Origin: Desulfurococcales archaeon ex4484_58
Lineage (GTDB): Archaea; Thermoproteota; Thermoprotei_A; Sulfolobales; Desulfurococcaceae
Assembly: GCA_002254665.1 (NCBI GenBank)
Contig: NJDP01000001.1
Span: forward strand, 1-45,651
Direction of reading: 5' to 3'
Length of the DNA: 45,651 bases
The position numbers and the translations under genes are program-made. Positions 1 through 45,651 of the stretch are shown here, one piece after another. Under the pieces are notes generated by a model. The model saw nothing but the letters and a program-made list of their open reading frames with translations. It had not been told where the DNA came from and did not search any database. How positions within the stretch are numbered: position 1 is the stretch's first letter; each line of letters starts with the position of its first letter.

Positions 1-2
1 TA

Positions 3-500
3 TTGGTTTTTGAATACGATAAAGAAAAGAATAATTTGAGGATCGGGTTTAGGAATAAGAAGACTGGTGTTGAGAGGAGCTTCTATGTAGAGGCTAGAAG
101 TGGTGTTAGTGAGTCGATCGAGGAGCTAAAAATAGATCTAAGTGTTACGGCTAGATTTGTAGCTGATGATTATAAACAGATTATTAGGGATCTTAAGGTT
201 ATTGGTGAAGAAGCTATATTCCATTATAAGGATGGAAAGTTATACATATATTCACATTCACAACAGAAAGAGTATCGTGGAGAGTTTAGTGAGGGTAATC
301 CATTAACCTATTTATCATCAACAGTCGATGAGGCAAAATCTATCTATAGTGTTAGCTTATTAGAAGCAACATTGAAGCCTATACAAGCATCTAAGTACGT
401 GACTTTTTCATTTGATACAGATAAACCAGCAAAGATAGAGTTTGAGATAACAGAAGGAGGATATATGACTTATTGGATAGTTCCACGTGTTGAAGCGTAA
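3..500 (+). CDS. pcn: DNA polymerase sliding clamp PCNA, C-terminal ~165 aa (5' end outside the window)
   Basis: Family-level resemblance along the whole ORF. Typical PCNA C-terminus (...YMTYWIVPRVEA). Confidence 0.85.
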   Translation: MVFEYDKEKNNLRIGFRNKKTGVERSFYVEARSGVSESIEELKIDLSVTARFVADDYKQIIRDLKVIGEEAIFHYKDGKLYIYSHSQQKEYRGEFSEGNPLTYLSSTVDEAKSIYSVSLLEATLKPIQASKYVTFSFDTDKPAKIEFEITEGGYMTYWIVPRVEA

Positions 501-502
501 AT

Positions 503-739
503 CTAGGTTTTCTCTAACTTAGATAAGAGTTCTTCCATCAACTTCTTCTTTTCATCAGGTATAGGTTTGGGAGTAACTGGTTTCTCGAATTCAAATCTCC
601 AAACTGGTTTAGGGCACTTGTTTCTCACCGGACACGATATACAACAGTAGACACATACCATGACATCAGGGTTAAGTGTACATTGGCGTGTAGAATGGTA
701 TCTTCCACATAAACTACATTGCTCCCAGTAGATAGTCAA
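503..739 (-). CDS. small cysteine-rich protein (about 10 Cys, CxxC pairs), function unknown
   Basis: 78-aa ORF, long for an AT-rich genome. Cys pattern suggests a metal-binding fold. No family recognised. Confidence 0.45.
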   Translation of the reverse strand: MTIYWEQCSLCGRYHSTRQCTLNPDVMVCVYCCISCPVRNKCPKPVWRFEFEKPVTPKPIPDEKKKLMEELLSKLEKT

Positions 740-790
740 TTAATTCACCCCTACACTATGGTTATTAAGGATTTATAGTTATTTAAGTAT

Positions 791-875
791 GTGTCCAACC
801 GATGAGACACGGTATCCGCGGCAGGGGACAATATCTAATCCCCTGCTGTGTAGCCCGTGTTGAGGGATGCGGAAC
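791..875 (+). ncRNA. candidate structured RNA: GC-rich hairpin with a K-turn-like base
   Basis: GC-rich island in an AT-rich intergenic region. Helices ACACGG(807-812)/CCGTGT(855-860) and GCAGGGGA(821-828)/TCCCCTGC(840-847) enclose an 8x8 nt internal loop. The base shows CC-GAU-GA on the 5' strand and UGA-GG on the 3' strand, giving tandem G:A pairs. Strand is assigned only from this GA motif. Confidence 0.35.
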
Positions 876-1022
876 TTTACGTATATCCATGTCTTGCTAT
901 AGTTTCACTATCTATGATTGAGGAGTGGTTGATTTCAGTGTTTATTACTATATACTTACATGTATAATTAATGTTTACATGTATATACTTATATTCTCTA
1001 ATACGTATCTATACATACCTGG

Positions 1023-1616
1023 GTGTTTCTGGAAATGCTATATGAGATAATATTCTATGGTCGTGGAGGCCAAGGTGGAGTAACCGCTGCTAATATACTG
1101 GTATATGCTGCTATGTATCAGGGACTGTATGCTCAGGGATTTCCATTCTTCGGTGCTGAGAGGAGAGGAGCTCCAGTTAGAGCGTTTGCTAGGATTAGTG
1201 ATAAACCTATATTGAGGCATGGTATGTTTAATGATACTGATATACTGGTTATACTGGATCATAAATTAGCTGAAATGGATATTTTGAAACAAGTACATGT
1301 ACGTGATAATGGATTAGTGGTATTGAATGCACCGGATAACTATAGGGTGAAACTTGAAAGATTTAGTATCGGCGATAATGTTAAGTTCTATAGAGTAGAT
1401 GCTACTAGGATTGCTATTGAGAATAAATTAGTAGTTGCTGGTTGGCCTGTTGTAAACACTAGTATGTTAGGAGCATTATCAAAGGCTTCTGGAATAGTGA
1501 GTATTGATAATATAGTAAAAGCTATTAAATCGTATTTTAAAGGTAGGATAGGTGAAATAAACGCTGTAGCTGCTAAGCAAGCTTATGAAAAAACTATTCT
1601 CTTAGAGGAGGTGTAG
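1023..1616 (+). CDS. porG: pyruvate (or 2-oxoisovalerate):ferredoxin oxidoreductase, gamma subunit
   Basis: GRGGQGGVTAANIL motif and porGDAB gene order. ATG at 1035 (MLYEII...) is a plausible alternative start. Confidence 0.9.
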   Translation: MFLEMLYEIIFYGRGGQGGVTAANILVYAAMYQGLYAQGFPFFGAERRGAPVRAFARISDKPILRHGMFNDTDILVILDHKLAEMDILKQVHVRDNGLVVLNAPDNYRVKLERFSIGDNVKFYRVDATRIAIENKLVVAGWPVVNTSMLGALSKASGIVSIDNIVKAIKSYFKGRIGEINAVAAKQAYEKTILLEEV

Positions 1617-1621
1617 ATTAG

Positions 1622-1906
1622 ATGGGTAAAGATAAACTTGTTATAGAGAAACCATTATATGATCGTCTCCCCATAGCTAAACCCATGGTTGGAGTAGCAG
1701 GGAAAACCGGTTTATGGCGTGTAGAGAAACCAGTTGTAAATAATAGTAAATGTACACGGTGCTTCTTATGCGAGATATATTGTCCGGTAAACGTTATACG
1801 TGTAGAACCAGAGACTGGTGTTGAGATCGATTATGATTACTGTAAAGGTTGTGGTATATGTGCTGATGTCTGTCCAGTAAATGCTATAGAGATGAAACCA
1901 GAGTAG
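1622..1906 (+). CDS. porD: 2-oxoacid:ferredoxin oxidoreductase, delta subunit (2x[4Fe-4S] ferredoxin)
   Basis: Two CxxCxxCxxxCP motifs. Position between the gamma and alpha subunits. Confidence 0.9.
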   Translation: MGKDKLVIEKPLYDRLPIAKPMVGVAGKTGLWRVEKPVVNNSKCTRCFLCEIYCPVNVIRVEPETGVEIDYDYCKGCGICADVCPVNAIEMKPE

Positions 1907-1920
1907 AGGAGGGGAGTGGT

Positions 1921-3099
1921 ATGGGTGAAAAACTAGTTTTAACAGGTAACTATGCAGTAGCTTATGCAGCTAAACTAGCGCGTGTAGATATAGTAGCTGC
2001 TTACCCAATAACACCACAAACAACAATTGTCGAGAAAATAGCTGAACTAATAGAATCCGGTGAAATGGACGCAATAATGATCAACGTAGAATCCGAACAC
2101 TCCGCACTAGCAGCAACATTCGGCGCAGCAGTAGCAGGAGCACGAGTACTAACAGCAACAAGCAGCCACGGACTAATGTACATGCACGAATACCTACACT
2201 GGACATCAAGAGCACGCATACCCGTAGTTCTAGCCCTAGTAACAAGGACCCTGGCGCCAGGGTGGAACATATGGTCCTCGCACGATGACTTCTACGGACA
2301 ACGTGACACGGGCTGGATTCTGAGCTTTGCTCTTGATAATCAAGAAGTCTTAGACACGACTATTCAGGCGTTTAAGATTAGTGAGGATCCTAGGGTTTAT
2401 TTGCCTGTGCTTGTTGCCTTGGATGCGTTTATACTTAGTCATACGAGTATGCCTGTTGAGCTTCCAGACGAAAAACAGGTTGCTGAGTGGCTTGGTCCAC
2501 GTAGACAGGGGTACGTGGTCGATGGAAGAGAACTGTTAGCTATTGGTAATCTTACCTGGCCAGAAGATACTGAGGAAATGGTTATGGATCTATGGAGGGC
2601 CATGGAAGAGTCTTATAACGTGATTAAAGAAGTTGATCGGGAGTATGGTAAGTTGTTTGGAAGAAGCTATGGTGGTTTGATCCAGTGTATTAATTGTAGT
2701 GATGCTAAATATTTAGCGGTAGCCATGGGTGCATGGTCTGGTGATTTAATGGAAGCTGTAAACATGCTTCGCGAGGAGGGCTATTCTATAGGTGTATTAC
2801 GCGTTAGATTCTATCGTCCATTTCCACATAGAGATATATGGGAATACGCACGTGGTGTTAAAGGATTAATTGTATATGATCGAGCGATCAGCTTTGGTGC
2901 ATGGGGGCAACTATATACTGATACAGTAGCTGGACTCTATCAATATACAACTAAACTACCAATCATAAGTAACGTAATAGCTGGTGTGGGTGGTGTAAAT
3001 GTTACTGCGGAGGAGTTCTATGAGTTAACTAAGAATTTCATAGAGAAGATCGAGGGTGGAGAGGAACCTCCACGTATTACATGGTATCATAGGAGGTGA
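1921..3099 (+). CDS. porA: 2-oxoacid:ferredoxin oxidoreductase, alpha subunit
   Basis: N-terminus GNYAVAYAAKLARVDIVAAYPITPQT is typical of the POR alpha subunit. Confidence 0.9.
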   Translation: MGEKLVLTGNYAVAYAAKLARVDIVAAYPITPQTTIVEKIAELIESGEMDAIMINVESEHSALAATFGAAVAGARVLTATSSHGLMYMHEYLHWTSRARIPVVLALVTRTLAPGWNIWSSHDDFYGQRDTGWILSFALDNQEVLDTTIQAFKISEDPRVYLPVLVALDAFILSHTSMPVELPDEKQVAEWLGPRRQGYVVDGRELLAIGNLTWPEDTEEMVMDLWRAMEESYNVIKEVDREYGKLFGRSYGGLIQCINCSDAKYLAVAMGAWSGDLMEAVNMLREEGYSIGVLRVRFYRPFPHRDIWEYARGVKGLIVYDRAISFGAWGQLYTDTVAGLYQYTTKLPIISNVIAGVGGVNVTAEEFYELTKNFIEKIEGGEEPPRITWYHRR

Positions 3100-3104
3100 T
3101 CTAT

Positions 3105-4004
3105 ATGAGTAGACCTAAACCACCCCTACCCTATAATATGAGAGAGGTTTTACAGCCTGGAGACGCTGCTTGTCCGGGATGTCCTATACCAATGGCTTGG
3201 AAAGTATTATCAGCTGTGTTTGGAGAGAAAATGATCTTGGTTATACCAGCTTGTTGTTCATCAGTTGTTGTAGGGCCTTATCCCGGTAATGCTTTGAAAG
3301 CTAGTATTATACATGTAGCTTTTGCATCTGCAGCTGCAGTGGCTTCTGGTGTTGCTGAAGCATTAAAGAGGAGGGGGATCAATGATGTACAGGTTATTGC
3401 GTGGGCTGGTGATGGTGGTACAGCAGATATTGGTATGGCTTCGTTGAGCGGCGCCGCTGAGCGTAATCATGACTTCATCTATATAATGTATGATAATGAA
3501 GCATATATGAATACTGGTATTCAGAGGAGTGGAGCTACACCTTATGGTGCGTGGACTACTACAACACCTATTATAGGTAAGACTGAGCATAAGAAGGATG
3601 TTGCGAGGATAATGATTGCTCATAACGTACCATATGTTGCAACAGCTAGCGTAGGTTATCCGCATGATCTCTATGCAAAGCTACAGAGAGCTAAGAAGAT
3701 TAGAGGATTCAAGTTTATCCATCTACACGCACCATGCCCCGTTGGTTGGAGATTTGATCCGAGATACACTGTTAGAATAGCTAAATTAGCCGTAGAAACT
3801 GGGTTGTGGATACTCTATGAATACTATGATGGAAAAATACATTTATCTGGTGCTAGTAGACCATACATAGACCCAGCTAGGAGGAAACCTATAGAAGAAT
3901 ACCTTAAGTATCAAGGTAGATTTAGAAACATTACACCAGAGAAGATAGAAGAGATCAAAAGATACGTAGAAATGAATTGGAATTGGATTAAGAAACACAT
4001 GTAG
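3105..4004 (+). CDS. porB: 2-oxoacid:ferredoxin oxidoreductase, beta subunit (TPP-binding)
   Basis: CPGCP and GDGG...N TPP motifs. The ORF is open from GTG 3096, but ATG 3105 follows a GGAGGTGA ribosome-binding-like site. Confidence 0.9.
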   Translation: MSRPKPPLPYNMREVLQPGDAACPGCPIPMAWKVLSAVFGEKMILVIPACCSSVVVGPYPGNALKASIIHVAFASAAAVASGVAEALKRRGINDVQVIAWAGDGGTADIGMASLSGAAERNHDFIYIMYDNEAYMNTGIQRSGATPYGAWTTTTPIIGKTEHKKDVARIMIAHNVPYVATASVGYPHDLYAKLQRAKKIRGFKFIHLHAPCPVGWRFDPRYTVRIAKLAVETGLWILYEYYDGKIHLSGASRPYIDPARRKPIEEYLKYQGRFRNITPEKIEEIKRYVEMNWNWIKKHM

Positions 4005-4019
4005 TTTTTTAACCTAATT

Positions 4020-4226
4020 CTATCCACCATAGATTTTACTCAATACTATTATAGCTATTGTAAACGCTAATGAAAGTATAACTAGTGTATATGGTTTCAT
4101 TTTAATACCAACATCTGCTTCTTCATAGAATCGGACAAGACCAGCTGCTGTAAAGGGGCCAGGAGCTTTTTCTTTCTTACCCTTACCCTTACTTCTCCTC
4201 TTAGCCTTCTTAACCATTATAACCAC
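4020..4226 (-). CDS. secG: preprotein translocase subunit Sec61-beta
   Basis: Basic N-terminus, the AAGLVRFYEE motif and a single C-terminal TM helix. Confidence 0.8.
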   Translation of the reverse strand: MVIMVKKAKRRSKGKGKKEKAPGPFTAAGLVRFYEEADVGIKMKPYTLVILSLAFTIAIIVLSKIYGG

Positions 4227-4282
4227 CGTTTCACAACTATTATCTGGTATTTATATATTATATGTTATAAGAGTTTCTATGA

Positions 4283-4543
4283 ATGGTGTTGCTCGACATG
4301 AATATCAGGGAAGCTCAAGAGATTATACGTAGAAAATACTATGAGAGGGATCATGGTAGAGGATTATTCGCGACTTTCACATGGTTTACGGAGGAGGTAG
4401 GCGAGCTAGCAGAGGCAATATTATCTATGAACAGAGAGTCTCAGGAAGAAGAATTAGCAGATGTTTTTGCATGGTTATTGAGTATAGCTAATCTCCTAGA
4501 AATTGATCTCGAGGAATCATTTAAGAAGAAATATGTTGATTGA
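4283..4543 (+). CDS. MazG-like nucleotide pyrophosphohydrolase (small all-alpha NTP-PPase)
   Basis: EEVGELAEA ... ELADVFAWLL motif pair. Confidence 0.75.
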   Translation: MVLLDMNIREAQEIIRRKYYERDHGRGLFATFTWFTEEVGELAEAILSMNRESQEEELADVFAWLLSIANLLEIDLEESFKKKYVD

Positions 4544-4553
4544 ATCTCGATAA

Positions 4554-5288
4554 CTATTTTTTAATAACTTTAATTATATTAGGCAAGAGCTCTGGTTTTT
4601 CCTCGACAATCGTACCAGTTACTATTATATCTGCTCCACTACCCACTATATCTCTTGCTACTTCAACGCTTCTTATACCACCACCAACTATTACTGTTAA
4701 ACTAGTATGTTGTTTTATTAATTTAGGGAAAATAGGGGGTACTGGTTTACTCGATCCACTTCCAGCTTCTAGATAAATATACTTCATACCAAGCATTTCA
4801 GCCGCCCATCCATAAGCTAATATTATCTCTGGTTTAGTTATTGGTATTGGATATATTCTCCCAATATGTGCAACCGCTGTCTCATTATAAAATACTACAT
4901 AACCTGTAGGTAGGGTTTCTAAACCATATTTTTTAATCAGGGGAGCAGCAGCGATCTGAGCCTCTATCAGATAATACGTGTCTAAACTATTCATCAAAAC
5001 CATGTAGAGTATAGCGTCAGCATATCTAGTTATACAGTTGAGATTACCAGGAAAAACAATGACTGGCAATCCAGTCTTCTTTAAAACCTTAGCTACTTCA
5101 TCAGCTTCATCCGGAGTAACTCCTAAACTTCCACCTATTAAGAACGCATCCGTTCCGTAACCAGCTAACTCATTAGCGAATTTCTCGAGTTTTCCGAGAT
5201 CGCCTACTTTATCAGGGTCTATTAAGGTGAAATGTAGTTTTTCACCATTAGAAACTTTACTTGATAAATATTCATGAACTCTCCCCAA
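4554..5288 (-). CDS. geranylgeranylglyceryl phosphate synthase (PcrB/GGGPS family)
   Basis: HFTLIDPDK N-terminal motif, GGSLGV and GGGIRS phosphate-binding motifs. Confidence 0.85.
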   Translation of the reverse strand: MGRVHEYLSSKVSNGEKLHFTLIDPDKVGDLGKLEKFANELAGYGTDAFLIGGSLGVTPDEADEVAKVLKKTGLPVIVFPGNLNCITRYADAILYMVLMNSLDTYYLIEAQIAAAPLIKKYGLETLPTGYVVFYNETAVAHIGRIYPIPITKPEIILAYGWAAEMLGMKYIYLEAGSGSSKPVPPIFPKLIKQHTSLTVIVGGGIRSVEVARDIVGSGADIIVTGTIVEEKPELLPNIIKVIKK

Positions 5289-5589
5289 CTACTTCACCAG
5301 CTTCACTAATCTTTCTAAATTCTACCTCTATGTCTCCAGCTTCATATCTATCAAGGAATTTAGCGTATACATCTACATTCTCATATATATCTGGAACTTG
5401 CATTTCAGCGTATAAACCACATGTTCCACAAGTAATCTTAGCTAATTTAAACCCCGGAACATTTATTTTATCGAATTTAATTGTTAAAGTCTTCATACTA
5501 CAATGTGGACACTGGAATATGTCCGGTATTTTCTTGATCCTCTTAACAACCTTCTTATACTTCTTCCTCCTCCTACCCATAACGATCAC
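5272..5589 (-). CDS. elf1: Elf1-like transcription elongation factor (zinc ribbon)
   Basis: MGRRRKKYKK basic N-terminus, CPHC...CGTC zinc ribbon and a VDVY motif, as in eukaryotic Elf1. The real start is probably the MGRRR Met at 5580. Confidence 0.7.
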   Translation of the reverse strand: MIVMGRRRKKYKKVVKRIKKIPDIFQCPHCSMKTLTIKFDKINVPGFKLAKITCGTCGLYAEMQVPDIYENVDVYAKFLDRYEAGDIEVEFRKISEAGEVVGESS

Positions 5590-5996
5590 CCCCTCTCTTC
5601 TCTAACATATAGTAGTTTTCGTAATGTAGGACTTATATTCATATCTAGTATTTCATTAATAATCTTATATAATAAGCTCGGTTCACTTATCTCCACTACT
5701 CTATAATTACTAGTTTTCTCGGATAACTCTTGTATCAATAAGTGTTTACAAACAAGTTTCTTCTTCCTACTCATAACATTTATTAAGAATTCTTTACAGC
5801 TACAATAGGTTCTTGGAACTATTATATGATCATATCTAGTACCTATATAGAACCATATATTTGTGTCTCCTCTATAGAAAAGTAGTCTAGGCTTAATCAT
5901 CTTCTTTAATAAAGCTTGAGATTTAACCACTCTATCTAGAGATGACGGATCGGATAATGCTTTTAAAACATATTCATATGTATCCTTAACACTCAC
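5586..5996 (-). CDS. SWIM-type zinc-finger protein, function unknown
   Basis: CxC...CxH signature (YCSCKEF...LVCKHLL). Confidence 0.55.
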   Translation of the reverse strand: MSVKDTYEYVLKALSDPSSLDRVVKSQALLKKMIKPRLLFYRGDTNIWFYIGTRYDHIIVPRTYCSCKEFLINVMSRKKKLVCKHLLIQELSEKTSNYRVVEISEPSLLYKIINEILDMNISPTLRKLLYVREERG

Positions 5997-6712
5997 TCTC
6001 TAAAACCTCTACGTGAATAGATCTTAACTAACCCGGGAAAAGGACCACTAATCAGGAGATGATCTACTAACTCATTGGGAAAAACACCGGTTTCAACAAC
6101 ACCCTTGATCCCCTTAAGGACTTGATCTATTTTCTTTGGTTCACCTATAATATTTAGTTTTAGATCCACAATATAGTTTCCACCATCCGTTAATACTGGT
6201 CCATCACGTACTTTCCCATATCGAATTTTTGGTTGAAAACCTAGTTTTGAAACTCTCTCAACAACCTCTTCTAGAAAGTCTGGTTTAACTTCTATAGGGA
6301 CTAGCTTTAGGTACAAGTATGTCCTATTATTGAATTTAGTATAATCACCTATGTATATACGTAGTTTACTTCTACTAGCTAGTTTCTTCTCCCAATTAAA
6401 TGCTCCACCTCTACCCTTAACTAGATCAAGATTGATACTTGCTTCATCAAATCCATCAATATAGAAATCCAATAGATCATTGCCTAGTTCGTTTACAGTA
6501 TATGATTCAACACCATATCTACGTAGGAAATAGTAGGTGTCAAGACTCGATACAAATAATTCTCTACCACGATAAAGATCGTTTTTAATAAATAATTTTA
6601 TAAAGTACTTAACAGTAGAACCGGTACCTAAACCTATCCTCTCCATATTCTCTAGTAAACCACGAAATAAATAGAAAGCATAAAATCCAACTAACTCTTT
6701 AAAACACTCCAA
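5993..6712 (-). CDS. rpiA: ribose-5-phosphate isomerase A
   Basis: GLGTGST, DGFDEA and KGRGGA motifs. Confidence 0.88.
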   Translation of the reverse strand: MECFKELVGFYAFYLFRGLLENMERIGLGTGSTVKYFIKLFIKNDLYRGRELFVSSLDTYYFLRRYGVESYTVNELGNDLLDFYIDGFDEASINLDLVKGRGGAFNWEKKLASRSKLRIYIGDYTKFNNRTYLYLKLVPIEVKPDFLEEVVERVSKLGFQPKIRYGKVRDGPVLTDGGNYIVDLKLNIIGEPKKIDQVLKGIKGVVETGVFPNELVDHLLISGPFPGLVKIYSRRGFRE

Positions 6713-6733
6713 ATCTCAGACCACCTATTTAAA

Positions 6734-6834
6734 TGGGCCCGCGGGGATTTGAACCCCGGGTCACGGGGAATCCCGACCTCTCCCTCTATAGAGGCCCCGA
6801 ACCCCGCATCCTAGCCAGGCTAGACTACGGGCCC
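6734..6834 (-). tRNA. tRNA-Pro (anticodon CGG) with a ~26-nt intron after position 37 (about 6770-6795)
   Basis: Hand-folded cloverleaf. Acceptor GGGCCCG/CGGGCCC, T-arm CGGGG-TTCAAAT-CCCCG, anticodon stem CGGGG/CCCCG, loop UU-CGG-G. No encoded CCA. Confidence 0.9.
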
Positions 6835-6892
6835 TCCTCTAATTCTATTATTGTTTTTTGAAACTACTTTATTAACTATTCTTCTCTAGATT

Positions 6893-7975
6893 CTATTTCA
6901 TGATCTTTACTAGATTTTCGTGAAATGGTGGTAGTACTACTCCTTTCTCAGTTATTATTCCAGATACTAGGTCTGGATCAGTTATATCAAATGCATAGTT
7001 TAATGCTGGGGTATTTTCTGGTACAATATATGTGTTACGTATTCTCCTTACTTCATCGGGGTTTCTCTCCTCAATAACTACCTCATCTATAGTTGATAAT
7101 AGGTCAATCGTGCTTGTCGGCGCTGCTACATAAAATGGTATATTATTTCTCTTAGCTGCTAAAGCTATCATGTATGTTCCAATCTTATTTATAACGTATC
7201 CTTCACGTGTAACTCTATCAGCACCCACAATCACTAGATCAACTATTTTCTTCCTAATAATATATCCAGCCATGTTATCAGTTATCAGAGTAACTGGAAT
7301 ACCCTCTTCTAGAAGCTCCCAAACAGTTAATCTAGCGCCTTGTAAGACAGGGCGGGTTTCAGTAGCTATTACACGTATATTCTTGCCTTGATACCAAGCT
7401 ATCCTAACAATAGCTAATGCTGTACCATAACCGGCTGTAGCTAATGCTCCCGCGTTACAGTGTGTCATTATAGTTGCATTATCTGGTATCAACTCTGCAC
7501 CATACTCTCCTATTTTAATATTAGCCTCTAGATCCTCGTTCAAAATACTTAATGCTTCTTTTTCAATCTCTTCTACCGCTTCTGAAGGCTTTAGCCTGGA
7601 CTCTCTAGAATTAACTATTATCTTCTTTAATCTATCTAATGCCCAGAATAAATTATGTGCTGTAGGTCTAGTCCTCCATAATCTATCAATAGCTTTCATT
7701 AACTCCGAATAAAAATCTCTTACCTCCATACTCAATAATTTATAGGAATAAGCAGCTAAAGCTAGAGCTGCAGATACACCTATAGCTGGTGCACCACGGA
7801 TCTCCATATCTACTATAGCTTTAGCAACTCTCTCGACATCATCACTACATATAACCTCTTTCTCGAAGGGAAGCTTTAATGTATTTATCCAACAAACCCT
7901 CTTCTCTCCTTCATCCCACCATACAGCTTTAACTTTCAATGGATACTTTAAACCAGACACAACTATACACCTCAA
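6893..7975 (-). CDS. mtnA: eIF-2B alpha/beta/delta-family isomerase (methylthioribose-1-phosphate isomerase-like)
   Basis: IRGAPAIG motif and overall MtnA/aIF-2B-like architecture. Substrate is not resolvable from sequence. Confidence 0.8.
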   Translation of the reverse strand: MRCIVVSGLKYPLKVKAVWWDEGEKRVCWINTLKLPFEKEVICSDDVERVAKAIVDMEIRGAPAIGVSAALALAAYSYKLLSMEVRDFYSELMKAIDRLWRTRPTAHNLFWALDRLKKIIVNSRESRLKPSEAVEEIEKEALSILNEDLEANIKIGEYGAELIPDNATIMTHCNAGALATAGYGTALAIVRIAWYQGKNIRVIATETRPVLQGARLTVWELLEEGIPVTLITDNMAGYIIRKKIVDLVIVGADRVTREGYVINKIGTYMIALAAKRNNIPFYVAAPTSTIDLLSTIDEVVIEERNPDEVRRIRNTYIVPENTPALNYAFDITDPDLVSGIITEKGVVLPPFHENLVKIMK

Positions 7976-8076
7976 CTACTTCACTATAAATAGTTAGGTG
8001 TTAGAAAAATAAATAGTGATAATATTAAGATATTTAAACGATACTTTATTGATAGTAGAAGATACGGTGCTATATA

Positions 8077-8592
8077 ATGCCTATGAAATACACGGTATTC
8101 TTTGATAAAGAAAAATGTCGCGGATACGTAGCAAGCAATGAACAAGCAAATGATCTTGAGAAAAGATGGTATGGTAGACGTGAAGCTGGGAAATTATCTC
8201 TAGATATAGTAGAGCTAGCCTACCTACTCTTAAGAAAACAACTAGTAATAATGGATCTAAAAAAGATCGAGGATCTTAATTCTTTCCTAAACAACTATTA
8301 TTTTTGTCTAGAAGAGTTCTTTTGGCCTAGACTAATAGTTTACAAGGATCTAAGGGATCGAGGTAGAAGAGTTAAGGTTTTAGATCAAGACAAGTTTATT
8401 GTTAAAGATAAGTATGGAGATTTAAGGTTAGTGGTTGTATTAGAAGAAGGTTCTATGAGAAGGATCACAAGTATATCGGAGCATATAGATAAGGCTATGG
8501 ATAACAATCTCAAACTAGTCTATGCTATAGTTAGTCTTCAGGGAGACCTTACATACTATGAAGTAACGAAGATCAAGCCTAAGAGGGACTAG
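8077..8592 (+). CDS. endA: tRNA-splicing endonuclease subunit (EndA family; possibly the structural subunit)
   Basis: EndA-like LxLxEAxYL and YKDLRDRG segments. I could not see the catalytic His in the C-terminal domain, hence the possible structural-subunit call. Confidence 0.65.
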   Translation: MPMKYTVFFDKEKCRGYVASNEQANDLEKRWYGRREAGKLSLDIVELAYLLLRKQLVIMDLKKIEDLNSFLNNYYFCLEEFFWPRLIVYKDLRDRGRRVKVLDQDKFIVKDKYGDLRLVVVLEEGSMRRITSISEHIDKAMDNNLKLVYAIVSLQGDLTYYEVTKIKPKRD

Positions 8593-8595
8593 GTA

Positions 8596-9906
8596 TTGAA
8601 AGAATATCTACAACCACCACGTGGTATGAGAGATATTATAGGTAGGGAAGCTGAACTATACGAGTATTTGATCGGAGAGTTTAAGAGAATAGCTAGACTA
8701 CATGGATACAAACCGGTAATACCACCTACTGTAGAGTTTTATAAATTATTTGAAGCCAAAAGCGGCGAGGAAATCAAGAGATCAATGTATGTATTCAAAG
8801 ATAAAGCTGGTAGAGTATTAGCTTTAAGACCCGAGGTAACAGCTAGTATTACAAGAATATATATTAGGAAACTACGTGGTGAAGTGAAACCTATTAAATT
8901 ATACTATGTAACGCAGTGTTTTAGATACGAAGAACCACAACATGGGAGATACCGTGAGTTTTGGCAGCTAGGACTAGAGGTTATAGGTGATCAATCGATC
9001 GTTGCCGATGTAGAAACCGCATATACAGCTTCACATTTCCTTGAAGAGGTAGGTATTAAACACTACTATATAGTTAACAACATCTCTATATATAGAACAT
9101 TTATGGATCTCTATGGAGTTGATCAAAATACTCAAGACTATATACTCCACCTTATAGATAAGAGAGAAATAGATAAGGCATTAAATATTTTTAAATCATT
9201 AAACCCTGAACTTTATGAATTATTTTCAAAACTATTAGTTTCAGATCTAAAGGAGCTAGAGTATATAATAGATGAGTATAAAGGAGTACTTAGAGAGAAA
9301 TATGATTTTATTTTAAACGAATATTCTAAGTTAAGGAAATTTATTGAACTACTCAATAACATGGGTTATACTGCAAAGTATGAACCACTACTTGTACGTG
9401 GATTAGCGTATTATACGGGTTTGATCTACGAATATAAAGCAGTGAATAACAAACTAAAGATAAGCTTTGGTGGTGGAGGGAGATATGATGGATTAACAAC
9501 TGTTTATGGCGCACCATATGAATATTCAACAGGGTTAGCGTTAGGTCTTGATCGTATAGCTCTCCTCATAGATAATGTGATGGATAGAATAAGTAGGAGT
9601 GTTGATGTACTAATTGTTTTAAGGGAAGAAGTTCCGTTAAAGTATGGATTCAATATAGTTAAGTCGTTGAATGAACATGGAATATCTACATGGATAATAG
9701 TAACCGATAGGATTGGGAAAGCATTAAGTATAGCTGATCGTCGCGGAATAGGATATGCTATAATAATTGGTGGAAGGGAATATAGTGAAAATAAAGCTAC
9801 TATTAAGGATCTAGAGAACGGTGAACAAGTTAGTTTAGAGCTGAATAAATTAATAAGTTATTTTATAGAGAGAATATTTAAGACCTATAACATAAAGTCT
9901 CCTTAG
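8596..9906 (+). CDS. hisS: histidyl-tRNA synthetase
   Basis: Class II motifs (RPEVTAS, FRYEEPQ, GGGGRYD). TTG start as given in the ORF track. Confidence 0.9.
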   Translation: MKEYLQPPRGMRDIIGREAELYEYLIGEFKRIARLHGYKPVIPPTVEFYKLFEAKSGEEIKRSMYVFKDKAGRVLALRPEVTASITRIYIRKLRGEVKPIKLYYVTQCFRYEEPQHGRYREFWQLGLEVIGDQSIVADVETAYTASHFLEEVGIKHYYIVNNISIYRTFMDLYGVDQNTQDYILHLIDKREIDKALNIFKSLNPELYELFSKLLVSDLKELEYIIDEYKGVLREKYDFILNEYSKLRKFIELLNNMGYTAKYEPLLVRGLAYYTGLIYEYKAVNNKLKISFGGGGRYDGLTTVYGAPYEYSTGLALGLDRIALLIDNVMDRISRSVDVLIVLREEVPLKYGFNIVKSLNEHGISTWIIVTDRIGKALSIADRRGIGYAIIIGGREYSENKATIKDLENGEQVSLELNKLISYFIERIFKTYNIKSP

Positions 9907-9942
9907 ATAAATCTTTGACTAGTTGTTTCGAGGTGATCGTTT

Positions 9943-11388
9943 ATGAAGATAAACATTGAGAAAATAAGTGAGTATGAATGGAGAATACCTAAAGGAACAA
10001 AACCATGTATGAAGACAGATGCTATAGTATTTGCTGATGAAGTATTACTTGAGAAGATGAAGACAGATCTAACCCTCGTACAAGCAGCAAATGTTGCTTG
10101 TTTACCCGGAATACAATTAAACGCTTACGTAATGCCGGATGGTCATCAAGGCTATGGATTCCCAATAGGAGGAGTAGCTGGGTTCGATGTAGAAGAAGGA
10201 GTTATAAGTCCTGGAGGAGTTGGCTACGATATTAATTGTGGAGTCCGTGTACTGAGAACTGATCTAGATGAAGAGGATGTTAGGCCTAGATTGAAAGAGC
10301 TTGTTGCAGAGCTTTTTAGGAATGTACCGAGTGGTGTAGGTGCTACTGGTAAGTTACGTTTGAGTATTGAGGAATTAAATGAAGTCCTTGATCGTGGTGT
10401 TGAATGGGCTGTTGAGAAAGGTTTTGGTTGGGAAGAAGACCTTGAATACATAGAGGAACGCGGGAGCTGGAAACAAGCAGATTCTTCAAAAGTTAGTAGA
10501 ACAGCGAAACAAAGAGGAAGAAATCAATTAGGAACACTTGGAGCTGGAAATCATTTCTTAGAGATCCAAGTTGTTGATAAAATATATGATCCAGGAGTCG
10601 CCAAGGTTATGGGTGTTACTCATGAAGGTCAAGTTACTGTTATGATCCATACTGGTAGTAGAGGTTTAGGTCATCAAGTCGCTAGTGACTATTTAATGGT
10701 TATGGAGCGAGCTATGAGGAGGTATGGTATTCATCCACCTGATCGCGAGCTTGCTAGTTTACCATTCAAGTCTCCAGAAGCACAAAACTATTTCCACGCA
10801 ATGGCTGCTGCAGCTAATTTTGCTTGGACTAATAGACATATAATAATGCATTGGGTTCGTGAAAGCTTTAAGAATGTTTTTCATAAAAACCCGGAAGACC
10901 TAGGTATTAAGCTGATCTACGACGTAGCACATAACATTGCTAAGATCGAGGAACACGTTGTAAATGGTAAGAAATACAAAGTAGTTGTTCACCGTAAAGG
11001 AGCCACTCGTGCATTCCCGCCCGGACACCCAGAGATCCCGAGTAAATATCGTAGTATCGGCCAACCAGTATTAATACCGGGTAGTATGGGTACTGCAAGT
11101 TATATATTGGTTGGTGTAAAAGAGGGAGCTAGAACATTCTATTCAGCACCACACGGTGCTGGGAGACAAGCTTCTCGTGGAGAAGCTATTAGGAGATATA
11201 ATCCGAATAGAGTTGTTGATGAATTAGCACGTAAAGGAATAGTACTACGTGCAGCTACACGTAGAGTTATTAGTGAAGAAGCACCACAAGCATATAAAGA
11301 TGTTGATCGAGTAGTGTTGGTTGCTCATAAAGTTCATATTGGGAAACTAGTTGTTAGACTACGACCAATAGGTGTTGTGAAGGGCTAG
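9943..11388 (+). CDS. rtcB: RtcB RNA 3'-phosphate ligase (tRNA-splicing ligase), no intein
   Basis: PDGHQGYGFPIGG, GAGNHF and HSGSRG-like motifs. 481 aa, uninterrupted. Confidence 0.92.
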   Translation: MKINIEKISEYEWRIPKGTKPCMKTDAIVFADEVLLEKMKTDLTLVQAANVACLPGIQLNAYVMPDGHQGYGFPIGGVAGFDVEEGVISPGGVGYDINCGVRVLRTDLDEEDVRPRLKELVAELFRNVPSGVGATGKLRLSIEELNEVLDRGVEWAVEKGFGWEEDLEYIEERGSWKQADSSKVSRTAKQRGRNQLGTLGAGNHFLEIQVVDKIYDPGVAKVMGVTHEGQVTVMIHTGSRGLGHQVASDYLMVMERAMRRYGIHPPDRELASLPFKSPEAQNYFHAMAAAANFAWTNRHIIMHWVRESFKNVFHKNPEDLGIKLIYDVAHNIAKIEEHVVNGKKYKVVVHRKGATRAFPPGHPEIPSKYRSIGQPVLIPGSMGTASYILVGVKEGARTFYSAPHGAGRQASRGEAIRRYNPNRVVDELARKGIVLRAATRRVISEEAPQAYKDVDRVVLVAHKVHIGKLVVRLRPIGVVKG

Positions 11389-12713
11389 AAGAAAAAGAAG
11401 ATCATTATAGATGATAGGAGTAATAAGAGATACCCAACCATAGACCTAAACCAATAACCTCTACTAACAACCCCCGCAATAACTATTGATTCAAACAAAG
11501 ATATATACGCAATATTTTTTATAAACAAACCATCAACATTAAACATAAACATTGAACCATCTACTCTACTAAACAATCTATACATAACATATACAACGAT
11601 CAATAGAAACAATACATATAAATAATATATCCTACCTCTCTCCTCCAACGTTCTCCTTAAACCCTTAATACCCTCAACAATACCCAATACATACCCCAAA
11701 TAACCACCACCACCCCTACTATACTCTATAGGCGCTAAAGTTAAACTTAAAACCCTCGAAGATAAAACTGGTAGTTTAAGAGACTTAACAATCTCAATAG
11801 GTTTAAGACCAAGCTTCAATAAATCAACTATACGAGAAACAGGATCGCCATACCTGTCACCAACCCTGATCAAAGCATAATCGATCGATACACCCTGCCG
11901 AGTCTCTGAATACAAATCTTCAAGCAATATAATAAACTTATTCTCAACACTAACAATATACCTAGTCATAAACAGTAATACAAGACCAATAAGTAGCACT
12001 ATAATCAAGTGGACAACCCAAAACATATCACCCAACAAAACAATAACTGGTGAACCAGCTAGAAGAGCTAGTGTAGCAGTAAATACAATGTTATCATAAG
12101 TTACCATTGCAAGACTCAATAACTTTAAAGCTACCAAGAAAGAAGCTATAGATAATCCAATAATAAAAAACAATACTAGATATGGAGGGAAAAATGTGAA
12201 TGGCAGTATAGAATATACAACGATACCCAACAATAAAATCATATATGCTTCAAACAAGTTATCTAAAAAACCAATATAACTATTGATCCTATTCTTCAAA
12301 CTGTTAAATTCATCTCTAAGAAAAGATTCAACGTATCTTAAAGTATCATTGGTCGAGATCAAAACTTCACTATAACCCCTAAAAAACTCTCTAACTCTAT
12401 CACTAGGTATCCTATCAGCTAACTTCCTTAAACAAGTATAGGGGTCGGGATTTATCTTTGATAAAAAAATATAGTCACGAGCCAAGACATTATAACTACT
12501 GGGTAATACTAATCTTCTATTAAAAGCTTCTTCAAAAACATTATCTAAACGAAGACCACTAGCCTCCAACGTTAATAAAATTGATAGAAAATCAAGAAAC
12601 TCATTCTCAAGTTTTAATTTGAAAAAATATCTCTTAATCAAAGGCTTAAACACATATATTAACAGAGAAAAAGATATTATAGCTATTATTAAGTAAATTA
12701 TATCACTCAGCAT
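11385..12713 (-). CDS. type II/IV secretion system F-family polytopic membrane protein (TadC/FlaJ-like pilus platform)
   Basis: Multiple TM segments. Overlaps the stop of the upstream secretion ATPase gene. Confidence 0.7.
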   Translation of the reverse strand: MLSDIIYLIIAIISFSLLIYVFKPLIKRYFFKLKLENEFLDFLSILLTLEASGLRLDNVFEEAFNRRLVLPSSYNVLARDYIFLSKINPDPYTCLRKLADRIPSDRVREFFRGYSEVLISTNDTLRYVESFLRDEFNSLKNRINSYIGFLDNLFEAYMILLLGIVVYSILPFTFFPPYLVLFFIIGLSIASFLVALKLLSLAMVTYDNIVFTATLALLAGSPVIVLLGDMFWVVHLIIVLLIGLVLLFMTRYIVSVENKFIILLEDLYSETRQGVSIDYALIRVGDRYGDPVSRIVDLLKLGLKPIEIVKSLKLPVLSSRVLSLTLAPIEYSRGGGGYLGYVLGIVEGIKGLRRTLEERGRIYYLYVLFLLIVVYVMYRLFSRVDGSMFMFNVDGLFIKNIAYISLFESIVIAGVVSRGYWFRSMVGYLLLLLSSIMIFFFF

Positions 12714-14229
12714 TACTCTTCAAAACCTCTTCCTCAACTAGTTTATAGTAAAAGTTAATCAATGATTCACTTAAACTATTCAAATCAAATACTCCATTAG
12801 AAACCAGTCTCCCTAGAAACTCTATCCGAGATAAAAGCTCATTGGATAGATCATCTTCATCTAATACTTGTTTTAAACGATAAGTTGAATTAATGAGACC
12901 CGGTATATCATGTGGTTTAAAATCATCAACTCTACTATACCGGAACACTTGATGAAGCTTAACTTTCTCATCTAACTCATATACACTCTTAACCCTCCTA
13001 ACACCATTATCACTCTCCATAACAACTATACACCAAATATTACTCAATAATTTCTTTGGAATAGATATGGGCGGTGAAGTTAGACGCTCGATCGCGGATA
13101 CAGCGTCTTCACTATGAAGAGTAGCTAGTACTCCGTGACCAAGCCTAGATGCTTGAACCAATAATCTAGCTTCAACACCTCTAACTTCACCTACAACTAA
13201 GTAATCAGCTCTCCTCCTTAAACTAAACTTTAGAAGAGAGTACATATCAATATTCAAGCTATCACCGATAGATACTACCCTCTCAACTAAAGGATCCCAG
13301 TAACCAGTACTACCAAGTATCTCCGGCGTATCCTCGATCGTGACAACCCTCCTAGTTGGAGGAACCAGTGTTAATAGAGCTTGAAGTAATGTAGTCTTAC
13401 CACTACTAACACCTCCAACAATCAATATTGATCCCCTAAACTCCATTACAAGCCATAGATAGGCAGCTATTAATGGAGATAATGTACCTACATCTATTAA
13501 TTTAGTAATAGTCCATGGTGTTGGTGGTTTTTTACGAATAACTAAGCTACTACCCTTCCTAGATACTTCTCTACCATAGGTTAAACTAATCCTCATACCT
13601 TCACTCGTTAAACCCTCAGCTATTGGATGTGATATTGATAAGTGTCTCCCGATCTTACGAGCTAGACTAAGAACCATTCGATCAACTATTTCTCCACTAA
13701 CCATTATATTCGTATTTATCCATCCATACCAACTATACTTCCTATGAATAATGCCTATGTTTCTATCATCGCTACTAACAGCGATCTCCTCTATATAGGG
13801 ATCTCTAACTAGCGGATACAATGCACCATATCCACTAGCTATCTTCAAATAATAATACATAATATTTAGTGGTTGTTGCGAGAAAATCTCTTGTATCCCG
13901 CGATCATTGACCTTAGAAATAGTTTTCTCGATACATACCAAGTCTTTACAACGCGGGTTCTCTAGGTATAGTTTTGAAACCACATATACTGTATTCTCAT
14001 CATACTCCGGTTCAGAGACAATATACTCTAATTCACCATTCCTATTATTGATAAATACTTGGATCACATCATCAACAACATATTGTTCAATAATATTTAC
14101 TGGTCTAACATACTTGATCCTAGTTTCACTGATCATATCATGAATGATCTTCTCGATGTAACCTCTATTTAAAAAAACACCACCTTTAACTTCATCAACT
14201 ACTTTCTTTAATTTCAATTGAAAAAACAA
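12703..14229 (-). CDS. type II/IV secretion system ATPase (VirB11/FlaI/TadA-like pilus assembly ATPase)
   Basis: Walker A GGVSSGKTT, a Walker B/Asp box and a His box. Confidence 0.85.
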   Translation of the reverse strand: MFFQLKLKKVVDEVKGGVFLNRGYIEKIIHDMISETRIKYVRPVNIIEQYVVDDVIQVFINNRNGELEYIVSEPEYDENTVYVVSKLYLENPRCKDLVCIEKTISKVNDRGIQEIFSQQPLNIMYYYLKIASGYGALYPLVRDPYIEEIAVSSDDRNIGIIHRKYSWYGWINTNIMVSGEIVDRMVLSLARKIGRHLSISHPIAEGLTSEGMRISLTYGREVSRKGSSLVIRKKPPTPWTITKLIDVGTLSPLIAAYLWLVMEFRGSILIVGGVSSGKTTLLQALLTLVPPTRRVVTIEDTPEILGSTGYWDPLVERVVSIGDSLNIDMYSLLKFSLRRRADYLVVGEVRGVEARLLVQASRLGHGVLATLHSEDAVSAIERLTSPPISIPKKLLSNIWCIVVMESDNGVRRVKSVYELDEKVKLHQVFRYSRVDDFKPHDIPGLINSTYRLKQVLDEDDLSNELLSRIEFLGRLVSNGVFDLNSLSESLINFYYKLVEEEVLKSNAE

Positions 14230-14267
14230 AATACTACACCTTTAAATTATCTCATCCTCTATACTCC

Positions 14268-14663
14268 TTACTTAACTAATGTGATCTGGTATGGTTCTGT
14301 TTCTCCCTCACTATACCTTACGATCACATAATACTTTGTATTGTTATTGAGGGATTCATCAATGAATATGTTAAAGCTCTTCGTCGTCCCCGGATCTATT
14401 GTTTGATTTATCTCTTTAGTAATATTTATTGGTATAACTACAACCTCTCTAATAGTAGTTGATGCTGTACCGATGTTTGTGATCTTTAGATTGATGATAG
14501 TTTCATTATTTACAATAACCATTTTACACGAGGTAATACTTAATGAAGCGTATTGTTTAGGTGATGATAGTGAGTTAACGACATAATTATATATGATCAC
14601 ACCACCTGCAACTGTTATTATTAAGAGTATAGCAGTAGCGACTAGAGGGGATACAGCTTTCAT
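14268..14663 (-). CDS. archaeal type IV pilin-like protein (class III signal peptide)
   Basis: N-terminus MKAVSPLVATAILLIITVAGGVIIY, then a Thr/Asn-rich beta-type domain. Lies next to the ATPase and platform genes. Confidence 0.75.
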   Translation of the reverse strand: MKAVSPLVATAILLIITVAGGVIIYNYVVNSLSSPKQYASLSITSCKMVIVNNETIINLKITNIGTASTTIREVVVIPINITKEINQTIDPGTTKSFNIFIDESLNNNTKYYVIVRYSEGETEPYQITLVK

Positions 14664-14826
14664 TTCCTATCCACCTCCTATAAGTAGTTGAGGTTAATAG
14701 GTTGTGTTGTTTATTGAAATAAATATAAAGGATTTAGTGAGAGAGATAATCGAAACTAATAGAGAATAGTAGACCTCCCAGTTAAAACGTAAATATATAG
14801 ATATAATTGTTTGGAGAGGGAGCAAT

Positions 14827-16416
14827 ATGGCTATACAAGTAGATGAGAAATATAGAGCGATTAGTCCAGCAGAGTTTTTCCTAAAATATAAAGAGATAGC
14901 TGGGTTTGCAAACCCAGCTAGAGCTATGTATCAATCAATTAGAGAACTAGTTGAAAACGCTTTAGATGCTACAGATTCACATGGTATACTACCTAATATA
15001 AAGATCATTATACGTAGAGCTGATCCAGTCCAGAACTTTTATAGAATAACAGTTGAAGATAATGGTATAGGTATACCTCCACACATAGTCCCTGAGGCTT
15101 TTGGTAGAGTACTTTTCAGTTCAAAATATATACTAAGACAAACACGTGGAATGTTTGGTTTAGGTGTTAAAGTAGCTGTACTATATGGTCAAATGACTAC
15201 CGGTAGACCTGTAGAGATCATAACTAGTAAACCGGGTTTAAAACTCATATACTATTTTAAGTTGAGAATAGATGTTCGCAGAAACGAGCCAGTAATATTA
15301 GAGCGTGGGAGCTGGAGGAAGAATAGAGAATGGCATGGAACAATAGTGTCTCTAACAATAGAGGGTGATTGGAGTAGAGCTAAGAGTAAAGTTAAAGAAT
15401 ATATTATGAGAACAGCTGTTGCAACACCATATGCAAACATAGTCTTAATGACCCCGGATAATGAGATAATCTATTATGAGAGAGTGATCAATAAATTACC
15501 GAGACCGCCTAAAGAAGTTAAACCCCACCCCTATGGAATAGACTTAGAGGTATTAAAGGGAATTATAAGCTCAACTAGATATAAAACCGTATATGATATG
15601 TTGATCCATAGCTTCCAGGGTATAGGGGAAGTTACAGCTAAGAAGATACTCGAGAAGACAAGTATTGATCCCTCCAAAGACCCTAAGAAGTTAACTGAAC
15701 AAGAAAAACTACAGTTAATAAATGCTATGAGAGAATACGATAAATATAGACCACCAAAACCAGATGCATTATCACCATTAACACCAGAAATAATAATTGC
15801 TGGACTCAAGAGGATGTATCAACCAGAATTTGTAGAAGCTATTAGTAGGAAACCCTCAACCTACCGTGGACACCCATTTATCATTGAGGTAGGATTAGCT
15901 TATGGTGGAAAAACGCCTATGAGCGGATCGGATAAACCGGTTATTCTTAGATATGCTAATAAAATACCATTACTCTATGATGAGGGTAGTGATGTTATAA
16001 CTATGGTTGTGAAAGAAGATATTAGATGGAGTAACTATCTAGTCGAATTACCAGCACCGATCCTAGTCTTCGTCCATATATGTAGTACTAAAGTACCGTT
16101 TAAAGGTGTTGGTAAAGAGAGTATTGCCGATGTACCAGAGATTAGGAGGGAGATAAAATTAGGGATATCAGAGGTTGCCCGTAGACTGAGAAACTATTTG
16201 TCTAAGAAGAGAAGAGAAGAGGAGTTAAGGAAGAAGGTAGTGAATATTGCTAAGTATGTTCCAGAGATAACAAGAGCATTAACAACAATCTCTGATGGAT
16301 ATAGATTAGATCAAAACAAAATAATTGATAAATTAGTAGAGATAATTGCTTCACGTACAAGTTTACCTATTGATGAGATAAAGAAAATTGTTGAAAGTGT
16401 AGAGATAGGTGTGTAG
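14827..16416 (+). CDS. top6B: DNA topoisomerase VI subunit B
   Basis: GHKL ATPase motifs (ELVENALDA, DNGIGI, GxxGxG). Confidence 0.92.
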   Translation: MAIQVDEKYRAISPAEFFLKYKEIAGFANPARAMYQSIRELVENALDATDSHGILPNIKIIIRRADPVQNFYRITVEDNGIGIPPHIVPEAFGRVLFSSKYILRQTRGMFGLGVKVAVLYGQMTTGRPVEIITSKPGLKLIYYFKLRIDVRRNEPVILERGSWRKNREWHGTIVSLTIEGDWSRAKSKVKEYIMRTAVATPYANIVLMTPDNEIIYYERVINKLPRPPKEVKPHPYGIDLEVLKGIISSTRYKTVYDMLIHSFQGIGEVTAKKILEKTSIDPSKDPKKLTEQEKLQLINAMREYDKYRPPKPDALSPLTPEIIIAGLKRMYQPEFVEAISRKPSTYRGHPFIIEVGLAYGGKTPMSGSDKPVILRYANKIPLLYDEGSDVITMVVKEDIRWSNYLVELPAPILVFVHICSTKVPFKGVGKESIADVPEIRREIKLGISEVARRLRNYLSKKRREEELRKKVVNIAKYVPEITRALTTISDGYRLDQNKIIDKLVEIIASRTSLPIDEIKKIVESVEIGV

Positions 16417-16428
16417 AGGCGGTTTAAA

Positions 16429-17730
16429 ATGACTATTTCATCTATAGATAAGATCGCAAGGGATAAAAGCATATCTATTCTGAGAGAAAAATTTAGTGAA
16501 ATAGCTAAGAACATTATTGAAGGTAAGAGACCAGTTTTAATTATGCCTAAGAGAGTCTTGAGTAACACTATATATGATGAGAGAAATAGGCTATTGCTTC
16601 TAGGACCGGAGATGCAGAAGAGGAGCTTTCTAGATGTAAACGAGTCTAGGAAGTTTATGCAGACACTATTGATGGCTTCGATAATATATGAAGCACTAGT
16701 TAATGACGAATATCCAACGATCCGTGATCTATACTATAGAGGGAAACACACGATCTCCTATAGAGATCCTAGAGGTAAACTATATAGAGAGAATACTTGG
16801 GATGAACAAAGAGAATCCGATTCTGTAATTAGAGATTTAGAAGTATTTCTAGGCGTATTACGTGAAGAAATGTTGATTTTAAGTAAAGAGAAAGGAAAAG
16901 TTGTAGGGAACCTAGTTATTAAGAGTGGAGATGATACTATTGATCTAAGTAAAATGGGGCATGGAGCATACTCTATAGAACCAACACCTGATCTCATAGA
17001 ATTCAAGGATGTAGATGCCGAATATGTTCTAGTAGTTGAGAAGGATGCTGTATTTCAACAATTACATAGATATGGTTTCTGGAAAAAATATAAAGCAATA
17101 TTAATAACAAGTGCTGGACAACCAGATCGAGCAACAAGAAGGTTTGTACGCAGATTAAATGAGGAACTAAAATTACCAGTGTATATACTAGCAGACTCTG
17201 ACCCCTATGGATACTATATCTATAGCGTATTCAAGATCGGATCGATAACTCTATCGTATGAAAGCGAGAGATTAGCTACTCCAAACGCTAAATTCATAGG
17301 GGTATTGATGACAGATGTATTTGGAGATAAAGTGTTTGAGAAAATCTTAAACAAGACTAAAGTAGGTGATATTTCTAAGAAGATACTACGTAAACTACCA
17401 AGGAAAAAACCCTACCTGTCAGAGAGTGAAAGGAAAAACTATATTATTAAAGCTAAACTGAAAGATGTTGAAAGAGCAGTTGAACTGGTAGGATATGATA
17501 TAGCTGATGCTTGTATTGAGGATCGGGAGCTGAAATCGAAGATTAAAAGAAAGAAAGAGGGATTAGCTGGTTATCCATGGTTTAGAACACCTGAATGGAT
17601 ACGTGAACTATGTATATTCTTTAATACATTATCAAAACTAGAAATAGAAGCAATGGCTAGTAAAGGATTAAAGTTCTTAGCAGATAAGTATATCCCAGAA
17701 AAAATCGAGACAAAAGACTATATCGATTAA
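16429..17730 (+). CDS. top6A: DNA topoisomerase VI subunit A (Spo11 family)
   Basis: 5Y-CAP motif (IRDLYYRG), Toprim VVEKDA and DSDPYG. 433 aa, longer than I remember for the family. Confidence 0.92.
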   Translation: MTISSIDKIARDKSISILREKFSEIAKNIIEGKRPVLIMPKRVLSNTIYDERNRLLLLGPEMQKRSFLDVNESRKFMQTLLMASIIYEALVNDEYPTIRDLYYRGKHTISYRDPRGKLYRENTWDEQRESDSVIRDLEVFLGVLREEMLILSKEKGKVVGNLVIKSGDDTIDLSKMGHGAYSIEPTPDLIEFKDVDAEYVLVVEKDAVFQQLHRYGFWKKYKAILITSAGQPDRATRRFVRRLNEELKLPVYILADSDPYGYYIYSVFKIGSITLSYESERLATPNAKFIGVLMTDVFGDKVFEKILNKTKVGDISKKILRKLPRKKPYLSESERKNYIIKAKLKDVERAVELVGYDIADACIEDRELKSKIKRKKEGLAGYPWFRTPEWIRELCIFFNTLSKLEIEAMASKGLKFLADKYIPEKIETKDYID

Positions 17731-17785
17731 TAACTCCCCCTCCCCCATATAAGTAATGGATTCTCGAGTCTATCCAGATACTTAG

Positions 17786-18576
17786 CTAATTCTCTCTCAG
17801 CTTCAAAATAACTAGATCGAGCTCAATAACATGTGATGCTACAGCATAACCACCCATGGTCTGTGAATCAGACAATAATAATATAGGTTTACCCGAGGGA
17901 GGTATTTGAACACATCCTCGATCAGTTGGTATAGATGGCAATCTACCTAGTTCACGGACAGACTCTAAACTCGGGCCATCTAATCTACAACCCATACGAT
18001 CACATTCTTCTGTAACTATATATTTTTCTCTAAACAATAGATCTGCGTCTCGTAGTAATGAATATGTGCAGGTCTAAGGAAACGAACCCTCCTCCAAATA
18101 CTTTCAACTTCATAATCCCCCGTAACCAATACATCATCAACTAATAAGTTTCTACCAATACAGCCAAACCCTCCTCTTAAATGAGTAGAACGACTACCAA
18201 GTACTTCTTTACATATAATACCACCAGCTACACCAATATATGAAAGAAAACTTTTATCAGGCATGATCCTTATTTCTTGTCCCTTCTCAACATATATTGG
18301 TTTCCACGACTCATACTCTACATTATCAATAAATACTTGGGGAAAACACCAGTAACAACTATAACTGTATCTCTAAGAGCTTCAAGTGTAATCGAACCAT
18401 ATAATTCTATAGATGCATTATTCCATGGACTACCCACAAGAACATTGCTATAGACATATGAAGTTTTTATCCATGGCTCCAGAAACTAGGACTCTTTTAT
18501 TACGATAACCATATCTACCATAATCTTGTATAGTAGCTAATCCATTAATAGATAATATACGTAGTACTTCAACCAT
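17786..18576 (-). pseudogene. pxpC: 5-oxoprolinase subunit C (PxpC/KipA) gene broken by frameshifts
   Basis: The N-terminus MVEVLRILSINGLATIQDYGRYGY... stops after 42 codons. Homologous segments continue in other frames (ORFs 18016..18264 and 17786..18037, ...TMGGY...). Confidence 0.8.
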
Positions 18577-19279
18577 TATATCCACCTATGAATACATTGA
18601 TTAATTCCTCGTACTCTTTTTGGTCAATAGGTTTAAACATTATTAGATCACCGGGTTTAATAGGAGTAGGTTTTTTTCTAGATCAAACATTTTAAGGGGA
18701 GTTCTACCAATTATTCTCCAACCACCTGGGCTCTTAACACTATATATACCAGTTAATAAACCAGCAATACCAACAGATTCTCTTGGCACTTTAGTTCTAG
18801 GAGTTTCGAGTCTGGGAACAGTTATCCTTCGATCTACTTCACCAAGATATATGAATCCCGGTGTGAAACCTATAGCATAACATGTATAGGTTTTAGAACT
18901 ATGTATCTTGACGATATCATCGACACTTAACCCTGTGATCTCGCTTATACTCTTTAGATCTAATCCGTATTCTTCGCTATAGAGTACTGGGATGATTCAT
19001 TTCTTCGGTTTATATATAGATTCTAGTTTCACACTATGATAACTTTTCCAGATCTCAAGTATTTTTATTACGTTTTTCACCACTAATCTTCCTAGGATCA
19101 TAGTATATAGTTATTCCTCCTATACCAGATACAATCTCGTATTCACTACCTAGCTCCTTTAACAATGCATGATACATTACATGGATTTTATCAATGCATT
19201 TGCGTGAAACTTCTCGACACATATCTATATATACCGTATATCCACCACTTAGAACTATACGTAAATCGTTAGACACCAA
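18569..19279 (-). pseudogene. pxpB: 5-oxoprolinase subunit B (PxpB/KipI) gene broken by frameshifts
   Basis: The N-terminal 74 aa are intact (19055..19279). The C-terminal ...KPGDLIMFKPIDQKEYEEL is in another frame. One shift lies in an A7 run near 18670. Confidence 0.75.
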
Positions 19280-20045
19280 TGATCTCCCTTAATGGTTTAA
19301 TATATACACCTACTTCTCTCAACCCCTCATATACTCTACGAACAAAATCTAGTGCTTTAGGAGAATCTCCATGTACACATAATTTATGTGCTCTCACTTC
19401 AACTTCATATCCATCAATCGATAACACCACTCCTTTATCAATGATCATCAATGCTCTCTTAACAGCTTCATCGACATCCTCTATTAATGCACTTGGTTTA
19501 GTTCTAGGAACTAATCTACCCTCTCTAGTATAGGCTCGATCAATAAAAGCTTCAAACGCTACACACAAACCGTGATCCTCCGCTACCTTAGCCATGGTAG
19601 AACCGTAGGGAGCTACAAGTATCAACCTATGATCATATTTCGTGATAGCTGAAACAATTGCTTCAGAATAATCAGTTCAAGTCCAAGCCATGTTATAGAG
19701 AGCACCATGTGGTTTAACATGTTGCATTCCAAGACCTTCGACTCTTAAAAATCCATTCAATGCACTAACTTGATAAATAATATAGGATTCAAGTTCTTCT
19801 CGTTTAACCTCTATAGCTCTACGTCCAAAACCCATAAGATCAGGGAAGCCGGGGGTAAGCACCTACGGCTACGTTTCTCTTTTTAGCGATCTTAACTGTT
19901 CTCCAAATACTCAATGGATCACCTGCATGGAATCCGCACGCAATATTTGCAGACGATACATACTTGAATAATTCATCTTCATCCACTAACCTCCACCTAC
20001 CATAAGATTCCCAGCATCAACATTTAGATCAATAGCTCTAACCAT
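19269..20045 (-). pseudogene. pxpA: 5-oxoprolinase subunit A (PxpA/LamB) gene broken by at least 3 frameshifts
   Basis: MVRAIDLNVDAG | ESYG..SSANIACGFHAGDP | ..[21 protein letters not shown] | ..APYGS..HGDSP are spread over three frames. Confidence 0.85.
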
Positions 20046-20059
20046 ACCAAACCCACCCT

Positions 20060-20755
20060 CTACTCTAATGCATATTCTAATGCTTTAACAGCGTGAATCC
20101 TAGCAGTATCATATAATTTAATATCATCAACTCTACCACTAAGTATTAATGGAAGCTCAGTACATGCAAGAGCAACTCCCTGAGCACCACGAGCCTCTAG
20201 ATCCTTGATTATCTCTACAAGTTTCTCTCTAGACTCCTCACGTATAATACCCTTTACTAATTCCTCGTAGATAATCTTATTAACGATCTCAACTCCATCT
20301 GGATCGGTATGATCACTTCTATTCCGTGCGTCTCCAACCCCCTACTATAGAAGCCTTTTTGTAACGTATACTTTGTCCCTAAGAGGCCAACTCGATAAAC
20401 CCGGATCCTCTAATAATTTTTCAGCTAGAGAATCAATAATACTGATCAATGGAATAGGGGATTCCTTAACCAAACGATCAAAATACATATGTGGAGTATT
20501 AGCAGAGATCAATGCAAAATCAGCACCAGCACTAGCCAATCTCTTAATAGCATCAAGTAAAATACCATAAGCCTTATCATCAAAACCCTTATCCACAGCT
20601 ACTGTAAACTCCTCAAAATTAACACTATAAATAATAATCTCCGGATAATGCTCATTTCTAAACCTCTTCCTATACTCTTCAACAATAGTCTTATAATATA
20701 GAATAGTAGACTCCGGACTCAAACCACCAACAATACCAATACGTTTCAAAAACAC
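20060..20755 (-). pseudogene. aspartate/glutamate racemase-family gene with two frameshifts
   Basis: N-terminal 120 aa are racemase-like (GIVGGLSPEST..., ISANTPH). The RVGLLGTKYT segment is in the +1 frame. The C-terminal ...ALACTELPLIL... returns to the first frame. Confidence 0.8.
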
Positions 20756-21219
20756 ACCCGTATATTAAAATATTTTATGAGGAAAACCAAAATATCTTTT
20801 CATAGGTTCTAATATCGAATACTAGTTAAGAACCCTAATAATAAGTGATCAGTTAAAACAAGCGTCCCGCGAAAGGATAGACAGATATCTACATGGGGTT
20901 CGCCATAGAAATGCTATTTCCTTCAGAGATAAATCAGCTTCCCTACTAAGTTACGAACGGAATAGTATGAAGAAAAATTTTAAACATATACCGAGTAGTG
21001 CTTAAAAGGCTAGAGGAACCAAGAATGGGATCTCTATAGCCTTAATATCTTTCCATAATGAATATCCCAAAGTAGGTCTATGAGTAGAAACACAAAAGCC
21101 ATTATCATTCATTGAGGAAACTACTAAATATATAAATGATGAGAAAACTCATTATATGTTGAAACAGTCTTGTATTTTGGAGAGGTTAAGAATTAAGCAT
21201 AATTTATATTTCTCCGCTA

Positions 21220-21721
21220 TTGTTGTATAATTGTATGGGAATAAGAGTGATTAAGTCCTATGTTCTTAGGAAGATAGTGTTCCCGTTGACGTATTTTGTA
21301 ATTTGTTTAGTATCACTAATATATATGAACACCTTATATGTAGATACCATTATAAGTTTATGTGTTAATGTTATAGGAATCATTATCTTTATTTTATCAG
21401 CTATTGGCATGGCTAAGATTCATTCAACGTATCCTAAAAGACATGATACCTTCTGATTTTCCTAGACTTCTACGTGAAGGAGCTTATTCTGTTATTAGGC
21501 ATCCGTTTTATGCACTCACTATAGTTAATCAAATTAGTATCAGTATCCTATTATTAAGTACCGAGGGACTACTTGCTTCGATACTGTGTATTCCGTTATG
21601 GATTATATTAATAGTGCTTGAAGAAAAAGAGCTAATTGAGTATTGGGGAAAAGAGTATTTAAATTATAAAAAACGAAGTTCCAGCTTTAATACCCTTACC
21701 TCGGAGAAAGAGAAAACGTAG
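21220..21721 (+). pseudogene. ICMT/phospholipid-methyltransferase-family membrane protein split by one frameshift near 21380-21404
   Basis: Two overlapping ORFs in different frames. The second carries the family motif EGAYSVIRHPFY plus EE..L...G..Y..Y. Confidence 0.6.
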
Positions 21722-22464
21722 GTAGTGTCTACGTATTCTATAAGGTAGGTTTTAGTTGGAATGTATCTTTTGTTTTTCACTACTATCAACAGTAATTAAC
21801 GTTGGGACTAGTGAAAAAGGCAGGCGTTCTTATCCTTGCTTCTCCTAATTAATCTATGATCAAGCTCGTGCCGGTATCTGTCCACTAATTCTCTGGAAAT
21901 TGTTCAGCTACTATGTAGCCAGGTTATCGCTACATCTAACTGGTCTACAACATACGTAAGACGTTAGAGGTGCAAGCTGGAGTTAAAAATGGGTTTTAGA
22001 TAATTGATAAAGAACTCACGAGATTCTTAATACTCTAATATAAATATAATTCATTAAGGTGTTGCGATAGAACATTATCTTAATACACTTATCTCAAATA
22101 TGCTATTATATCGAGAAATCGCGTCTAGAAACAATTAGCAAAGTAGCGGAGTTGATAGCATTTTATAGAAACCATATTAATAGCTCTCCCTAATATGCTC
22201 TTGATTCTCACGAAGAATTCGTAATCATTTGAAGACTTCTTCTTAACTTGCTTTAATAACTTCTTTTTAATTCTATACACCGACTCAATGTTTCTCGGGA
22301 TCCTTGAACATCATTATTACTCGCCTCAATTGCACCTCAGCAGAAAAAGAAGTAATGTAGGTATTTAAGGGAATATGATATTAGATTTACAGTTTTCCGC
22401 CTATATATATTTAGGATAGATAAGATCATGGTGGTTTATGATCCAACATGTTCACCATCGATTA

Positions 22465-22522
22465 TCAGATGAGACAGGTTTCTTCATCCCCTAATTGGAG
22501 GTCGTGCCCGTGGATTCATCAT
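22465..22522 (-). ncRNA. C/D-box sRNA candidate s1
   Basis: Minus strand: C AUGAUGA (22522-22516), C' AUGAAGA (22487-22481), exactly 12 nt, D CUGA (22468-22465). The D guide AACCUGUCUCAU is complementary to the conserved LSU rRNA sequence GUGAGACAGGUU (from memory). The D' box is unclear. Confidence 0.55.
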
Positions 22523-22674
22523 TCCTCAATATATTTTATTATTTCGTGGAAAGTATTTCTTTTGCAGTATGGACAGTAATGGTATAGTTCTTGGTATTCC
22601 TTATCTAATGGAAAACTTCCATAGAATTTCCATTCACGTTTACAGTTTTTACATCGTAGTATCCAGTAAGTCAA
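22519..22674 (-). CDS. 51-aa zinc-ribbon mini-protein (below the ORF-track cutoff)
   Basis: TTG start 3 nt after the ASCH gene stop. Translation: (M)TYWILRCKNCKREWKFYGSFPLDKEYQELYHYCPYCKRNTFHEIIKYIEE, with two CxxC pairs. Confidence 0.4.
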   Translation of the reverse strand: MTYWILRCKNCKREWKFYGSFPLDKEYQELYHYCPYCKRNTFHEIIKYIEE

Positions 22675-22677
22675 TAT

Positions 22678-23271
22678 TCAATCATCCTCTTTCTTTAAAT
22701 AGCCTTTCTCGATCAATAGTGTAAGTGCTTTTTTAAGTATTCTTCTAACAACAAATCTCTTATTAAGACTACCGTATAATCGTAGCGTTGTTGCACGTAT
22801 ACTATTAGTTCTTGTTAGATCTAGTAAGATCTTTTTCTCCATATCATTTAATTCATCACTTAAATATCTAAGAGCTATACGTGCTATATCAACAGGGGAT
22901 AAACCCATGTAAGGATCGTGGCTGCTCAAATGATCCATTCTCTGCACAACCCTAAACTCTATGATCGTGACCCAAGATTCTTCATTAATGTCCTTATAGA
23001 CTTTCTTTAATTCCTCAATCAATTCTTCACGCGAACTAAAACCATCTTTCAACGCATCTTCATTACTTAGATCACGGACTCTCCTATGATAAACTCTCTC
23101 GATAAAAATCTTCGCTATTGGTCGTCCACCCCCATGAATTATCATTTCACGGTATTTAGGTTTAACGATACCCTTCCTAATAGTAGCTTTCTTCCTACCC
23201 TCCAATATATCCGATACATACTTACCTTTAACCATTAAGTGCCTACCAAGAAATCGGGGTTTCTCTTTCAT
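22678..23271 (-). CDS. ASCH (PUA-like) domain protein with a C-terminal helical, wHTH-like extension
   Basis: The N-terminal 110 aa resemble the ASCH fold (ILEGRKKATIRKG ... VTIIEFRVV). Confidence 0.6.
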   Translation of the reverse strand: MKEKPRFLGRHLMVKGKYVSDILEGRKKATIRKGIVKPKYREMIIHGGGRPIAKIFIERVYHRRVRDLSNEDALKDGFSSREELIEELKKVYKDINEESWVTIIEFRVVQRMDHLSSHDPYMGLSPVDIARIALRYLSDELNDMEKKILLDLTRTNSIRATTLRLYGSLNKRFVVRRILKKALTLLIEKGYLKKEDD

Positions 23272-23298
23272 ACCCCTATACCCTTCTTTGATAAAAAA

Positions 23299-25137
23299 TC
23301 ATGTTTTATAACTAGGTATTGGTCTCTGACTTAGATACATAGGCATAGTCATAGATATTTTTGGATAACCTTTAACTTCCTCTTCTAACATCTCTATAAA
23401 TTCATCAAGAGACATTATCTTTTGATCATTAGTCCTCCTAAACCTAACATTTAAAGTATTACTTTTAACTTCACGTTCACCAACGACAATAATATATGGG
23501 ATCCACTCACGACCCGCATCACGGATCTTTTTACCTAAGCTTTCATCGCGATCATCTATATCTACACGGAAACCATGTTCAGTTATTTTCTCAGCAATTT
23601 CTTTAGCGTATTCAATATACTGGTTAGTGACGGGTATGATCCTAGCTTGTATAGGAGATAACCAAGTAGGTATATATGGTGTTTTACCTTGTTTCTCCAT
23701 CAACGCAGCTGTATCAAGTACCGTGTAAATATATCTCTCAATACCACCAATAATAGCTGTATGAATTATTACCGGATGATGTTTCTCACCATTCTCATCA
23801 GTATATGTTATATTGAATCTTTCACCATTACCGACATCTATCTGGAAAGTAGCTATTTCTCTCGGTCTCTTCAAATTATCTATAATATGATATTCAACAT
23901 TTAAAACCCAATAATATATACCGGAGGGGATAACACAGATTAATGCTGGATAGTTTTCTCGTTTAACAAACTCGATTAATACATCTCTATACTTATTGAA
24001 GAAATCCTCGGTTACATTATATAGTGCAACATATCTCCTCCCAACCTTCCCGATCTCCTTTAAGATCTTCTCTTGAACTCTCTTCGAAACCTTGATAGCC
24101 TCCCTTAGATCACGTGTTAGAATATGTAGATCCGGCATATAGAACTTACGGAGACGAAAACATAGATTAAGCTCTCCCCTTTGCTCCAACCTATAACTAT
24201 CAGCTACCTCAAACATACCAAAAGGTAAATTCTTATAACTAATAATCCAGTCACGGAGCATGGCGAATTGTTGATGACAAGCAGCATACCTTAACACATA
24301 CCTATTATTATCAACCCTCAACTCATACAATCGATCACCAAATAATAGAGCATGCTCGAAGACGGGTTTCTCCGATAAGTTAAACATATTAGTACCCATT
24401 ACACGATAAACAGGAATACCTAGCTCCCGTACAATCTGCCATGAATACTCTTTAACCGCCTCCATCATAACTATAGCGTGTGGACCATACCTCATATGTC
24501 CATGATCACTCATAGGCTCCCATTCAAAACCGAATTTCCTACAATAATCGTTTACACGATTAACTCCGCCCGGCAACTCTCTACCAAAAACCTCTTTATC
24601 AACAAGTATCTTTAGATCCTCGTATCCTTCGTAATCGAATTCATTGGGTTTAAATAATTCGCCTTTAGGTGTCAATATATAAAATTCTTTCTTCAACTCA
24701 CGTCTAACAATAGTTGTTTCAGATTTAATCGTCTTAGATAACTCGCTTAATGGGTGGCCATAACATTCTAATGTGAATTCTTTATACCAGCCGAAAGGTG
24801 CTCTATAAACATTTAATGAAGTCTTAATACGGAGTTTTTCTTCAAATATCCTCATGATCTCTAAAGCTTTATGTGGTGGAGCTAAATCTTGTGAAAGATG
24901 AGCGTAAGGGTATAGTAGGATCGAGGATGGTTTTACTTGATCGGTAACCTCCAATAATTCATTAACAGCTTTATCAACAACAGCCTCATTATCCTCGGAC
25001 TCAACACTAGTTAATACAACGAGAACATTACTATATTCTCCACTAGCATTATTCTCGCCGATCTCTTCCCTATCCTTTATAGCCGGTTGTACAGCCTTAT
25101 ACCTAAACCTCCTAGCATGTATAAGCAATAATCTCAA
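23299..25137 (-). CDS. thrS: threonyl-tRNA synthetase, full length with the archaeal N-terminal editing domain
   Basis: Class II core plus anticodon-binding domain. The N-terminus (M)RLLLIHARRFRYKA... resembles the archaeal DTD-like editing domain. The ORF is open to 25176, but TTG 25137 gives the canonical N-terminus. Confidence 0.9.
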   Translation of the reverse strand: MRLLLIHARRFRYKAVQPAIKDREEIGENNASGEYSNVLVVLTSVESEDNEAVVDKAVNELLEVTDQVKPSSILLYPYAHLSQDLAPPHKALEIMRIFEEKLRIKTSLNVYRAPFGWYKEFTLECYGHPLSELSKTIKSETTIVRRELKKEFYILTPKGELFKPNEFDYEGYEDLKILVDKEVFGRELPGGVNRVNDYCRKFGFEWEPMSDHGHMRYGPHAIVMMEAVKEYSWQIVRELGIPVYRVMGTNMFNLSEKPVFEHALLFGDRLYELRVDNNRYVLRYAACHQQFAMLRDWIISYKNLPFGMFEVADSYRLEQRGELNLCFRLRKFYMPDLHILTRDLREAIKVSKRVQEKILKEIGKVGRRYVALYNVTEDFFNKYRDVLIEFVKRENYPALICVIPSGIYYWVLNVEYHIIDNLKRPREIATFQIDVGNGERFNITYTDENGEKHHPVIIHTAIIGGIERYIYTVLDTAALMEKQGKTPYIPTWLSPIQARIIPVTNQYIEYAKEIAEKITEHGFRVDIDDRDESLGKKIRDAGREWIPYIIVVGEREVKSNTLNVRFRRTNDQKIMSLDEFIEMLEEEVKGYPKISMTMPMYLSQRPIPSYKT

Positions 25138-25179
25138 AACCCTACACCCATCTATAGTTTCTAAACATGAATGCAAACC

Positions 25180-25614
25180 CTAAATAACTGATTCTTGACC
25201 AAACCCTTTCTTCTCTAGTTTCCCAGAACTCTTCATTTGCTGTAACTGTGAAATACCCGGCACTGGTGGAGGGATGCCGAGAGATCTACTGATCAATATA
25301 CTGTCTGCAATAGCGTTAGTGAATATAGCTTGTATTATTGGTGGAGGGATCTTCTTCTCTTTAACATCTTTATCTAGCTTCTTCAATTCATTCTCATTCT
25401 TAGCAATAACTAATGCATTACCCCTCAACACTATCTGTACAATTGGAGGTAGCGATGAAACAGTGAATGTAAAGGGTAATATGTATTGATTGCCTTTACG
25501 GATAGGTTCACCGGATGGGAGCGTTAAATTAACATTGAACTCTACCTTAGGCGGTAGAGTAGTAGCTAGTTTCTCGGCATTAATACTTGTTAACTGAACA
25601 GATATTGTATACAA
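25180..25614 (-). CDS. hypothetical protein, 144 aa
   Basis: Long ORF directly upstream of thrS on the same strand. No family recognised. Confidence 0.5.
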   Translation of the reverse strand: MYTISVQLTSINAEKLATTLPPKVEFNVNLTLPSGEPIRKGNQYILPFTFTVSSLPPIVQIVLRGNALVIAKNENELKKLDKDVKEKKIPPPIIQAIFTNAIADSILISRSLGIPPPVPGISQLQQMKSSGKLEKKGFGQESVI

Positions 25615-25765
25615 TCGTCATCCACCTTATAAACATATACTATGATATAATAGACAATATAGTTGTTAAATAACCTATCCATCTAAGCATCCCTTGGGTG
25701 TGGTTTAGTGAAAGTATTAAAGGGCAAATATAGAAAACCCTTAAATAGAAGGAGGTGTATGGTTT

Positions 25766-26728
25766 TTGACTGAGAAAAAAGACAAGATCCTAAAGTTAAG
25801 GGATATACCTGGAGTAACACCCACAATAGCTGAGAAACTAGAAGCAGCTGGATACATAACTCCATGGGCTATAGTAGTTAGTCGCGTAGAAGAACTAGCT
25901 GAAAAAGCAGGTATACCGCAGACCACAGCTGAGAGGATAATACAGAATGCTAGGAAGATCCTTGGTGTAACATTTAAGACCGCTAAACAAGTTAAAATGG
26001 AGAGATTAAGTATTAGGAAGATCACAACTGGTAGTAAGAATTTAGATGATCTATTGGGCGGAGGGATCGAAACAAAAACTATAACAGAGTTCTATGGAGA
26101 ATACGGTACAGGCAAAACACAGATCTGCCATCAACTAGCAGTTAATGTACAATTACCACCGGAACGGGGAGGATTAGCTGGTAAAACAGTATATATTGAT
26201 ACAGAGGGAACTTTTAGATGGGAGAGAATAGAAGCTATGGCTAGAGCATTAGGACTAGACCCGGATGAAGTAATGGATAATATTTATTACCAGAGAGCAT
26301 ATAATAGTGATCACCAAATATCAATAGTTGATGAACTATTCAAATTTGTACCAGAAAACAATGTTAAACTAGTAATAATAGATTCTGTTACAAGTCATTT
26401 TAGAGCAGAATATCCCGGTAGAGAACATTTAGCTGTTAGACAACAGAGATTAAATGCTCATCTACATCAGCTAGTAAAACTAGCAGAGATATATAACATA
26501 GCAGTTGTAGTAACAAACCAGGTAATGGCTAGACCAGATGTATTCTATGGGGATCCAACACAAGCTGTAGGAGGACATGTATTAGCACATACTCCTGGAG
26601 TTCGAGTTCAATTGAGGAGAGCCAAGGGTAGTAAAAGGATAGCTAGAGTAGTTGATGCACCACATCTACCAGAGGGAGAAGCAGTATTTGTGATAACAGA
26701 TGAAGGAATACGTGATCCAGAAGAATAG
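25766..26728 (+). CDS. radA: DNA repair and recombination protein RadA, no intein
   Basis: N-terminal HhH domain, Walker [10 protein letters not shown], Walker B VKLVIIDS. Confidence 0.93.
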
Positions 26729-26732
26729 AATT

Positions 26733-27536
26733 TTACGAAAATAGCTCGAAAAATGGTGTATCACCTAGTATTAGGAATAAAATAAAACCGATCAGCAATG
26801 GAACCATATATGGTACTCCATAAGTAACCCACACATATTCATCAGGAGATAATAACCCTTCCTCAACCAACTTCCTAAATTCCTCTTGATATTCCCAATA
26901 CTCTTCCTCTTCAACGTCAAATGTTAAACGAGTAATCCTCTTCAATACATTATCTTCAATCTTAAATATTGTTAAAGGATAATAGTATTTAGTACTTAAG
27001 AAATCACGGATAGTCATTGGTCTAGCCATAAACATTAGCGCGATCTTCTTAGATAATGGTATATCCTGGGGTAATTTATCATAATGTTTTATCGATATAA
27101 ATAGTGATTTAAATAACATTATAATGAGAGAAGAAATAGTGGAATACAATATTATTGGAAGAACAGGGGGTAGATGAAAAGGAAATTCTATCTTATAATA
27201 AATGATATCATATACATCTATCAATGGAAACAACAACGCTATCTCAGAAACAACGAATACATCAGCTAACCCGATAAAACCCATGAAATATAACATAGCG
27301 AAAAAACCAGTACTCAACAATATAGATAATACTGTATAACCGATCAATAATTGATATCCAAATCTACCTAGATAGAATGGAATAGATGCTATAAACAATA
27401 TGATGGAGACTATTAGAGACAACCATACATATCTATCCGGGATATCTCTATACTTTATATCATAATATGAAAACCAAGATAAAACAAGAACCGTATACAT
27501 AATTTTAACTACCAATATATAACCATATAAATTCAT
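26733..27536 (-). CDS. A24-family prepilin/preflagellin peptidase (PibD/FlaK-like) with a C-terminal extension
   Basis: Polytopic membrane protein with DIKYRDIPD (first catalytic Asp motif) and GFIGLADV (second). The ORF is open to 27611; a start at Met 27536 or 27500 is more likely. Confidence 0.65.
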   Translation of the reverse strand: MNLYGYILVVKIMYTVLVLSWFSYYDIKYRDIPDRYVWLSLIVSIILFIASIPFYLGRFGYQLLIGYTVLSILLSTGFFAMLYFMGFIGLADVFVVSEIALLFPLIDVYDIIYYKIEFPFHLPPVLPIILYSTISSLIIMLFKSLFISIKHYDKLPQDIPLSKKIALMFMARPMTIRDFLSTKYYYPLTIFKIEDNVLKRITRLTFDVEEEEYWEYQEEFRKLVEEGLLSPDEYVWVTYGVPYMVPLLIGFILFLILGDTPFFELFS

Positions 27537-27546
27537 GGAGATAACC

Positions 27547-27927
27547 ATGAAGAAACACCTATACTTTATCGATGTAAATATAAGGAATAGAGATTTAAAA
27601 ATAATAATCAAGAAACTGAGACCCTATAGAAAGAGACAATTCACTCTATATTTTCTCCGAAATAAAACAACTAACTATGTACTAGTAATACTTGGTCAAA
27701 TAAAGATCGAGTATAGAGAGAGAAGAATAAAAGATTATCTAAGTGGATTAACTTACCCTATACGTGAAGCTATTATTAAGAATTATAGAAGAGAGTTTAT
27801 CTATATATATTGGAATAAAACACATTACAGAATAAAAATTATGGAAAACCCATTAATGATAAAAATCGTTTGTAGTGATCCATTAGATTTACTAGATAAG
27901 GTTGATCAAGCATGGAAAACCATATAA
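27547..27927 (+). CDS. hypothetical basic protein
   Basis: ORF 27535..27927. No family recognised. Confidence 0.4.
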   Translation: MKKHLYFIDVNIRNRDLKIIIKKLRPYRKRQFTLYFLRNKTTNYVLVILGQIKIEYRERRIKDYLSGLTYPIREAIIKNYRREFIYIYWNKTHYRIKIMENPLMIKIVCSDPLDLLDKVDQAWKTI

Positions 27928-28436
27928 AGATCCTCTGGAATCCATGGCGATTTGAATATGTAAAAGACTCGATTAAACAAAAGGGAGCGTGCATATTATG
28001 TGAGTTACCTAAGAAAGGAGATGAGGAATCATATATATTGTATAGAGGAAAACACGCTTACATTGTACTGAACGCTTATCCATACAACACAGGACACTTA
28101 ATGATCGTTCCATACAAACATATTGGTAATCTCGAAGAATTGGGTAGAGAAGAACTTGTAGAGATCATGGATCTAACTGTAAAATCTATCAAGGTATTAA
28201 AGAAAAGCTATAATCCAGACGGTTTTAATATTGGAGTAAATATTGGAAGAGCTGCTGGAGCAGGTATAGCTGATCATGTACATGTACATATTGTTCCGAG
28301 ATGGGTTGGAGATACAAGCTTTATCGTCATATTTTCAGCTACAAAAAACCTTCCTCAAAGCTTAGATGAAACATATAAGTTATTAAAGGATACCTGGAAA
28401 GAGATATTTAGTGATGAAGAAGCCCTCGATCACTGA
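27912..28436 (+). CDS. HIT-family nucleotide hydrolase/transferase
   Basis: Histidine triad HVHVHIVPRW and LNAYPYNTGHLMIVP. Confidence 0.85.
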   Translation: MENHIKILWNPWRFEYVKDSIKQKGACILCELPKKGDEESYILYRGKHAYIVLNAYPYNTGHLMIVPYKHIGNLEELGREELVEIMDLTVKSIKVLKKSYNPDGFNIGVNIGRAAGAGIADHVHVHIVPRWVGDTSFIVIFSATKNLPQSLDETYKLLKDTWKEIFSDEEALDH

Positions 28437-28464
28437 GGAATGATGATGGCAGGGGTTTAACGGA
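28414..28464 (+). ncRNA. C/D-box sRNA candidate s2 (weak)
   Basis: C AUGAAGA (28414-20), 12 nt, D' CUGA (28433-36, containing the HIT stop codon), 3 nt, C' AUGAUGA (28440-46), 14 nt, D CGGA (28461-64). The 14-nt spacer is atypical. Confidence 0.3.
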
Positions 28465-28494
28465 TCATTGTTAAGTAATGGAGGGGTTTTAATA

Positions 28495-28713
28495 ATGATT
28501 AGTAAATCTAATTTTAGAATTATCGAGAAGTATGTCTTTCTTGGAGATATTAGATACAGGATAGCAATAATAGGTACTAACATAATATTTAATGTAAAGG
28601 CTTCAAATGAGGAAGAAGCATTAGAGAAAGCGAGTGAAATAGCTGAGAAGATGGGGTTAAATGATGATACCATAGAGCTTATTAGAGAGAAGTACAAAGA
28701 GAAGTCTAGATAA
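28495..28713 (+). CDS. hypothetical small protein
   Basis: ORF 28468..28713. ATG 28495 follows a GGAGGGG site. Confidence 0.4.
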   Translation: MISKSNFRIIEKYVFLGDIRYRIAIIGTNIIFNVKASNEEEALEKASEIAEKMGLNDDTIELIREKYKEKSR

Positions 28714-28725
28714 ATCTTAGTTTAG

Positions 28726-28781
28726 ATGAAGAAACTTGCCCCCCAGAGACCATATGGGATGAAGAAATTACCGCGAACGGA
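28726..28781 (+). ncRNA. C/D-box sRNA candidate s3 (weak to moderate)
   Basis: C AUGAAGA (28726-32), 11 nt, D' CAGA (28744-47), 11 nt, C' AUGAAGA (28759-65), 12 nt, D CGGA (28778-81). The D guide AAUUACCGCGAA contains 9 nt complementary to the SSU 530-loop CGCGGUAAU (from memory). Confidence 0.35.
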
Positions 28782-29027
28782 TCAGATCCTCTTAGCTCTC
28801 AACTCTTCTTTTTTCTTAAGCAAATCTTCATATTCACTATAGATCTCACGTATATATTTACCAAGGTCCTCGTATGGAACAATCTCTAATAGTCTCTTAA
28901 GAAACTTTGAGGCACATCTACTACTATGAAAACTTAAAACCAGGTCATTATACTTAATGACTATACCCTGTCCTTCAGGGAATTTTCTACCACAAACTAT
29001 ACATCTATATCTAACCCTAATCATCAC
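28782..29027 (-). CDS. L24e-like/TRASH-type zinc-binding small protein (not the ribosomal protein itself)
   Basis: CIVCGRKFPEGQGIVIKYNDLVLSFHSSRCASKF parallels the L24e CxxC...CxxxC fold, with His replacing one Cys. The C-terminus is an acidic coiled coil, not the basic L24e tail. Confidence 0.5.
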   Translation of the reverse strand: MMIRVRYRCIVCGRKFPEGQGIVIKYNDLVLSFHSSRCASKFLKRLLEIVPYEDLGKYIREIYSEYEDLLKKKEELRAKRI

Positions 29028-29036
29028 TCCCCCATC

Positions 29037-29765
29037 TCACTCCATATCACTACTACATCTCTCCAATCCAAGACCCAAAATTTTATCTCTAAGCTCAGAT
29101 ATAGCTTCTGTATAGAGCCTTATACGCGTCGAACCGGTTCTACGGTCGCGTAGCTCTACATATCTCCTTTTAGCATCGTATTCGAAACAGTACCTACTAC
29201 TAAACTCTATGAAAAACTTATCATTCAAAACCAGTCCTCTACGATATAATATGAAGTTTTGAGGCAACATTATATTAGAAGCTTTAATCCTCCTTGTAAC
29301 AAGTATACGGAGCAATGTCAATAAACCAAACACAAACTCATACATAAACAGATATGCTAAAAACCTTACAACTAACTCGTCTTCAAAGAGTTCTTTCAAA
29401 TATATAATTGATACAGGTAATATAACGTTATTATAGAACGGAAATATTATGAATACTAGAAAAGACAAGAGGAGAAGACTCATAGAAGCTGTTGCTTGTT
29501 TCTTTAACTCCTCCGTCAACGCGGTATCAAACATAGCGATCTTAATGGCATTCCTCTCCTTAAACAATGGTGAACCGAGCTCTCTCTGTGGAGGGATCTT
29601 CATCATAGAACGTGAACTCCTAAACATAAAACCCATCATCACTATGAAATAGATTATAAATACGAATAAGTAGTATTGTGGTATGAATGTGGTAACTAAA
29701 GTAATAAACAATATGCTAACCTGACTGATCAAAATCATTGAACGACGAGATGGTTGCCTCATCAT
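29037..29765 (-). CDS. hypothetical membrane protein (about 4 TM)
   Basis: Long ORF with hydrophobic segments. Confidence 0.5.
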   Translation of the reverse strand: MMRQPSRRSMILISQVSILFITLVTTFIPQYYLFVFIIYFIVMMGFMFRSSRSMMKIPPQRELGSPLFKERNAIKIAMFDTALTEELKKQATASMSLLLLSFLVFIIFPFYNNVILPVSIIYLKELFEDELVVRFLAYLFMYEFVFGLLTLLRILVTRRIKASNIMLPQNFILYRRGLVLNDKFFIEFSSRYCFEYDAKRRYVELRDRRTGSTRIRLYTEAISELRDKILGLGLERCSSDME

Positions 29766-29839
29766 CCTCGATCACTTTAATACCGATTCGAAAATATTAG
29801 TTATTGTTATAAAAACCTATAAAGATATAGTTTTCTAAG

Positions 29840-29890
29840 ATGATGAATCGCCACTAGCAGATGTATGGTGAAGAAGGTCCGTGTTACTGA
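29840..29890 (+). ncRNA. C/D-box sRNA candidate s4
   Basis: C AUGAUGA (29840-46), 11 nt, D' CAGA (29858-61), 6 nt, C' GUGAAGA (29868-74), 12 nt, D CUGA (29887-90). Intergenic. Confidence 0.65.
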
Positions 29891-29902
29891 ATATGGGAGG
29901 CG

Positions 29903-29954
29903 ATGAAGAAAAAATCTTACCAGAAAATAGAGTGAAGAAGTTATCCCCGACAGA
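29903..29954 (+). ncRNA. C/D-box sRNA candidate s7 (in tandem with s4)
   Basis: C AUGAAGA (29903-09), 11 nt, D' CAGA (29921-24), 7 nt, C' GUGAAGA (29932-38), 12 nt, D CAGA (29951-54). The D guide AGUUAUCCCCGA is complementary to the conserved LSU rRNA sequence CGGGGAUAAC (from memory). Confidence 0.45.
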
Positions 29955-29991
29955 GCCCCGCCTCAACATCTCTATCAAACTAGAAGTTCCC

Positions 29992-30519
29992 ATGCATATT
30001 TCAACAACAAAGATCGAGAAAATAGCTAGATTAAAATATGGTTGGAAAACACAGTTGATATCAACATATACCATAGAAGTACTGATCACAACAAACCCAA
30101 ACAATTACCCATTAGTTTTCCAGAAAATAAAAGAGTTCATCAATGAAATACCCAGAGAAGTACTACTATGTATAAGTTACTGGATCACCTTAAAGATCAC
30201 AGATCATATTTACTGCCGTGAAGGAGTAAAAATTAATGAAAAAACAATTACATTAAAGAATTTAAATGAAAAAACAATCTATATCTACTGTAATATGAAG
30301 AAAAAATATATGACAATACGCTTCATAGAAGAAAAGATCACAACAATAGATCCGTTGCAGATCCCTAAATCAATATTCATAAAATGTTATTCACCAACAA
30401 CTATACATGGAGTTTTAGATAAAATAGGTGAAGAAATATATACTAACATAGAGTATGTGATGAACGCCCTATCCAAAGACTCTATAAAAGTAGAGGATGA
30501 AGAAAAGAACCCAAACTGA
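29992..30519 (+). CDS. hypothetical protein
   Basis: The ORF is open from 29881 (GTG) or 29893 (ATG), but the first ~35 codons coincide with sRNA candidate s7. In-frame ATG 29992 (MHISTTKIEK...) is therefore proposed. Confidence 0.45.
   Translation: MHISTTKIEKIARLKYGWKTQLISTYTIEVLITTNPNNYPLVFQKIKEFINEIPREVLLCISYWITLKITDHIYCREGVKINEKTITLKNLNEKTIYIYCNMKKKYMTIRFIEEKITTIDPLQIPKSIFIKCYSPTTIHGVLDKIGEEIYTNIEYVMNALSKDSIKVEDEEKNPN
30457..30519 (+). ncRNA. C/D-box sRNA candidate s5, embedded in the 3' end of the preceding CDS
   Basis: C GUGAUGA (30457-63), 12 nt, D' AAGA (30476-79), 17 nt, C' AUGAAGA (30497-503), 12 nt, D CUGA (30516-19). The UGA of the D box is the CDS stop codon. Confidence 0.45.
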
Positions 30520-30522
30520 AAA

Positions 30523-31305
30523 CTATAATACAGTAAAACCACTCTTCTCTCTTAGGAATTCACGAAATCTCTTTGCATCATCATACATATAAATATTATT
30601 AAACATTATATACGCCGTATCAAATCTGAGATCACTTAGTATTTTATAGAGTTTCTCAAAATCCTCAACATTATATTTGTATCTATAGTTAACCTCACCA
30701 TGACCTATACCATGCAATCTTGAATAAACAATACCTTCGGGGTTATGTAGGGGAGTTCTCTTAAATAGATCAGTTACATGTAATACATTATGCTCCGCTA
30801 GTATATCTTTTAAGGTATCAGTTTCTTCAGCCCACCTACCTCTAGGCTCCCATCCAACTATTATTTCCCTTGAAGAAATATTTTTCACTTCACTGAAGAA
30901 CTTCTTAACCCAAACTATAGATTCCTCATTAAAAGGCATACTCGCCGGTGTCTGAAGAACCACTATTTTTGAATTAAGAATATACATTATCTCTAATATG
31001 TTCTCAAACGCCTTAATGTTCTCATCTGTAGGTTTTAAATATCCATAATTCTCTAGGTTACCCCCTGGTTTACTACGCATCTTCTTCCATGTAGGAGAGC
31101 TTGAGGGATGAGTTATTACTTGCCAAGCTTTAACGGTGAATTCAAAATCACTAGGTGCTTCACTCCTTAATTTCTCAACCAATTCTCTCTTAGGTAAATC
31201 ATAGAAGGTATTTTGAAGCTCTACAACCTTGAATTCATTATAATATCTAGCTCTACTACGAGCAAAACCACAACATCCAATTTTAACTAAAACCATATAT
31301 TTCAA
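30523..31305 (-). CDS. DUF72 (UPF0759) family protein
   Basis: N-terminal GCCGF...YYNEFKVVELQNTFY pattern typical of DUF72. Confidence 0.7.
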   Translation of the reverse strand: MKYMVLVKIGCCGFARSRARYYNEFKVVELQNTFYDLPKRELVEKLRSEAPSDFEFTVKAWQVITHPSSSPTWKKMRSKPGGNLENYGYLKPTDENIKAFENILEIMYILNSKIVVLQTPASMPFNEESIVWVKKFFSEVKNISSREIIVGWEPRGRWAEETDTLKDILAEHNVLHVTDLFKRTPLHNPEGIVYSRLHGIGHGEVNYRYKYNVEDFEKLYKILSDLRFDTAYIMFNNIYMYDDAKRFREFLREKSGFTVL

Positions 31306-31712
31306 CCTACAATCTCATTTACTTCAACTTCCTTAACTGGTTCAAGTTTAAGTAACAGCTCCTTTAATTCACGAGCTGTTGTTATTAAAGACTTTGATAG
31401 ATCAGCCACAATATAGCATTCACCTAACTCTCCACGCTTAATGACAACACATTTTAAAGCGACAATATCCACACCCTGATCAGCTATCGCTTTAGAGATC
31501 TCTGCAACAACACCTGGTCGATCCTCCACTTTAATACTAAGTTCCATAAGCTTAGCACGATTAGGTATCGGTGAAATAAATATCTTCTTCTCATCCATAT
31601 CAGCGATCAATAGTATATTCATACCCTCATGTATACCGAATGCTTCACGAATAGCTAGGGGTATAGTGATCCTTCCCTTAGAATCTACCTTAACCAGCTC
31701 TTTAAACCTCAT
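31302..31712 (-). CDS. AbrB/SpoVT-type DNA-binding domain fused to an ACT domain
   Basis: VDSKGRITIPLAIREAFGI (swapped-hairpin motif), then the ACT-like IKVEDRPGVVAEISKAIADQGVDI. Confidence 0.7.
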   Translation of the reverse strand: MRFKELVKVDSKGRITIPLAIREAFGIHEGMNILLIADMDEKKIFISPIPNRAKLMELSIKVEDRPGVVAEISKAIADQGVDIVALKCVVIKRGELGECYIVADLSKSLITTARELKELLLKLEPVKEVEVNEIVG

Positions 31713-31808
31713 ATCATAACCCCATAGTGGGTAGTTGGTAGGATTTTATTGATAAGGCTATTTTATGAATATTGTGTTAAGACATAAAAATACCTATTCT
31801 TAAAAACA

Positions 31809-32639
31809 CTAGAAAGGATATGGGAGATGAGTCAATACTTTTACATTATAATCAGCTAATCTCCTACTCCAATTCTCCCCCAACGCAAGTATTACTATAA
31901 TATCCTCTATATTAGCACGTGCTTTCTCGATCATAGACAACACCGTGTGTAGTGTACGGCCAGTATAGACTACATCCGCTAGAACCAACACATTATCTCT
32001 CCTACTTATCAAGTCTTTATCAAGAAACAATGTTTCAGTATCCTTTGGTGAACGTGGAACTATTCCCGTATAATATTGTATACCGGGATACGCCTTCTTT
32101 TTAACAAGTATTATTGGAACATTAAGTTCTATACCAAGCATTGTAGCTAGAGGCATAACAGCTTCAGCTGTAGCAACGATCTTAGTTAGATTCTTACCGG
32201 AAAGTTTAAGTGATAAAACAATCGTTAAGAGCCTAATAACATAGGGGTCTTTAAGAACTCTCGACAAATCGATGATATTGCTTCTCTCTTGTTCAACAAG
32301 ATCCTTCAATAAATACTCTATATCAATAGATAGAGAGATCCTAGCCAAAATCCTGACGGCTTGCTCATAGCTCGGAACAATATTACCCCGCACATACCGG
32401 CATAACACGGATTCTGGAATGCCAGTTAATTTATTCAACACTTTATACGATAAGCTAGGCTTCAATAATCTAAGTACTTCATTGGCTAGTAATCTAACTT
32501 TCAATCTATTCAACTTAGAATTAGCATAGATCCTATTAAGTACGCTAATCATATCATTTACTTCATCTTCACGTGGAACCCTAATAGCTATAGTCCTACC
32601 ACGTACACTCTTCCTACTCAACTCTACACCACTTCCCAA
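31809..32639 (-). CDS. HTH domain fused to a phosphoribosyltransferase domain (regulator-like PRTase)
   Basis: HTH (LTGIPESVLCRYVRG) in the N-terminal half. PRPP-binding loop VLVLADVVYTGRT. Confidence 0.65.
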   Translation of the reverse strand: MGSGVELSRKSVRGRTIAIRVPREDEVNDMISVLNRIYANSKLNRLKVRLLANEVLRLLKPSLSYKVLNKLTGIPESVLCRYVRGNIVPSYEQAVRILARISLSIDIEYLLKDLVEQERSNIIDLSRVLKDPYVIRLLTIVLSLKLSGKNLTKIVATAEAVMPLATMLGIELNVPIILVKKKAYPGIQYYTGIVPRSPKDTETLFLDKDLISRRDNVLVLADVVYTGRTLHTVLSMIEKARANIEDIIVILALGENWSRRLADYNVKVLTHLPYPF

Positions 32640-32743
32640 AAATACTTAGGGATGATAAAGATAATTTTTAAACATTTAAATAAAAATTTATCTATACCAA
32701 GCTTAATTAAGTATATACGGTAGAATTATATATAAGTAGTAGA

Positions 32744-32803
32744 ATGGGATGAACGGGGTTTTAAGTGCAGATTAGATGAAGAAAAACCCACGCGGTGACC
32801 TAT
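32744..32803 (+). ncRNA. C/D-box sRNA candidate s6 with doubly compensated C/D boxes
   Basis: 5-bp terminal stem AUGGG/CCUAU. C AUGAACG (32749-55), 12 nt, D' CAGA (32768-71), 4 nt, C' AUGAAGA (32776-82), 12 nt, D GUGA (32795-98). C positions 5-6 (A,C) can pair with D positions 2-1 (U,G). Confidence 0.45.
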
Positions 32804-32848
32804 AAAATATTGTACTCTATATCTAGCATCGATGAAGAAATACTTACA

Positions 32849-33244
32849 ATGAATATACCACGTAATATACTAGAGGAAGTCGTTGGAGATAGCATATTCT
32901 CCGGAGAACCATACATGCTATTATGTAGGAGATGTAAGAAAGAATACCATGTATGTCTAATAATACAAGTATCACCCACAGATATAGAGGAGTACAGTAT
33001 TTTATTAAAAGGATTACTTATAACTGTAAGCAAAGATAAGCCTCTAGATAAACTTTTAGAGGAGATCTTTAAGAAAACATATACCATAAAATACTTGAAA
33101 GAAAAAATCTCCTTTTATATACCCCGTATTTATACGAGAACGCTTTATAGATACTTATGTGAAGGAGAAGATTGGAGAGAAAAAGAGATCAAAGCACTTG
33201 ATATAAAAGAGGCAATGATCTATTTCAACGAAGAGGGAGAATGA
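32849..33244 (+). CDS. hypothetical protein directly upstream of XPB
   Basis: The ORF is open from GTG 32795, which lies inside the D box of s6. ATG 32849 (MNIPRNILEE...) is preferred. Its stop lies 1 nt before the XPB start. Confidence 0.5.
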   Translation: MNIPRNILEEVVGDSIFSGEPYMLLCRRCKKEYHVCLIIQVSPTDIEEYSILLKGLLITVSKDKPLDKLLEEIFKKTYTIKYLKEKISFYIPRIYTRTLYRYLCEGEDWREKEIKALDIKEAMIYFNEEGE

Positions 33245-33245
33245 A

Positions 33246-34889
33246 TTGATCATACTCAAAGCTAAGAGATGGCTTGATAAAGAAGAATTCAAGGAAGTTA
33301 TGAGAATAGCTGATTATAATGGATATAGTAGGGATGGATCGATATTTATCTTTAATATCGATAAAGCTGTACGAAATGGTTACGGGTATGAAGATGTAAT
33401 ATCACTTATTAAAGAATATGGATTAGAAGTAGAGGATAATGGATTAGAAGAGTTAAAGAAACTCTATGGAGAGCTAAGTATAGTTATTGAATGGGATCGT
33501 GGTAGCGGCTACATTAAAGCAAGGATACCTAGAACCATATACTTCAAAGTAAAACCTATATTAATGGATTCTTCAGCAAAGTATGTTTCGAGAACAGAAC
33601 ACGAATATGTATATAGGATACTTCCATCAAAACTCTATATATTCAAGGAAAAGATCGATGGCTTGGGATTAAACGTTAATGATAGAAATAGTTTATTAAA
33701 AATAAAAAATCTTCCATACAATATTGAGCTAAGAGATATTAAGCTAAGAGATTATCAAATAGAAGCTCTTGAGAAATGGATTAAAAACAATAAACTAGGG
33801 ATAATAGCGTTACCAACGGGTTCCGGAAAAACAATAATTGGAATCGCCGCGATCACAAAAACTAATGTTAGAACATTAATAATAACTTATACACGTGAAC
33901 AAATGTTTCAATGGAGAGACTCGATTATAAGATATACTACACTAGAACCCGGTCTTGTAGGGTTAATATATAGTGAGGAAAAGAGGTTAGCACCAATAAC
34001 TATAACTACTTATCAAAGTGGATTTAGATTAATAAATGATATATCACCATATTTTAATCTCTTAATTGTTGACGAAGTCCACCATTTACCAGCTGATAAG
34101 TTTAAATACATAGCTCTACACAGTATCGCACCATATCGTATGGGTTTATCAGCTACGCCAGTACGTGAAGATGGTAAACATGAAGAACTATTCCCATTAC
34201 TCGGTGGAATAATATATTATAAAGCACCAGCTGAATTAGCTAATATGGGTTATTTAGCTAGATATAGAGTATATACTATAAAAGTAAAACCAACTATAGA
34301 TGAAGAAAAAGAATTCGAAAGACTTAGGAGAAAATATCGTTCATTAATTGGATACCAGAGTTTCCAAGAAGTACTCGAATCTGCTAGAAGAGGAGATGAG
34401 AAAGCACGTGAAGCATTAAAGATACACAGTCAAATTAGAATGTTACTTGCTAGATCAAAGTCTAAGATCGATAAAGCAGTGGAGATCGCTGAAAAAGAAC
34501 TAGCCAGAGGATCAAAGATCATAATTTTCACCCAATACGTTGAACAAGCGAAAGAGATCAGTAAAAGATTAAACGCCTATCTGTTAACGGGGGAAGTACC
34601 AGTCGATATTAGGAGAAGAACATTAAATAGATTCAAAGAAGAGTCTAGCGGTGTATTAGTAGTTACAACTGTAGGTGATGAAGGTCTAGATATACCGGAT
34701 GCCGATGTTGGAATAATAGTTTCAGGGACTGGTTCACGTAGACAATTTATCCAAAGACTGGGCAGGATCCTAAGACCTAAAGAAAAAGGAAAAGAAGCTA
34801 GATTATATGAAATAGTATTAGCTCGAACACCCGAAGAATACCATTCGAAGAAGAGAAAGAAGATCGATTTAGATGAATTCCTAGCCTAG
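33246..34889 (+). CDS. xpb: XPB/Rad25-type SF2 DNA helicase
   Basis: Motif I LPTGSGKT, motif II DEVHH, SAT, the RED motif (VREDG) and motif VI QRLGRILR. Confidence 0.85.
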   Translation: MIILKAKRWLDKEEFKEVMRIADYNGYSRDGSIFIFNIDKAVRNGYGYEDVISLIKEYGLEVEDNGLEELKKLYGELSIVIEWDRGSGYIKARIPRTIYFKVKPILMDSSAKYVSRTEHEYVYRILPSKLYIFKEKIDGLGLNVNDRNSLLKIKNLPYNIELRDIKLRDYQIEALEKWIKNNKLGIIALPTGSGKTIIGIAAITKTNVRTLIITYTREQMFQWRDSIIRYTTLEPGLVGLIYSEEKRLAPITITTYQSGFRLINDISPYFNLLIVDEVHHLPADKFKYIALHSIAPYRMGLSATPVREDGKHEELFPLLGGIIYYKAPAELANMGYLARYRVYTIKVKPTIDEEKEFERLRRKYRSLIGYQSFQEVLESARRGDEKAREALKIHSQIRMLLARSKSKIDKAVEIAEKELARGSKIIIFTQYVEQAKEISKRLNAYLLTGEVPVDIRRRTLNRFKEESSGVLVVTTVGDEGLDIPDADVGIIVSGTGSRRQFIQRLGRILRPKEKGKEARLYEIVLARTPEEYHSKKRKKIDLDEFLA

Positions 34890-35594
34890 AAACAGATCTG
34901 TTATCAACCAAACAATATATTCTCGTAAACTATAACAGTTTTTTAAAACATTAATCTCAACCAATCTATTGCTAGGTTTAAAGATAACTAAGGGTTTTAT
35001 CTCCCCCTCCAATCCACAAATATAACTTAAAACATGTACCATTGGTTTATACTTGATAGAATCTCTTAAAGCTTTACGATAAATGTTATCATTAAAACTC
35101 TTCCTACTATAAACCCATTGATAAGGAGCATTTACATGATCCAGTACAATCAATTCCCTACACACGATCTCCCCGTTTAAACACTTATAAACGACTCTAT
35201 AACCATTAACATTTATCTCTCCATCTAAACATTTGTTTAGAACATCCATAATAGATGATAATTTATTAATGTACTCCTCTAAATTTACACTAGTACAATC
35301 AATCCAAGCATCCCTAACCACAACATATATGTCTAGCTCAGGAAACCCTCTACTCAATTCACCGATAAGGTCTTCCGGTATATCTAACAGTATGAATGAA
35401 TAATAAGAAACCCCGTAATATTGTGGAGTATTAACAGCTCTACCATAAACTCTACCAAGAAAATAGCTTGGATAAGAAACTATCCTTAGATCCTTCAACC
35501 CTTTATCTTCTAGAAACCTTAGAAACTCTATATAACGGTGAATAAGCAACTTATATGGTTCAATAATATATGATCCATTAGGAACCCTAACCAT
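34881..35594 (-). CDS. hypothetical protein, 237 aa
   Basis: Long ORF convergent with XPB (9-nt overlap). No family recognised. Confidence 0.5.
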   Translation of the reverse strand: MVRVPNGSYIIEPYKLLIHRYIEFLRFLEDKGLKDLRIVSYPSYFLGRVYGRAVNTPQYYGVSYYSFILLDIPEDLIGELSRGFPELDIYVVVRDAWIDCTSVNLEEYINKLSSIMDVLNKCLDGEINVNGYRVVYKCLNGEIVCRELIVLDHVNAPYQWVYSRKSFNDNIYRKALRDSIKYKPMVHVLSYICGLEGEIKPLVIFKPSNRLVEINVLKNCYSLREYIVWLITDLFLG

Positions 35595-35668
35595 TACTAA
35601 ATAAACCTCTATAAAAATAGTTTTTAAACAATACTTATGTAACTCTAACTAAAATAGATGTTTTAACG

Positions 35669-36007
35669 GTGGTAAAAAATATGGAGAATGAAGAAAAGTT
35701 TAAGATAATAAAGTATTTTGAGGGAGAAGCTAAAATTGGAGAAGTTCTTCAAGGGTTCGAGAATCTAGTGATCAAACCAGAGGATCTAGCTAGTCCAGTT
35801 TCTTTCCAAATGGCAATAACTAGAATGATCGATACATTGATGAAGAGTATGTCAGAGGGTACTAAGAAGAAGTATATTGCTGAGATAAGGTTTAAAGATA
35901 GTACAGGTAACCCGGTTATAGTAGCAGTTGATCTTGGAGAGAATAAACCATTATTTACAAGTGATAAAGTGAAAGCTAGAATTTTGATCGAATTATATGA
36001 GGAGTAG
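35669..36007 (+). CDS. hypothetical protein
   Basis: ORF of 112 aa. ATG 35681 is the likely start. Confidence 0.45.
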   Translation: MVKNMENEEKFKIIKYFEGEAKIGEVLQGFENLVIKPEDLASPVSFQMAITRMIDTLMKSMSEGTKKKYIAEIRFKDSTGNPVIVAVDLGENKPLFTSDKVKARILIELYEE

Positions 36008-36317
36008 AGGGTTCTTTTTGAACAGAGAAGATTGTGGACGTTGGAGTAGATTATTGAAAAAGAGAGAACTACTAGCATATTATAGATTGTGTAGAGAAGA
36101 GAGTGAATGGAATATAGGCGAGGCAGTTGATCAGTTATGTAAAGAACTATTATTTACACGTAGAGTTTCTTTCTCGATCATTCGAAGATTGAAGAGAATA
36201 GGTTTATTAGTTCAAATAGATCATGTAAGATTCAGATGCGTTCCATTCACAAATTATATTGAAGAACTCTATAAGAATTATATTTGTAAGAAAAGAAGAC
36301 GATTAAAGACGGCTTAA
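35997..36317 (+). CDS. small winged-helix (wHTH) DNA-binding protein
   Basis: The segment EAVDQLCKELLFTRRVSFSIIRRLKRIGLLVQ looks like an HTH recognition helix plus wing. Confidence 0.45.
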   Translation: MRSRGFFLNREDCGRWSRLLKKRELLAYYRLCREESEWNIGEAVDQLCKELLFTRRVSFSIIRRLKRIGLLVQIDHVRFRCVPFTNYIEELYKNYICKKRRRLKTA

Positions 36318-36380
36318 CGCCAAGTTATTAAAAATACCTGTTTATTTTATATTCTATCCCTTATCTCTATGTTGACTTAG

Positions 36381-36680
36381 TTACTCTTCTTTAACCTTCA
36401 TCTTTATCTCAATGATACTTACTCTAGTCTCACGTCCAGCAGGGTTTGTTACTGTTTGACTCCCAATCTTAATGTCTTCAATATCAACTTTACCTGGCAA
36501 GAACCTGTTTCTAACGATCTCTACAGTATCTACAGCTTTACTGATAGCTCTACCACGAGCTTTTACAACAATGTCTTTGACACCCTGATGTATTAGAGTT
36601 AATACCGCTATTACATAGTTCATAACCGGTTTCTTACCAACTAAGACTGTATTTGCAGCTTGTGGCTCGGCTTCAGCCAT
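36381..36680 (-). CDS. albA: chromatin protein Alba (Sso10b-type, paralog 1)
   Basis: [14 protein letters not shown]...[22 protein letters not shown]. Confidence 0.9.
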
Positions 36681-36847
36681 TTCACGATCACCTAGGTTTT
36701 ATTGCTTATATATCGATTAATCTAACTAATCAAAGTGTGTATATAAAAGCTTTTCTCTTATACCACGATAGTTTCCCAGTGATACTTAGTCTCTTCTTTT
36801 TAAACAATACAGACCTCTCCTATCCTTACAACGAGGGATTAGTAGTT

Positions 36848-39800
36848 ATGACTGTAGATGTTAATCCAGTATACGAGAAACTATGTCCAATATGTGGAGG
36901 CAGAGCATCTGTCTCAGAAATAAAAATGTATGGTTCATGTAGAAGGTGTAGTACTAGAGAAAAAACAGTCTTAAATGCATTAACACTCCATCAAGTACTA
37001 TTAGATGAACAGAGAGAATTCAATAGTTTCTTCCAAAAAATAACCAACGGATATAAACCATGGGGTGCACAAGAAACATGGTTAAAACGATTACTAAACA
37101 ATGAGAATACAGTCATAATAGCACCAACTGGTATGGGTAAAACAACCCTCCTCCTAGCATACGCACTATACGCTTCAACCCGTTATCAGAAGAAAACATT
37201 AATATTGACACCAACGAAGACACTAGCAAAACAAACATATTTGAAACTATTAGAATATAGTGATAGATTAGACAATAGAAGACCTAAGATCCTATACTAC
37301 GACTCAAGTCTAAGTAAGAAGAAGAGAGAAGAACTATTAGAGAAGATCAAGAATGGAGAATACAATATACTAGTACTAACCAATCACTTCTTGATCAAAA
37401 GATTCGATCTACTAAGCAATGATCATATCCATATAGTAATGATCGACGATGTAGATGCACTATTGAAAAACAACAAGAATATAGCAAAACTACTCAAGTT
37501 ACTAGGGTATAGTGATGAACTAATTGAGAAAGTGAAGGAAAAACACAGGATTATATGGAAGATAATACTGTCGAAAACATTTGAGAAAGAAGAACTAATT
37601 GATCAATACATCCATAAACTAATAGAGATAGAGGAGGAAATAGAAGAATTAATGAGAAAAACTAAGAAGAGACAAGTAATAATAGCTTCCGCAACAGGTA
37701 AAATGAAAGGTTCAAATGCTAAAATACTTAGAGAACTTTTAAGGATCGATGTATCCGGTATAACTATATATGGGAGAAACATAACCGATACATATAAGTT
37801 AATAGATAATGATCCATCGGAGATCAATAAAATACTTACAACCCTTGGAAAAGGGGGATTAATACTAGTAAGCCCTAGACACCCGTTTAGAGAAAAAATA
37901 GATTCTATAGTACAAAGTATTATCAAAGAATTAAGGAATAAAGGGTTTAGAGTTGAAGAAGCTACACCATCAAATGTGAAGAAGTTTATTGAAGGAGAAA
38001 TAGATTATTTGATTGGGAGCTCAAGCTATTATGGAATATGTGTCCGTGGAATAGATGCTCCAAAAACTATTAGATACGTTGTATTCCTAGGTACACCAGT
38101 CTTTACAGTAGAACTAGATACTCTATTAGCATCCCCCAATATGCTGGTTAGAACCGCTCTATTTCTAGCTGAATACTATGGAGAAAATAGATATAGAAGA
38201 ATAGCTTGCGAGATTAGAAAGAAAATATTTACATTAACAAATAGTGAGTTAAGAATAATTTCGATGTTATTAAAAAAGAAGCTTACATTAAATGATCTAA
38301 ACAATAAGAAACTAGAGAATGTTTACAAATCTCTCGAGGAATACTATAGAGATATACTAAACGATCTAAAGGCACTGCTCAGTAGAGAAAAAGTATTAGA
38401 AGTAAACACGTTAACGTTCTATTATAATGGAGAGAAGTATGTAGCGATGATACCGGATGTACTAACATATATTCAGGGTAGTGGGAGAGCTAGTAGATTA
38501 TATCTAGGCAGGATGACCCATGGATTATCAATAATATTTGAATTCCATGAACTATCAAATCTAGTTAAAGCATTAGACCTAAAACTAAGCTTCTACAGCG
38601 GATCAAGACTATTTAGAGAACTTGATAAGATCGATTTAGAGAAGGAATTAGATGAGATAATAAGTTCTCGGAGAAACATAGATATACCCGGTAGTATAAA
38701 GTATAAGAATATCCTAGTAGTAGTAGAATCACCTACTAAAGCAAAATCTATTGCTAAATTCTTTGGTAAACCAGTTAAGAGGAAGATTGGAACAGTAAAT
38801 ATCTATGAAATACCATTTGTTAAAAACAATGAAGTATATCATTTAAATATTATGGCTACACGTGGACACATATATGATTTAACAACTAACCCTAAAACAC
38901 CTAATCACGGAATAGTGTTTAACCATAAAGAGATTCAGCCACACTATGATACGATCAAGAGATGCCGTGTATGTGGTCATCAATTCACATACGGTGATCA
39001 ATGTCCAAGATGTGGAAGTAGAAGCTATATCGATTCATTAGAAATAATTAATGTACTAAGGAAACTAGCTGGAGAAGCTCATGAGATCTATATAGCAACA
39101 GACCCTGATATTGAGGGTGAAAAGATAGCTTATGATGTCTACTTAGTTGTTAAAGAATTCAACAAGAATATTTGGAGAATAGAACTACATGAGATCACCT
39201 TGAGAGAATTCATGAAAGCACTGGAAAGGAAGAGAAGTATAGATGAAAAACTAGTTGAAGCAGAGATCTATAGAAGAAGCCTTGATCGATTAATAGGTTT
39301 TAGTCTAAGCCATGAACTATGGAGAAAATATGGTAAGAAATGGTTTGGAGCTGGACGGGTTCAGACACCAGTTTTAGGATGGATTATTGATAAGTATAAT
39401 GAGTACTCCCGGAATAAATGTAGAAAACTAGTGTTCCGGGTGAAAGATTATCCTAGAATACACTTATCTATATGTATACCATATAAAGACAGGGATCTAT
39501 ATGATAAGCTATCTAGTATCGGAAAGGCCCGGTTTAAACACGTTAAAACCTATATAGAGACTATAAATCCAAAACCACCCTATACAACTGATGAACTACT
39601 ATATGATGCTAGTAGATATGGTATATCATCATCTACAACTATGAAAATAGCACAGGAACTATTTGAATCAGGATTAATAACATATCATAGAACAAACCAC
39701 CACTACATATCATCAACCGGCATCTCTATAGCTATGAAGTATTTGGAAGAAAAGAAACTAATAGAATATAGTAAACCAAGCCATTGGGGCGAACCGGGAG

Positions 39801-40504
39801 CACATGAAGCTATTAGACCAGTCCATCCCCTCGATAGAATGGATCTAGAGAAAACTGTAGCTGAAGGATTGATCAATCCCATTATACCACTAACTCATCT
39901 CCACTATAGAATATATGATCTAATATTCAAGAGATTTATTAGCAGTCAGATGAAGCCTTATCGTGTATTGAGACGGGAATACCTAGTAGAGCTTGGTGAG
40001 GGGTATAGTGAGAAACTAGTATTAGATGTTGGGATCGTGGAGAATGGATTTAATTTGATAGTAAAACCCCGAGTCTATGAAGAATTAAGAAATATATTAG
40101 AGTTTGAATCGGATATAGAGTTGATAGTCAGCAGGATCGCATCTAAAACAGTATTGTATAACGAGGGTGGAATTATTAAGAAGATGAAAAATGAAGGTTT
40201 AGGAAGACCTAGTACATATGCTAAGATCATCTCTAGTATAGCTAGACATGGCTATATTATTAGGTCTAAGAAGAGAAACTATCTAATACCAACGAAAACT
40301 GGTGTTGAAGTCTATGGTTTCTTAACAAGTAATTATCCAGAACTAGTATCGGTCGAGACTACTAGGAGGATGGAAGAAATGATCGATCGGATAGCATGTG
40401 GGGAACTATCTTGTGGAGAAGCATTAACAACTATATATGGGTTGATCAAGGAATATAAGCTTCCACTATCCATAATTGAGGTAGAAACTAGTATTTCCTC
40501 TTAA
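36848..40504 (+). CDS. rgy: reverse gyrase (helicase-like domain plus type IA topoisomerase), no intein
   Basis: N-terminal zinc finger CPICGG...CRRC, Walker A APTGMGKTT, DDVD, Toprim IATDPDIEGE, second zinc finger CRVCGH..CPRCG, TYHRT active-site Tyr region. The track ORF starts at 36653, but that extension is antisense to albA. Confidence 0.93.
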   Translation: MTVDVNPVYEKLCPICGGRASVSEIKMYGSCRRCSTREKTVLNALTLHQVLLDEQREFNSFFQKITNGYKPWGAQETWLKRLLNNENTVIIAPTGMGKTTLLLAYALYASTRYQKKTLILTPTKTLAKQTYLKLLEYSDRLDNRRPKILYYDSSLSKKKREELLEKIKNGEYNILVLTNHFLIKRFDLLSNDHIHIVMIDDVDALLKNNKNIAKLLKLLGYSDELIEKVKEKHRIIWKIILSKTFEKEELIDQYIHKLIEIEEEIEELMRKTKKRQVIIASATGKMKGSNAKILRELLRIDVSGITIYGRNITDTYKLIDNDPSEINKILTTLGKGGLILVSPRHPFREKIDSIVQSIIKELRNKGFRVEEATPSNVKKFIEGEIDYLIGSSSYYGICVRGIDAPKTIRYVVFLGTPVFTVELDTLLASPNMLVRTALFLAEYYGENRYRRIACEIRKKIFTLTNSELRIISMLLKKKLTLNDLNNKKLENVYKSLEEYYRDILNDLKALLSREKVLEVNTLTFYYNGEKYVAMIPDVLTYIQGSGRASRLYLGRMTHGLSIIFEFHELSNLVKALDLKLSFYSGSRLFRELDKIDLEKELDEIISSRRNIDIPGSIKYKNILVVVESPTKAKSIAKFFGKPVKRKIGTVNIYEIPFVKNNEVYHLNIMATRGHIYDLTTNPKTPNHGIVFNHKEIQPHYDTIKRCRVCGHQFTYGDQCPRCGSRSYIDSLEIINVLRKLAGEAHEIYIATDPDIEGEKIAYDVYLVVKEFNKNIWRIELHEITLREFMKALERKRSIDEKLVEAEIYRRSLDRLIGFSLSHELWRKYGKKWFGAGRVQTPVLGWIIDKYNEYSRNKCRKLVFRVKDYPRIHLSICIPYKDRDLYDKLSSIGKARFKHVKTYIETINPKPPYTTDELLYDASRYGISSSTTMKIAQELFESGLITYHRTNHHYISSTGISIAMKYLEEKKLIEYSKPSHWGEPGAHEAIRPVHPLDRMDLEKTVAEGLINPIIPLTHLHYRIYDLIFKRFISSQMKPYRVLRREYLVELGEGYSEKLVLDVGIVENGFNLIVKPRVYEELRNILEFESDIELIVSRIASKTVLYNEGGIIKKMKNEGLGRPSTYAKIISSIARHGYIIRSKKRNYLIPTKTGVEVYGFLTSNYPELVSVETTRRMEEMIDRIACGELSCGEALTTIYGLIKEYKLPLSIIEVETSISS

Positions 40505-40781
40505 CATGAATAGCTATAAATGACCGGAGCCTACCACGTCTCCTCTCACTACCGATCTCAATCTTCTCCAACACGATGCCCTCACCTAGTCTATGGCGAA
40601 GCTCATTATATATATCAACAGCTTTACTAATATAGTCGCCAAAACCCTTGATCACAATATGATCTATTCCCTCTTGAAAACTAATAATGATATCAAATAC
40701 ATAATCATCAAGAGGTTTCCTACCAACATCAATAGTTCTCGAAATACCAGAACTCAACAATAACACCCTCCACAAAATCAA
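40488..40781 (-). CDS. Alba-family protein, divergent paralog (Alba2-like)
   Basis: GRKPLDDYVFDII...HIVIKGFGDYISKAVDIYNELRHR. Confidence 0.8.
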   Translation of the reverse strand: MILWRVLLLSSGISRTIDVGRKPLDDYVFDIIISFQEGIDHIVIKGFGDYISKAVDIYNELRHRLGEGIVLEKIEIGSERRRGRLRSFIAIHVKRKY

Positions 40782-40863
40782 TCACAAACATACCTATAAG
40801 AAAGAACATATATTGAACAACATTAATAAACACAACGATAACAATACCACCAATAAACGAAAT

Positions 40864-40899
40864 CTCCACACGAAATAAGGGAGGATACTGGGGAGTATC
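40864..40899 (+). repeat. ORB-like element E
   Basis: CTCCACACGAAATAAGGGAGGATACTGGGGAGTATC. Confidence 0.5.
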
Positions 40900-40962
40900 C
40901 TATGAACCAATATAAACAAAATCAAGACCATCTCTCTTAATGGTAAATTGGTTACACACCAA

Positions 40963-41000
40963 GTAACCCCCCAGTATCACACCCCTATTTCCTATGGAAA
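40963..41000 (-). repeat. ORB-like element D
   Basis: Minus strand reads TTTCCATAGGAAATAGGGGTGTGATACTGGGGGGTTAC. Confidence 0.6.
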
Positions 41001-41062
41001 TCAATTAAATTTCTCATGAAGGTATTAAAGGAGACTCTCAGTTGTAGAGGAGTTAGTTTCTT

Positions 41063-41100
41063 TTCACAGGAAACATAGGGGTGGCACTCCCCGGTGTCAC
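41063..41100 (+). repeat. ORB-like element A
   Basis: TTCACAGGAAACATAGGGGTGGCACTCCCCGGTGTCAC. Confidence 0.65.
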
Positions 41101-41173
41101 CTATTTAAAACACACTAAAACTAAAGAGTAGATTATCAATTCTAAAAAACATTTATCATAATATCTTATAGTA

Positions 41174-41200
41174 GGCACAACCCCTATATTTCGCTTGGAA
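41174..41200 (-). repeat. ORB-like element G (shorter)
   Basis: Minus strand reads TTCCAAGCGAAATATAGGGGTTGTGCC. Confidence 0.5.
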
Positions 41201-41333
41201 AAATAATCTAACTTTATGTATGGAAAAATATTTTTAATCAAAGCTACTTTATAGATCATTACTATTAAGATAATCTTCATTATACAAACCATTAACTGTA
41301 ATATCTGAAAAATGATTATGAACAAACTAATTT

Positions 41334-41363
41334 TTCCATAGGAAATAATGGGGTCGGGGGCTC
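41334..41363 (+). repeat. ORB-like element F
   Basis: TTCCATAGGAAATAATGGGGTCGGGGGCTC. Confidence 0.55.
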
Positions 41364-41389
41364 AATAGTATATACTACGAGGTAGTGGG

Positions 41390-41425
41390 TCGAGTGGAAG
41401 CATAGGGGTGATACTGGGGAGTTAC
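41390..41425 (+). repeat. ORB-like element B
   Basis: TCGAGTGGAAGCATAGGGGTGATACTGGGGAGTTAC. Confidence 0.6.
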
Positions 41426-41488
41426 ATCAAATAAATAGTAATAAATGAGAATAGGAAGTAAACATTAATAACTATGAGTTCAAGTGGG

Positions 41489-41523
41489 TCCAGTAGAAAC
41501 ATAGGGGTGGCACTCCCCGGTAC
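41489..41523 (+). repeat. ORB-like element C
   Basis: TCCAGTAGAAACATAGGGGTGGCACTCCCCGGTAC. Confidence 0.65.
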
Positions 41524-41562
41524 CATTTAAACAATAAGATACACAACATAGAAAAAATAAAA

Positions 41563-41570
41563 CCATATAA
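41563..41570 (+). promoter_or_regulatory. possible TATA box for the RNase P RNA gene
   Basis: CATATAAA lies about 27-30 nt upstream of the first paired nucleotide of P1. Confidence 0.3.
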
Positions 41571-41598
41571 ACATAAGAAAATAATATTGAAAAACCCA

Positions 41599-41993
41599 CC
41601 GCAAAACCCTCCACCCCTCTCAGGGGTAGAGCCTCCACTACGCCCCGGGAGAGATCAGATCTCTCCGGGGCGAGGAAACACCGCACACCCCGTAGAACCA
41701 TGGCCCCGTGAAGGGGCACGGCGAATAGCCGTGGCTCCGGCACAGAAACGACACGGCCACCACACAGATGGCGATGAGACGGTGTGGGGTCTCCGGTGAC
41801 GGGGGCCCGGTAACCCGTCGAGGACGGTGGTGGATGCGTTGAAACGGCCGGTCCCATGGGGTGCAAGGCCCCTGAATTGTTTAGGGGGGATGAGGTCTAC
41901 GCGATCCCCGGTGGGGGCCGCTTAGTCTAATGTGGAGGTATTTACAGAATGCGGGTTATGCTCTATCCCTGAGAGGGGTGGAGGGTTTTGCGG
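41599..41993 (+). ncRNA. rnpB: RNase P RNA (archaeal type A)
   Basis: A ~395-nt GC-rich island. CR-I GAGGAAAC(A)CCGC lies at 41672-41684 and CR-V ACAGAAUGCGGGUUAU at 41944-41959; together they form P4 with a single bulged A. P1 is 27 bp perfect (41599-41625 / 41967-41993). P2 is CCTCCAC/GTGGAGG and the P3 hairpin is 41643-41669. P8/P9-like GNRA-type hairpins and the GGCACAGAAAC element are present. Confidence 0.88.
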
Positions 41994-42002
41994 AGATGGG
42001 GT

Positions 42003-42010
42003 TGTTTTTT
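42003..42010 (+). terminator. oligo-T terminator after the RNase P RNA
   Basis: GTTGTTTTTT lies 8-17 nt after the P1 3' strand. Confidence 0.45.
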
Positions 42011-42512
42011 AGCATGGTGGGTTTTCCCAGTATTTTTTGATTGTTTTTTCTAGTTCTTCTTGTTTTTCTGCTTTACTGTATTCTTCTAATATTTCTTGGT
42101 TTAGTTTATGGAAGGTGTTCATCCATTTATATAGTTTTATTAATTTATTGTATATGTTTTTGAAACCTGTTATGTACAGTGATGCTGCTACTGCTTCTAT
42201 GCTTGATAATATACATGGTTTTCCATAGTTTACCGGGTTTCCGGGTAGGAGTGGTGGTAGTTTATAGTGTTTACCTCTTATCCCCTTAAACCTGGTTGGT
42301 GATAGTTTCTTCCAACTAGCATCCAAAACTACTAATCCATATTTCTCAATATATTCTCTACACCATCTACCTAGATAGTTTATTGCATAAGGGTTTAAGA
42401 CTACCGGATATCCTCTAATCTTTCTAGGGTGGATCCTATATGCTATCCCATATCTAATCATTTTTAACGAGGTATTCTTCTTTGGATCATCTTCTCTAAA
42501 ATAAATAACCAT
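42009..42512 (-). CDS. tsr3: Tsr3-family 16S rRNA aminocarboxypropyltransferase
   Basis: DPKKNTSLKM, VVLDASWKK and LLPGNPVNYGKP..LSSIEAVAA motifs. The ORF is open to 42548; Met at 42512 (MVIYFRE...) is the likely start. Confidence 0.8.
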   Translation of the reverse strand: MVIYFREDDPKKNTSLKMIRYGIAYRIHPRKIRGYPVVLNPYAINYLGRWCREYIEKYGLVVLDASWKKLSPTRFKGIRGKHYKLPPLLPGNPVNYGKPCILSSIEAVAASLYITGFKNIYNKLIKLYKWMNTFHKLNQEILEEYSKAEKQEELEKTIKKYWENPPC

Positions 42513-42640
42513 GATCTTTACTCTTTCATCAATAAGCATTTCAATCAACTATATCAATAAGATTTTTTATATCAAAATATATTCTTATATATCAAAGAAT
42601 ATCTTTATTATAACCAAATACGGTCTAGGGTGGATGAGAA

Positions 42641-42883
42641 TTGGCTGGAGCAATAGTTTTGATCCAGACAGAGATCGGTGCAGAGTCTAGAGTTATGGAT
42701 GAATTAATGAAGATCCCTGAAATCAAGGAAGCATACATTGTATATGGTACGTACGATGTTGTAGTAAAGATTGAAGCAGATACTCTAGAGAAGATTAGAG
42801 AAGTAATAACTGATAAGATTAGAAAACTCACAGATATAAGGACAACAGTTACTATGATAATTGTCGAGAAGAAACAGAAGTAA
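42641..42883 (+). CDS. stand-alone Lrp/AsnC ligand-binding (RAM) domain protein
   Basis: 80 aa with a beta-alpha-beta-beta-alpha-beta pattern (...EIKEAYIVYGTYDVVVKIEA...). Confidence 0.7.
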   Translation: MAGAIVLIQTEIGAESRVMDELMKIPEIKEAYIVYGTYDVVVKIEADTLEKIREVITDKIRKLTDIRTTVTMIIVEKKQK

Positions 42884-42906
42884 AACATCATAAATACTCT
42901 ACTTTT

Positions 42907-43188
42907 TTAAGTTTCATTCTCTCCTTTATCTCTAGCAAGAATCTTCTTCATATCCATGATCTTATCTTCTGTTAAATCAGAAGCATCGAGGTTACTATGT
43001 AGTTCTTCGAGGATCCAGGAAACAACATGTTCAATCCTATTTATCTCTCTTTCATTTGTATCACTCCTACTTTTTAATGACATTATTTCGTCTAGTAAGA
43101 GTTTCTGAACTCTCCATAACTTATCAATTTTATTCTCTAATTCACTGACTCTATCTCTTAATCTCTTCTCTACAACTTCCAAGAACAT
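42907..43188 (-). CDS. hypothetical coiled-coil protein
   Basis: 93-aa ORF with heptad-like charged sequence. Confidence 0.4.
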   Translation of the reverse strand: MFLEVVEKRLRDRVSELENKIDKLWRVQKLLLDEIMSLKSRSDTNEREINRIEHVVSWILEELHSNLDASDLTEDKIMDMKKILARDKGENET

Positions 43189-43369
43189 ACACCATATACT
43201 TTCAACTACTATACATAAAAATGGTATTAGTTAATATTGTATGAACAAATATATATATTTTATGCATCTTAAATACAAAATCAAACTAGAAACACAGTAA
43301 GTTAATTATCTTATAGTTTCTATTAAATGAAACCATACATTAAAAGTAGAGAATATAGGAAATAATAAG

Positions 43370-43477
43370 TGGACCGGCCGGGATTTGAACCCGGGACCTT
43401 CGGCTTTCTTCGACCCCGGTCAAAGACCCGATGAGGCCATGCAAGGCCGACGCTCTTCCAGGCTGAGCTACCGGCCC
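43370..43477 (-). tRNA. tRNA-Ala (anticodon UGC) with a ~34-nt intron after position 37 (about 43406-43439)
   Basis: Hand-folded. Acceptor GGGCCGG/CCGGTCC with the G3:U70 Ala identity pair, D-arm GCTC/GAGC, anticodon stem TCGGC/GCCGA, loop CU-UGC-A, T-arm CCGGG-TTCAAAT-CCCGG. Confidence 0.9.
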
Positions 43478-43890
43478 ATCTTTTCCTACTAATCTATATT
43501 TGTATCTCATTATGTAAGGGTTTATATTCTTTTTAATTTATGTCTTCTTTATACATCTCAAGATCTTCTAGATCACTTGCTCAACTTGTCTTTATAGCTG
43601 TTTTTCTTTCTCGGGATACTTGGTTTTATTTGTAAATAATATTTTCTATTTTCTCGATCCTTAAATTAATTATTTCTATACCATACCTATACGCTTCTCT
43701 AATATGTAGGTATTCATATATGGTTGTTGTTAAAGCGATCTATGTAAGAGTTGTCAGTATACCTAAAATAATTGTATAAGGTAGAAAAGAGATACTTTGA
43801 AGTCTTACATTTTATTACCTAATTTATAGAATAGGTCGAAGGCTATTTTTATATGTTTGTTTAAAGAGTACCTGCCACATCAACTCGTTA

Positions 43891-44079
43891 TTATACTATT
43901 CTTACACGATTAACTTTCTTATTCTGCCAACTATATCTACGTATTCTCTTTGAACGGCCGAAACCACATGCTGCACAATACCCTTTCGCTACATTAAACG
44001 CGTTTCTACCACATCTCCTACATCTTATATGAGTCTTGCTCCTACCATGTTTACCCATACTAGGTGTTCCTTTACCCAT
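43891..44079 (-). CDS. rpl37e: 50S ribosomal protein L37e
   Basis: [28 protein letters not shown]...CAACGFG zinc ribbon. Confidence 0.92.
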
Positions 44080-44095
44080 AACCCTTCACACCCCG

Positions 44096-44362
44096 TTACT
44101 CTTCAGTTGGTGATACAAGGATTACAGTATCTCCTCTAATAACTATTGTTCCTAGTTTACGTGTTGTTCCATCATTCTTTAGTTCTTCCGCGTCATCGAG
44201 CACTATGTTTAAGTGGAGATCATAGCTTTTAAGTTTACCTCTTATCTCCATATCACCCTTTATTCTTATCAATACTCTGTTTCCAAGATTTTCCTGTAAT
44301 AATTTGTGTGCAGTTTCACTCAAAACTATAGGCACCCCGGTTCTATAACGTATTTTTATCAC
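44096..44362 (-). CDS. Sm-like archaeal protein (SmAP/LSm)
   Basis: Sm1/Sm2 motifs (VLIRIKGDMEIRGKLKSYDLHLNIVLDDAEE ... IVIRGDTVILV). The SmAP-L37e gene pair is conserved in archaea. Confidence 0.88.
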   Translation of the reverse strand: MIKIRYRTGVPIVLSETAHKLLQENLGNRVLIRIKGDMEIRGKLKSYDLHLNIVLDDAEELKNDGTTRKLGTIVIRGDTVILVSPTEE

Positions 44363-44381
44363 TAACGAGCGTTGGGGATAT

Positions 44382-44927
44382 ATGGTTTATTCTATCTTAA
44401 TATCTCTATTTAGAGTTTATATATTATTTGGTGAATTAGTTTTGGGTAGGAGGCATGTTTTGTCTAAGAGGGATAAAAAGAAGATTCTTAGTGAATTAAA
44501 CAGTTTCTATACAAATCTTAACATTAGTAGAGATGATGTATTAGAATTGTTTGAAGAAAGAAACATGTATAGGATACTGTTGATCAACGGTGAACCCGGG
44601 TTCTTCTATTATAACAGTAAATGGTTTCCTCACTTGAAACTATTACTTAAGAAACTAGATATTGGTGCTCCAATTGTTGTAGTCGATACTGGTGCTGTTA
44701 AACCATTATTGAGAGGAGCTGATCTAATGGCTCCTGGTATTAGGGAGATAAAGGGATCTTTTAAACCAGGCGATCCTGTTATAGTTGTTGAAGAGAAAAT
44801 GGGTAAACCATTCATGGTTGGAGTTGCTTTGATCAGTTCCATGGATATAGTTTCTGGTAGAGTTAAGCGTGGTAAGGTTGTTGAGAATATTCATAGGATA
44901 GGGGATAAGCTTTGGAATATCGTCTAG
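44382..44927 (+). CDS. PUA-domain RNA-binding protein (pre-PUA plus PUA, MCT-1/Tma20-like)
   Basis: C-terminal PUA motifs (LLRGADLMAPGI ... GDPVIVV ... GVAL). TTG 44442 ((M)GRRHVLSKRD...) is a likely true start. Confidence 0.75.
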   Translation: MVYSILISLFRVYILFGELVLGRRHVLSKRDKKKILSELNSFYTNLNISRDDVLELFEERNMYRILLINGEPGFFYYNSKWFPHLKLLLKKLDIGAPIVVVDTGAVKPLLRGADLMAPGIREIKGSFKPGDPVIVVEEKMGKPFMVGVALISSMDIVSGRVKRGKVVENIHRIGDKLWNIV

Positions 44928-44929
44928 CT

Positions 44930-45232
44930 TTATATAAGATTATCTTGTTTCTCTTCAAGGTTTCTACGTCTATTCATATATACCCCTAATCCACCAATAC
45001 ATATAATGATCCCTGCTAGACCTGTATAGTAGGTTGTTGTGGTGAGGTTTTTTAGATTCCAATACTCTTTTTCATATGACTCATTATATGCTCTTTCAAT
45101 TAATCCTCTTGGTGATTCATAGTATGTTATCTTTGATGAATAGCTAATATTTATGATCAGAGACACTAATGCTATGAATAATGATAAACCAATTATTATT
45201 AATAAGCTAGTATTTATTAGGTCGTTAAACAT
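44930..45232 (-). CDS. hypothetical membrane protein (2 TM)
   Basis: 100-aa ORF with N- and C-terminal hydrophobic helices. Confidence 0.4.
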   Translation of the reverse strand: MFNDLINTSLLIIIGLSLFIALVSLIINISYSSKITYYESPRGLIERAYNESYEKEYWNLKNLTTTTYYTGLAGIIICIGGLGVYMNRRRNLEEKQDNLI

Positions 45233-45337
45233 TATACATCATCACCATATACCATAATAATTATTATTTTAAAGAGCACTAATAAGTTGTATCTATAGAT
45301 ACTCATTGTTTCAGATAGATATGGGAGTGTGAAAGTT

Positions 45338-45651
45338 ATGGTTTTTAATGATGGAGATTTCATATTAGTCGAGTATAGTGTCAGGGTTAAGGAGACTGGT
45401 AACCTGGTTGATACTTCTAATGAGGATCTAGCTAAGAAGGAGGGGGTATATGATTCTGATAGATTATATGGTCCAACATTGATAGTTATTGGTAAGAAGT
45501 GGATTAACGAAGTAGTAGAGAATGTATTGAAGGAAATGAGTGTTGGCGAAGAGAAGACTGTAGAGGTTCCACCGGAGAAAGCTTTTGGACCGCGTGACCC
45601 CGGTAAAGTTAAGGTTTTTAGCATACGTGAGTTTCAGAGGAGGGGTATTAA
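45338..45651 (+). CDS. FKBP-type peptidyl-prolyl cis-trans isomerase, N-terminal 104 aa (3' end outside the window)
   Basis: My own translation: MVFNDGDFILVEYSVRVKETGNLVDTSNEDLAKKEGVYDSDRLYGPTLIVIGKKWINEVVENVLKEMSVGEEKTVEVPPEKAFGPRDPGKVKVFSIREFQRRGI. It shows archaeal FKBP/SlyD-type motifs. It is absent from the ORF track, which lists only the antisense shadow ORF 45232..45624. Confidence 0.85.
   Translation, partial: MVFNDGDFILVEYSVRVKETGNLVDTSNEDLAKKEGVYDSDRLYGPTLIVIGKKWINEVVENVLKEMSVGEEKTVEVPPEKAFGPRDPGKVKVFSIREFQRRGI

Follow-up and report, generated by a model that had tools for sequence, protein, structure and literature searches.

We find that the 45,651-nt stretch of DNA from Desulfurococcales archaeon ex4484_58 analysed here (the window) probably carries seven genuine archaeal box C/D sRNA genes, s1 to s7. 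Judged from sequence, we put at about 85% the probability that the loci are of this kind, that their variant boxes represent general K-turn variation and are not organism-specific, and that position 5 of box C (C5) and position 2 of box D (D2) covary in one direction. The loci are taken to be real sRNA genes because their layouts exceed chance expectation, their guides are conserved, five of the seven sRNAs match rRNA and three match Ignicoccus sRNAs. The seven C–D'–C'–D layouts listed in the original prediction were each found where it had placed them (Table 1). It had also given C–D' spacers of 11 or 12 nt and C'–D spacers of 12 nt; many spacers fit these lengths, but the real range across the seven loci is 10–14 nt, with the registers kept in orthologues. 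At both ends of all seven loci xUGAxxx and xxGA are kept, such that tandem sheared G.A pairs can form, and the boxes vary at positions 5 and 6 in C and at 1 and 2 in D. In a K-turn, C5 lies opposite D2 (the 3b:3n pair) and C6 pairs with D1 (4b:4n); the geometry assumed in the original prediction agrees with this literature (PMC5689011, PMC6009581).

Table 1. Positions, box layouts and 3b:3n pairs of the seven C/D sRNA loci in the window
sRNA	Position	Strand	Box layout	Terminal 3b:3n	Internal 3b:3n
s1	22522-22465	-	AUGAUGA-N10-ACGA-N14-AUGAAGA-N12-CUGA	U:U	A:C
s2	28414-28464	+	AUGAAGA-N12-CUGA-N3-AUGAUGA-N14-CGGA	A:G	U:U
s3	28726-28781	+	AUGAAGA-N11-CAGA (or N13-GAGA)-...-AUGAAGA-N12-CGGA	A:G	A:A
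s4	29840-29890	+	AUGAUGA-N11-CAGA-N6-GUGAAGA-N12-CUGA	U:U	A:A
s7	29903-29954	+	AUGAAGA-N11-CAGA-N7-GUGAAGA-N12-CAGA	A:A	A:A
s5	30457-30519	+	GUGAUGA-N12-AAGA-N17-AUGAAGA-N12-CUGA	U:U	A:A
s6	32749-32798	+	AUGAACG-N12-CAGA-N4-AUGAAGA-N12-GUGA	A:U (4b:4n C:G)	A:A

Several details of these layouts bear on how the boxes are read. The register of the s1 D' box, ACGA after a 10-nt spacer, is set by orthologues. That of s3 is ambiguous between CAGA and GAGA, both with A at position 2; the 13-nt spacing is the one favoured by orthologues. The second half of s2 can alternatively be read as AUGAUGG-N11. A GUGAUGA at 28411 was considered as the C box of s2 and rejected, since in orthologues a fixed 12 nt separate the C box from D'. 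Internal CC/GGG stems occur in s1 and in s3, s5 has a 5-bp internal hairpin (CUCUA/UAGAG), and a 5-bp terminal stem (AUGGG/CCUAU) is possible in s6. Upstream, s4 has TATA-like boxes at a distance of 22 to 33 nt and s6 at 20 to 37 nt. Several C/D boxes had also been said to contain stop codons of flanking CDSs. Three such stops were confirmed, that of the HIT ORF (28434-28436) inside the s2 D' box, one at 30517-30519 inside the s5 D box, and that of a 51-aa CxxC...CxxC ORF (22521-22519) in the s1 C box, but stop codons within boxes are already documented as a general feature in a passage of PMC7994747 citing Tripp 2017.

The layout scan, in which C5 and D2 were left uncoupled, gave 7 distinct full layouts, compared to a mean of 0.01–0.03 in 100 Markov simulations of the window (order 1, 3 and 5, the last preserving hexamer content). 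RUGAAGA-N11-12-CNGA occurs 8 times in the window against 0.3–0.6 expected. The motifs might nevertheless have arisen by chance from GAAGAA and ATGATG in coding sequence rich in Glu, Lys and Met, the genome being AT-rich, with no RNA genes at all. RUGAAGA heptamers are indeed frequent in the coding sequence of the window, and an eighth full layout, at 29639-29585 on the minus strand inside a DUF2208 membrane-protein gene, really is an artefact; seven orthologous genes do not keep its box positions, Met–Met codons generate the motif, and we rejected it as chance. For the seven loci, however, the probability of such an origin is negligible. Order-5 simulations give 0.03 layouts where 7 are observed, and the guides, besides being complementary to rRNA, recur in conserved form in the intergenic DNA of many contigs; this conservation and target complementarity already refute a chance origin. 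Four extra hits (9577, 33215, 40585 and 7206) came from a looser scan with degenerate C' and D' boxes and were treated as noise, since the null expectation of that scan is 2.65 per window.

Orthologues with conserved guides were found for all seven sRNAs in uncultured Desulfurococcales-like contigs. The s3 family comprises 61 unique orthologues at 85 loci, and s4 has at least 15 orthologues. Orthologues of s7 come after s4 in eight loci; in the window, s7 starts 12 nt downstream of s4. Six s1 orthologues were found, with conservation of the D guide ACCUGUCUCA and of the GA of D', and s6 has four. The HIT gene has an s2 orthologue at its 3' end in four loci (one of them, L014, from Sulfolobaceae), and five further s2 orthologues were identified; in the genome and metagenome collections searched, neither of which contains the contig of the window, the best match to HIT has 68% identity. 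For s5, 16 distinct orthologous sequences share the conserved D' guide CGCCCUAUCC, and all have terminal RUGAUGA/CUGA with degenerate D' and C' boxes.

Compared with alignments of other archaea (Dennis et al. 2015), the guides of s1–s4 and s7 show complementarity to conserved sites of 16S or 23S rRNA. It extends over 8–11 contiguous nt, and over 9–11 for all but the 8-nt match of the s1 D' guide. In 23S, UGAGACAGGUU is complementary to the D guide of s1 and CCCGUGGA to its D' guide. Both s2 guides match a single 16S region (AAACCC(C)UGCC and GAUCGAGGG), those of s3 are complementary to 16S GGGGGCAAGU and CGCGGUAAU, about 20 nt apart, and the two guides of s4 match sites next to each other in 23S (AACACGGNCC and GUGGCGA). 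For the s7 D guide AGUUAUCCCCGA, the complementary sequence CGGGGAUAAC occurs in 16S as well as in 23S. In the published alignments of other archaea, s5 had no rRNA target and none was predicted for s6; their targets may be tRNA. None of the guides matched the window's own tRNA and RNase P RNA, and rRNA genes were absent from all fetched loci of relatives.

Published counterparts add to this picture. The sRNA s3 is orthologous to Ignicoccus hospitalis IHOsR206, with shared guides ACUUGCCCCC and AUUACCGCG; IHOsR206 was detected by RNA-seq and has predicted targets at 16S C505 and G482 (PMC4644070). Likewise, s4 is orthologous to IHOsR401, with shared guides CGCCAC and CCGUGUU, and s7 corresponds to IHOsR414, with an identical D guide and the shared sequence AGUUAUCCCCG. 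Each of the three has the same double-guide architecture and the same predicted 16S/23S target regions as its Ignicoccus counterpart. The guides of s6 match those of P. calidifontis sR65 (PCAsR65), and its D guide also matches T. tenax sR144. The I. hospitalis and P. calidifontis orthologues were detected by RNA-seq (PMC4644070). The window sequence itself was found only in DNA metagenome runs and in no RNA-seq run.

In Rfam searches, s4 aligned end to end with the sR5 model (RF01304; positions 1-53 of 53) at 37.6 bits and E=7e-6, the gathering score being 40. The other six loci gave weak matches (E of 0.05 or higher) or none, s7 matching sR39 at E=0.05, and nearly all weak matches at the seven loci were to archaeal CD-box families. 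No Rfam CD-box model reached its gathering score in the window; such scores say little against the class, because archaeal CD-box models are guide-specific. At gathering level, Rfam reported RNase P and one tRNA only in the window, and ARAGORN reported no tRNA there.

From the known pathway of box C/D sRNAs, box C would be expected to meet D in a terminal K-turn and C' to meet D' in an internal K-turn or K-loop. L7Ae would bind these K-motifs, and Nop5 and fibrillarin would then assemble. The 10–14-nt spacers would base-pair with rRNA, those of s1–s4 and s7 with 16S or 23S, and s2, s3 and s4 would act as double guides, each for two neighbouring sites. 2'-O-methylation would then fall on the target nucleotide that is paired with the guide five positions upstream of D or D'. 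We infer expression, RNP assembly and methylation alike.

Across the 14 K-motifs of the window, the 3b:3n pair is U:U in 4, A:A in 6, A:G in 2, A:C in 1 and A:U in 1, with A at C5 (A5) in 10 of the 14. U at C5 (U5) is associated with U at D2 (Fisher's exact p=0.005), in support of the position 5 : position 2 link that had been proposed. The A5:C2 pair, in s1 C'/D', was missing from the list given with that proposal. UGAAGA with CAGA, CGGA or CUGA, and AUGAACG with GUGA, are variants of 3b:3n and 4b:4n in which the tandem G.A pairs are kept. That U5 boxes are partnered with CUGA is well supported: they are so in 4 of 4 motifs in the window, in 29 of 32 terminal K-turns of relatives and in 29 of 29 Nanoarchaeum equitans motifs. 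The double compensation described for s6 (AUGAACG/GUGA) also stands. Its C:G at 4b:4n is conserved in three of the s6 orthologues, and one of these (L010) has an independent compensatory pair, AUGAGCG/GCGA; other compensatory box pairs are ATGACCA/GGGA in s3 orthologues and AUGAGCG/GCGA in Ignicoccus IHOsR401. Among the 61 s3 orthologues, 54 have G:C and 2 have C:G at C6:D1, and none has a G:G or C:C mismatch there. Covariation at 4b:4n thus follows standard K-turn expectation.

The covariation of C5 with D2 is one-directional. D2 is other than U essentially only if C5 is other than U, and with A at C5, D2 can be A, G, U or, occasionally, C. The original prediction read the same positions as a systematic, organism-specific switch from U:U to A:purine, with RUGAAGA obligatorily partnered by C(A/G)GA. 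In the window, U5 does face U in 4 of 4 motifs and A5 a purine in 8 of 10, and in the s4 family about 13 of 15 orthologues have A:A or A:G at the internal motif and none has A:U. The purine preference does not hold in relatives, however: of the 108 A5 motifs in 98 unique related sRNAs, 38 have A opposite, 22 G, 40 U and 8 C, and the purine fraction in the window does not differ significantly from the 56% in relatives (p=0.11). The window itself holds A:C (s1) and A:U (s6), and s3 and s2 orthologues show A:U, A:C, G:U and G:C at the homologous K-turn, the terminal pair in s2 orthologues being A:G, A:U, A:A, A:C, G:U, G:C or U:U. Nor is the pattern distinctive of this organism's sRNP set, as had been claimed, since N. 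equitans has the same A:A coupling of UGAAGA with CAGA, and GC-rich Ignicoccus has UGAGGA/CCGA. We therefore regard an organism-specific switch as improbable.

We give slightly less credence still to the opposite view, that structural coupling is absent, C5 and D2 drifting independently under AT-biased mutation and their association reflecting shared ancestry of orthologues. This would account for the four partners that A5 tolerates and for the occurrence of G and C at C5 and D2 in GC-richer contigs and organisms, and all 16 3b:3n variants of Kt-7 were folded by L7Ae (PMC4382518). In favour of coupling, permutation of mutual information over the pooled 98 unique sRNAs gives p<=0.008, a value that is inflated because counts of environmental orthologues are phylogenetically non-independent. 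Independent drift is also at odds with the asymmetry between lineages, those with U5 keeping U2 almost invariantly and those with A5 varying. In the s3 family, a sub-lineage with AUGAUGA as C box keeps CUGA in about 12 unique sequences, whereas a sub-lineage with AUGAAGA has D boxes that drift between CUGA, CAGA and CGGA. At the terminal K-turn of this family, U5 faces U in 15 of 17 cases, C5 faces G in 7 of 8, G5 faces U or C in 4 of 4, and A5 faces U in 19, A in 9, G in 2 and C in 2. Across the sRNA sets, the Watson–Crick pairs C5:G2 and G5:C2 and flips to C6:G1 recur. Unrelated N. equitans families give U:U 29, A:A 12, A:U 5 and U:purine 0 (p=1.4e-7).

We thus favor general K-turn variation with a one-way dependence of D2 on C5. 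The dominant 3b:3n pair varies by lineage. In the window and in N. equitans it is A:A or A:G; in Ignicoccus it is G:C, carried by 20 of 34 terminal K-turns. N. equitans is AT-rich and Ignicoccus GC-rich. That the preference of a lineage tracks base composition is our own reading. A broader rule, not stated explicitly in the literature searched, can be proposed tentatively, though we think it rather doubtful: the D-box U changes only after the C-box U, with lineage dialects that track GC content (U:U everywhere, A:A or A:G in AT-rich lineages and G:C in GC-rich ones). If it were true, the Kt-7-like A:G K-turns of s2 and s3 might fold without L7Ae, against the general view of archaeal box C/D K-turns as unfolded before protein binding, and better sRNA gene finders for AT-rich archaea could follow.

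The seven loci add well-supported candidate methylation-guide genes to an uncultured, AT-rich Desulfurococcales-like lineage known from a marine-sediment metagenome, among them conserved predicted double guides directed at 23S rRNA and at the 530-loop region of 16S. The textbook RUGAUGA/CUGA consensus misses most K-motifs in the window; with A5 in 10 of 14 motifs, tools that annotate AT-rich archaea ought to allow RUGAAGA together with CNGA. The dependence of D2 on C5, in one direction only, states compactly which 3b:3n pairs would be tolerated in vivo by L7Ae-type RNPs. It is an incremental refinement with no new mechanism, already visible in published N. equitans data.

The C/D sRNAs of N. 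equitans were validated by RNA-seq (Randau 2012, PMC3491384; sequences in PMC4644070). They resemble those of the window in combining AUGAAGA with CAGA (12 motifs) and AUGAUGA with CUGA (29 motifs), and in their compact architecture with 12-nt spacing. They differ in belonging to another phylum, in their guides and in being non-orthologous, and A:G does not occur in the parsed set. The coupling of UGAAGA with CAGA is absent from the main text of PMC3491384 and PMC4644070, as searched, and no explicit description of it was found in the literature searched. Pyrobaculum C/D sRNA families have other box preferences, and an A:purine rule is not stated in their description (Lui et al. 2018, PMC6009581). 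The boxes of the Ignicoccus counterparts mostly have G:C or C:G at 3b:3n and 4b:4n (AUGAGGA/CCGA, AUGAGCG/GCGA), in contrast to A:A, A:G or U:U in the window. The opposition of C5 to D2 is that of the standard K-turn non-canonical stem, as in the rules of the Lilley laboratory, which describe a strong propensity of archaeal box C/D K-turns for U:U with G:C at 4b:4n (PMC4382518, PMC5689011). Unlike in that description, U:U is the minority in the window (4 of 14 motifs); every 3b:3n variant folds once L7Ae is bound (PMC5689011, PMC4382518). The A:G pair of the s2 and s3 terminal K-turns is the one found at 3b:3n of Haloarcula marismortui 23S Kt-7.

A scan of both strands with the pattern C(7)-N10-13-D'(4)-N2-22-C'(7)-N10-13-D(4), in which C-box position 5 (C5) was limited to A or U, D-box positions 1 and 2 (D1, D2) were loosely restricted and no coupling between boxes was imposed, returned five of the predicted box C/D sRNA loci (s2, s3, s4, s7 and s5), together with an artefact that spans s4 and s7 and one additional locus. 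A slightly looser scan recovered s1 and s6, so that all seven layouts of the original prediction were retrieved without coupling. Seven layouts compare with a mean of 0.01-0.03 in simulated windows (100 each at Markov orders 1, 3 and 5, the last retaining the hexamer composition of coding sequence, which is rich in GAAGAA and ATGATG). The half-motif RUGAAGA-N11-12-CNGA, put forward in the original prediction, occurred eight times against 0.3-0.6 expected in Markov simulations. The layouts are therefore not chance. All seven genes lie within ~10 kb (22.4-32.8 kb) of the 45.6-kb window, and no convincing C/D layout was found at 1-22400 or 33000-45651. A complete C-D'-C'-D layout inside the DUF2208 membrane-protein gene was rejected, as it derives from Met-Met codons and is unconserved in seven orthologous genes; it serves well to illustrate a false positive.

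Every locus has orthologues in which the guide sequences are conserved. A metagenome scan with the two s3 guides yielded 119 loci, ~85 of them with a complete s3-like sRNA (61 unique sequences), and many s3-bearing contigs also carry orthologues of s2, s4, s7, s1, s5 and s6 with order kept. An uncoupled scan of 95 s3-type contigs (758 kb) gave 116 layouts versus 2 in simulations. Four Desulfurococcaceae MAGs and one Sulfolobaceae MAG carry an s2 orthologue at the HIT gene's 3' end. Since the head-to-tail tandem of s4 and s7, which starts 12 nt after s4, is conserved in many contigs, the arrangement suggests a dicistronic sRNA unit.

We searched for targets in the rRNA alignments of the Dennis et al. 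2015 supplement (PMC4644070). At the 530 loop of 16S, the s3 guides show complementarity to GGGGGCAAGU and CGCGGUAAU, two sites separated by ~20 nt, and the s2 guides match 16S AAACCC(C)UGCC and GAUCGAGGG. The s4 guides match 23S AACACGGNCC and GUGGCGA, ~25 nt apart; the D guide of s1 matches 23S UGAGACAGGUU and that of s7 matches CGGGGAUAAC. Double guides aimed at neighbouring sites are a pattern described by Dennis et al. 2015 (PMC4644070). Several loci have published counterparts. Ignicoccus hospitalis IHOsR206, seen by RNA-seq and with predicted targets 16S C505 and G482 (PMC4644070), is an s3 orthologue; IHOsR401 corresponds to s4, and IHOsR414 has the D guide of s7. The Rfam sR5 model aligned end to end with s4 (37.6 bits versus a threshold of 40, E=7e-6), and the remaining weak Rfam matches in the region were nearly all archaeal CD-box families on the predicted sRNA loci. 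Searching the same rRNA alignments with the s5 and s6 guides found no target, and tRNA targets for these two would be a guess. Both s6 guides (GGUUUUAAG, AACCCACG) are common to P. calidifontis sR65, and the D guide to T. tenax sR144; this sharing spans order-level distances. No rRNA target was predicted for the published s6 counterpart (PMC4644070). By their sequence, the s6 guides look capable of pairing with the T-arm of a tRNA and with a UAA anticodon loop. Because conservation, targets and published counterparts are three independent lines, the predicted identity of s1-s7 as archaeal C/D sRNAs, and hence as genuine guide RNA genes, is strongly supported.

Features located in the window, with related contigs where a motif or arrangement recurs
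Feature	Positions	Strand	Remarks
51-aa ORF, two CxxC pairs, zinc-ribbon-like	22519-22674	-	terminated by the UGA within the s1 C box; no Pfam match
s1	22465-22522	-	
s3	28726-28781	+	
Rejected layout in DUF2208 gene	29585-29639	-	
s4-s7 tandem	29840-29954	+	kept in L002, L107, L087, L117, L122, L124, L154, among many metagenome contigs
s5	30457-30519	+	
s6	32749-32798	+	
Archaeal RNase P RNA	41625-41967	+	Rfam, 147.6 bits
Intron-containing tRNA, anticodon region TGC	43370-43477	-	Rfam match, missed by ARAGORN; probably tRNA-Ala
AUGAUGA/UGGA internal motif			s3-orthologue sub-lineage: L087, L095, L115, L117, L119, L122, L124, L154, L163, L184

The K-turn geometry assumed in the original prediction is correct: with C-box positions 3-6 named 1b-4b and D-box positions 4-1 named 1n-4n (PMC6009581 Fig. 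2 legend; PMC5689011), C5:D2 is 3b:3n and C6:D1 is 4b:4n (PMC6009581, PMC5689011). The 14 motifs of the window comprise four U:U, six A:A, two A:G, one A:C and one A:U pair at C5:D2. The A:C pair, absent from the predicted list, is the C'/D' motif of s1, whose D' box (ACGA, 10 nt after C) is fixed by orthologues. Orthologues also place the s3 D' box 13 nt after C, as GAGA rather than CAGA, D2 being A in either register. The association of U at C5 with U at D2 (Fisher's exact p=0.005) is genuine, small as the sample is. A short conserved closing stem, GA-CC...GG(G)-AUGA, flanks the internal motif of s1, s3 and their orthologues, and a conserved CUCUA/UAGAG stem closes that of s5 and its orthologues; because of these stems, the internal motifs of s1, s3 and s5 are true K-turns rather than K-loops. 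The internal loops of s2, s4, s6 and s7 are 3-7 nt.

A systematic switch had been claimed, from U:U to A facing a purine. In related genomes the covariation is real but looser than this, and holds in one direction only. Among the 61 unique s3 orthologues, terminal K-turns with U at C5 (n=17) have D2 U in 15, A in 1 and G in 1, and those with A (n=32) have U in 19, A in 9, G in 2 and C in 2; C at C5 (n=8) faces G 7 times and A once, and G (n=4) faces U 3 times and C once. C6:D1 in this family is G:C in 54, G:A in 4, C:G in 2 (ATGACCA/GGGA) and A:A in 1, and the D' guide spacer is 13 nt, not 12. Across 98 unique sRNAs of all families, terminal A5 faces A 17, G 8, U 27 and C 4 times, and U5 faces U 29 times and another base 3 times; in internal motifs A5 faces A 21, G 14, U 13 and C 4 times, and U5 faces U 18, G 10 and another base 3 times. 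The internal U:G cases are the s3 variant AUGAUGA/UGGA, with two wobbles (U:G at 3b:3n, G:U at 4b:4n). The observed mutual information was exceeded in only 0.02% of permutations for terminal motifs and in 0.8% for internal ones, p-values that are optimistic as related sequences were counted. The single terminal K-turn of s2 appears among its orthologues as A:G, A:U, A:A, A:C, G:U, G:C and U:U. In the s3 sub-lineage with AUGAAGA the D box switches among CUGA, CAGA and CGGA, whereas the AUGAUGA sub-lineage (~12 unique sequences) holds on to CUGA. Comparison of these sequences therefore supports a one-way rule: a base other than U at D2, purine or otherwise, would require a base other than U at C5, and A at C5 does not require a purine at D2. 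Purine partners of A5 make up 8/10 in the window versus 56% in relatives, not significantly more (p=0.11). The double compensation predicted for s6 (AUGAACG/GUGA) gains further support from its orthologue on contig L010, which carries AUGAGCG/GCGA.

Nor is the pattern distinctive of this organism, as had been proposed. Published sRNAs with RNA-seq validation were taken from the supplement of Dennis et al. and parsed with a box scoring blind to C5 and D2. The 24 N. equitans sRNAs, with unrelated guides, have the same U:U and A:A pairs: 14 U:U, 8 A:A and 2 A:U in terminal K-turns, and 15 U:U, 4 A:A, 3 A:U, 1 A:C and 1 C:U in internal motifs, with zero U:purine pairs (p=1.4e-7, terminal and internal pooled). 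Terminal K-turns of I. hospitalis (n=34) include 20 G:C, 4 G:U and 3 U:U, and those of T. tenax are U:U in 26/33, its internal motifs including many G:C and A:N. Many I. hospitalis sRNAs (e.g. IHOsR401) carry AUGAGCG/GCGA, with 3b:3n as G:C and 4b:4n as C:G, a GC-rich analogue of AUGAACG/GUGA in s6. Since N. equitans is AT-rich and Ignicoccus GC-rich, we read the box-pair 'dialect' as following base composition. The G+C of the window is 35.6%.

TATA-like boxes lie ~20-35 nt upstream of s4 and of s6, and s1, s2, s3 and s5 adjoin or overlap ORF ends; these positions fit the customary combination of independent transcription and read-through (PMC7994747). Three box overlaps with stop codons (HIT gene in s2 D', the stop at 30519 in s5 D, the 51-aa ORF in s1 C) are exactly as first described. 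According to PMC7994747, citing Tripp 2017, it is a general feature that C/D boxes contain stop codons of upstream genes, and ~25% of sRNA genes share sequence with the 3' end of an ORF. Housekeeping genes of the region encode archaeal-type ThrRS, RadA, the HIT protein, prepilin peptidase, DUF2208, DUF72 and an XPB-like helicase. Among public runs, the window sequence appears in marine-sediment metagenome DNA runs only; the closest genomes belong to MAGs of uncultured Desulfurococcaceae and Staphylothermus (HIT protein identity <=68%). These matches point to an uncultured, AT-rich archaeon of Desulfurococcales-like affinity as the source.

The sequence data show the anatomy of the sRNAs, their conservation, the match of guides to conserved rRNA sites by complementarity, and the covariation of the boxes. 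By the established pathway, L7Ae would bind at C/D and at C'/D', Nop5 and fibrillarin would assemble, and 2'-O-methylation would fall on the nucleotide that is paired five positions upstream of D or D'. Lilley and co-workers reported that in archaeal box C/D K-turns 3b:3n tends strongly to be U:U, with G:C at 4b:4n, that G at 3n promotes folding induced by Mg, and that with L7Ae every 3b:3n variant folds (PMC5689011, PMC4382518). Speculatively, A:A and A:G might extend the sheared purine stack, like A:G in Kt-7; if so, protein-independent folding could change. Lui et al. 2018 found greater variability in the K-motifs of Pyrobaculum than in those of Pyrococcus, and plotted base-pair-type variability per position (PMC6009581). 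In the literature searched, neither the UGAAGA/CAGA coupling nor the one-way rule is stated explicitly, and the data showing both have been public since 2012-2015. We conclude that s1-s7 are new guide RNAs of the known C/D class, and that their covariation, a modest refinement, is shared with other archaea.

Follow-up and report, generated by a model that had tools for sequence, protein, structure and literature searches.

An ORB cluster with a ucm motif between alba2 and the RNase P RNA gene is a probable oriC1-type replication origin in an uncultured relative of the Desulfurococcaceae

The chromosomal origin oriC1 of Sulfolobus islandicus no longer fires in vivo when linker-scanning mutations hit a short motif, the ucm (PMC12141716). 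[quoted passage not shown] Besides the Sulfolobales, both origins of Aeropyrum have the motif, and ubp is confined to the Desulfurococcales and Sulfolobales (PMC12141716). S. islandicus UBP was co-crystallized with a 12-bp duplex (ATTATACAAAAG / CTTTTGTATAAT), and the Ori-Finder-Arch preprint uses TTATACAAAC as its ucm criterion. For the origin recognition box (ORB), an archaeal consensus of Pelve et al., in the form quoted in PMC4153887, reads CTTCCAGTGGAAACGAAAGGGGT. Rebuilding the S. islandicus ORB3–DUE–ORB2 core from published oligonucleotides, we obtained ACCCC-TTCGG-TTCCATTGGA ... ucm ... CTCCAAATGAAA, an arrangement in which the two ORBs are inverted, their dyads lie next to the duplex unwinding element (DUE) and their G-strings are distal. 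Here we describe a locus that shares this arrangement.

The stretch of DNA analysed, referred to as the window, is a complete metagenomic contig of 45,651 nt with 35% GC. Near its right end, a gap of about 0.85 kb separates alba2 (40488–40757, minus strand) from the RNase P RNA gene (41625–41967, plus strand), and transcription of both genes points away from the gap. The called alba2 product of 89 aa contains a Pfam Alba domain and has 1udv (Sso10b2/Alba2) as its top PDB match; the RNA gene matches Rfam family RF00373 (archaeal RNase P RNA) with 147.6 bits. Between them we found no conserved ORF, and a search of the gap against Rfam at a permissive threshold returned zero family matches at E ≤ 1. 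The flanking genes and ORF-free gap named in the original prediction are thus borne out by Pfam, PDB, Rfam and the ORF check. Judged from its sequence, this gap very likely serves an uncultured hot-spring archaeon as a chromosomal replication origin that depends on Orc1/Cdc6 and belongs to the oriC1 type. Features of such origins that it has are several ORBs, an inverted pair with proximal dyads, a ucm within the DUE and conservation of the whole module at the orthologous locus.

Of the seven ORB elements within 40865–41521, five lie on the plus and two on the minus strand. The outermost, ORB A (40865–40896, plus strand), adjoins the alba2 promoter and is of the long form described below, with a degenerate G-string, GGGAG. 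ORB B (40966–40998, minus strand) and ORB C (41063–41096, plus strand; GGGGTGGCACTCCCCGGT) are also long and together make up a second divergent ORB pair, whose 62-nt spacer is moderately AT-rich and contains no ucm. The core inverted pair is formed by two short boxes: ORB D (41174–41199, minus strand), its left half, with the dyad toward the DUE, and ORB E (41335–41362, plus strand), its right half, in which a GGGGG tract follows 6 nt on. Two further long boxes, ORB F (41390–41422, plus strand; GGGGTGATACTGGGGAGT) and ORB G (41489–41521, plus strand), complete the series, the latter being the best match to the consensus.

A regular expression written from the window's own copies, with Markov-2 simulations as background, matched only these seven elements in 45,651 nt, against 0.09 matches expected. 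Because this test is circular, we built an independent nhmmer profile; the 28 ORBs in it come from seven other loci, and the window organism was left out. Its top seven matches in the window were exactly ORBs G, C, E, B, F, A and D (E-values 3.5e-5, 2.5e-4, 0.005, 0.011, 0.018, 0.2 and 0.5, respectively), and all remaining matches had E-values of at least 2.7. ORBs A and D are individually weak and not significant alone; D is supported by its conserved position, whereas A occurs in this organism only, without a counterpart in L003, L008, L024 or any other locus. Compared with the consensus of Pelve et al., the elements agree at 15–18 of 23 positions, S. islandicus ORB3 itself scoring 19 of 23. 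Number, places and orientations of the copies were therefore as originally predicted, as was the lack of any further copy in the 45 kb, and the identification of the motif as an ORB is upheld by both the profile ranks and the published consensus.

Five of the boxes (ORBs A, B, C, F and G), like their counterparts in relatives, are 'long': a second G4/C4 tract lies past the G-string. This tract starts 11 nt after the start of the G-string in most long boxes and 13 nt after it in ORB B, and it may read GGGG or CCCC; either orientation is seen, as ORBs C and F illustrate. In relatives, the second tract is usually followed by a tail resembling a half-dyad, GTT(C/T)CAC. The core boxes D and E, by contrast, are 'short' in every lineage.

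Two AT-rich stretches lie among the boxes, and the original prediction had assigned unwinding to both. For the second (41200–41334), 135 nt with 80.7% AT between ORBs D and E, the assignment stands on geometry and on the ucm, and this stretch is the probable duplex unwinding element. Among 135-nt windows it ranks within the highest 0.05% for AT content, a level that two further intergenic regions of the contig equal. The first stretch (41101–41173; 80.8% AT) was rejected as the primary DUE: since it lies between the G-string sides of ORBs C and D, an arrangement unlike that of Sulfolobus oriC1, and contains no ucm, it is probably not the primary unwinding element. [quoted passage not shown]

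The ucm, which the original prediction did not mention and which is the strongest evidence for an origin, was exposed by aligning the gap with related loci, where it appeared as the one conserved block in the second stretch. This motif, TCATTATACAAAC (41277–41289, plus strand; TTTGTATAATG on the minus strand at 41278–41288), is the single match in the window at no more than one mismatch, lies between D and E, 20–25 nt to the E side of the centre of their spacer, and is a predicted UBP site. The S. islandicus ucm has exactly the same 10-nt core, TTTGTATAAT, over which the window sequence also equals the co-crystal strand CTTTTGTATAAT. Agreement with the S. islandicus oriC1 oligonucleotides (...CTTTTGTATAATGG...) extends over 11 nt, TTTGTATAATG, and the motif contains the Ori-Finder-Arch sequence TTATACAAAC. 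Comparing the short ORFs scanned in the window with PDB, we found no UBP homologue, which says little, as the window covers a small fraction of the genome; the same search matched Alba1, Alba2, Sm, FKBP, PCNA and Pxp fragments. We also considered an origin of the WhiP type, as in Sulfolobus oriC3 (IR(+)/ucm/IR(-)), and rejected it: the 12-bp TACTACTACTAC repeats are absent from 40782–41624 at up to two mismatches. Elsewhere in the window, matches of this type numbered 14, compared with 8.9 expected by chance.

For the comparison with relatives, we retrieved contigs encoding Alba2 and Tsr3 homologues. Three more uncultured lineages (L003/L004, L008/L009, and L018 with L024) share with the window the order reverse gyrase, alba2, ORB cluster, RNase P RNA; in the first two, which were the lineages measured, Alba2 is 66–69% identical to that of the window. 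All three also have the layout C, D, ucm, E, F, G, at matching offsets. Relative to the ucm, and with the window as the fourth lineage, C lies at -209 to -217, D at -81 to -100, E at +54 to +85, F at +110 to +140 and G at +187 to +237. ORB B is found in two lineages, at -282 and -288, the latter being its counterpart in L008. In a five-genome alignment of the D–ucm–E segment, the G-strings of the ORBs, parts of the dyads and 13 consecutive columns of the ucm are invariant, and the rest of the D–E spacer has diverged. This pattern is a phylogenetic footprint.

The locus can be followed into cultured species. In Desulfurococcus amylolyticus DSM 16532, whose genome is complete, the order is tsr3, RNase P RNA, ORB(-)/two copies of the ucm/ORB(+), alba2 and reverse gyrase; the core, at about 1,261.5 kb of CP003321.1 (L028, 7,100–7,250, reversed), is accompanied by further ORB-like boxes. 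Thermogladius calderae has a more diverged version of the locus with alba2 inverted. Tsr3 identities of 61% to Thermogladius and 56% to Desulfurococcus place the organism near the Desulfurococcaceae; an identical Tsr3 is encoded on a 611-kb contig. ORB(-)/ucm/ORB(+) modules were also present 2.4–2.7 kb from tsr3 in Pyrolobus fumarii (CP002838.1; L029, 2400–2700) and in a Sulfolobales MAG (JANXDZ010000001.1; L030, 2279–2431). The modules in these more remote genomes suggest that the linkage of oriC1 with the tsr3 and RNase P RNA neighbourhood is old. We found no published description of a Desulfurococcus origin at this locus in our literature search. The alignment with relatives proposed along with the original prediction thus shows an ORB and ucm layout conserved in three uncultured lineages and in D. 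amylolyticus; together with the ucm itself and the ORB(-)/DUE/ORB(+) geometry, it supports the reading as an origin.

The initiator gene is not adjacent. Among Pfam-scanned ORFs of at least 110 aa, no Orc1/Cdc6 domain was detected in the 40.8 kb to the left of the site or the 4 kb to its right, nor in the 7.5 kb past the right end of the window that a second assembly of the same organism supplies (L025), so that orc1/cdc6 is absent over about 41 kb on one side and 11 kb on the other. Adjacency of origin and initiator is typical but not universal: orc1/cdc6 does not lie next to the origin in A. pernix (PMC5333045), nor in H. butylicus (Ori-Finder-Arch preprint), both members of the Desulfurococcales. 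Along the 45-kb contig, the cumulative GC skew goes with the strand of the genes and makes no turn at 41 kb; just 4 kb of the contig lie to the right of the site, and at this length the profile is uninformative.

Drawing on the Sulfolobus and Aeropyrum literature, we propose how such an origin might work. An Orc1-1-type initiator, encoded elsewhere in the genome, would bind each ORB as one monomer with fixed polarity, its winged helix on the dyad TCCAnnGGAAA and the ISM of its AAA+ domain on the G-string. With ATP bound, Orc1-1 at D and E would bring a pair of MCM hexamers to the AT-rich spacer, N-terminal tiers face to face, and UBP, sitting on the ucm between the hexamers, would contact the MCM N-termini, bridge the hexamers or hold them at a distance, and promote activation or egress. 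One fork would then run through alba2 and reverse gyrase and its partner, in the opposite direction, through the RNase P RNA gene and tsr3. Boxes C, F, G, B and A, outside the core pair, are probably auxiliary and serve to increase the occupancy of Orc1 at the site or to adjust firing, in the manner of ORB1 of Sulfolobus and ORB1/ORB4 of Aeropyrum.

A module of the same kind also occurs on a circular element, L021 (JGI contig Ga0105156_1000285, 1–8770). An exact terminal redundancy of 123 nt indicates that this contig represents a circle of 8,647 bp. It encodes two paralogous capsid proteins of the His1-type spindle-virus family (PF25665; 49 and 42 bits), a wHTH regulator of the Sulfolobus pRN type and a 745-aa membrane-anchored protein, and among its genes we recognized no replicase, replication protein or Orc1. 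Its module (560–1100) has the order ORB(-)/four copies of the ucm/ORB(+), with long ORBs, inside a 79-nt inverted repeat, and the element also carries GTTAGGATTCCTAAC palindromes. Scans of IMG/VR with the long-ORB pattern and with the 745-aa protein gave no match and no relatives of L021, and PHROGs yielded nothing useful for it. L021 may be a minimal virus or plasmid relying on the oriC1 machinery of its host. A bolder version, which we put forward tentatively and consider rather unlikely, is that the long ORB and ucm module is common property of Desulfurococcaceae-type chromosomes and L021, that L021 replicates solely by offering a copy of the host's oriC1 to host Orc1-1, UBP and MCM, and that such modules move between chromosomes and mobile elements. 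If so, L021 would show the 'extrachromosomal element capture' model at work today, with the corollary that the long ORB, having a second G4/C4 tract of either orientation one helical turn downstream and a half-dyad tail, would be an Orc1 site occupied by two protomers or read by shape.

L021 bears on whether the site in the window might itself have belonged to an extrachromosomal element (for instance a virus or plasmid like L021) that became integrated or was captured, as opposed to being the ancestral chromosomal origin. That a circular, spindle-virus-like element of 8.6 kb has the same long ORBs and ucm copies speaks for such a history, and the element-capture model for archaeal origins is an established one (Robinson and Bell 2007). 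Yet the flanks are housekeeping genes, synteny extends from the uncultured relatives to cultured Desulfurococcus, and no integrase, att-like repeat or viral gene lies adjacent. Moreover, the module is found near tsr3 even in Pyrolobus and the Sulfolobales MAG, so that any capture would be ancient and the site now a resident origin; we regard a captured element as very improbable. Short inverted and direct repeats clustering in an intergenic region could also represent a dispersed short repeat, a MITE or a chance grouping unrelated to replication. This is scarcely credible, given that the repeats have zero copies elsewhere in the 45 kb or in about 60 kb of related loci without a cluster (L010–L015, in which MgtC directly precedes alba2 and which contain neither an ORB cluster nor a ucm), and that each position keeps its own flavour and offset in orthologous loci. 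Scanning 241 million metagenome records with the long-ORB pattern returned nine stretches, three true matches, all in origin-like regions, and about six random ones. The scatter over many loci that would have spoken against the original prediction was thus seen neither in the window nor in the origin-less loci nor in the metagenomes.

A dormant or purely regulatory Orc1-binding region, serving for instance to control transcription of alba2 or RNase P RNA or to organize chromatin while another origin fires, deserves more consideration. Dormant origins bearing ORBs are known in archaea (H. mediterranei), Desulfurococcales can have more than one origin, A. pernix having two (PMC5333045), and ORBs A and G lie close to the promoter regions of alba2 and RNase P RNA. 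Against this reading, the full grammar of an active origin is conserved here (inverted pair, AT-rich spacer and ucm), box offsets are kept across lineages, and box A is missing in relatives. We hold this explanation to be improbable and prefer an active chromosomal origin of the oriC1 type.

The surroundings of the proposed origin provided several further observations. The origin-proximal 40 kb are rich in genes for DNA transactions (3–500, 14827–17730, 25766–26728, 33246–34889 and 36653–40504): the C-terminal half of PCNA, topoisomerase VI B and A, RadA, XPB helicase, reverse gyrase and both Alba paralogues. Two small genes (35669–36317, plus strand), bounded by alba1 and a 237-aa ORF, encode an acidic protein of 112 aa and a basic one of 106 aa, for which we found no Pfam family and no PDB match, including UBP; related loci have unannotated genes of similar size in the same place. 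To the right of the origin, a 108-nt tRNA that ARAGORN missed (43370–43477, minus strand; Rfam 58.5 bits) is also present in L008, L018, L027 and L028 and is presumably an intron-containing archaeal tRNA. At 17,800–21,720, the 5-oxoprolinase subunits PxpB/KipI, PxpC and PxpA/LamB and an aspartate racemase are represented by short fragments only, in separate ORFs, with the N-terminal half of the racemase downstream of its C-terminal half; gene decay or rearrangement appears to have affected this patch.

Rearrangement was also observed at the locus itself in relatives. In L010–L015, whose Alba2 is 59–66% identical to that of the window, the alba2–reverse gyrase–alba1–XPB block is inverted relative to 30.5–40.8 kb of the window; one breakpoint of this inversion is exactly the alba2/origin junction, and no ORBs lie beside alba2 there. 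In T. calderae (L027, 6882–7600), alba2 alone is inverted, placing the origin between alba2 and reverse gyrase. The origin looks like a rearrangement hotspot. In addition, 7 of about 10 contigs of relatives that reach the locus end in or at the ORB cluster (L004, L005–L007, L009, L018 and L024), and these come from independent assemblies. The likely causes are the near-identical long ORBs in direct and inverted orientation, or strain heterogeneity at the origin.

If the locus is the origin it appears to be, the D–ucm–E segment (41174–41362) would narrow the likely start of chromosome copying in an uncultured hyperthermophile to about 190 bp. It would also extend the Sulfolobus grammar of ORB and ucm unchanged to Desulfurococcaceae-like lineages, including the cultured D. 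amylolyticus, and make the RNase P RNA/tsr3/alba2 neighbourhood a landmark for finding origins in those MAGs of the clade that have no orc1-adjacent origin. An inversion breakpoint falls at the same site, and assemblies often break there. The locus would be a textbook archaeal origin that leaves current understanding unchanged.

Among described origins, the locus resembles Sulfolobus/Saccharolobus oriC1 in the sequence class of its ORBs, in the inverted pair with dyads toward an AT-rich DUE and in the single ucm inside that DUE. It differs in having seven ORBs as opposed to three, an inter-dyad spacer of about 135 nt as opposed to about 100 nt, and a second G4/C4 tract in five of its seven boxes, which S. 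islandicus ORB3 lacks; furthermore, Sulfolobus oriC1 abuts orc1-1, which has no adjacent counterpart here. By their published descriptions, oriC1 (Ori1) of Aeropyrum pernix and oriC of Hyperthermus butylicus are similar in that inverted ORBs surround an AT-rich region with no adjacent orc1/cdc6, Aeropyrum having four ORBs compared with the seven here (PMC5333045, PMC8287685, PMC12141716 and the Ori-Finder-Arch preprint). ORBs of Methanomassiliicoccales carry a 'GGGGGT' extension beyond the G-string (PMC4153887), and each ORB of Haloarcula oriC1 contains a G-rich inverted repeat that enhances origin activity. The long boxes are like both in having a second G-rich tract just past the canonical G-string, and unlike them in that this tract lies 11 nt on (13 in ORB B), may be GGGG or CCCC and, in relatives, is followed by the GTT(C/T)CAC tail.
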